Source: Candidatus Spechtbacterales bacterium
GTDB lineage: Bacteria; Patescibacteriota; Minisyncoccia; Spechtbacterales; 2-12-FULL-38-22
Assembly (NCBI GenBank): GCA_033721955.1
Contig: JAWVZY010000003.1
Location: 1-35,890 of the forward strand
Reading direction: 5' to 3'
Length of the DNA: 35,890 nucleotides
How positions within the stretch are numbered: the stretch's first letter is position 1; the number at the start of each line of letters is the position of its first letter. A model generated the notes under the pieces. The model did not search any database. It was not told where the DNA came from and was given only the letters and a program-made list of their open reading frames with translations. Below, one piece after another: positions 1 to 35,890 of this stretch. Made by a program: the position numbers and the translations under genes.

Positions 1-1
1 A

Positions 2-3000
2 TACCGATATAGTGAAGCGGGTGCTGAAACAGATGTAGGAACCGCAACTTGCGGTAGCCAATTTACCGACGGTACCACAAATGTTCAATTTACAATTGGA
101 GGCAATGGGTCGGTTACAGGAGGCGATGCATATAGCTTTATGGCATGGAAGGGCGCAACAGATGCAAACACTCAAAAAACCCTCCAATTCCAACAGGATG
201 CAGACACCCTTACCGTAGGCGCAGGGGAGACCTTAGAGCTTAAGGGTCAAACTTCAAGCACAAGTCCCACTATAGTAAACCATGCAGGTGCAGGAACAGA
301 GGGTTATTCCATAATTTCCGCAGGAGGTACCATTGACTTCAACGGAGTGGACTTCGATGAAATGGGAGGTACGGGGCAAACCATAGGAGTTGATTTGCAG
401 GCAGGTACTACAGTTACCGAGTTTAGCGGCCTTAATTTTGACAACTATGCTTCCGCAGAAACCACAGCCGCGTATGTGGGCGTGGTAGATAGTGTAATTT
501 CAGCTAACAGCACATTTACCGCACTTGTATTTGATAACACAACCTCAAATGCTGTATATAATGTAAATCTTTTAGATACAACTACGTGTACAAATGAGTG
601 GCTTTTCCAGAGTTCGGGAACTTTAGGTGGCGCTACAAATGGTGAGACAAATGACAATGATGATGGAGATGGCTCATGCGGCTCATCCAATAATGGAGCT
701 CTCCAGTGGGAGGATACAGTGTTTGTGTATATTACCGCCGGTACCTATAATAATTTAGAGATACACCCCGGAAGCATTGACCATATTCTGGGAACTGCAG
801 GTGGACAAACAATAACCTCACAGGGATATGCTGAAGTTGGAGACGGCACCACAACCGGAACTGCAAGGGCAGATACTTACGATACATTATTTGATATACA
901 GGATAATTTCTTAATAGATACAAATGCTACATTTATAGCATCATCTGCTTCAAGCTTGTCGGTTGCGGCAAACTGGACAAATAACGGAACATTTAACGCG
1001 AATTCAGGAACGGTTGAATTTGATGATGCTTCAAAAACAACTATTCTTGCCGGTGCCACAACATTCTATAATTTTCTTTCAACCGCGGCTGGAAATACTC
1101 TAAACTTTACTGCCTCATAAACATTTACGCTTGAGGGCCTCTTTACAATTACGGGCCAGAGTGGAAATCAAATTGCTATAAACTCTACAGATGATGATGC
1201 AAGCCCAACTCAATGGCTTGTAAATCACCAGGGTACAGAGGATGTAACTTATGCCAGTGTTAAAAATTCGGGCTGTGATCCGGCATCTACAGATATCGAC
1301 CTTACAGATGGCACCTCAACAGATGAGGGTAATAACGACCCTTGTTGGGTATTTGAGGCAGGGTTTACAATTACAGGAACTCTCTACCAGACAGATGAAA
1401 CAAACCCCTATGATTGTTCAACGGATGGAGGAGATAACGATGTAGACCTGAAACTCAGCGTTGAGGGTGCAGCCGCAAGTACAGCTGTATGCTCTGCCTC
1501 ATCAGGCGCCTATACATTTACAAATGTTAGTGCGGCCGCAAACAGTACGATAACTATATGGGCAGACGGCAACACCACATTTACCGGAAGCTTAGCATAT
1601 TCTACAGACGGTAGTGCCATATCCAACGCAGATCTCTACCAGGACAGGGTAATTCTAAGAGATGATGATAATTCAAATATAGCAACCACAGATCTTGCAA
1701 GCTGTGATAATGATACAGGTACCGGATGTACAGATACAGATATTGGCTTTACAGCAAACTCAGGCAATCTTGTTGTATCTGATGGCTTTGAGTTTCATGT
1801 ATGGACAGGAGATACATATACTCCGGGAGGAACTGTTACCACTTCGCCTTCAGGATCTGCAAGCTCAGCTGATGGAGATGTTCATATTTCATCATCTGCT
1901 ACGCTGGATATGGGCACAAATAATCTTTCTGTAGGCGGCGACTTTGATAATGACGGCACATTTTCAAAGACAGCAGCCCAGCTTACTACATTTACAGCAA
2001 CCGCCACTGGCCATACTATAAGTACCGGTTCCAGCGATTTTGATGACATTGATTTCAATGGCTCTGGTGGAGGTTGGACATTTTCTGATGCAAGCGACAC
2101 AATTGACGGTAACTTTACGGTAACCGCAGGTGCTTCAACTGCGCCATCGGGCACGCTTACGGTAGGTGGCAACTTTAATGATGAGGTAACAGGAGGTGGT
2201 TTTGCTCATAATTCAGGAACTGTGGCATTTGGCAGCGGCGACCATAATATTGGAGGCGCTACTACAGCGGGAGGTGATTTTGTTACATTTAATAATTTTA
2301 CAGCTCAATCCGCCGGCTCAACCCTTACATTTGAGGTTCCCGGAGGAAATAATGGTGAAATAAGAATAGAGGGCGCATTTACCGTAGAGGGAGCAAGTGG
2401 AAATGATATACAAATAAGATCATCAAGCGGCAGCACTCAGTGGCTTATAGACCACCAGGGAACTGAAAGTGTACAGTATGCTACAATAACTGATTCGGGC
2501 TGTGCTACGGGCACAACAAATATATCACTGGATAGCACAAGTACAAATGGCGGCAACACCGATCTATCCTGTTGGCTTTTCCCCGCTGCATCATTTACTC
2601 TAAATACCACTTCAATTTCATTGCCTATGAACAGCGGTAATACATTTACGGCAAGCGCCAATAACACCCTTACCGTGCAGAGTCAGAGCGAAAATGGCTT
2701 CGATGTATTTGCCTATCAAACACAATTCTTAACTGAACCCTCAACCTCAAATACCATACAGGACTGGAGCGGAACTTATGAGAGCCCAACTGCCTGGACG
2801 GGTAATTGTACAGATAATGGTGAATGTGGATGGGGTTATAATACTGACGATACTGATATCGGCTTTGGTTCTAATTATGCCGCCTTTGCCCCCGCTTCAG
2901 ACGCTCCCGGTGATTCAATATCAAAATCTACAACCGATACCGACCTTACAGATGATGTTGTCATAATTAATTACAAAACTTCGGTACTTAGCTCACAGCC

Positions 3001-3052
3001 CGCGGGAGAATACCTGACAACGATAGTTTACATTCTAACGCCAACGTTCTAA
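2..3052 (+). pseudogene. 3' part of a giant secreted adhesin/surface protein (beta-rich repeats, C-terminal WxL-like/pilin-like domain), interrupted by one in-frame TAA at 1118-1120; 5' end lies outside the window
   Basis: Frame 2 is open from base 2 to 1117 and again from 1121 to 3052. Track ORFs 140..1120 and 1910..3052 are in the same frame, and the gap translates as the same T/S/G/D-rich sequence (TFTLEGLFTITGQSGNQ...QWLVNHQGTE). Ends QPAGEYLTTIVYILTPTF. The stop may be a sequencing error rather than true pseudogenisation. Confidence 0.8.
968..2585 (+). repeat. Two diverged copies of a ~130-aa protein module (about 968-1358 and 2168-2585)
   Basis: F.(A/H)NSGTV.F...TF.NF....AG.TL.F...EG.FT..G.SGN.I.I.S...TQWL..HQGTE.V.YA....SGC...CW.F occurs in both copies. 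Confidence 0.85.
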
Positions 3053-3063
3053 TATAGTATATT

Positions 3064-4080
3064 ATGAAAAAATTTCTGATATTTTTTACCATTTTATTGT
3101 TTGCCTCTACCTCTTCAGTTAATGCTGAAGAGGTTGGTCTTGCCGCCACCCAAAACTTATTTGATATTGAAATTTTTTCAGGCAATTCATACGAGGGGGA
3201 AATAACCGTGTTTAATCAATCCGATAACCTTGCTTTGCCTGTGGGAGTTAAGCTTAATCTTTGGAATTTAAGTGAAAATACTGATGATATTGAATTTATA
3301 CAGGCAGAGGAGGCATTAAATGCTACAAAGTGGTTTAGCTTTGAAGAGGGTACAGAGTTTTTACTTACAGAAAAAGATACAAGCGAAGAGGCAAAAACAA
3401 TTCCCTTTACCATAAATGTTCCCCAAGATACACCTCCGGGCTCATATTTTGTCATGATGCGTTTTGAGGCAATAATACCGCCGCATTATTTTGAAGAGAC
3501 AGGCCCCAGAACTATTCCTGAAGTTGGTGTACTTTTCTTTATACGTGTAGTAGATCTTTCACTTGAAGGTGAGCGTATTAATTATTCAGCACAGATAGTA
3601 GCACTTGAGCCAAAAGACAAGGACCCCCTGCCTCTTACTGCCAGCTTAATTCCTTTACCAAGGGCTGAGGCGGGCGTTTTCGAGGATATGGTGCGTGAAA
3701 TTACAGCAAGCGTGCAAAATGATGGCATTTACCATTTCACTACTGAAGGGTTCATAGAGGTAAAAAATATGTTTGGTACAAAAATAGCTACTGCTGATTT
3801 GCCTAAAAAAATAATGATGCCCGGTCGTGTACGCAGTTTTGACGTTGAGATACTGGCAGAGGAGAGTTTTTGGCAGAGAAATTTCCGCCTTGGTCCTTAT
3901 AGCGCGACAATGCTTTTAACTGTACCCGAACATAAACAGCCCATAGTTCGCACCATGACTTTTTGGACATTTCCGTGGAAAGCTCTCGCTTTAGTTGTAA
4001 TTATGTTATTATTAATAACAGAGTTTAGAAACCGAATATTTAAGGCAATTAAAGTATTAACTTCAAAACAATATGAGTAA
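3064..4080 (+). CDS. WxLIP/DUF916-DUF3324-like, chaperone-like two-Ig-domain protein with signal peptide and C-terminal TM anchor
   Basis: Signal peptide; 'IPFTINVPQDTPPGSY', 'VQNDGIYHF...G.IEVKNMFG', 'PGRVR', 'GPYSA', 'FWTFPW', then a TM helix and basic tail; paralog of 28761..29750. Confidence 0.7.
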   Translation: MKKFLIFFTILLFASTSSVNAEEVGLAATQNLFDIEIFSGNSYEGEITVFNQSDNLALPVGVKLNLWNLSENTDDIEFIQAEEALNATKWFSFEEGTEFLLTEKDTSEEAKTIPFTINVPQDTPPGSYFVMMRFEAIIPPHYFEETGPRTIPEVGVLFFIRVVDLSLEGERINYSAQIVALEPKDKDPLPLTASLIPLPRAEAGVFEDMVREITASVQNDGIYHFTTEGFIEVKNMFGTKIATADLPKKIMMPGRVRSFDVEILAEESFWQRNFRLGPYSATMLLTVPEHKQPIVRTMTFWTFPWKALALVVIMLLLITEFRNRIFKAIKVLTSKQYE

Positions 4081-4765
4081 TAAATTAAAAATTGTATTTA
4101 TATCCTGCCTTTTATCTCTTATTGCATTTGGTGTTTTCGCTCAGCAAAGCCAGCCAAACATTGAGATTATAAGTCCGGCTGATGACGCTGTATTTCCTGA
4201 TGGAAGTGAATTAACGCTTTCCTACAGAGCTGAAAACTTTTCTTTTGTTGATTTTAAAAACAATCGTGAACCTTTTCCCGGAAATCCTAACGCAGGCCAC
4301 GCTCATTTTTGGGTAATTCCGGCTGATTTTGAAGGAGAATTAAACCATGATGCCGCCGAGAAACTACTCGATGATTTTAGGCCTGAAACCTTTTCGGTTG
4401 ACGGAGAGGGGGAGTATAAGGTGGTAATCGAACTTACTCAAAATCACCACAAATCATTTGACCCGCCTGTGCGGGATGAGGTTAATTTTTGGGTAGGTAG
4501 CGGACCTTCTGCGGGTGGAGAAATATTTAGCGCTCTTCAAGGCTCAGGGCCCCTATATAAATATTCAGCATTAGTTCTTCTTGGCTTACTTATAGCTTAT
4601 GCCGGATTTAAGGCCTATAAAAAATTTCGCTATAAAAAGAAGGTAGAAACTGCAAATGAAGGACTTCCTTTAAGTGATCCCGGAGGCCAAAAAACAGAGG
4701 ATACATCTACCGTAAGCTCAATAGAAGGTGAAAGTGACAATAATAGCAATTCTTCGGAGAACTAA
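4073..4765 (+). CDS. Exported membrane-anchored Ig-like protein with His motifs (DUF4399-like, possible metal binding)
   Basis: Signal peptide ending VFA-QQ; 'IEIISPADDA', 'GHAHFWV', 'ELTQNHH'; C-terminal TM and disordered tail. Confidence 0.6.
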   Translation: MSNKLKIVFISCLLSLIAFGVFAQQSQPNIEIISPADDAVFPDGSELTLSYRAENFSFVDFKNNREPFPGNPNAGHAHFWVIPADFEGELNHDAAEKLLDDFRPETFSVDGEGEYKVVIELTQNHHKSFDPPVRDEVNFWVGSGPSAGGEIFSALQGSGPLYKYSALVLLGLLIAYAGFKAYKKFRYKKKVETANEGLPLSDPGGQKTEDTSTVSSIEGESDNNSNSSEN

Positions 4766-4784
4766 TTGAAGATAAAATAAGATA

Positions 4785-4819
4785 ATAAAAAAGTAATCTA
4801 CACAAGATTACTTTTTTAT
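4785..4819. terminator. Intrinsic (possibly bidirectional) terminator
   Basis: Perfect inverted repeat ATAAAAAAGTAATCT-acaca-AGATTACTTTTTTAT after the stop of 4073..4765. Confidence 0.7.
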
Positions 4820-4835
4820 ATACTTTATCGTATAG

Positions 4836-4841
4836 TATAAT
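4836..4841 (+). promoter_or_regulatory. -10 box (TATAAT) for the sulfation/glycan operon, very short leader
   Basis: TATAAT ends 10 nt before ATG 4852; no SD and no clear -35. Confidence 0.45.
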
Positions 4842-4851
4842 AATACATAGT

Positions 4852-5040
4852 ATGCGGTTATTTTATGAGACAATTGAATGGAGAATAATAGCTATAATAA
4901 TTACCTTCGCAGTTACCTATATTTGGACCGGTAAAGTGTTAGAATCGGGGGTTTTTGCCCTTGTTTTACAGGGAATAAAAGCTGTTGTTTTTTATTTTTG
5001 GCTTAAATATAGAGAACCAAAATTGAGAACAGATAAATAA
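4852..5040 (+). CDS. DUF2061-family small membrane protein
   Basis: 'ETIEWRIIAIIITFAVTYIWTG......K.VVFYFW' matches the DUF2061 pattern; two TM helices; paralogous to the N-terminus of the next gene. Confidence 0.75.
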   Translation: MRLFYETIEWRIIAIIITFAVTYIWTGKVLESGVFALVLQGIKAVVFYFWLKYREPKLRTDK

Positions 5041-5046
5041 ATATAA

Positions 5047-6885
5047 ATGAAACTGTTTGCAGAAACAATTCAATGGCGCATTATAGCTATCTTGCTTACT
5101 CTTGGAGTTACTTATTTTTGGACGGGAAGCGTGGTTGAAGCAACCGGCTTTACCGCTGTTTTAGAGCTTGTAAAAATGACAAGCTATTATTTGTGGCGCA
5201 GGTTTGTTGAGTGGCGTAGAATTAAAACAGAAGAGAGCTTGCCTGTATTAAAGCTTTCAGACGATAAGCTGACTGACGCTATCAATTTAGGCAGGGGAGT
5301 GTATAGCCCGCTTGAAGGGTTTTTGGGTAAGGAAGATTTTGAAAGTGTTGCCCGCAACATGCGCCTGAAAAATGGCAAGGTATGGCCTATACCTATAACT
5401 TTAGATATACGCGAAGATGAATACAACAGAATAAAAACAAAAAAAGATATAGCTTTGGCGGATCAGAGTTCAAAAATAATAGCACTTTTACATAATGTAG
5501 AGATATATAAATACGATAGAAAATTTTTTGCTGAAAATGTCTTTGGCACAAATGATAGGGCTCATCCGGGCGTAGATGCTGTATATAAAATGGGTAAATA
5601 CCTTGTAGGCGGCAAGGTTGAGCTTATAAATAGTACCGACTTCACTACCGATTATAAGCGGTACTACCCGTATCCTGAATATAATTTTACGCCCGAACAG
5701 ACCCGCAAAGTGTTTAAAGAGAAGGGCTGGAATAGTGTGGTTGCTTTTCAGACAAGAAATGTTCCACACAGAGGACATGAATTTTTACAAAAAGCTGCAC
5801 TTGCAAAAACTGATGGACTTTTTGTTCAGCCCGTAATAGGAGAGAAAAAGATAAGCGATTTTAAGGATGAGTATATATTGGGAGCATATGAAGTACTTTT
5901 AGATAAGCACTACCCAAAAGATAAGGTCATGCTTGGTATTTTGCCTCTGAAAATGCGTTATGCGGGACCAAGAGAGGCTGTGATGCATGCATTAATTCGT
6001 CGTAATTACGGTTGCACGCATTTTATAGTGGGGAGAGATCATGCCGGTGTGGGTAATTATTACGGCCCTTATGATGCACAGGAAATATTTAATAATTTTG
6101 ATAAAGATGAGATAGGTATTGAGGTTATGACATTTCCCGAGGTGGTATATTGCCAAAAGCAAAATGAACATGTATTTAAAGACGCTGAATGTTGTGATAG
6201 CGGGGAACACCTAAGTTTTAGCGGAACCAAGATAAGAGAAATGATACAGAATAAAAAACAACCTCCCTTGTATTTGATGCGTCCTGAAGTGTATAATTTA
6301 TTAAGACAGAGCAATAACACTTTTGTAGATAAAATGTATAACGATCCTAAATTTAAAGAACAAAGCGGTTTTGTATTGTGGTTTACGGGACTTTCGGGCG
6401 CGGGTAAAACTACATTAGCAAATGCTGTACATGATCGCCTTAAAGAAGAGGGATATCGCCTTGAACGCCTTGATGGTGATATTGTGCGCGAGCATTTAAG
6501 CGCAGATCTCGGTTTTACAAAGGAAGATAGGGAGGAAAATATACGCAGAGTGGGTTTTGTAGCTAAGATGCTTAGTCAAAATGGTGTTGGTGTTCTTGCT
6601 TCATTTATCTCACCTTATCGCCATCAGAGGGCGAAACTAGCATCTGATATGAATAATTTTATAGAAGTTTATTGTAATGCTCCTCTTGAGGTGTGTGAGG
6701 CGCGGGACGTGAAGGGGCTTTATGCTAAGGCGCGCGAGGGAGAAATAGAAAACTTTACAGGTATTTCCCATCCCTATGAACATCCTGAAAATCCTCATAT
6801 TGAACTTGACACGCATAAAAATTCAGTTGGTGAATGCGCCGATCAAATCGTTAATTATTTGGAAGAGAATAATTTAATTAAATGA
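5047..6885 (+). CDS. sat-cysC: Bifunctional sulfate adenylyltransferase / adenylyl-sulfate kinase (PAPS synthase) with N-terminal DUF2061 membrane domain
   Basis: Sat motifs 'YSPLEGF', 'AFQTRNVPHRGHE', 'RYAGPREA', 'HFIVGRDHAGVG'; APS kinase 'WFTGLSGAGKTT', 'LDGD', 'RDVKGLY', 'FTGISHPYEHP'. Confidence 0.95.
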   Translation: MKLFAETIQWRIIAILLTLGVTYFWTGSVVEATGFTAVLELVKMTSYYLWRRFVEWRRIKTEESLPVLKLSDDKLTDAINLGRGVYSPLEGFLGKEDFESVARNMRLKNGKVWPIPITLDIREDEYNRIKTKKDIALADQSSKIIALLHNVEIYKYDRKFFAENVFGTNDRAHPGVDAVYKMGKYLVGGKVELINSTDFTTDYKRYYPYPEYNFTPEQTRKVFKEKGWNSVVAFQTRNVPHRGHEFLQKAALAKTDGLFVQPVIGEKKISDFKDEYILGAYEVLLDKHYPKDKVMLGILPLKMRYAGPREAVMHALIRRNYGCTHFIVGRDHAGVGNYYGPYDAQEIFNNFDKDEIGIEVMTFPEVVYCQKQNEHVFKDAECCDSGEHLSFSGTKIREMIQNKKQPPLYLMRPEVYNLLRQSNNTFVDKMYNDPKFKEQSGFVLWFTGLSGAGKTTLANAVHDRLKEEGYRLERLDGDIVREHLSADLGFTKEDREENIRRVGFVAKMLSQNGVGVLASFISPYRHQRAKLASDMNNFIEVYCNAPLEVCEARDVKGLYAKAREGEIENFTGISHPYEHPENPHIELDTHKNSVGECADQIVNYLEENNLIK

Positions 6886-8171
6886 GAGGAAAGATAAAAT
6901 CTTTATGGGCTAATCGTGTGATTCGCGGTGGTAGCGCTTTATACATAGGAGGCATTTTGGTAAATGTCTTTAATTATTTTTATAGAGTTGCTATGGGCAG
7001 AATGATGAGCCCTGCTGATTTTGGAGAGGTTATTGCCTTGATATCTCTTATTATGATATTAACTGTTCCCTCCACACCCTTGCATTCGGCGGGGGTTAGG
7101 TTTACATCTGAATTTAAGGCAAAAGGCCAGTTATCAAAAATAAAAAGTTTAATAGTCCGCCTAACGGGTTTTGTAACTTTAATAGTATCTGTATTTGCGG
7201 TTCTTGCCATAATACTTGCCGAACCTCTGCAGCAATTTTTAAGCATATCTTCGTTACCTGTATTTTATGTTTTTGTAATATCTATTGCCTTGCTTACAAT
7301 TTCAAGTGTGAATAGAGGAGTTTTGCCCGGACTTGAACGTTTTAAAAAAACTGCCGCAATGATAACTGTAGAGGGCGCTGTTAAGTTTTTTGCAGCTGTT
7401 TTATTGGTTTCTGCGGGCTTTCAGATAGTAGGCGCTCTTAGCGCTGTTGTTATATCGGTCGCTATACTTATTGCTATGTCATTTTATTATTTGAAAGATA
7501 TCCTTAAAGTAAAAGGTGATGGCCATTTTAGCGTAGATAGCAAGGTACTGGCATATATGTTTTTTGCGTTTCTTTCATTTTTATTTTTGAACATTATTTT
7601 GAATTCAGATGTTATTTTGGTTAAGCGCTATTTTAGCGCTGATGATGCAGGTCTTTATTCTGCGATATCTACAGTGGGCAGAATAGTATTTATAGCAGGT
7701 ACCGCGCTTGGAGGTATAATGTTTCCCATTGTACGTCGTAAAAAAGATACCGGAGAAAATTATTTTAAACCCTTTGCTATTACAGTAGCTTTAATTTTGG
7801 CAATAACTATACTTGCTTCAGCATTTTTATTTTTATTCCCGGAATTTACCATGCAGCTGCTTTTTGGGGGAAAATACCTTGAGGGAGCTTCTATATTGGG
7901 TTATTATGGCGTTGCAATGGGTCTTATAGCAGTAATTTTTATCTCAAGCTCTTTCTTTTTGGCTGTAGATAAATTTTCCTATCTGTACGGGCTTTTTGCA
8001 GCCAGCATGCTTCAATTAGTGTTAATAAAATTTTGGCACGCAAGCTTTTTAGATGTTATAAGGGCGTTGTTTATAAGTATAAGTTTATATCTATTATGGG
8101 CACTGATTCTCACTCTCACGCAATACAAAAGGGAGATAGAAAATATAAGGGTCAACAAAATAGCCACATAA
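6882..8171 (+). CDS. wzx: Oligosaccharide flippase (Wzx/MOP superfamily)
   Basis: About 12 hydrophobic helices; 'R.MSPADFG', 'D.ILVKRYF...AGLYSA'; glycan cluster context. Confidence 0.85.
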   Translation: MRGKIKSLWANRVIRGGSALYIGGILVNVFNYFYRVAMGRMMSPADFGEVIALISLIMILTVPSTPLHSAGVRFTSEFKAKGQLSKIKSLIVRLTGFVTLIVSVFAVLAIILAEPLQQFLSISSLPVFYVFVISIALLTISSVNRGVLPGLERFKKTAAMITVEGAVKFFAAVLLVSAGFQIVGALSAVVISVAILIAMSFYYLKDILKVKGDGHFSVDSKVLAYMFFAFLSFLFLNIILNSDVILVKRYFSADDAGLYSAISTVGRIVFIAGTALGGIMFPIVRRKKDTGENYFKPFAITVALILAITILASAFLFLFPEFTMQLLFGGKYLEGASILGYYGVAMGLIAVIFISSSFFLAVDKFSYLYGLFAASMLQLVLIKFWHASFLDVIRALFISISLYLLWALILTLTQYKREIENIRVNKIAT

Positions 8172-9073
8172 ATAAAAAACCGGACTTTTTTATAGTTGGA
8201 GCGGGCAAGAGCGGCACTACATCAATGCATGAATATTTAAAGCAGCACCCCGGTATTTTTATGCCAACCTTAAAGGATGCTGCATTTTTCGGCAGTGATA
8301 TAAAATATAAGCACGGACGATTATTTAAAGATTTAGATGATTATTTGCGTATATTTAGGAGTGCCCTAGATAATCAAATAATAGGTGATTCTTGTGTTGC
8401 ATACCTGGAATCGAAAAATGCGCCACAAGAGATAAAAGAATTTAATTCCGCGGCAAAGATTATTATAATGCTGCGCAACCCCGCCGAGCAGATGTACTCT
8501 CAATACAGACATATGCTTTGGGAGGGAAATGAGGTACTAGATAGTTTTAGTGAGGCGTTGGATGCCGAGGAGGCGAGAAAAAGAGGAGAGCGAATTCCCG
8601 CTAATACAAATTATCCACCTGCTCTTTTTTACAGAGAGGTGGCAAGTTATAGTAAAAAAGTGAAAAGATATTTTGATGTATTTGGAAGAGAAAATGTTCA
8701 TATTATAATTTTTGATGATTTTAAAAGCGACACAGCGGGAGTTTATAGAGATACTCTGTATTTTCTGGGAGTAAATGAGGATTTTTGTCCTGAATTTGAG
8801 CGCGTTAATGTGGGCAAAGCTCCCCGCTCAAGAATGCTTCAAAAAATGCTCTCCGGCGGTTTGCCTAAATTTATTACAACACCTATCAAAAAAATAATAC
8901 CCTGGACTTTTATAAATAGCATTTTGGAAAAACTTAAGAATATAAATTCTAAAAAAACACAACACAGACCTTTGGATAAAGAATTAAAGCGGCAATTATT
9001 ACAAGATTTTGAGCAAGAGATAAATGAATTAGAAAATATTATAGGTAGAGACCTAAGTTTTTGGCGTAAATAG
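8168..9073 (+). CDS. PAPS-dependent sulfotransferase (start uncertain: ATA 8168, ATG about 8096 or TTG 8033)
   Basis: 5'-PSB motif 'PDFFIVGAGKSGTTS', 'YLKQHP', 3'-PB motif 'IIMLRNPAEQMYSQY', C-terminal 'GRDLSFW'. Confidence 0.9.
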   Translation: MNKKPDFFIVGAGKSGTTSMHEYLKQHPGIFMPTLKDAAFFGSDIKYKHGRLFKDLDDYLRIFRSALDNQIIGDSCVAYLESKNAPQEIKEFNSAAKIIIMLRNPAEQMYSQYRHMLWEGNEVLDSFSEALDAEEARKRGERIPANTNYPPALFYREVASYSKKVKRYFDVFGRENVHIIIFDDFKSDTAGVYRDTLYFLGVNEDFCPEFERVNVGKAPRSRMLQKMLSGGLPKFITTPIKKIIPWTFINSILEKLKNINSKKTQHRPLDKELKRQLLQDFEQEINELENIIGRDLSFWRK

Positions 9074-9081
9074 CAAAAATT

Positions 9082-10011
9082 ATGAAACCATTAGTTTATA
9101 TAGTAATGTTAAACTGGAACGGCATTGAAGAAACATTAGAGTCCCTGGAATCTCTTAGGTCTTTAAGGTACCCTAATTATGAGGTTGTTTTAGTTGATAA
9201 TGGCTCTGATAATAATGAAGGAGATAAAATAAAAGAGGTATATCCTGAGATCCACCTTATAAAGAACGATAAGAACTTGGGCTTTGCTGAAGGTTGCAAT
9301 ATAGGTATGCGCCATGCTATAGGAAAGGGAGCTGATTATATACTTCTTTTGAATAATGATACGAGCGTAGACCCGGACTTTATAGATATACTTGCAGATT
9401 TTTCAGAAAATAATAAAAAGACCGCAGTGGTATCTCCCAAGATATATTATTATGATTCTGATAAAATATGGTTCAATGGAGCCAAGCTTCACATATGGGC
9501 GGGACTTTTTAAGCATATAGATAATGGCAGAACAGACAAAGAGGCGCAGGTAAAACAGCCAACTTCAGTGGAAACGGCCTCCGGATGCGCATTTTTTATA
9601 AGAACAAGTGCGCTTAAAGATATAGGCCTTTTATATTCCCCATATTTTGCATATTATGAAGAAGCCGACTGGTCTTTTAGGGCAAGAAGGGCCGGATACG
9701 ATGTAATGGTAGTTCCCGAGAGTAAAATTTGGCATAAGGTTTCTGCCGCTACAGGCAAGAAGGGTGAAAATACTCTAAGTCCGTTTCAGGCATACTTTTT
9801 TGGCAGAAATCCAAGAATATTTGCTGAGAGGAATTTGAGCGGCCTAAAAAAACTTTTGTTTGTTTTGGCTTATTATACAAGCTCTCTAATCTATAATATT
9901 TCACGCTGCCAGAGCAATGATGCAATAAAGAAGTATTTTAAGGGCATGCGTGATGGCAGAAATATTTTAAAAAATAAAAAATGGCAGATAAAAAAAGAAA
10001 TAACAAAGTAA
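9082..10011 (+). CDS. Glycosyltransferase family 2
   Basis: 'VMLNWNG', 'VDNGS', 'NLGFAEGCN', 'LLLNND', 'YYEEADWS.RA'. Confidence 0.92.
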   Translation: MKPLVYIVMLNWNGIEETLESLESLRSLRYPNYEVVLVDNGSDNNEGDKIKEVYPEIHLIKNDKNLGFAEGCNIGMRHAIGKGADYILLLNNDTSVDPDFIDILADFSENNKKTAVVSPKIYYYDSDKIWFNGAKLHIWAGLFKHIDNGRTDKEAQVKQPTSVETASGCAFFIRTSALKDIGLLYSPYFAYYEEADWSFRARRAGYDVMVVPESKIWHKVSAATGKKGENTLSPFQAYFFGRNPRIFAERNLSGLKKLLFVLAYYTSSLIYNISRCQSNDAIKKYFKGMRDGRNILKNKKWQIKKEITK

Positions 10012-10484
10012 TATTTTTAGACAGGGATGGAGTTATAAATAAAAAACCGCCGGCAGGTGAGTATATTATTGATGTCAGCAACTTTGAACTCTTACCCCAC
10101 AGTGCAAAGGCGATTAAGCGTCTCAAGGAAAATGGATACAGTGTGTACGTTATTACCAGCCAATCGGCAATAGGCCAGGGACTTATGAGTGAAGATGATT
10201 TGCGTGATATACATAAAGAATTACAGAAATATTTGGCGGTACATGACGCTGAAATAGACGCGTTTTATCACTGCCCCCATAATAAAGATGAAGGTTGTGA
10301 TTGCAGAAAACCAAAGCCCGGCCTTATATTTCGCGCGGCTGAAGAAAATAATATAGACCTTGGATCAGCAATATATATAGGAGATGAGGAGCGGGATATG
10401 GAAGCAGCTAAAGCCGCCGGTTGCAGGGCTTTATTGGCTACAGACGATAATCATCTTCTTAGAATTGTGGATGATATTTTATAA
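9981..10484 (+). CDS. gmhB: D,D-heptose 1,7-bisphosphate phosphatase (HAD IIIA)
   Basis: 'FLDRDGVIN', Zn site 'CPH.....CDCRKPKPG', 'IGD...D..AA'. Confidence 0.9.
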   Translation: MADKKRNNKVIFLDRDGVINKKPPAGEYIIDVSNFELLPHSAKAIKRLKENGYSVYVITSQSAIGQGLMSEDDLRDIHKELQKYLAVHDAEIDAFYHCPHNKDEGCDCRKPKPGLIFRAAEENNIDLGSAIYIGDEERDMEAAKAAGCRALLATDDNHLLRIVDDIL

Positions 10485-10494
10485 AAATATTACC

Positions 10495-10523
10495 TTGAAA
10501 AACGCTTAAATTAAGGTTATATT
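10495..10523 (+). promoter_or_regulatory. Sigma70-type promoter predicted to give a leaderless transcript
   Basis: TTGAAA (10495-10500), 17-nt spacer, TATATT (10518-10523), 7 nt, then ATG 10531. Confidence 0.5.
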
Positions 10524-10530
10524 TAATAAG

Positions 10531-11682
10531 ATGCTTCGCATAGGTATAGAGGCCCATATTTTAGAAGATAAAAGGACAGGAACGACAGCGCGGTATCTAT
10601 TGAATATTCTGCGTTATATAAATTCCTTGCCTGGCGCGGAAAATAATTTCCGCGTATTTATTTATTCAAAAAGGCCTATAAAAAACTTTGATTTTTTAAG
10701 TTCGCCGGTATTTGAAAGTAAAGTACTAACTTTTTTAGGTCGCTCAAGCTGGATTGCTTATTTCGGATATAAATTACCTCTTCAGGCAAAAAAGGATAAT
10801 GTAGATGTCATGTTTTTTCCTTTTAATATGATGGCTCCGCTTACACAGTTAAGATCTATTATGGTAATTCACGATATAGATTTTTTTCGAGATCCTAAGA
10901 GTTATTCACTAAAATACAGAATTGTTTATAATTTAATGGCAAAAATAAGCGTAAATAGGGCTGAGAAGATAATTTCAGTTTCAAAATTTTCTAGAAAAGA
11001 ATTAGTAAAGCATTTAGGTGTTGAGCCCAGCAAGGTAAAGGTAGTTTATCAGGGTGTTGAAGAAAAATTTGAAAAGATGGATAATATTGCTGAAATTAAA
11101 GAAGTGAAGAAAAAATACGGCATAAATGACAGATATATATTTTCTGCGGGTCTTATATTTACCCGTCGTCATACGGTGGAGGCAATAAAGGCATTCGGGG
11201 ATATAGTAAACGATTTTCCCGACGTTCAATTTCTTGTTGGAGGTATAAACGCAACAGAGCCCTTTGTTGATTTAGAAAAATTATCTGAATCTATAAATAA
11301 TAAAGCAGGTCGGAAGGCAGTTATTTTAGCCGGCTTTATTGATGAACAGGATATGGTACCCTTATATAATGGCTGTGAATTTTCAGTTTACATTTCAGAA
11401 TATGAAGGTTTTGGGATGCCTGTAGTTGAGACATTGAGGTGTGAGAGACCTGTGTTAGCCACAAATATGACAGCATTAAAAGAATCAGGAGGGGGGTATC
11501 AGGTTTCAGTAGAAGATCCCGGGGATATTTCTGAAATAGCTGAAAAAATGCGTGATATTTTAAATAACCCCGAATTTTACAGGAATAAAGCTAAAGGTGG
11601 GGCGGAATATGTAAAGAAGAATTTTTCATGGGATAAGGCGGTGCCTGAAATTTTAAAGTTACTAAATAAAACATATAAATAA
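10531..11682 (+). CDS. Glycosyltransferase family 4 (GT-B)
   Basis: 'IHDI', 'ISVSKFSRKE', 'YEGFGMPVVE', 'FSWDK'. Confidence 0.92.
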   Translation: MLRIGIEAHILEDKRTGTTARYLLNILRYINSLPGAENNFRVFIYSKRPIKNFDFLSSPVFESKVLTFLGRSSWIAYFGYKLPLQAKKDNVDVMFFPFNMMAPLTQLRSIMVIHDIDFFRDPKSYSLKYRIVYNLMAKISVNRAEKIISVSKFSRKELVKHLGVEPSKVKVVYQGVEEKFEKMDNIAEIKEVKKKYGINDRYIFSAGLIFTRRHTVEAIKAFGDIVNDFPDVQFLVGGINATEPFVDLEKLSESINNKAGRKAVILAGFIDEQDMVPLYNGCEFSVYISEYEGFGMPVVETLRCERPVLATNMTALKESGGGYQVSVEDPGDISEIAEKMRDILNNPEFYRNKAKGGAEYVKKNFSWDKAVPEILKLLNKTYK

Positions 11683-12681
11683 ATGGTTATTTCTAAAACA
11701 CCATTGAGAATATCTTTTTTCGGAGGAGGCAGTGATTATCCCGCGTGGTACAAAGATAACGGCGGAGCTGTGCTTTCAACCTCTATAGATAAATACTTTT
11801 CTTTAACATGCAGGGAATTTGTCCCTTATTTTGGCTTTAAGCATCATATAGTGTGGAGCAAAAAGGAAGAGGCAAAAAGCACAGATGATATACAGCACCC
11901 CATAGTTAGGGAGGCCTTTAAGTATTTAGATATTAAAAAGGGGATAGAGGTGCATTATATAGCAGATCTGCCTGCTCGTTCCGGCTTGGGTTCGGGCTCA
12001 ACTTTTACAGTATCTCTTTTGCACGCCCTTCATACTCTGGAGGGAAGAGAGCCAAGTAAGGAGCAATTAGCACTTGAGGCAATACATATAGAGAGGGACC
12101 GGCTTGGCGAAAATGTTGGCTCACAAGACCAGACAGCAGCAGCTTTTGGCGGATTTAATAAAATAGAATTTAGCGGAGATGATAAAATAAAGGTACACCC
12201 CTTAAAGATTGAAAAAGATAAGCTAAAATATTTAGAGAAACATCTTTTACTATTTTCTACAGGTATATATAGACGTGCTGATAGCATAGCTGCAGAGCAG
12301 GTTAAAAAAACTCCAAATTTACACAGCGAGATAAAGACCCTGCAATCAATGGTAGATGAGGGTATAGATATTCTTAAAGGTCCCAGGGAAAATATAAATA
12401 ATTTTGGCAAATTACTTGATAATGCCTGGGATATTAAAAGAGGGCTTACGAGCAAAATATCCAATAGTACCATAGATGCTATTTATGAAAAAGCTAAAGA
12501 CAAGGGCGCTATCGGAGGTAAGTTGCTGGGTGCGGGAGGTGGTGGCTTTATTTTATTTTTTGCAGAACCGCAAAAACACGATATTATAAAAGATGCATTA
12601 AATAACCTTACCTATGTGCCTTTTGAGTTTGAGTCAAAGGGTAGCCATATAATATTTAACAGTCATGAAGGACAAAATTAA
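11683..12681 (+). CDS. hddA: D-glycero-alpha-D-manno-heptose 7-phosphate kinase (GHMP kinase)
   Basis: 'KTPLRISFFGGGSD', 'PARSGLGSGS', 'GSQDQ', 'GGKLLGAGGGGF'; adjacent to gmhA. Confidence 0.88.
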   Translation: MVISKTPLRISFFGGGSDYPAWYKDNGGAVLSTSIDKYFSLTCREFVPYFGFKHHIVWSKKEEAKSTDDIQHPIVREAFKYLDIKKGIEVHYIADLPARSGLGSGSTFTVSLLHALHTLEGREPSKEQLALEAIHIERDRLGENVGSQDQTAAAFGGFNKIEFSGDDKIKVHPLKIEKDKLKYLEKHLLLFSTGIYRRADSIAAEQVKKTPNLHSEIKTLQSMVDEGIDILKGPRENINNFGKLLDNAWDIKRGLTSKISNSTIDAIYEKAKDKGAIGGKLLGAGGGGFILFFAEPQKHDIIKDALNNLTYVPFEFESKGSHIIFNSHEGQN

Positions 12682-13240
12682 AAAAAGATTACAGGAAAGT
12701 TCCGATGTAAAGAATATGATCGCAGGTAATGAAGAATTGCTTAGCATTGTAGAAAAGAGCGCTGATGTTATAACCCAAAGCTTAAAAAACGGCGGGCAGC
12801 TTTTGGTTTGTGGGAATGGAGGCAGTGCGGCTGACGCCCAACATATAGCAGCCGAGCTTTCAGGAAAGTATTACATAGATAGAGAGCCCCTTTCTGCAGA
12901 GGCCCTGCATGTAAATACATCTTATCTTACAGCTGTAGGTAACGATTATTCATATAATGAGATATTTTCCAGGGCGGTTGGTGCAAAAGGCAGCAGGGGC
13001 GATGTATTGATCGCTATATCAACCTCGGGAAATTCAAAAAATGTAGTATCAGCCGTTGAAAAAGCTAAAGAAAAAGGTCTGCTTACTATAGGTATGACAG
13101 GCAGTGATGGCGGCAAAATGCGCGGCATTTGCGACTATTTAATAGCTATTCCATCACAAGATACACCAAGAATACAGGAAGCCCATATAACAATAGGGCA
13201 TATAATTTGCGAACTTGTAGAAGTTAACATATTTGGTTAA
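12665..13240 (+). CDS. gmhA: Sedoheptulose 7-phosphate isomerase
   Basis: 'CGNGGSAADAQHIAAE', 'GNDY', 'ISTSGNSKN', 'TPRIQEAH'. Confidence 0.96.
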   Translation: MKDKIKKRLQESSDVKNMIAGNEELLSIVEKSADVITQSLKNGGQLLVCGNGGSAADAQHIAAELSGKYYIDREPLSAEALHVNTSYLTAVGNDYSYNEIFSRAVGAKGSRGDVLIAISTSGNSKNVVSAVEKAKEKGLLTIGMTGSDGGKMRGICDYLIAIPSQDTPRIQEAHITIGHIICELVEVNIFG

Positions 13241-13981
13241 ATGCCGCATATTTTTAACGAAGAATATTTTGAAAAGTATTATGAGGGGTGGAATAATACC
13301 TCTTTTTTGCAACGCTACCTTTTTGGATTAGTAGAATTTAGAAAGCCGTTATATAAATATATAAAAAAAGAAAAAGCCGGCGGAAAGCTTGTAGATTTAG
13401 GTTGTGGAGTAGGGGCTTTTTTAAGTTTAGCGCAAAACGATTTTAATACATATGGAGCTGATATCTCAGAATACGCTATATCTGAGGCACAAAAAAACAG
13501 TCCTAAAAGTAAACTAAAGCAGTTTGACGGCAATAAAAAACTTCCTTTTGAGGACGATTTTTTCGATGTTACTACATCATTTGACGTTGTAGAACATTTA
13601 GACGAGCCCTCAGGCTTTATAAAAGAGGCGGCTAGAATACTCAAGAAAGATGGTTTGCTTGTATTTACAACCCCAAACCCGCATTCGCTTGGAAAAAGGT
13701 TAAAAAAAGATGACTGGCATGGTTACCGGGATGAAAGTCACTATTCAATTAAAAAATCTAAAGAATGGAAAGATATGGTGTTGGCCGAAGGATTTGATAT
13801 TGTTAAGCTGAGATACGATTTTCTCTGGGATCCACCCTATATTAAAAATGTACCCGGTATATTTAGGAGAGTAGTGGAGGGACTTTTCTTGGTGGGCCCT
13901 ACATTGCCTCTGTATTTGTTGAATATAAATAGGATAAAATATCTGGGAGAAAATACACTAATTATAGCCAGGAAAAAATGA
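13241..13981 (+). CDS. Class I SAM-dependent methyltransferase
   Basis: 'VDLGCGVG', 'GADIS', 'LPFEDDFFD', 'VVEHL', 'TTPN'. Confidence 0.9.
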   Translation: MPHIFNEEYFEKYYEGWNNTSFLQRYLFGLVEFRKPLYKYIKKEKAGGKLVDLGCGVGAFLSLAQNDFNTYGADISEYAISEAQKNSPKSKLKQFDGNKKLPFEDDFFDVTTSFDVVEHLDEPSGFIKEAARILKKDGLLVFTTPNPHSLGKRLKKDDWHGYRDESHYSIKKSKEWKDMVLAEGFDIVKLRYDFLWDPPYIKNVPGIFRRVVEGLFLVGPTLPLYLLNINRIKYLGENTLIIARKK

Positions 13982-15138
13982 GAAAAGAGATAGTATTTAT
14001 AACAAACGGCCCCGCCTTCCATAAAAACCAAAAGGGGTATGCCGCAGAATATTTTTTAAAGTTTTTTGATAAAGTGCATTTCATATACTGGTCTCATGAG
14101 GAGTTTAAGGACAAGTATATAGATGATAAAATTGTATTACATCCATACATTACAAAAAGAGGAGGGTTTCTATTGCCGCTTTTTTATATATTTTGGAGCT
14201 TAAAAAAACTCTTTAAGTTAAAGGAAGAATTTAAGAGTAAAAATTCCGAGGGCCGACTTGTATTTTGTGCTATATCTGTAGCATGGGCGGGTATACCCGC
14301 GCTTATTGCGGCAAAAATGATGCAGATTCCTGTAGCTTTGCGCATGGACTCAGATATGGTCGGTTATATGAGTATAGAAAATAAATTGCTTGGTAAAACC
14401 GGCTTTATAAGTAATGTAAAACTTGAACTGTTAAAAACCCTCCATTATAGCTTGCTTCCGTTTTTTGATGCGGTTATAGGTATATCTGAAGGCATCTCAG
14501 AAAAAGCAAAGAAGTATGGTGCAAAAAATGTTTTTACTATACATATACCTATAAATACAGACATGTTTTCACCCGCCACCGGCGGCAGGGAGGGCATAAG
14601 GTTATTATATGCGGGGCAGATAAAGGCTATGAAAGGCCTACACATATTAGTAGATGTTTTACGCCAAATAAAAAAAGAAAAGGATTATGCGCCCCTGTTG
14701 CATATAGTTGGCTCTGCCATGCGCCCTGTTGATAAAAGCTACAAACAGCAATTAATACAGGATAGTCAGGATCTAAATGTAAAGTTTTCAGATCATGTTT
14801 ATATTGATAAAATGCCCGATATATATAGGGAGCATGACATATTAGTGCATCCTTCATATTCTGAAGCCCAGGGCATGACTATAATGGAGGCAATGGCATC
14901 GGGTCTTGCGGTTGTAGCTTTTAATACAAGCGGCCCAAAAGACCTTGTAGAGGAGGGTAGAACAGGTTTTTTAGTGTCTTCAGGCGACAAGAAAGTACTT
15001 AAAGAGAGAATAGAGACCTTTTTAAATGATGCCAATCTTTGCAGGCAAATGGGTATTGCCGGGCGAAATAGGGTAATTGATTTAGTTGAGGAGACAGATG
15101 AAAAATATGAGCATTTATGGAAGATGCTAACTTCATAG
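13978..15138 (+). CDS. Glycosyltransferase family 4 (GT-B)
   Basis: 'KGL', 'PSYSEAQGMTIMEAMASGLAVV', 'GFLV', 'MGIAGR'. Confidence 0.92.
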   Translation: MRKEIVFITNGPAFHKNQKGYAAEYFLKFFDKVHFIYWSHEEFKDKYIDDKIVLHPYITKRGGFLLPLFYIFWSLKKLFKLKEEFKSKNSEGRLVFCAISVAWAGIPALIAAKMMQIPVALRMDSDMVGYMSIENKLLGKTGFISNVKLELLKTLHYSLLPFFDAVIGISEGISEKAKKYGAKNVFTIHIPINTDMFSPATGGREGIRLLYAGQIKAMKGLHILVDVLRQIKKEKDYAPLLHIVGSAMRPVDKSYKQQLIQDSQDLNVKFSDHVYIDKMPDIYREHDILVHPSYSEAQGMTIMEAMASGLAVVAFNTSGPKDLVEEGRTGFLVSSGDKKVLKERIETFLNDANLCRQMGIAGRNRVIDLVEETDEKYEHLWKMLTS

Positions 15139-15143
15139 GTATG

Positions 15144-15214
15144 TGTCCAAATATAAAAAGTGTCCGAATATAAATTAATGTGTCCAGATAATAAAAATGT
15201 CCGAATTGTCCGAA
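15144..15214 (+). repeat. Five short direct repeats of TGTCC(G/A)(A/G)A
   Basis: TGTCC starts at 15144, 15161, 15181, 15198 and 15207; the fourth copy supplies the ATG at 15197. Confidence 0.75.
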
Positions 15215-16132
15215 AAAATTAAAGTTTCTGCAGGAGTTTTTGCCCATAATGAAGAAAAAAATATAGCAAAGTTGCTGGAGGCGCTTTTACAACAGCAGCT
15301 AAATAAGGTTGAGTTAGATGAGATAATTATAGTAGCATCTGGCTGTACAGATAAGACGGTTGAAATAGCTGAGCAATTTCAAAAACAGCAAAATACAAAT
15401 AATAAACCGCAAGATACCAATATAAAAATATTGGTACAGGAGAAAAGAGAGGGCAAAGTATCGGCTATAAACCTATTTCTACAAGAAGCAAATAATACCA
15501 CAGTTTTAATAGAAAGTGGAGATACCATTCCTGCCAAAAATACGGTAGAATATTTAATGGTGCCTTTTGAAAATACGAAAGTAGGCATGACAGGCGCCAG
15601 GCCTGTGCCAATTGATAAATCCCATACATTAATGGGTTTTGCCACAAACTTGCTTTGGGAACTTCATCATAGGATATCTCTTAAAACTCCAAAAATGGGG
15701 GAGATGGTAGCGTTTAGAAAAGATATTATACCCCGGCTTTCTTTAACAGCTGTGGATGAGGCACTTATAGAAGCAAAAATTAAAAAGGCCGGGTACGAGG
15801 TACATTATGTGCCCGAAGCAATAGTTTATAATAAAGGGCCTGAGACAGCAGGTGATTTTCTCAGACAGAGAAGGCGCATACATGCCGGACACCTGCATCT
15901 TAAAAAGCATCATGGTCATGCAGTTTCAACGGGTAATGTATTAACAATATTTAAAATGTTGGGAAGCATGTTGTATGGCATGTTGCGCGGTAATATTCGG
16001 GCGTTTGTGTATATACCCTCCACCGTTGCGCTTGAGGCAACGGGTAAAGCGCTTGGCTATTGGGACTTTTATGTAGCAAAAAAAGATCATATAGTTTGGG
16101 AGCAGGCAAGTTCAACAAAAGATTTAAATTAA
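15197..16132 (+). CDS. Glycosyltransferase family 2
   Basis: 'AHNEE', 'ASGCTDKT', 'REGK..AIN', 'QRRRI'. Confidence 0.9.
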   Translation: MSELSEKIKVSAGVFAHNEEKNIAKLLEALLQQQLNKVELDEIIIVASGCTDKTVEIAEQFQKQQNTNNKPQDTNIKILVQEKREGKVSAINLFLQEANNTTVLIESGDTIPAKNTVEYLMVPFENTKVGMTGARPVPIDKSHTLMGFATNLLWELHHRISLKTPKMGEMVAFRKDIIPRLSLTAVDEALIEAKIKKAGYEVHYVPEAIVYNKGPETAGDFLRQRRRIHAGHLHLKKHHGHAVSTGNVLTIFKMLGSMLYGMLRGNIRAFVYIPSTVALEATGKALGYWDFYVAKKDHIVWEQASSTKDLN

Positions 16133-16141
16133 TTATTTTAT

Positions 16142-17158
16142 ATGAGCAACACCTTCAATGTAGCAGTTATAGGTTCGGGTTATTGGGGCCCTAATCTTAT
16201 ACGTAATTTTTATCAATTACCTAAGGTAGAACTTTCTTATATTTGCGATCTTAGCAATGAGCGCTTGTCTCATATGGCCTCACTTTACCCTGATATTGCA
16301 CAGACAAAAGATTATAAAGATATTTTGCAGGATACAAATGTAGATGCGGTATGCATCGCAACTCCTGTAAGCACTCACTTTAAGCTTGCGTGGGAGGCTC
16401 TTGAAGCAGATAAGCATGTTTTGCTGGAAAAACCAATGACCGCAACCGGTGAAGAAGCGCGCAAACTCACAGAACTTGCTGAGCAAAAAGGCAAGGTTCT
16501 TATGGTTGGCCATACTTTTGAATATACAGCCCCTATTAACAAGTTAAAGGAAATAATAGATTCGGGAGAATTGGGTAAAATACTTTACATAAATATGAGC
16601 TGGCTTAATTTGGGAGTATTTCGTGAAGATGTGAATGTTGTATGGGATCTTGCGCCCCATAATATTTCTTTACTTAATATGTTACTTAAAGAAGAGCCCC
16701 GTACTATTAAGGCGATTGGCAGTGCCCATTATCATGAGGGCAAAGAAGATGTTGCATTCTTGAACGTTAGTTATCCTGATAATCTTATAGCGCATATTCA
16801 TTTAAGTTGGATAGATCCGGCTAAAACAAGAAAGCTTACAGTTGTTGGGGATAAAAAAATGGCTATTTTCGATGATTTAAATGATACTGAGCCAATAAAG
16901 ATATTTGATAAGAGTATAATAAAACAGCCGTATTATGAAAGCTATGGTGAATTTAAGTTGCTTTATAATTGGGGTGATGTTTATTCTCCAAAAATAGAAA
17001 ATACAGAACCATTAAAAGTTCAATGTTCTCACTTTATTGATTGTATTGAGAAGGGTAAAACTCCTCAAAGTGACGGGGTAAGCGGTATGCGCGTAGTTGA
17101 GGCCCTTGAGGCAGCCGAAAGATCGCTTAAAAATAATAGTGAATGGGTGCAGCTTTAA
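16142..17158 (+). CDS. Gfo/Idh/MocA oxidoreductase (WbpB/WlbA-like sugar 3-dehydrogenase)
   Basis: 'VAVIGSGYWG', 'IATP..TH', 'HVLLEKP', 'WDLAPH'. Confidence 0.88.
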   Translation: MSNTFNVAVIGSGYWGPNLIRNFYQLPKVELSYICDLSNERLSHMASLYPDIAQTKDYKDILQDTNVDAVCIATPVSTHFKLAWEALEADKHVLLEKPMTATGEEARKLTELAEQKGKVLMVGHTFEYTAPINKLKEIIDSGELGKILYINMSWLNLGVFREDVNVVWDLAPHNISLLNMLLKEEPRTIKAIGSAHYHEGKEDVAFLNVSYPDNLIAHIHLSWIDPAKTRKLTVVGDKKMAIFDDLNDTEPIKIFDKSIIKQPYYESYGEFKLLYNWGDVYSPKIENTEPLKVQCSHFIDCIEKGKTPQSDGVSGMRVVEALEAAERSLKNNSEWVQL

Positions 17159-17196
17159 CTTTGCAACTGTATTGTAAAGTTAAATTTGCACCTTAA

Positions 17197-17204
17197 AAGG
17201 AGGT
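17197..17204 (+). promoter_or_regulatory. Strong Shine-Dalgarno site
   Basis: AAGGAGGT just upstream of ATGATG at 17209/17212. Confidence 0.7.
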
Positions 17205-17208
17205 TATT

Positions 17209-17682
17209 ATGATGCACCAAAACATAACAGACGATGTAAAGCTGGGCAAGAATGTGAAGATTTATGATTTTGTTAATCTCTATGGATGTGAGATAGGCGA
17301 TAACTCAAAGGTTGGAACTTTTGTAGAGATACAAAAGAATGCAAAGATAGGAAAAAACTGCAAAATATCCTCGCATTCATTTGTTTGTGAGGGGGTAATT
17401 ATTGAAGATGATGTTTTTGTAGGGCATGGCGTAATGTTTACTAACGACGTCTACCCTCGTGCTACTGCAGGCGGAGAGCTCCAGACAGAAGATGATTGGG
17501 AAGTTATCGAAACAGTTGTTAAAAAGGGCGCATCAATAGGTTCCAATGCCTCTATTTTGGCGGGTATTACTATAGGTGAAAATGCGATAGTTGGCCTTGG
17601 GGCGGTTGTCACCAAAGATGTACCGCCCAATACAGTTGTTGCCGGAAATCCGGCAAAAGTTATCCGTACACTAGAGGCATAG
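17209..17682 (+). CDS. Hexapeptide-repeat sugar N-acetyltransferase (WbpD/WlbB-like)
   Basis: Left-handed beta-helix repeats; 'FVEIQK', 'FTND.YPR', 'VTKDVP...VVAGNPA'. Confidence 0.9.
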
Positions 17683-17689
17683 TAGGTAA

Positions 17690-17730
17690 TGGACAGGTTT
17701 TCATTTGAGAAAACCTGTCCCATTTTTTAA
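17690..17730 (+). terminator. Intrinsic terminator-like hairpin within the operon
   Basis: GGACAGGTTTTC-atttga-GAAAACCTGTCC (12-bp perfect stem) followed by CATTTTTT. Confidence 0.7.
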
Positions 17731-17768
17731 TTTTAAATTTGATCAAACCCAAAAGGGTTAATAAAAAT

Positions 17769-18875
17769 ATGCAGGTTCCGTTTTTAGATCTAAAAACTCA
17801 ACATAAAGATATAGAAGAAGACATTAAAAAAGAGTTTTCTGATATTTTAGAAAACACCGCTTTTGTATCCGGTAAAAGAGTGGAAAATTTTGAAAGTGAA
17901 CTTTCTGATTATTGTGGCTCTAATTATGCCGTTGCGTGTAATTCGGGCACTTCGGCTCTTCATCTGGCCTTGATGGGACATGGAATAGGCGATAAAGATG
18001 AGGTAATAACACAGCCAAATACATTTTTTGCAACGGCTGAGGCCATAAGTCACGCGGGTGCAACCCCTGTTTTTGCAGATATTGACCCACAAGCCCTGAC
18101 CCTTGACCCTAAAAAGGTAGAAGATGCAATAACCGAAAAGACAAGGGCGATTATAGTGGTCCATATCTATGGTATTGCATCACCTATGGATGAACTTCGC
18201 GAAATAGCTGATAAAAATAATTTGGTATTAATTGAGGATGCAGCTCAGGCTCATGGTGCCGAATACAGGGGTAAGAGGTTATCTTCATTGGGGGGCACGA
18301 CCTGTTTTAGTTTTTATCCTTCAAAAGTAATAGGCGCGGCCGGAGAAGGCGGTGCTATTGTCACAAATAACAGAGAGATTTATGAGCGCATGCTGGCTTT
18401 GCGCGATCATGGCCAGACAGCTAAGCATGAGCACACATATGTTGGCTATAATTACAGAATGACAGAATTGCAGGGAGCTGTGCTTGCAATTAAATTGAAA
18501 AAATTGGATAACTGGCTGGCTTCACGCAGAAATAATGCGGCTCTTTATTCGCGGTTACTTGCGGGGCTTGAGCCAAGATTAACCACTCACCCTTCTCCCG
18601 AATATTCTAATTGCGCTTATTATCTTTATGTAGTTTCTGCACGTGATCGTGATAATCTTAAGAAATACTTGAATGAAAACGGCATAGGAGCTGCGGTACA
18701 TTATCCCACGCCCGTTCATTTGCAGCCGGCATATAAGGAGCTTGGATACAATAGAGGGGATATGCCTTGTGCTGAAAAACATGCTGAAGAAATACTTAGC
18801 TTACCTATGTACCCAGAGCTTAAAGAAGAGCAAATAAAATATGTTTGCGATAAAATTAAGGAATTTTATTCATGA
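17769..18875 (+). CDS. DegT/DnrJ/EryC1/StrS PLP aminotransferase (WbpE/WlbC-like)
   Basis: Start at MQVPFLDL; 'NSGTSALHLAL', 'IEDAAQAHG', 'FSFYPSK', 'GYNYRM', 'LSLPMYP'. Confidence 0.93.
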   Translation: MQVPFLDLKTQHKDIEEDIKKEFSDILENTAFVSGKRVENFESELSDYCGSNYAVACNSGTSALHLALMGHGIGDKDEVITQPNTFFATAEAISHAGATPVFADIDPQALTLDPKKVEDAITEKTRAIIVVHIYGIASPMDELREIADKNNLVLIEDAAQAHGAEYRGKRLSSLGGTTCFSFYPSKVIGAAGEGGAIVTNNREIYERMLALRDHGQTAKHEHTYVGYNYRMTELQGAVLAIKLKKLDNWLASRRNNAALYSRLLAGLEPRLTTHPSPEYSNCAYYLYVVSARDRDNLKKYLNENGIGAAVHYPTPVHLQPAYKELGYNRGDMPCAEKHAEEILSLPMYPELKEEQIKYVCDKIKEFYS

Positions 18876-19552
18876 AAATATCCATAATTTTACCGGCATA
18901 TGATGAACAGGAGAATATTGAAAAAGCAGTTGAGGAATGTGATAAGGTTTTGCCCCGGCATTTGGCCGAATATGAGCTTGTTTTGGTAAATGATGGAAGT
19001 TCTGACAGGACAGGTGAGATAATAGATAAAATAGCCGAACAGAAGCTCCATGTAAAAGCTCTTCATCACAGGCAAAATAAAGGATTGGGTGCGGCGGTGC
19101 GCACAGGCGTTGAAAATTCCGAATATGAATATATATTTTTAAGCCCTTCAGACCTTCAATTTGATATAGCAGAGATAAAAAATTTTATTGATGCGGCCGG
19201 CAATGCCGATATAATTGCCGGTTATCGGGTAAGCCGCAATTATAATTGGTACAGAAAAATGAATACTCGCGCCAATCTTTTGCTACTAACGCTACTTTTT
19301 GGACTGCGTGTGCGCGACCCTAACTGGGTTAAATTATTTAAGAGAGATATTTTTGAGATAGCTCCCATACGCTACGAAGGATTTTTTTGGGATTCTCAGG
19401 TTTTGATAGATGCACAAAAACGAGGGTTAAAAATAAAAGAAATACCCGCCGGCATTAGAGATCGTGTTGCGGGTAAAGCAAGTGGTTCAAGTCCGCTTAG
19501 GGTTTTCAAAACCCTCTTAGAAATGTTAAAATTTAGAATTACAAACAAGTAA
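18872..19552 (+). CDS. GT2 polyprenol-phosphate glycosyltransferase-like enzyme
   Basis: 'ILPAYDEQENI', 'VNDGSSDRT', 'N.GLGAA', 'SDLQF'; short DPM1-like length. Confidence 0.85.
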   Translation: MKISIILPAYDEQENIEKAVEECDKVLPRHLAEYELVLVNDGSSDRTGEIIDKIAEQKLHVKALHHRQNKGLGAAVRTGVENSEYEYIFLSPSDLQFDIAEIKNFIDAAGNADIIAGYRVSRNYNWYRKMNTRANLLLLTLLFGLRVRDPNWVKLFKRDIFEIAPIRYEGFFWDSQVLIDAQKRGLKIKEIPAGIRDRVAGKASGSSPLRVFKTLLEMLKFRITNK

Positions 19553-19553
19553 T

Positions 19554-21119
19554 ATGGAATTTATAAAAGAAAATAAATTAACTGTAATTTTTGCCGGCAT
19601 TTTGCTTTTATTAACGTTTATACTCTGGTGGCCGACCAGGACGTTGCCTTATTGGTGGGATAGTGCCGGTTACATAATGGGTGCGGCTAATTATTATCTG
19701 GAAACTAATTTTAGCTCATTTATATTTCCCCCAGATGCTCCGTTTTCAGTACACGCTCATCCGCCTCTTTTTTCATTTATCTTAGCTTTGCTTTGGAAGG
19801 CGTTTGGCCAGTCGCTTTTGGTAAGTCATATATACTATTTGTTTTTTGTTATCCTTGCTTCTCTGGGTACTTACTGGCTCGGTAAAGAGATAGCCGATTT
19901 TAAAGATGATCTGTTAAATCATTTGGTGGGTTTTTCAGCTTCACTCTTTTTATTATTATCACCTCTTTATCTTGCTCAAATAGGAATAATTTATGTAGAG
20001 ATACCCGCAGCCGCCTTTGCTGTATGGGCGGTTTACTTTTTCATAAAAAGAAAGGCGCTCGGTTATATGGCAGCAGGCGCCTTAATGGTGCTCATGAAAG
20101 AAGTTTCAATTGTCATAATTGCGGCAGTAGGACTTGTGCTTCTTGCCCATTTTATAAAAGATTTCAAAACTAAAAAAGAAGAGAGAAAAAATCTAACAAT
20201 TCAGTTTTTAAAAGATGCTGCTGTGTATGCGTTTCCTGCCCTTGTTTTATTTGGATGGTTTGTATGGCACAGAGCGGTAGCGGGGTGGTGGTTTAATCAG
20301 CCGCACTATCAGGAAACATTTAATCAGAATTTAGTCACATTCTCTGCTGATAAATTCAAATTTGTATTTAATTACTTTTTTACTGCTCAGTCGAGATGGA
20401 TGATTGCCGCACTTATGGCAATATTTTTATTTATTATATTTTCGCGTCACGGTGTAAAAAGGTTTTTGAAAAAAGAGCTTTATCCTATATTTTTAGCAAT
20501 GCTTTTCGTACCGCTGTTATTCGGTAAAATAGATTTTATAAATCGTTATATAATCTTTGGTTTACCTTTTTATTTTATCGCTTTTAGTTATATTTGGGCC
20601 TATGTCCTGCATCCTGAATTTAAAGAACATGCGGCTGAAACGGGAAAGAAAGTAGTTTATATTGGCTCAGCTCTTCTTATAGGTTTTATGTTTACACTGC
20701 ATTGGAATAACGGCATAAAACTTACAACTTGGCATTTTGCCCCAATTGAAGAGAACGTTGAATATATGGATGTAATTCGCGTTGGAAAGGAAATGGCAAA
20801 TTATATAGAAACAAATTATCCTACAGCCACAGTTTATACGGGCTTCCCCTCTAATTACATGTTGAGAAAACCCTTTCAGGGATATGTATCTAAACCGGTA
20901 GATGCCAGAGATTGCACCGCCTATAAAGAAGGGGATAAAGTAGATTTGGTGGTTTTCCATGTTTTGAGCCCTACACAGGTGCAGTGCAAAAACTTGATAC
21001 AACATCTCGGCCTTCAGCCATTAGACGAGGGTGGTTTTGCGCATAATGGCAAATGGATGCAGATATATGTACCACCTGAAAAGATAGAAGAGGCACAACA
21101 AGCTGAGAGCGATCTTTAA
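19554..21119 (+). CDS. GT-C membrane glycosyltransferase (ArnT/PMT-like)
   Basis: 'WWDSAGY' after TM1, 'HPPL', many TMs, 'RY' motif, extracytoplasmic C-terminal domain. Confidence 0.8.
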   Translation: MEFIKENKLTVIFAGILLLLTFILWWPTRTLPYWWDSAGYIMGAANYYLETNFSSFIFPPDAPFSVHAHPPLFSFILALLWKAFGQSLLVSHIYYLFFVILASLGTYWLGKEIADFKDDLLNHLVGFSASLFLLLSPLYLAQIGIIYVEIPAAAFAVWAVYFFIKRKALGYMAAGALMVLMKEVSIVIIAAVGLVLLAHFIKDFKTKKEERKNLTIQFLKDAAVYAFPALVLFGWFVWHRAVAGWWFNQPHYQETFNQNLVTFSADKFKFVFNYFFTAQSRWMIAALMAIFLFIIFSRHGVKRFLKKELYPIFLAMLFVPLLFGKIDFINRYIIFGLPFYFIAFSYIWAYVLHPEFKEHAAETGKKVVYIGSALLIGFMFTLHWNNGIKLTTWHFAPIEENVEYMDVIRVGKEMANYIETNYPTATVYTGFPSNYMLRKPFQGYVSKPVDARDCTAYKEGDKVDLVVFHVLSPTQVQCKNLIQHLGLQPLDEGGFAHNGKWMQIYVPPEKIEEAQQAESDL

Positions 21120-21122
21120 AAT

Positions 21123-21977
21123 ATGAGTGTATTGGGCAATATTTATTTTGCTTCCCCCGGTTTTTTGCGTAAGATATTTGGAGGCATTTATAAGGCGTAT
21201 AAGGATTTTGGAGCAGATATGAGAAGAGCACTGAGCGAGAGAAATTTTCAAAAAGCTTTAATTGATAGTTCAGAGGGCAAAATAGAAGATCTTAATATTT
21301 TTGAGCAAAAAATATATTCACAACATGGAGAAGATGGAATATCCCGGGCAATATTTGAAAAGATAGGCACTGTGGGTAAATTTTGCGTAGAATTCGGTGT
21401 TGGTAATGGCTCCGAATGCAATACGCGTTATTTTATAGAAAAAGAGGGCTGGGATTATCTGCACATGGACGCGGGAGATACAGTAGTGCCTTTTACAGAT
21501 ATAAAAAGAGAGTTCATTACAGCAGAGAATATAAATAATTTATTTGCCAAATATACAGTTCCGCGTGAATTTGACTTGCTTTCAATAGATATTGATTACA
21601 ATGATTATTGGATATGGAAGGCAATAGAGGATTATAGGCCTAGAGTGGTAATTATAGAATATAATGCAAGCATTCCCTTCGGGGAAAGTAGGGCGGTTAA
21701 ATACAACCCTGAGGCCTCTTGGGATGGAACTAATTATTTTGGTGCAAGTTTGTCCGCATATATAAAACTTGCAGAAGAAAAAGGATATAAGCTTATTGGC
21801 TGCGACAGCACGGGAGTTAACGCCTTTTTTGTAACTCGGGAACTTGCAGATAAGCACTTTGCATTAAAAGATGCGAAGCAATTGTATAAACCTCCCCGTT
21901 ATGGTGCAAAAGAGGGCGGTGAATATATAGGTCATCCTCCAAATAATAAAAACTCGGATCAATGGATAAACATTTAG
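21123..21977 (+). CDS. FkbM-like putative methyltransferase
   Basis: 'YSQHGEDG', 'VEFGVG', 'SIDIDYNDYWIW', 'IEYN', 'GVNAFFV'. Confidence 0.7.
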   Translation: MSVLGNIYFASPGFLRKIFGGIYKAYKDFGADMRRALSERNFQKALIDSSEGKIEDLNIFEQKIYSQHGEDGISRAIFEKIGTVGKFCVEFGVGNGSECNTRYFIEKEGWDYLHMDAGDTVVPFTDIKREFITAENINNLFAKYTVPREFDLLSIDIDYNDYWIWKAIEDYRPRVVIIEYNASIPFGESRAVKYNPEASWDGTNYFGASLSAYIKLAEEKGYKLIGCDSTGVNAFFVTRELADKHFALKDAKQLYKPPRYGAKEGGEYIGHPPNNKNSDQWINI

Positions 21978-22666
21978 TAATAATACCCACATATAACGAG
22001 ATAGATAATATTAAGGAACTCGTTCCTGAGATTTTAGAATTACCCCATGATTTTCATATTCTTGTGGTAGATGATAATTCACCCGATGGCACAGGGGAGC
22101 TGGTTGAAGATATGTCCCTAAAGCACGAGAGGATAAATGTACTCAGGAGGCCCTGGAAGGAGGGTCTTGGTAAAGCGTATATTGCCGGCTTCAAGTGGGC
22201 TCTTGATAAAGATTATGATACAATATTGCAGATGGATGCGGATTTTAGCCATTTGCCTGATTATTTACCGCGCTTTATTAAGAAGTTGAATAAACATGAT
22301 TTGGTCATTGGTTCGCGCTGTTACAATGGTCGCTTGAGTGTGGTAAATTGGGATATTAAAAGAGTATTGCTTAGTCGGCTTGGTACTACCTATGCACGGC
22401 TTGTAACGGGTGTACCTATGACTGATGCTACCGCGGGTTTTAAGGGTTGGCGTAGGGAGGTGCTTGAAGCGATAGATCTGGACAAAGTACTTTCTGAGGG
22501 ATATTCATTTCAGATAGAAATGAATTGGCGCGCAAAACAAGCGGGAGCAAATATTGGTGAAATGCCCATAATATTTTTTGACCGTAGACATGGCGAGAGT
22601 AAAATGAACGCCTCTATTGTAAAAGAGGCGCTATGGATACTTTGGAAAATAAAAATAAAAAAATGA
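21962..22666 (+). CDS. Polyprenol monophosphomannose synthase (Ppm1/DPM1-like GT2)
   Basis: 'IIPTYNE', 'VDDNSPDGTG', 'GLGKAY.AGF', 'QMDADFSH', 'GYSFQIE', 'F.DRR.G.SKM'. Confidence 0.9.
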   Translation: MDKHLVIIPTYNEIDNIKELVPEILELPHDFHILVVDDNSPDGTGELVEDMSLKHERINVLRRPWKEGLGKAYIAGFKWALDKDYDTILQMDADFSHLPDYLPRFIKKLNKHDLVIGSRCYNGRLSVVNWDIKRVLLSRLGTTYARLVTGVPMTDATAGFKGWRREVLEAIDLDKVLSEGYSFQIEMNWRAKQAGANIGEMPIIFFDRRHGESKMNASIVKEALWILWKIKIKK

Positions 22667-24915
22667 ATTTTTTTAAGAAAAACTTAATACCTATAATTCT
22701 TTTTCTGGTTGTTTTTGGCGTGTATCTTTATACGGCCCCTCCGGGTGCTACCAATTACGCTGATTCAAATGAATTAATTACTGCATCATACATACTGGGC
22801 GTGCCTCATCCGCCCGGCTATCCGCTTTTTGTGCTATTAGGAAAGTTATTTAGCTTGATACCTTTTGGCACCGTGGCTTATCGCTATGCTATAATGGCCG
22901 GTTTTCTTGGTTCTCTTACAGTGGTGCTTGTATATAAAGTTGTTTTACGCGTGCTAACAAAAGGAGGCGGCGATAAAAAAGAATTTAACTTGGTAGCATT
23001 TATAAAAGGAGAAGATCCTCGCCTGTTTGCACTTACCGGCGCTTTATCACTTGCATTTTCGTATCTATTTTGGCTTTATTCTTATATTCCCGAGGCCTTT
23101 GCTGTAAGCAACTTTTTTGCCGCTCTTATAATTTATATTGGGATAAATTGGTATTTTGAAAATAAAAAACAAGAAGTAAAAGGCAATGGGCAAGCCAAGG
23201 AGCAGAATTGGCTAAAGAGAAAAATGGGCGACAATTATTATCCGTTTGTTTTGTCTGTAGTATTTGTATTAGGGCTTTTAGCGCATCAGATAATTATATT
23301 CTTTGTTCCCGCTATGCTCTATCTTATATGGATAACCGACAGACATCTTTTTCGTCCATCAAAGAGGTGGTTTAAAATATTTGCCGGAATATTAATAGGA
23401 TTATTGCCTGTATTATATTTTCCCATTTCTACAGCGATGTTTAATCCGGTAATTGATTTTGGCAATGTAGATTCTCTAAAAGATGCCTCCGATCTTCTAA
23501 GTAGGCGCTATTATGCCAAAACATCTTCAACAGGAAGGGCATACCTGCCTTCAAATGCAAATTTAGAAGAGCGCCTTAATGACTTTCCCTGGTATTTTTC
23601 TCAGCTTAGTAAGTATATGAATTGGGCTGTTGTAGGACTTGGGATAATAGGCGTATTGTATAGTTTTTATATTTTCATCAACGGCAAAAGAAAAGATATT
23701 CTGCATTTTATTGTTTTGGCCTATGTCTTTTCGGGGGTTATATTGGCAATGTATGCCTTTGTAAACCATGAAAAGATACACGCAACATATAATAGCTTAG
23801 CGGTGCATGAGCGTATGTACCTTACAGGGCTTGTGGTCTTTGGCATGGTTGTAGGGCTGGGTGCTAAATATTTATTTGATCTTCTAAAAAAGAATAACTT
23901 AGAGTTTGGTTATAGCGCACTTTTGATATTAACTCTTCCCGTTATTGTCTTTAACAGTAACTTTGACAAGGCAAATAAGCATGACTTTCATTTAGGCGAG
24001 GATTATATGCACAATCTGTTTTTGAATATGGAGCCAAATGCCATATTTATAACTCACGGGGATATGCCTTCTTTTGCAGCTTATTATTATAAATATGCCA
24101 AGGGCTTGAGGCAGGATGTAACAATAGTGCCCCTTAGCATGCCTCATTGGCAGTTACCTACAATAAAAGAGGAAGACCCTGAGCTTTGGGATGCAGATAC
24201 CAGGGTATTGGCTCTTGTAGTGCGGGACATTATAGAGGAGAACATGGGTCGCCGCCCTATATATTTCACAGGTCTTCCGGGAGAATTTATACGTTTATAC
24301 GGCCTTGCAGAAAATCCTTATGTTCTTAGCCCCAGGGGACTTATACAGGAGGCAACAGAAAAATTCGAACCTATAGAAGATCCGGCTCTGTGGGAAGATA
24401 TGCGCTGGCGCCACTCAAAAAAAGCTGAGGATTATGAAGAGGGTTTTGCCAAAGAAATTATAGAGCAGTATGTAATAGGCCATTTTAATTCGTTTGCCTG
24501 GTATCTCAGATATGGTTATAACGATCTTGCAAAGAGAGAATATGACCTTCTTATGGCAAAAGATCCTGACCACAGAATAGCAAATAATGCTAAAGGTTTG
24601 TGGCAAAATAGCGCTCAAACTACACAGAGGAATGTTAAAAATCTCTCCCGCACAAAAGAGAATTTAGAACAGGAAACATTGGAGCTTATAGAAAATGGCG
24701 ATTCAAACGGTGCTATGGGAAACCTTTTGTATCTTGCCGAGCTTGATCCAAAGCATGTTGACTATCGTCTCTATCTTGCTAATTTATTTGGCAATCGCGG
24801 CTGGATACATGAAGCTGAGCAGCAAGTTAAAAAGGTTTTACAGATAGATCCGGCAAATGACATAGCAAATAAGCTAAAACGTCATATAGAAAATCTAAAA
24901 GCTCAAAATGAGTAA
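22663..24915 (+). CDS. DUF2723/TMEM260-family GT-C protein O-mannosyltransferase-like protein with C-terminal TPRs
   Basis: 'DSNELITA...LGVPHPPGYPL', multiple TMs, 'GD..SF', TPR-like tail; ATGA overlap with the upstream gene. Confidence 0.85.
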   Translation: MNFFKKNLIPIILFLVVFGVYLYTAPPGATNYADSNELITASYILGVPHPPGYPLFVLLGKLFSLIPFGTVAYRYAIMAGFLGSLTVVLVYKVVLRVLTKGGGDKKEFNLVAFIKGEDPRLFALTGALSLAFSYLFWLYSYIPEAFAVSNFFAALIIYIGINWYFENKKQEVKGNGQAKEQNWLKRKMGDNYYPFVLSVVFVLGLLAHQIIIFFVPAMLYLIWITDRHLFRPSKRWFKIFAGILIGLLPVLYFPISTAMFNPVIDFGNVDSLKDASDLLSRRYYAKTSSTGRAYLPSNANLEERLNDFPWYFSQLSKYMNWAVVGLGIIGVLYSFYIFINGKRKDILHFIVLAYVFSGVILAMYAFVNHEKIHATYNSLAVHERMYLTGLVVFGMVVGLGAKYLFDLLKKNNLEFGYSALLILTLPVIVFNSNFDKANKHDFHLGEDYMHNLFLNMEPNAIFITHGDMPSFAAYYYKYAKGLRQDVTIVPLSMPHWQLPTIKEEDPELWDADTRVLALVVRDIIEENMGRRPIYFTGLPGEFIRLYGLAENPYVLSPRGLIQEATEKFEPIEDPALWEDMRWRHSKKAEDYEEGFAKEIIEQYVIGHFNSFAWYLRYGYNDLAKREYDLLMAKDPDHRIANNAKGLWQNSAQTTQRNVKNLSRTKENLEQETLELIENGDSNGAMGNLLYLAELDPKHVDYRLYLANLFGNRGWIHEAEQQVKKVLQIDPANDIANKLKRHIENLKAQNE

Positions 24916-27145
24916 GCTGAAAAAAAATATAATACCTTTGGTGTTGCTGGCATTTGTATTTGGTCTTTATATTTCTACAGCATCTCCGGTTGCCACTAAT
25001 TACGCAGATTCAAACGAACTTATAACGGCCTCATATACTCTGGGTATACCTCATCCTCCGGGTTATCCTCTCTATGTATTAATAGGGAAGCTGTTTAGCT
25101 TTATACCTGTAGGCACTATTGCATTTAGATATGCAATAATGAGTTCATTATTTGGAGCGCTTACAGTAATGCTCGTATACACCACTTTAACCAAGGTTTT
25201 AAGTAGAAATTATACAGATCCTCTGCCAAAATTAAAAAATACGAAGTATTTGCTATACGTAGTAGTACCCGCTCTCACGGGTGCGCTTTCTTTGGCATTC
25301 AGCTATCTTTTTTGGCTTTATTCAATAGTGCCTGAAGTTTTTGCACTTAGTAACTTTTTTGCGGCACTCATAATCTATCTTGGTATAAGTTGGCATTTTA
25401 GTGTTAAAAGTTCAAAATCAGAAGTTAAAAATAAATTACGTAATAAATTTGAGGACTTGATCGGTCAAAAAAATTATTACCCCTTTTTAATCGGAGTTGC
25501 AAGCGGGCTTGGCTTTTTGGCTCATCAGGTTGTGATATTTCTTGCTCCGGCCCTTTTATATCTTATATGGATAACAGATAAAAAACTCTTTGTACCAACA
25601 AAAAGGTGGCTAAAAGTATTTGGCGGTATTGCTGTGGGCCTTATACCTTTAGTTTATTTTCCGCTTGTATCTTATTTATCAAACCCTATCATTGATTTTG
25701 GCAATGTAAATAGTTTTCAAAATTTCTGGGATCTTTTGAGTCGTAAGCTATATGCTACAGCCGAGGGTAAGGGAAATGCCTATTTACCCAACGCACTTAA
25801 TTTAGGGGGGCGGCTGGGAGATTTGCCAAATTATTACTCTACTCTTTTTGATTATCTTACCTGGCCTGTAATGTTTTTGGGTTTTCTGGGGCTTGGTTAT
25901 TTTGCATACATGCTTGCCGCGGGGAAATTAAAAAATTCAAAAGTTTTTATTGGGGCTTCCTATTTAGGATTAGGCATTTTATTTGCGATGTATACTTGGC
26001 TGGACGCGGAGAAAAGAGCTAATGCCGGTTATAATTTGCTTGGAGTGCATGAACGGATGTATATAATAGGGACTATTGCTTTTGCCCTGCTTGTGGGCAT
26101 TGGCTCAAATATTTTTTTAAAAGGTATAAAAAAGAGCAAGATATTGAGCGTGCCGATAATGGCTTTTCTTTTGCTGGCTGTACCTATGTATTCTTTGCAG
26201 ATAAATTATGCCAAAGCCGATAAGAGCGATTTTTACCTGGGGGAGGATTATGCCCACAACCTTTTTGTAAATATTGAAGATAACGCCATATTTTTTGTCA
26301 GGGGTGATATGCCTACGTTTGCGGCGTACTATTGGCAATTAGTAAGGGGCCAGCGTACTGATGTTACCCTCATTCCTTTAAGTTTGCCTACCTGGAAACA
26401 AAAAGATATCTTAGAACAGCATCCCGAACTTTGGGATGTGGACTCTCAAAAACTTGAACTTGTTATACGTGATATAATTTCAGATAACATAGATAAGCGC
26501 CCTATATACTTTACAGGTCTTCCCGCCGATGAAATGGCCCTGCTTGGCCTTGCAGAAACTCCATATGTATTAAGTCCGCGAGGGCCAATTCAGCGGGTCA
26601 CAAAAGAATTTGATCCGGCTCCCGATACGGACTGGTGGGCTAATATGCGTTTTCGGGGTTCTGATGAGGCAAGCGATTATCATGACTGGTTTGCCAAAGA
26701 AATTATAGAGCAATATCTAATAGGTCATTTCAATTCAATGAGCTGGTACCTTAGGTACGGTTATAACGATCTTGCCAGGGCAGAGCTTAATGAAATGCGC
26801 AGGATAGATTCCGGTCATAATACAACAGAGCGGGGCACATATGTATTTGGACAAAAAGGATCTGAGGGGCGTGTGGAGAGAGATCCTTCAAGAAATGAAC
26901 TTCAATTACACAGAGAGGCCGTCGAGTATATACGCCAAAATAGACCACTGGGTGCACTGGGCAATTATCTTTATTTGGTTGAACAAGACCCTCAAAATAT
27001 TGACTATAAACTAAGCTTGGCTAAGATATTTGCCGGCCTGGGCTGGCGCCCTGAGGCAGTAGAAACCTTGAATGAGCTTCTTGAACTGGATCCTGAACAC
27101 AAAGAGGCAAAGGGAATGCTCAGGCAATGGGAATTAATTGAATAA
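24908..27145 (+). CDS. DUF2723/TMEM260-family protein, tandem paralog
   Basis: Same motifs ('DSNELITASYTLGIPHPPGYPL', 'FAKEIIEQY.IGHFNS..WYLRYGYNDLA'), colinear with the previous gene. Confidence 0.85.
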   Translation: MSKLKKNIIPLVLLAFVFGLYISTASPVATNYADSNELITASYTLGIPHPPGYPLYVLIGKLFSFIPVGTIAFRYAIMSSLFGALTVMLVYTTLTKVLSRNYTDPLPKLKNTKYLLYVVVPALTGALSLAFSYLFWLYSIVPEVFALSNFFAALIIYLGISWHFSVKSSKSEVKNKLRNKFEDLIGQKNYYPFLIGVASGLGFLAHQVVIFLAPALLYLIWITDKKLFVPTKRWLKVFGGIAVGLIPLVYFPLVSYLSNPIIDFGNVNSFQNFWDLLSRKLYATAEGKGNAYLPNALNLGGRLGDLPNYYSTLFDYLTWPVMFLGFLGLGYFAYMLAAGKLKNSKVFIGASYLGLGILFAMYTWLDAEKRANAGYNLLGVHERMYIIGTIAFALLVGIGSNIFLKGIKKSKILSVPIMAFLLLAVPMYSLQINYAKADKSDFYLGEDYAHNLFVNIEDNAIFFVRGDMPTFAAYYWQLVRGQRTDVTLIPLSLPTWKQKDILEQHPELWDVDSQKLELVIRDIISDNIDKRPIYFTGLPADEMALLGLAETPYVLSPRGPIQRVTKEFDPAPDTDWWANMRFRGSDEASDYHDWFAKEIIEQYLIGHFNSMSWYLRYGYNDLARAELNEMRRIDSGHNTTERGTYVFGQKGSEGRVERDPSRNELQLHREAVEYIRQNRPLGALGNYLYLVEQDPQNIDYKLSLAKIFAGLGWRPEAVETLNELLELDPEHKEAKGMLRQWELIE

Positions 27146-27173
27146 TTATCATTAGCTAAAGTTAATAGAGGAT

Positions 27174-27210
27174 AATCCCGTCTGTATGCATGCAGGCGGG
27201 ATTTAGTTTT
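27174..27210 (+). terminator. Intrinsic terminator ending the glycan operon
   Basis: AATCCCGTCTGTAT-gc-ATGCAGGCGGGATT stem (with G-U pairs) followed by TAGTTTT. Confidence 0.75.
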
Positions 27211-27244
27211 CCACAGTTGACAAGGTTTTTTGTGTGTTTTGTCG

Positions 27245-27253
27245 TGATATAAT
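27245..27253 (+). promoter_or_regulatory. Extended -10 promoter for the putative major subunit gene
   Basis: TGaTATAAT; DnaA-box-like TTTTCCACA at 27207-27215 and TTGTCCACA at 27271-27279. Confidence 0.6.
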
Positions 27254-27278
27254 GGCTATATACTACCTTATTGTCCAC

Positions 27279-27367
27279 AATTAACATTCATGTGGTCGAC
27301 TGGACGATACAAGTCCCGATAGGGGCCAAAGACGTTAATTTTTGTGTGCTAGACGTCAGTACACAAA
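27279..27367 (+). ncRNA. Putative structured 5' leader RNA
   Basis: Nested stems AATTAAC/GTTAATT, TGGTC/GGCCA, GACT/AGTC and CC-GATA-GG, then hairpin TTTGTGTGCT/AGTACACAAA. Confidence 0.4.
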
Positions 27368-27396
27368 GCAGATAAACTAAAAGATAAATTTAACTT

Positions 27397-28575
27397 ATGA
27401 CAGCAGTTATACAAACAGCTAAAAAGAAGTATTACAGAGAAGTCATTACAATAGGGCTTATATTGTCGTTTCTGTTGCTCTCAACCGTATTTAGCACGGC
27501 ACAAGCCGGCGTATTTACAGGTGAGAGAGACACGCTTTCCAATTCAAGGCCTGGAGTAAACTCAAACCACACTGTGCGCTTTGTCACAGACAACGCCTTT
27601 GCGGTTGATGAGACCTTGGTTATAGCTTTTGACAGCACATTTGATGGCAGTTCCTTAACCGAGCCGGGTGATTTTGACCTGAGTTACGGTGGCGCTTCAG
27701 GTGATGCAACAGAAGTATTGCTTACAGCAGGTGCTCCAAGTGCTACTGAATGGAGGGTAGAGGCAGACAACACTGTAATTACATTTATTACAGCATCAGC
27801 TGCAAACACACTTCCTGGCTCAGGTGAAATAGTAGTTGTGGAGATAGGAACAAACGCTGACGCTCAAACTCAGGGCACTAACCAGATGGTTAACCCGTCT
27901 AAGGTTGCAGCAGAGGGTACAGCCGACATTCTAAATGTTAACTTGACCTATGATGCAAACGGTGTAAATGACACAGGTACAGCTCTTGTAGCAATTATTG
28001 AGGGTGTTACGGTTTCAGCGACAGTTGCAGAAACGCTTTCTGCAAGAATTGAAACAGATGTAGATGCAAACTGTGATGCTACATTTGGCAGTCAGGATAA
28101 CAGTGGTAGCGTAACTAACACCTCTGTTACCTATGGAACACTGACAGCAGATCAATTCCGACATGAGTGCCAGAAGCTTATTGTGAGCACTAACGCGGCA
28201 AACGGATTTTCAGCTACTTCTCAGGAAAACACAGCGCTTTACGAAAGTTCAGCAGGAAATACTATTGATAATTTTGCTGAAGGCAGCGCAAGTCCTACTA
28301 CAGGAAATACATGGTCTACTACATATGGATTTGGATATGCTTGTTCAAACACATATGATGGTGGAATTCAAAGCGGTGTTTGCTCTGAAACAAACAGCTT
28401 GAATTTCCGACCATTTGCAGATCGTTCGATCTCGCAGGATCCTGCAGAGTTCTTATCTTCAGCGGGAGCAACAACAAATACCTCCCTTGTTAACTACAGG
28501 ATAAGAGTTTCGGCAGATCAGCAGGCGGGTGATTATTCAAACATAGTGACTTACGTGTTTACACCTACGTTCTAA
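27397..28575 (+). CDS. Secreted acidic beta-rich protein, putative major surface filament/layer subunit with C-terminal WxL-like/pilin-like domain
   Basis: Signal peptide ending AQA; no TM anchor; ends QQAGDYSNIVTYVFTPTF; has its own promoter and terminator. Confidence 0.75.
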   Translation: MTAVIQTAKKKYYREVITIGLILSFLLLSTVFSTAQAGVFTGERDTLSNSRPGVNSNHTVRFVTDNAFAVDETLVIAFDSTFDGSSLTEPGDFDLSYGGASGDATEVLLTAGAPSATEWRVEADNTVITFITASAANTLPGSGEIVVVEIGTNADAQTQGTNQMVNPSKVAAEGTADILNVNLTYDANGVNDTGTALVAIIEGVTVSATVAETLSARIETDVDANCDATFGSQDNSGSVTNTSVTYGTLTADQFRHECQKLIVSTNAANGFSATSQENTALYESSAGNTIDNFAEGSASPTTGNTWSTTYGFGYACSNTYDGGIQSGVCSETNSLNFRPFADRSISQDPAEFLSSAGATTNTSLVNYRIRVSADQQAGDYSNIVTYVFTPTF

Positions 28576-28590
28576 GAAATTCTGAAAACG

Positions 28591-28632
28591 AACTTAAAAC
28601 ACCTCCGTTTAACGGGGGTGTTTTAAGTTTTT
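28591..28632 (+). terminator. Intrinsic terminator
   Basis: AACTTAAAACACCTCCGTT-t-AACGGGGGTGTTTTAAGTT followed by a T run. Confidence 0.85.
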
Positions 28633-28675
28633 CCACAAGATATACCCATAAACGTTTCAACTCTTTGTATGAGCG

Positions 28676-28684
28676 TGGTACTAT
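28676..28684 (+). promoter_or_regulatory. Extended -10 promoter
   Basis: TGgTACTAT; TTTTCCACA at 28629-28637. Confidence 0.5.
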
Positions 28685-28693
28685 AGATTATAG

Positions 28694-28865
28694 AGAATAT
28701 TGAATACAGTATATAGGATAAATAATAGCAATATACTATATTGTTAGCCATGCAGAGTACATGGAATTTAGCCAAAAAATAAAACATTCTAATCTAAGAA
28801 AGCTTCTGCTTGTGATTATAGCGGGGGTGTTTTTGTTGTATTCTATATTTTATATCCTATATTCT
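28694..28865. repeat. Inverted pair of heptamer tandem arrays flanking start codon 28761
   Basis: AGAATAT TGAATAC AGTATAT AGGATAA (28694-28721) versus GTATTCT ATATTTT ATATCCT ATATTCT (28838-28865). Confidence 0.65.
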
Positions 28866-29750
28866 GCCCCGAGGGCACATGCTGCAGGTATTAGTATATC
28901 CCCCTTAACCTTTGAAATAAATGTAAATCCGGGTGATGTTGTTACAAATTCGCTGCGCGTGCATAATCCAACAGATGGCAGTGTGCAGATAAATATAGAT
29001 GTGGAAAATTTCGCACCAAGGGGCGAGGAAGGAAAGGTTACGGTGAGCGAGGATTTTGGGGAAAGTTACTCTTTGAGGGATTGGCTTATATTAAATCCTT
29101 CGAGTTTTACTATTGGACCCGGGAGCACACAGGTTATTGATTTTACAATACAGGTACCCCGGAATGCTGAACCGGGAGGTCATTATGGCAGTATTTTGGC
29201 TTCAGTTGGCGGGGGTGCGGGAGCCGGTCAATTAGGCATTGCTCAAAAAATAGGTTCTTTGCTTTTGGTTAATGTAGCAGGGCCGGTGGAAGAAAAGATG
29301 TGGGTAAAGAGCATGACTCCTGTTATAGAAACAGCCAAAGATACTTACCAGGATACGGATTTTGTAGAATATGGACCAATTATTATGCGCACTCGCTTTG
29401 AAAACTTAGGAACTGTGCATTTAAAGCCTCGTGGATATGTTTTATTGAAGGATATGTTTGGCAGGGAAGTAGCAAGAGAAGAAATACCTCAGGTTAATGT
29501 TTTGCCAAACTCTATACGGCGGGTTGATATGGAAATGGGTCAAAAATGGATGTTTGGTAAATACACAGCAGATCTTACAGCAATTTATGGTTCAAAGAAT
29601 GAACCCCTTACATTTTCTACGAGTTTTTGGGTTATACCCTGGACTGCGGTGACTTTTGTCGGAATCGGTCTTTTGATATTATTGTGGATACTTATAAAAG
29701 CACGCAAGAGACTAAAACTTGCATTTAAGATATTGTTCCGAGGCGGATAA
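28761..29750 (+). CDS. WxLIP/DUF916-DUF3324-like, chaperone-like protein with C-terminal TM anchor
   Basis: Signal peptide (AHA); 'ISISPLTFE', 'FTIQVPRNAEPGGHYGSI', 'FENLGTVHLKPRG', 'NVLPNSIR', 'GKYTA', 'FWVIPW' then TM. Confidence 0.75.
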   Translation: MEFSQKIKHSNLRKLLLVIIAGVFLLYSIFYILYSAPRAHAAGISISPLTFEINVNPGDVVTNSLRVHNPTDGSVQINIDVENFAPRGEEGKVTVSEDFGESYSLRDWLILNPSSFTIGPGSTQVIDFTIQVPRNAEPGGHYGSILASVGGGAGAGQLGIAQKIGSLLLVNVAGPVEEKMWVKSMTPVIETAKDTYQDTDFVEYGPIIMRTRFENLGTVHLKPRGYVLLKDMFGREVAREEIPQVNVLPNSIRRVDMEMGQKWMFGKYTADLTAIYGSKNEPLTFSTSFWVIPWTAVTFVGIGLLILLWILIKARKRLKLAFKILFRGG

Positions 29751-29784
29751 AAGTAAACACTTATTTTTTAATATTAAAATTTTA

Positions 29785-31176
29785 ATGACTGCTCAGCTTG
29801 GCAGAAAAAAGATATTTATATTAGCAATGGGACTAGGGATAGTCCTAATTTTTTTGTTTAGTTTTACCTTTAGCACACCTATAGCCAGGGCAGATAAGAT
29901 AGATCCTCTTGCAAATACATTGGAAAATTCAGCGCCTGGCGCCGCCTCAAACCATACAATTGTATTTACATTGCCTAGTGGCGTATCTGATGATGATAGT
30001 GTCATGACTTTGAGTTTTAGCCCTGGAGATTTTTTTGACTTGAGCTCACTTGTAGTGGGGCAGGATATAGAAATACAGGATGATGGTACTCCTCTTACAA
30101 CTGAAACAGGGGGGTGTACAACTGAGGATGTTAATATAACGGTTACAGATTCAAGCGATCAAATAGATTTTCAATTTTGTAATGGAAATGGAGGCGCTAT
30201 TGCCGGTGGTAGTCAGGTAACAATTCTTATAGGAACCAATGCTACAGGAGGTGTTAATAAAATAAGTAATCCTACAGAAAATGGTATCTATGTCTTGAGG
30301 GTTACAGGTACGGGTAGCTTTGTAGATGTGGGGAACACTGAATTTTTAATATATAGAGGCGTGGGAATATCTGTAAATATAGGAGGAGAACAAAAACCGG
30401 GAGATAACGATGGGAACGTTTTTTTTGAAGGTAAGGCATATCCGGGTGCTTTTATGACTATTTTAGTAGATGGAGCTGTTTATCATACATTTAGCGCTTT
30501 TGCTGATGGCACATTCAGCGGAGAAGCGCGGAATATACCCTCAGGTATACATGAATTTAGCATATATGCCCAGGATACAGGCGGAAATACATCTCCTACT
30601 TTATCATTTACAATAAATGTTCCAGCCGGCTCCAATATATTTGTTGAAAATATTTTTATACCCCCCACTATTCAATCTAATGCACCCGTTGAAAAAGGGG
30701 AATCATTAGAGCTTTCAGGACAGGCATTTCCCGGCTCAACTGTTTTTTTGTTTATTAATCCGGGCGATGTAGTAGAGCAAGCTGTAGTAGATGCAAGTGG
30801 TAATTGGCTGATATCTATAGATACACAGGGACTTGAGCCGGGAAATTATACAGCGAGTGCAAGAGCAATAACAGATATAGGGGAACAGAGCGATTTTAGC
30901 CAGGTAATTAATTTTGAAATAACCGAGGCACCAGAAGAACCCGAAGAGCCAGAAGAACCCGAGGAGCCCGAGGAGCCGGGCCCTCCAACGCCACAGCCCC
31001 CAAGAGATGACCTTCAATGTCCCGGCGGTGATCTTAACCGAGATGGTATAGTGAATATAGTAGATGTGAGTATCTGGGTATTTTACCTAAATACGGATGA
31101 TTCTTGTGCTGATCAAAATGATGACGGCATAGTTGATATATTTGACTTAAGCATAATAGTTTACTATTGGAGGTAA
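29785..31176 (+). CDS. Secreted protein: major-subunit-like N-domain, two Ig-like domains, (PEE)5 linker and C-terminal dockerin
   Basis: 'NTLENSAPGAASNHTIVF' and 'IGTNA...NP' shared with 27397; duplicated EF-hand-like loops DLNRDGIVNIVDVS and DQNDDGIVDIFDLS at 31030-31176. Confidence 0.8.
   Translation: MTAQLGRKKIFILAMGLGIVLIFLFSFTFSTPIARADKIDPLANTLENSAPGAASNHTIVFTLPSGVSDDDSVMTLSFSPGDFFDLSSLVVGQDIEIQDDGTPLTTETGGCTTEDVNITVTDSSDQIDFQFCNGNGGAIAGGSQVTILIGTNATGGVNKISNPTENGIYVLRVTGTGSFVDVGNTEFLIYRGVGISVNIGGEQKPGDNDGNVFFEGKAYPGAFMTILVDGAVYHTFSAFADGTFSGEARNIPSGIHEFSIYAQDTGGNTSPTLSFTINVPAGSNIFVENIFIPPTIQSNAPVEKGESLELSGQAFPGSTVFLFINPGDVVEQAVVDASGNWLISIDTQGLEPGNYTASARAITDIGEQSDFSQVINFEITEAPEEPEEPEEPEEPEEPGPPTPQPPRDDLQCPGGDLNRDGIVNIVDVSIWVFYLNTDDSCADQNDDGIVDIFDLSIIVYYWR
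30931..30978 (+). repeat. 9-bp coding tandem repeat (PEE)x5
   Basis: CCAGAAGAA CCCGAAGAG CCAGAAGAA CCCGAGGAG CCCGAGGAG CCG. Confidence 0.9.
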
Positions 31177-31186
31177 TTTTTTAAAA

Positions 31187-32389
31187 ATGATAAATAACAG
31201 AACTCAAATTATAAATAAACACCAAATATCAAATTACAAAAATAAAAAGGTTTGGAATTTTGGTATTGTGGCCTGGAGATTATTTGGAATTTGTTTCTTG
31301 GTGCTTGGAGTTTTTGCATTTGTACGAAGTGCTAATGCGGCAACACTCTACATTTTCCCGGATAATGAGAATTTTTATGAGGGTCAAACCTTTAGTGCTG
31401 ATGTGCGGCTTGATACAGAGGGAGAGCGCATAAATGCAGGAGAGATAGAGTTGCAATTAGATGAGGAATCTAAAAATACACTAGAGCTTATCGATTTTAC
31501 AACGGGAAATTCACTTTTTTCCTTAATTGTTGGCGGTCCGGACATAGATACAGAAAATAAGAAGATTTTTTTACAGGCGGCTCATCCGGGTGGTTTTGAA
31601 GGCGATGGGGTTATAGGTACCCTTATATTAAAGGCACTCAATATAGGAGAGGCAAACTTAAGCTTCTCTCAAGAGAGTAAATTAGCTTTGGCCGATGGGG
31701 AGGGAACTCCTGCCGAAGTTAAACTTGAAGAGGCCACCTATATTATAGAAGAAAGGCCCCAGAACCTGCCGATTGTTGAATCTCAAAGTCATCCTATAGA
31801 GAGCCAGTGGGCGGGCGGTACATTTATACGCATGAACTGGGAAGTTAAAGAAGGTGCTACCTACAGTTACGTTTTAAGCAGAAATCCAAATGAAGTGCCC
31901 GATGAGGTGCCCGAAGATGCAGTGGGAGATGTTAAACTTTCAACTAATCAGGAAGGTATATTTTACTTTCATTTGCGCGAATGTATGGCAGGAGGGTGCG
32001 GACCTGTTGCAACTCGCCAGGTTTTGCGCGATGTAAGCCCTCCAAAGGGGTTTGAAATAATACCCGAAACCGAGGCAGGTCGCAGATTTTTAAGTTTTAC
32101 AACCACAGATAATATATCGGGCGTTAGTTATTATGAAATTCTTGAAGGCACACATGTAACCAAAATTAAAAATCCGCCATATATACTAAAAGACCCTCAG
32201 TATAAGGGCAAGATAATAGTAAAGGCCTTTGATAAGGCGGGTAATGTTAGGCAGGCCTCAATTTCGCTTTCTGGGGAGAAAGCTGCATACAACAAGTGGC
32301 TTGTACTTGGTATAATAGTAAGTGTGGCAGGTATTGCGATATTTAATTTTATACGGAAGAGGAGAAAGCTTAACATTAAAAATGAATAA
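31187..32389 (+). CDS. Cohesin-domain membrane-anchored protein
   Basis: Signal ending ANA; 'GQTFSADVRLDTEGERINAGEIEL...GDGVIGTLILKA...G.A.LSF...LADGEGT'; 'SQSHP', 'GIFYFHLR', 'VKAFDKAGN'; C-terminal TM and basic tail. Confidence 0.75.
   Translation: MINNRTQIINKHQISNYKNKKVWNFGIVAWRLFGICFLVLGVFAFVRSANAATLYIFPDNENFYEGQTFSADVRLDTEGERINAGEIELQLDEESKNTLELIDFTTGNSLFSLIVGGPDIDTENKKIFLQAAHPGGFEGDGVIGTLILKALNIGEANLSFSQESKLALADGEGTPAEVKLEEATYIIEERPQNLPIVESQSHPIESQWAGGTFIRMNWEVKEGATYSYVLSRNPNEVPDEVPEDAVGDVKLSTNQEGIFYFHLRECMAGGCGPVATRQVLRDVSPPKGFEIIPETEAGRRFLSFTTTDNISGVSYYEILEGTHVTKIKNPPYILKDPQYKGKIIVKAFDKAGNVRQASISLSGEKAAYNKWLVLGIIVSVAGIAIFNFIRKRRKLNIKNE
31201..31313. repeat. Degenerate heptamer inverted-repeat element inside the signal-peptide coding region
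   Basis: CAAAT/CAAA-rich units (31201-31245) followed by complementary TTTGGAA/TTTGGT/CTTGG units (31251-31313). Confidence 0.55.
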
Positions 32390-34487
32390 GTTATTGAATA
32401 ATTGGGATATTAAAAGGAAGTGGCTTTTTGCCATTGGTCTTTTTGTTTTATTTTCTTTTATCTTCTTTCTCTTGTCTTTGAATTATGCTGACGCCTCAAC
32501 TATTCGCCTTTCACCTGTAAACGGTGCTTATGAGGTGGGTTCAACTTTTGATGTAAGTATACTTTTAGATACAGAGGGCAAAACGGTAAATACGATATGG
32601 GCAAAATTACAATTTCCCCCCGATCGGCTCCAGGTTGTATCACCTACAACAGGCAGGAGTATTATTAGTATTTGGACAACACCTCCTAATTACGATAATG
32701 CAAACGGTACTATAGAATTACAGGGCCTTGTAACTCCAAACGGTATAAATACAAGTCAGGGCCTTGTTACCACTATTACATTTCGCACCAAGCGCCCCGG
32801 AAACGCTTTTGTGCGTTTTAGCGATGAGACAACCGTACTTTTGCATGATGGGCATGGAACGGAGGATCTGCGCCAAGCGCAAGACGGGGTTTATGAGCTT
32901 ATTTTACCTCCTCCCGCAGGCCCTGTTGTTGCCTCAGAGACACACCCGGACCAAACTAAATGGTATACAACCAATTCGGTTTCTTTACGTTGGGCAAGCG
33001 AAGATGAAATAGAGGCATATAGCTATGTTTTAGACCAGCAGCCCCTGACAACACCCGATGATATATCAGAAGGTTTAAAAAATTCTGTTACGTATAGTGA
33101 TTTAGCCGATGGCACTCATTATTTTCATATTAAAGCGCTTCGCGACGATAGCTGGGGGGGTGTAACCCACTTTGCTGTAAATATTGATTCAACTCCTCCC
33201 GTGGAGTTTCCTATAGACATTGTTCCCGAAGCCGAAACTACAGCTCGCCGGCCTGTGATTAATTTTTCTACAACAGATCAGCTTTCGGGCATGGACAGGT
33301 ATGAGATAAAGTTAGTTGCCTTAGATCTTGAGGAAGATGTTCCCGATACACTGCAGGAATTTTTTATAGAGACCACATCTCCTTATAGTCCGCCTGAACT
33401 GGCACTGGGTTCATATGATGTTATTGTGCGCGCCTATGATCAGGCAGGTAATTTTTATGATGCAACACAGCGACTGGAAATAACAACGCGCTTGTTTAAA
33501 ATCATATCTGACGAGGGAATAGAAATTCAGGGAAAAATATTGGTACCCTGGTGGGTTGTATTTTTACTTTTGTTAATAATCCTTATTCTTTTGGGTATAA
33601 TTGCCAGGAACGCTTATAAGCACCATCAGGAGATACATGAACAGGCAGAAAGCAAAGAAATGCCCCAGAATGTAAAGCAACAACTGGAAGAGCTTCAAGA
33701 ATACAGGCAAAGATACGGGCACATGGTTATTGTACTTATGGTTGCTGCATCTTTGTTGCTGAGCCCGGTCTTTTCAGTATTTGCTCAGGATGCCGGGGAG
33801 GTAGTTTCTACAGAAGCCCGGGAAGAGGCAGTGCTTGCTCCGCCTTCAATAACTACAATATCGCGCGATATTTCAAACGAAGAGATTTTTTATGCCGGTG
33901 GCGCAGTTACCTCAGGCGATATGGACGTCTTGCTTTTTGTGCAAAACATGACAACAGGAGAAACCATAAGCCGAATTATTGAACCTGACGAAAACGGTAA
34001 ATGGTTTTATAGACATGGCTCTTTCTTGAGTCCCGGAAGATACGTTATATGGGCTCAAAGCCGTCTTGGAGAGCAGATGAGTCCGCCAAGCCCGCAAGTC
34101 CAGATTGAGGTTCATACAACCGCCTTGCAGTTTGGCTCTACAAGGCTGAGTTATGGCGCCTTATATTTCGCTATAGCCATGTTTTTACTTGTATTAAACG
34201 CTGGTCTTGGAGTGTTTATTGTTATGCATAGAAAAAAGGCAAAACAGAAGCATGCAAGATTAAAAAAGGAAGTGGATGAAGCAGAGGAGAGCATTAGGCG
34301 CGGGTTTGCGATTTTGCGCAAAGATATAGAGGCAGAGCTGGATACAGTTAAAAAAGCCAAAGCAAGTAAAGAAGTTAATAAAGAACTTCAGGAAAAAGAA
34401 CAACAGCTTTTAGCTGATTTAGATGAAATAGAGCGAAAAATAGGGGATGAGATATGGGATGTAGAGCGTAGTGAGCATTTAGATTAA
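32382..34487 (+). CDS. Cohesin-domain multi-pass surface protein with coiled-coil tails
   Basis: 'GSTFDVSILLDTEGKTVN.....LQFPPDRLQV...LLHDGHGT', 'SETHPDQTKWY', 'DGTHYFHIKA', 'VRAYDQAGN'; three hydrophobic segments after the signal peptide; charged helical C-terminus. Confidence 0.78.
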   Translation: MNKLLNNWDIKRKWLFAIGLFVLFSFIFFLLSLNYADASTIRLSPVNGAYEVGSTFDVSILLDTEGKTVNTIWAKLQFPPDRLQVVSPTTGRSIISIWTTPPNYDNANGTIELQGLVTPNGINTSQGLVTTITFRTKRPGNAFVRFSDETTVLLHDGHGTEDLRQAQDGVYELILPPPAGPVVASETHPDQTKWYTTNSVSLRWASEDEIEAYSYVLDQQPLTTPDDISEGLKNSVTYSDLADGTHYFHIKALRDDSWGGVTHFAVNIDSTPPVEFPIDIVPEAETTARRPVINFSTTDQLSGMDRYEIKLVALDLEEDVPDTLQEFFIETTSPYSPPELALGSYDVIVRAYDQAGNFYDATQRLEITTRLFKIISDEGIEIQGKILVPWWVVFLLLLIILILLGIIARNAYKHHQEIHEQAESKEMPQNVKQQLEELQEYRQRYGHMVIVLMVAASLLLSPVFSVFAQDAGEVVSTEAREEAVLAPPSITTISRDISNEEIFYAGGAVTSGDMDVLLFVQNMTTGETISRIIEPDENGKWFYRHGSFLSPGRYVIWAQSRLGEQMSPPSPQVQIEVHTTALQFGSTRLSYGALYFAIAMFLLVLNAGLGVFIVMHRKKAKQKHARLKKEVDEAEESIRRGFAILRKDIEAELDTVKKAKASKEVNKELQEKEQQLLADLDEIERKIGDEIWDVERSEHLD

Positions 34488-34504
34488 ATAATAGAACTAT
34501 TTAT

Positions 34505-34541
34505 TTATCCACAGCTGGGGCTCTTTTTTGGTTGGTATAAT
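34505..34541 (+). promoter_or_regulatory. Perfect DnaA box plus extended -10 promoter
   Basis: TTATCCACA at 34505-34513; TGgTATAAT at 34533-34541. Confidence 0.6.
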
Positions 34542-34600
34542 AAAGATGTAGGTAGAAAACAACCTAAAAAGGTCGTTTTAAGCTATTTAAATAGAATTTT

Positions 34601-35287
34601 ATGATCATACAAACTTGGACAGAAACATTTGTTACCTCAATGCAGGGTCTTTGGGTTTCTTTTGTAAACCTTGTACCTGTTATTGTAGGTGCGTTTGTGG
34701 TATTTGTTTTTGGATGGATAATTGCCTCTGTTTTTGGGCGTGCAGTTACCCGCCTTGCAAAAGCCGCACAACTGGATAAACTTTTTAACCAGCTTGGCGT
34801 CATGAAGCATGTAAGAAAGGCAGGTCTTGAATGGGAAGTTTCAGGATTTCTCGGAGGCCTTGTTGAGTGGTTCTTTATCATTGTTGCCTTTTTGGCGGCA
34901 ATAGATCTTCTGGGCCTTTCACAGCTTTCAAGCTATATAAGAGATATTCTTGTCTATATTCCAAATGTAATAGTAGCAGCTCTTATCTTAATGGTGGCTG
35001 CTGTTGTAGCTAACTTTCTTGAGAAACTTATTAAAGCAAGCTTAAAGGCCACAGACGTAGGCCCTGCTCGCTTTGTTGGTTCAGTAGTTAGATGGAGCGT
35101 TTGGGTATTTGCCGCACTTGCCGCGCTTAACCAGCTTGGTATTGCAAAATCACTCATAGAAATATTGTTTATGGGATTTGTCGCAATGCTCGCTATTGCC
35201 GGAGGACTTGCCTTTGGTCTTGGCGGAAAGGATGTGGCACATGATATGCTGGAGGCAGTTAAGAGAGATGTAACAGGACGCGAATAG
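34601..35287 (+). CDS. CmpX-like / MscS-associated TM-helix repeat membrane protein
   Basis: Repeated 'P.I.GA......GWIIA' and 'IPNVIVAALIL'; 'AL.QLGIA', 'GLAFGLGGK'. Confidence 0.8.
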   Translation: MIIQTWTETFVTSMQGLWVSFVNLVPVIVGAFVVFVFGWIIASVFGRAVTRLAKAAQLDKLFNQLGVMKHVRKAGLEWEVSGFLGGLVEWFFIIVAFLAAIDLLGLSQLSSYIRDILVYIPNVIVAALILMVAAVVANFLEKLIKASLKATDVGPARFVGSVVRWSVWVFAALAALNQLGIAKSLIEILFMGFVAMLAIAGGLAFGLGGKDVAHDMLEAVKRDVTGRE

Positions 35288-35313
35288 GCAAATTTTCAAA
35301 GCATAAGAACTTG

Positions 35314-35346
35314 AGAAAAATCCGGTCTCAGCCGGATTTTTCTTTT
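35314..35346 (+). terminator. Intrinsic terminator
   Basis: AGAAAAATCCGG-tctcag-CCGGATTTTTCT followed by TTT. Confidence 0.8.
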
Positions 35347-35375
35347 GCTTTAAGTATGCCGAAGAGCTATCGGGG

Positions 35376-35404
35376 TTGACACAATTTTTTACTTAGATTA
35401 GAAT
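35376..35404 (+). promoter_or_regulatory. Near-consensus sigma70 promoter for 23S rRNA
   Basis: TTGACA (35376-35381), 17-nt spacer, TAGAAT (35399-35404); boxA-like TGGACTTTAACA near 35507-35518. Confidence 0.8.
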
Positions 35405-35778
35405 ATAGAGTATGCAAAAAAGCTTTATAAACCAAAAAATTCCAAGCGGCTCGTAACCTGCACTTTTAAGGTGCTTATAAGTCAGCCGCTTGAAGCGGCT
35501 TTTTTGATGGACTTTAACAATTGTATCTTCTGTAAAAGGATTAATTCCTAAAACGGTATAAATTTTTCTGTTATCCATACCGGCAGGAGATATTTAACAT
35601 CAAATTTTTTTTACCCCCGGCTTTTTAAAGCAGGGGAGTAAAGAGAACCATGTAATTCCGCGGTGTCCGGCTTTGACCTCATAGAGATTAAAGCCGGACC
35701 CAGAAGCGTATGAGTACCTTTCCGTTCTCATGCGCGTCAAACTAAATCCTCTGCAACTGCGCAGAGGTACTCATTCAA

Positions 35779-35890
35779 ACCGTATTACTCAAGGGCATAC
35801 GGTGGATGCCTTGACACCAAGAAGGGACGAAGGACGTGGCGTAGCTGCGAAAAGCTTCGGGTAGGTGCGTAGCAACCTATGATCCGGAGA
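35779..35890 (+). rRNA. rrl: 23S rRNA, 5' end (runs off the window; start approximate)
   Basis: AAGGGCATACGGTGGATGCCTTG...GAAGGACGTG...GCTGCGAAAAGCTTCGGG...TGATCCGGAGA matches the conserved 5' end of bacterial 23S rRNA. Confidence 0.95.

Follow-up and report, generated by a model that had tools for sequence, protein, structure and literature searches.

The stretch of DNA considered here (the window; 35,890 nucleotides of a Candidatus Spechtbacterales bacterium) is best explained as a Pam-type pilus operon, chaperone-assisted and donor-strand, of a CPR bacterium, split by a glycan island of about 22 kb. The upstream pilus module opens with a long, S/T-rich, Pam-pilin-like gene (2..3052, + strand) that encodes at least 1016 aa, its 5' end lying outside the window. 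A lone in-frame TAA (1118-1120) interrupts the gene; the frame is open again from 1121 to 3052, and the list of ORFs gives the gene as two entries (2-1120 and 1910-3052). Its C-terminus matches NF058581 weakly (20.2 bits), its S+T fraction is 0.25-0.28, and its homologs measure at least 672 aa in G003, a 94% complete genome of the same family, and at least 1186 aa in the related locus L163. A PamC/D-like chaperone paralog follows (3064..4080, + strand; phmmer to ORF 28761, E 1e-14/4e-15), in which hydrophobic stretches mark an N-terminal signal-like segment and a C-terminal TM helix; its G003 ortholog was found at 1e-115. The last gene of the module (4073..4765, + strand) encodes a secreted protein that matched no family in Pfam or NCBIfam and has two homologs at the equivalent place in G003 (5e-36 and 5e-37).

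Downstream of the island lies the gene of a 392-aa pilin (27397..28575, + strand) with a signal peptide, two beta-sandwich domains and an S+T fraction of 0.237. NF058581 was matched at E<=0.01 by 25 of its 28 aligned homologs (best 9.3e-26), and the protein itself reaches 21.7-24.8 bits, where the cut-off is 55. Assigned at family level through these homologs, it is a divergent Pam-type pilin. Its AF2 model (pLDDT 83.3) retrieved two-domain Ig-like adhesins and pilins in Foldseek (E about 1e-6, low TM). The neighboring gene (28761..29750, + strand) encodes a PamC/D-like membrane-anchored chaperone of 329 aa, with weak WxLIP_PGBD/fn3_5 matches, a C-terminal TM segment and a basic tail. A complex of this chaperone with the C-terminal domain of the pilin, modelled from alignments built within the present analysis, scored 0.78 (best control, 0.15). 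Of 157 solved complexes 116 attain this mark, as do 2 of 215 mismatched pairs; at least 77% of contacts agree between runs, with partner pLDDT of at least 82. Since chaperone-usher complexes have already been solved, this pass may partly reflect likeness. By the 25 of 28 homologs and by the predicted complex, the neighbors of the island really are pilus parts. The next gene (29719..31176, + strand) combines a pilin-like N-terminus, Big_13/Big_6 Ig domains and a dockerin-like C-terminus; its N-terminus has an SNHT motif in common with the pilin, and orthologs are present in G003, L162 and L163. The conserved tail of the operon, with orthologs in the same three, consists of two paralogous surface proteins of 400 and 721 aa (31187..34487, + strand; paralogy 5e-41), of which the first carries its TM anchor at the C-terminus. 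Neither was placed in a family.

The first-pass annotation had described the flanks as Ig-rich surface protein genes; they are more exactly a Pam-type pilus operon with S/T-rich pilins and membrane-anchored chaperones. The S/T-richness itself is real. Among the 643 ORFs of at least 150 aa in the genome (mean S+T 0.107), ORF 1910 ranks first (0.279), ORF 2-1120 second (0.247) and the pilin fourth. The island is thus bordered by three of the genome's four richest ORFs in S and T, which are candidate substrates. Because the island lies within a pilus operon, pilus subunits are the likeliest proteins to carry its sugar.

The 5' part of the island (5047..18875, + strand; Pfam and NCBIfam), which is not found between the pilus modules of G003, encodes an ATP sulfurylase/APS kinase, a Wzx-like flippase, a sulfotransferase, GT2, HAD, GT4, a GHMP kinase and SIS. 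These are followed by a methyltransferase, GT4, GT2, a GFO/UDP-GlcNAc-3-dehydrogenase-like protein, a hexapeptide acetyltransferase and a DegT aminotransferase, and positions 13978-17739 are co-linear with L164/L165. From 18872 to 27145 every gene is on the + strand, and the gene content seen in the first-pass annotation is confirmed: GT2a, GT-C, GT2b and two TMEM260-like paralogs with TPR. GT2a (18872..19552, + strand; 226 aa) resembles polyprenyl-phosphate-sugar synthases (PF00535 1e-23; best PDB match 5mlz at 2.9e-16, ArnC at 1.6e-12) and is kept in L165 and L167. The ArnT/PMT_2-like GT-C (19554..21119, + strand; 521 aa) scores 24.2 bits for PMT_2, under the cut-off of 26.1, and no PDB relative was found by sequence. 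Its Atlas model has TM 0.75-0.80 to clusters bearing PMT_2, and orthologs stand upstream of GT2b in L164-L166. A weak FkbM-like methyltransferase gene (21123..21977, + strand; PF05050 E 2.5e-4, below cut-off) has no homolog in L164-L167 and is specific to the window among the close loci. GT2b (21962..22666, + strand; 234 aa; PF00535 8.6e-32) is a Dpm1/Ppm1-like polyprenyl-phosphate-hexose synthase with a DAD motif at residue 92 and no TM segment seen in the sequence. Its best solved relative is the Pyrococcus Dol-P-Man synthase (5mlz, 3.8e-29), followed by ArnC (5.7e-10). The ATGA coupling of this synthase to the paralogs was confirmed, its stop overlapping the ATG of paralog a at 22663-22666. 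A GT2b-like gene also adjoins the TMEM260-like gene upstream in L064 and L164-L167, and the two are fused in L065 and L067. The overlap, the recurrent adjacency or fusion and the PDB match point to GT2b as the coupled donor synthase of the TMEM260-like enzymes. The GT2a/GT-C pair, together with the Wzx-type genes upstream, may lengthen the glycan or serve a different polymer.

Paralog a (22663..24915, + strand; 750 aa; alternative ATG at 22633) and paralog b (24908..27145, + strand; 745 aa; TPR) overlap by 8 nt. Both belong to the DUF2723 family, as had been proposed, with PF11028 matches of 117.6 bits (6.8e-34) and 134.7 bits (4e-39) against a cut-off of 24.2. Paralog b also matches human TMEM260 (PDB 9rql) at 9.9e-27 over residues 16-496. 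According to the TMEM260 structure preprint, D52, H67, R264, Y267, R355 and the catalytic base D441 are essential in the human enzyme (10.64898/2026.03.17.711096). The equivalents (D34, H49, R279/281, Y282/284, R383 and D467) are all kept in both paralogs: paralog a has D34, H49, R281, Y284, the R of HERMY and the D of GDMP, and in paralog b D34, H49, R279, Y282, R383 and D467 are invariant in 15 of 15 subfamily sequences. In the AF2 model of paralog b (pLDDT 74.3, pTM 0.74), the core is helical, residues 461-565 supply five strands and further helices lie within 594-744, in line with its GT-C core, five-stranded alpha/beta domain and TPR tail. Its best structural matches are the peptide-glycosylating GT-Cs STT3, PglB and AglB, with ArnT, AftA and AftB also among the matches. 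Identity between the paralogs is 50% across 751 columns, reaching 62-68% in residues 1-100, 56-60% in 451-600 and 31-32% in the TPR tail (651-745). The divergent tails had been read as a sign that the paralogs may serve different subunits; they do diverge, but the tail is the least conserved part across the whole subfamily.

Comparison with relatives indicates how the locus arose. The G003 operon is contiguous and the genome lacks PF11028; its order is 1910-like, 3064-like, two 4073-like genes, one IS200-like ORF, and then 27397-like, 28761-like, 29719-like, 31187-like and 32322-like genes. The glycan island is therefore an insertion into the pilus operon. The six closest metagenomic relatives of the window enzyme (L162-L167) are 38-43% identical to it, and only L162 and L163 have at least 1 kb of DNA downstream of the enzyme gene. 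In both, a 27397-like pilin comes next (1e-67 and 1e-70), the enzyme gene being placed within these Pam pilin/chaperone genes or immediately upstream of them. Lack of linkage in relatives, which would have told against the first-pass annotation, is thus not seen in the closest ones that carry the gene. In L163 a lone TMEM260-like gene occupies the same operon position, between two pilin-chaperone modules and with no polysaccharide genes; the gene by itself thus suffices for the pilus linkage, and the whole 22-kb locus, suggested in the first-pass annotation as decorating the filament, may or may not take part. The contigs of L164-L167 stop 104 to 692 nt past the gene, and in L165 these 692 nt hold a minus-strand ORF and no pilin, which counts against the pilus linkage.

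The best reading, to which we give a probability of roughly 0.55, is polyprenyl-phosphate-hexose-dependent O-glycosylation of Pam pilus subunits. The 3' cassette would be a module for protein O-glycosylation from lipid-linked sugar. GT2b would build polyprenyl-phosphate-hexose (mannose by analogy) at the cytoplasmic face, the product would be flipped across the membrane, and the two GT-C paralogs would move the hexose to Ser/Thr at the outer face. We infer that the acceptors are Pam pilins, exported by Sec, still unfolded and held by the TPR/alpha-beta lobe, and that transfer precedes their capture by the membrane-anchored chaperones. Any division of labor between the paralogs would be a further supposition. 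If true, a CPR pilus filament is sugar-coated by bacterial relatives of human TMEM260. Mannose, assumed in the first-pass annotation, is not supported: ManC was not found among the PF00483 matches of this 83% complete genome, which are only RmlA-type and GalU-type nucleotidyltransferases. Mannose is therefore an unproven analogy. Recognition of a folded acceptor is contradicted by the structure preprint, which describes an extended peptide held via the TPR and a long sequon (10.64898/2026.03.17.711096). What stands of the original proposal is that a TMEM260-like system exists in this bacterium, that it has a lipid-sugar synthase of its own and that it is linked to the pilus proteins on its flanks.

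Protein O-glycosylation of this general plan has several precedents. Actinobacterial Ppm1/Pmt pairs a polyprenyl-phosphate-mannose synthase with a GT-C that acts on Sec-exported unfolded proteins; Pmt belongs to PF02366/GT39, has broad clients and is without a TPR lobe. The window shares the synthase plus GT-C plan but has a PF11028 enzyme with TPR in a pilus-operon context. In Pseudomonas, glycosylation islands for flagella and pilins hold variable glycan genes inside the cluster of the filament that is decorated, with cytoplasmic or Wzy_C-type transferases; the window likewise has a glycan island in a filament cluster, though enzyme family and filament type differ. PilO/PglL O-oligosaccharyltransferases, which carry Wzy_C, are encoded beside the pilin gene and modify pilin Ser/Thr from a lipid-linked donor. 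To our knowledge, TfpW is not a PF11028 protein. TfpW and PilO/PglL are of other protein families and act on type IV pilins, whereas the window neighbors are donor-strand pilins. TfpW, described as transferring arabinofuranose to pilin in Pseudomonas aeruginosa strains belonging to group IV, resembles the window in that a membrane glycosyltransferase gene lies beside the pilin gene and pilin Ser/Thr is modified extracytoplasmically from a lipid-linked donor (10.1101/2020.04.19.049825). Human TMEM260 is described as the protein O-mannosyltransferase of IPT domains (PMC10214176; PDB 9rql/9rqm/9rqn), and the accessible text states only "distant homologs in bacteria". It shares with the window enzymes PF11028, the order GT-C core, alpha/beta domain and TPR, the six essential residues and a Dpm1-type synthase as donor source. 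The window enzymes differ in being bacterial, outward-facing on the cell membrane and present as two tandem paralogs, and their candidate acceptors are pilus subunits rather than IPT domains; the human acceptor sequon occurs in none of 931 genome ORFs, which counts against the best reading. The Pam system described for Ca. Mycosynbacter amalyticus (PMC13278184) shares with the window its signal-peptide-bearing, two-domain Ig-like pilins, its PapD-like chaperones with a C-terminal TM helix and a predicted chaperone strand within the pilin C-terminal domain, and the CPR-restricted NCBIfam model is matched at family level. The window pilins are very divergent from it, and nothing equivalent to PamT or PamR was identified. 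The accessible text of that preprint describes no glycan island and contains no mention of glycos*, mannos*, glycan, DUF2723 or TMEM260, and the link of TMEM260-like enzymes to Pam is new. The same text reports unexplained density on PamA Ser356 from an unidentified modification (PMC13278184), a point in favor of the best reading.

The paralogs might instead modify many Sec-exported proteins, in the manner of actinobacterial Pmt, and possibly the genome's type IV pilins too; the Pam operon would be a permissive or hypervariable site for surface genes, and a position within it no sign of substrate specificity. For this, and against the best reading, NF058581 matches (E<=1e-5) are not enriched with PF11028 (8 of 27 PF11028-positive genomes, 90 of 374 negative ones). 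Also against the best reading, PF11028 was found in none of 15 genomes of the same genus, family or order. Only G424 among 33 genomes above the NF058581 cut-off has PF11028, so most Pam pili manage without the enzyme, and the G003 pilins are equally S/T-rich (0.25) without it. Seven other genomes carry both; in the five with listed positions (all but G063 and G118), the two lie on separate contigs or at a distance of 250 kb. A general role is favored by L064-L067, which have housekeeping contexts (Peptidase_M16, GT2+TMEM260-like, AP_endonuc_2, AI-2E) without substrates nearby, and by a third copy in the source genome on contig C69, apart from pilus genes. An IS200-like transposase occupies the equivalent of the paralog b/pilin junction in G003, so the junction may be merely a permissive insertion site. 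In favor of the best reading, gene order ties the family to pili of a second kind as well, type IV: PilB-PilT-PilC-pilin-TMEM260-like order recurs in 9 of 26 other PF11028-positive CPR genomes from an even phylum sample, and type IV genes lie at most 3 ORFs away in 23 of 151 loci chosen by similarity; against it, 92 of the 151 have none of the scored neighbors. For a general role, the source genome has type IV operons on contigs C1, C8 and C37. However, the type IV-linked enzymes form one clade (SH-aLRT 93, quick tree) apart from the window pair, no TMEM260-like gene was found in the C1 operon, and the TMEM260-like gene lies exactly between the modules in L163 and directly upstream of the pilin in L162. 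A general role is accordingly rated unlikely.

Distinctly improbable, in our estimate, is a non-protein acceptor, in which both GT-C types decorate an envelope glycopolymer or glycolipid made by the island (Wzx flippase, GT4/GT2, sulfotransferase) and the pilus genes are mere neighbors. CsbB/GtrB-YfhO and ArnC-ArnT pairs act in this manner, GT-Cs with lipid or polymer acceptors have the same fold (ArnT, AftA and AftB above), and the 19554 enzyme is itself ArnT/PMT_2-like. The cassette accompanies polysaccharide-type genes in L164/L165, and in L073 tandem TMEM260-like genes stand beside two YfhO genes and a GT2a-like gene. Against it, the best structural matches are protein glycosyltransferases, members of the family stand beside type IV pilin genes repeatedly, and the L163 enzyme does without polysaccharide genes. 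The catalytic base and the TPR lobe, reported to activate the peptide Thr hydroxyl (D441) and to bind peptide in human TMEM260 (10.64898/2026.03.17.711096), are conserved. It is very improbable that the paralogs are redundant or that one of them is decaying, the tandem duplication being recent, labor undivided and only copy b functional on the ancestral substrate. The two do pair with 100% support in the quick tree, paralog a is the more divergent copy (each of the six close relatives matches b with the better score), tail divergence extends beyond the pair, and the enzyme is single in L163 with no second copy seen in the truncated contigs of L164-L167. Yet copy a is open over 750 aa with its six essential residues intact, and 50% identity marks a duplication old enough for a useless copy to have decayed, as would be expected in a 0.8-Mb genome.

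Two small features stand in the gap that follows paralog b, ahead of the pilin gene. A terminator-like hairpin (27174..27203, + strand; 13 pairs, 6 of them G-C, then a T-run) begins 29 nt past the paralog b stop and separates the two genes, which counts against the pilus linkage. An extended -10-like element, TGnTATAAT (27245..27253, + strand), was read from the sequence 5' of the pilin gene; the consensus promoter scan, which requires a -35 hexamer, did not report it.

The contig holding the paired TMEM260-like genes comes from a genome of 814 kb in 89 contigs (82.85% complete), and the window is that contig in its entirety, with all sizeable genes on the plus strand. Pfam and NCBIfam assignments over 18872-27145 place there, in order and all on the plus strand, a GT2 enzyme (GT2a, 18872-19552), a 521-aa membrane protein with a PMT_2 match below threshold (19554-21119), a weakly matching FkbM-like methyltransferase (21123-21977), a second GT2 enzyme (GT2b, 21962-22666; PF00535, 8.6e-32) and two PF11028 (TMEM260-like, formerly DUF2723) proteins, paralog a (22663-24915) and paralog b (24908-27145). 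The best solved relative of GT2b is the Pyrococcus Dol-P-Man synthase 5mlz (3.8e-29; ArnC follows at 5.7e-10), and its DxD-type motif is DAD at residue 92. A solved relative of the 521-aa protein was sought by sequence and none was found; its Atlas model reaches a TM of 0.75-0.80 to PMT_2-bearing clusters. The first-pass annotation had described a donor synthase coupled by ATGA to two DUF2723 paralogs. This layout is confirmed by the family assignments, by the match of GT2b to Dol-P-Man synthase and by the overlap with the first paralog, which is present in the sequence, while the interpretation attached to it is supported in part. The reading favored here, to which we give slightly better than even odds (about 0.55), is that the TMEM260-like pair O-glycosylates pilus subunits. 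Its basis is the family and the residues of the enzymes, their architecture, the coupling to a donor synthase, the insertion into a pilus operon and a position that recurs in the nearest relatives.

Both paralogs score well above the PF11028 gathering score of 24.2 (117.6 and 134.7 bits; 139.2 and 122.2 in the genome search), which settles the profile check proposed for DUF2723. Paralog b aligns with human TMEM260 (PDB 9rql) at 9.9e-27 across residues 16-496. According to the structural report, the residues essential in the human enzyme are D52 and H67 of the sugar-recognition motif, R264, Y267, R355 and D441, of which D441 serves as catalytic base within the Rossmann-like domain on the luminal side (10.64898/2026.03.17.711096). 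In the 9rql alignment, the first-loop, donor-binding residues D52 and H67 correspond to D34 and H49 in both paralogs. The phosphate and sugar contacts R264, Y267 and R355 correspond to R279, Y282 and R383 in paralog b and to R281, Y284 and the arginine of HERMY in paralog a. The equivalent of D441 is D467 in an RGD/GDMP motif, which aligns to human RGD 439-441 and is conserved in both paralogs. All six equivalents are invariant in the alignment of 15/15 subfamily members. The AF2 model of paralog b (pLDDT 74.3, pTM 0.74; pLDDT falls to 44-60 in places within the membrane core) is helical through the membrane core to about residue 454; an alpha/beta domain with five strands follows (461-565), and the TPR tail (594-744) is again helical. 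This combination of GT-C core, five-stranded Rossmann-like domain and TPR gives paralog b a predicted architecture of the TMEM260 type. The best structural matches of the model in Foldseek are the GT-C enzymes STT3, PglB and AglB, each of which glycosylates peptides; TMEM260 entries are absent among the matches listed, so the likeness to TMEM260 is one of predicted domain layout. The available text of an earlier paper mentions bacterial members of the family merely as "distant homologs in bacteria" (PMC10214176). A third TMEM260-like copy lies at 2133-2801 of contig C69 of the same genome, downstream of a 676-aa ORF and cut by the contig end.

The two paralogs are 50% identical overall; identity is 62-68% over the N-terminal 100 residues and 31-32% over the C-terminal 95. 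The divergent tails had been read as a sign that the paralogs may serve different subunits. The divergence is real, but a conserved N-terminus with a diverged tail is common to the whole subfamily, and the diverged TPR tails are therefore not by themselves evidence for a substrate split between the paralogs.

The neighbors of the TMEM260-like pair are a Pam-type pilus operon. In the Pam pilus, a chaperone-assisted donor-strand pilus first described in 2026, two-domain Ig-like pilins are linked through donor-strand exchange with the help of PapD-like chaperones anchored in the membrane (PMC13278184); NCBIfam covers the system with the models NF058581 and NF058579. Window proteins match the Pam pilin C-terminal domain model NF058581 weakly (19.9-24.8 bits against a cut-off of 55; 21.7-24.8 for the ORF starting at 27397), whereas at E<=0.01 the model picks up 25/28 aligned homologs of ORF 27397 (best 9.3e-26); four of the homologs match PamT. 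The AF2 model of the 27397 protein (pLDDT 83.3) shows an N-terminal signal helix (2-32) followed by two all-beta sandwich domains. Foldseek of this model against the PDB returned generic two-domain Ig-like adhesins and pilins at low TM (0.15-0.26), with Pam pilin structures absent among the matches listed, and a phmmer search with the pilin sequence gave no match in the PDB. ORFs 28761 and 3064 are paralogs (1e-14) with signal-like N-termini and a C-terminal TM helix with a basic tail. When the complex of 28761 and 27397 was predicted from author-built alignments, it reached a score of 0.78 (best control 0.15), with partner pLDDT of at least 82 and at least 77% of contacts shared between runs. 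This mark was reached by 116/157 solved complexes and by 2/215 mismatched pairs; the pass may partly reflect likeness to chaperone-usher complexes, since such complexes have already been solved. In the predicted complex, chaperone residues 159-163 pair with the last pilin strand (383-388), and the 28761 protein is accordingly modeled as a putative PapD-like chaperone, anchored in the membrane, by which the C-terminal domain of the pilin is complemented.

The flanking surface proteins had been described as S/T-rich, and pilin-like genes at this locus indeed make up 3 of the 4 most S/T-rich ORFs of the genome. ORFs 2-1120 and 1910-3052 form one frame broken by a TAA at 1118-1120, with a joint product (2-3052) of at least 1016 aa that is S/T-rich and matches the Pam-pilin C-domain model weakly. 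The in-frame TAA could mean a pseudogene, an assembly error or readthrough. A strong terminator-like hairpin lies at 27174-27203, and a TGnTATAAT element can be read at 27245-27253, upstream of the pilin gene; together they suggest that the pilin gene may form its own transcription unit. A consensus scan found no excess over shuffled sequence for either promoters (31 vs 31.2) or terminators (9 vs 9.4), and for this reason just the strongest hairpin of the scan is reported. An SNHT motif stands about 20 residues past the signal peptide in 27397-28575 (residue 56) and in 29719-31176 (residue 77), and its His is nearly invariant across the pilin family. A second cluster of paralogs of 29719, 31187 and 32322 is found on contig C19 (5631-9705) of the same genome.

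The position of the glycan genes was clarified by a genome of the same family (G003), which is 94% complete and lacks PF11028. Its gene order is 1910-like, 3064-like, two 4073-like genes, a 239-aa ORF, then 27397-like, 28761-like, 29719-like, 31187-like, 32322-like and 34601-like genes. From this order it follows that 4.8-27.2 kb of the window is a co-directional insertion that interrupts a conserved pilus operon midway. The 239-aa ORF (L078:11569-12288) is an IS200-like Y1 transposase (PF01797, 1.1e-7), located at the exact junction where other genomes hold the glycan island or a lone TMEM260-like gene. GC content was considered as a sign of foreign origin and set aside, the island having 0.380 against 0.397 for the genome (sd 0.017 in 5-kb windows), which is no clear anomaly. 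The island starts (5047-9073) with a fused ATP sulfurylase/APS kinase bearing an N-terminal DUF2061 membrane segment, a Wzx-like flippase and a sulfotransferase; judged by gene content, these suggest a putative sulfated surface glycan in a CPR genome. At 9981-13240, a HAD phosphatase, a GHMP kinase and a SIS_2 isomerase lie close together in what we take to resemble a nucleotide-heptose pathway. Pfam identified no nucleotidyltransferase in the window.

An even species sample had given the impression that adjacency of Pam and TMEM260-like genes is unique to this genome. That impression was overturned by a metagenome scan with an alignment of the close subfamily (35-52% identity in a homologous protein search), which recovered six loci (L162-L167) at 38-43% identity. 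In L163, the order is 1910-like (1186 aa), 3064-like, TMEM260-like (754 aa), 27397-like (1e-70), 28761-like, 29719-like, 31187-like and 32322-like, so that a lone TMEM260-like gene occupies the exact site of the island. L162 begins partway through the TMEM260-like gene, after which come the pilin (1e-67), the chaperone and the remaining operon genes. Both loci carry PF11028 with TPR and weak NF058581 matches by Pfam and NCBIfam. L164-L167 hold the 3' block of the island, with the TMEM260-like gene directly after GT2b, and their contigs stop 104 to 692 nt past that gene; L165 has a minus-strand ORF downstream of it. The GT-C gene resembling 19554 is present in L164-L166, and further island genes in L164 and L165. 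In the more distant L168 and L170, the order is an S/T-rich protein, a TPR protein, Wzy_C with TPR, PF11028 with TPR and a chaperone-like protein. Here three consecutive membrane proteins (L168:1013-9967, likewise in L170) are TPR-only (702 aa), Wzy_C with TPR (712 aa) and PF11028 with TPR (767 aa).

Linkage in relatives, which the first-pass annotation had made a check of its proposal, thus holds in the recurrent operon position of L162 and L163 but not as a genome-level association. NF058581 was matched at E<=1e-5 in 98/401 genomes and over its cut-off in 33, with G210 included in both tallies. Such matches occur in 8/27 PF11028-positive against 90/374 PF11028-negative genomes, and a general enrichment is therefore absent. 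Among the 33 strong matchers, PF11028 is present in just one (G424). Seven other genomes have both families, and in the 5 with positions listed the genes are on different contigs or 250 kb apart.

How might the pair act on a pilus? GT2b would load a hexose onto polyprenyl phosphate. On the outer side of the membrane, the TMEM260-like enzymes would transfer this hexose to Ser/Thr residues of Pam subunits that have been exported by Sec and are still unfolded. The glycosylated subunits would next be captured by the membrane-anchored chaperones. According to its structural report, human TMEM260 holds peptide in extended form by means of the TPR and alpha/beta lobe (10.64898/2026.03.17.711096). This fits a co-translocational step and contradicts the earlier proposal of a fold-recognising enzyme. 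The human sequon P-x5-P-x3-G-P-x2-[GA]-G-G-x2-[TS] occurs in 0/931 ORFs of the genome and in none of the flanking proteins, so acceptor specificity must differ. Regarding the sugar and a possible supply of GDP-mannose for GT2b, the PF00483 genes of this 82.85%-complete genome are an RmlA-long (391.5 bits, above cut-off) and a GalU-like gene alone, with no ManC among the matches, and one PGM/PMM-type mutase is present. The Pam preprint reports unexplained density on PamA Ser356 (PMC13278184), from which it is clear that Pam pilins can be modified on Ser. Because PF11028 is missing from the genomes that match Pam best, that modification is probably of other origin.

The proposed arrangement would have functional counterparts in TfpW or PilO encoded next to pilA and in actinobacterial Ppm1/Pmt, from which it differs in enzyme family and filament class. 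The cyanobacterial pilin-modifying Ogt was dismissed as a relative, being an unrelated GT41 enzyme. A paper on the Saccharibacteria type IV pilus predicted glycosites and named no enzyme. No literature joining TMEM260 and pilin was found, the literature searched assigns no substrate to bacterial members of the TMEM260 family, and the Pam preprint (PMC13278184) contains no glycosylation term. The gene-level link of TMEM260-like enzymes to Pam pili is the new part. It offers a concrete enzyme-substrate pair for testing, with paralog b and GT2b on one side and the 27397 pilin on the other, a candidate explanation of how ultrasmall episymbiotic bacteria vary or mask host-contact filaments, and a bacterial model for a human disease enzyme.

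The wider distribution of the family points to a second pilus class. A single-protein scan of genome contigs with paralog b found no relative, and the distribution was instead taken from whole-genome family searches and an alignment query. Counting the window genome, PF11028 is over cut-off in 2/61 relatives and in 27/401 genomes of an even phylum sample; it is in 0/15 genomes of the same genus, family or order. From the 26 other positive genomes, 27 loci were mapped. PilB, PilT, PilC, pilin and a TMEM260-like gene follow in one orientation in 9 genomes, with PilD directly after in 5; this order was checked by Pfam in one locus (L069) and by phmmer with its proteins in the other eight. A quick tree groups the type IV pilus-linked enzymes, which come from seven CPR families, in one clade (SH-aLRT 93) and sets the window pair apart as a separate clade (100% support). 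A census of 155 similarity-selected loci, with neighbors scored within three ORFs, detected a TMEM260-like ORF in 151. Near these were type IV pilus genes (23 loci), a GT2a/b-like gene (25) and Pam-like genes (3); more than one TMEM260-like copy was present in 12, and none of the scored features in 92. With the family recurring beside two unrelated kinds of pilus, pilus subunits would stand first among the candidate clients of its bacterial members. A broader reading, which we consider tentative and rather doubtful, joins these data: TMEM260-like GT-Cs would form a class of bacterial O-glycosyltransferases for pilus subunits that is widespread yet undescribed, recruited independently to type IV and CPR-specific Pam pili and acting on unfolded subunits leaving the Sec channel. 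The duplicated pair with diverged TPR lobes would then split the Pam subunits, and the Ser-linked Pam density could be such a modification in enzyme-carrying lineages.

Several individual loci deserve mention. At three loci from MAGs labeled "uncultured Gammaproteobacteria" (L111, L115, L125), PilB/PilC/PilT/PilD/pilin matches lie within three ORFs of the TMEM260-like gene; either the pairing reaches beyond CPR or the bins are mislabeled. L061 has a weak PF11028/PMT_2 GT-C gene one gene from two chaperone-like LysM proteins, and L073 a tandem TMEM260-like pair with two YfhO genes and a GT2a-like gene. In 4 genomes, the order is Peptidase_M16, a TMEM260-like gene with or without GT2, AP_endonuc_2 and AI-2E. 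The GT2 gene overlaps the TMEM260-like gene in one of these (L064), and a GT2b-like domain is fused to it in two others (L065:8950-11457, 835 aa; L067:8997-11456, 819 aa).
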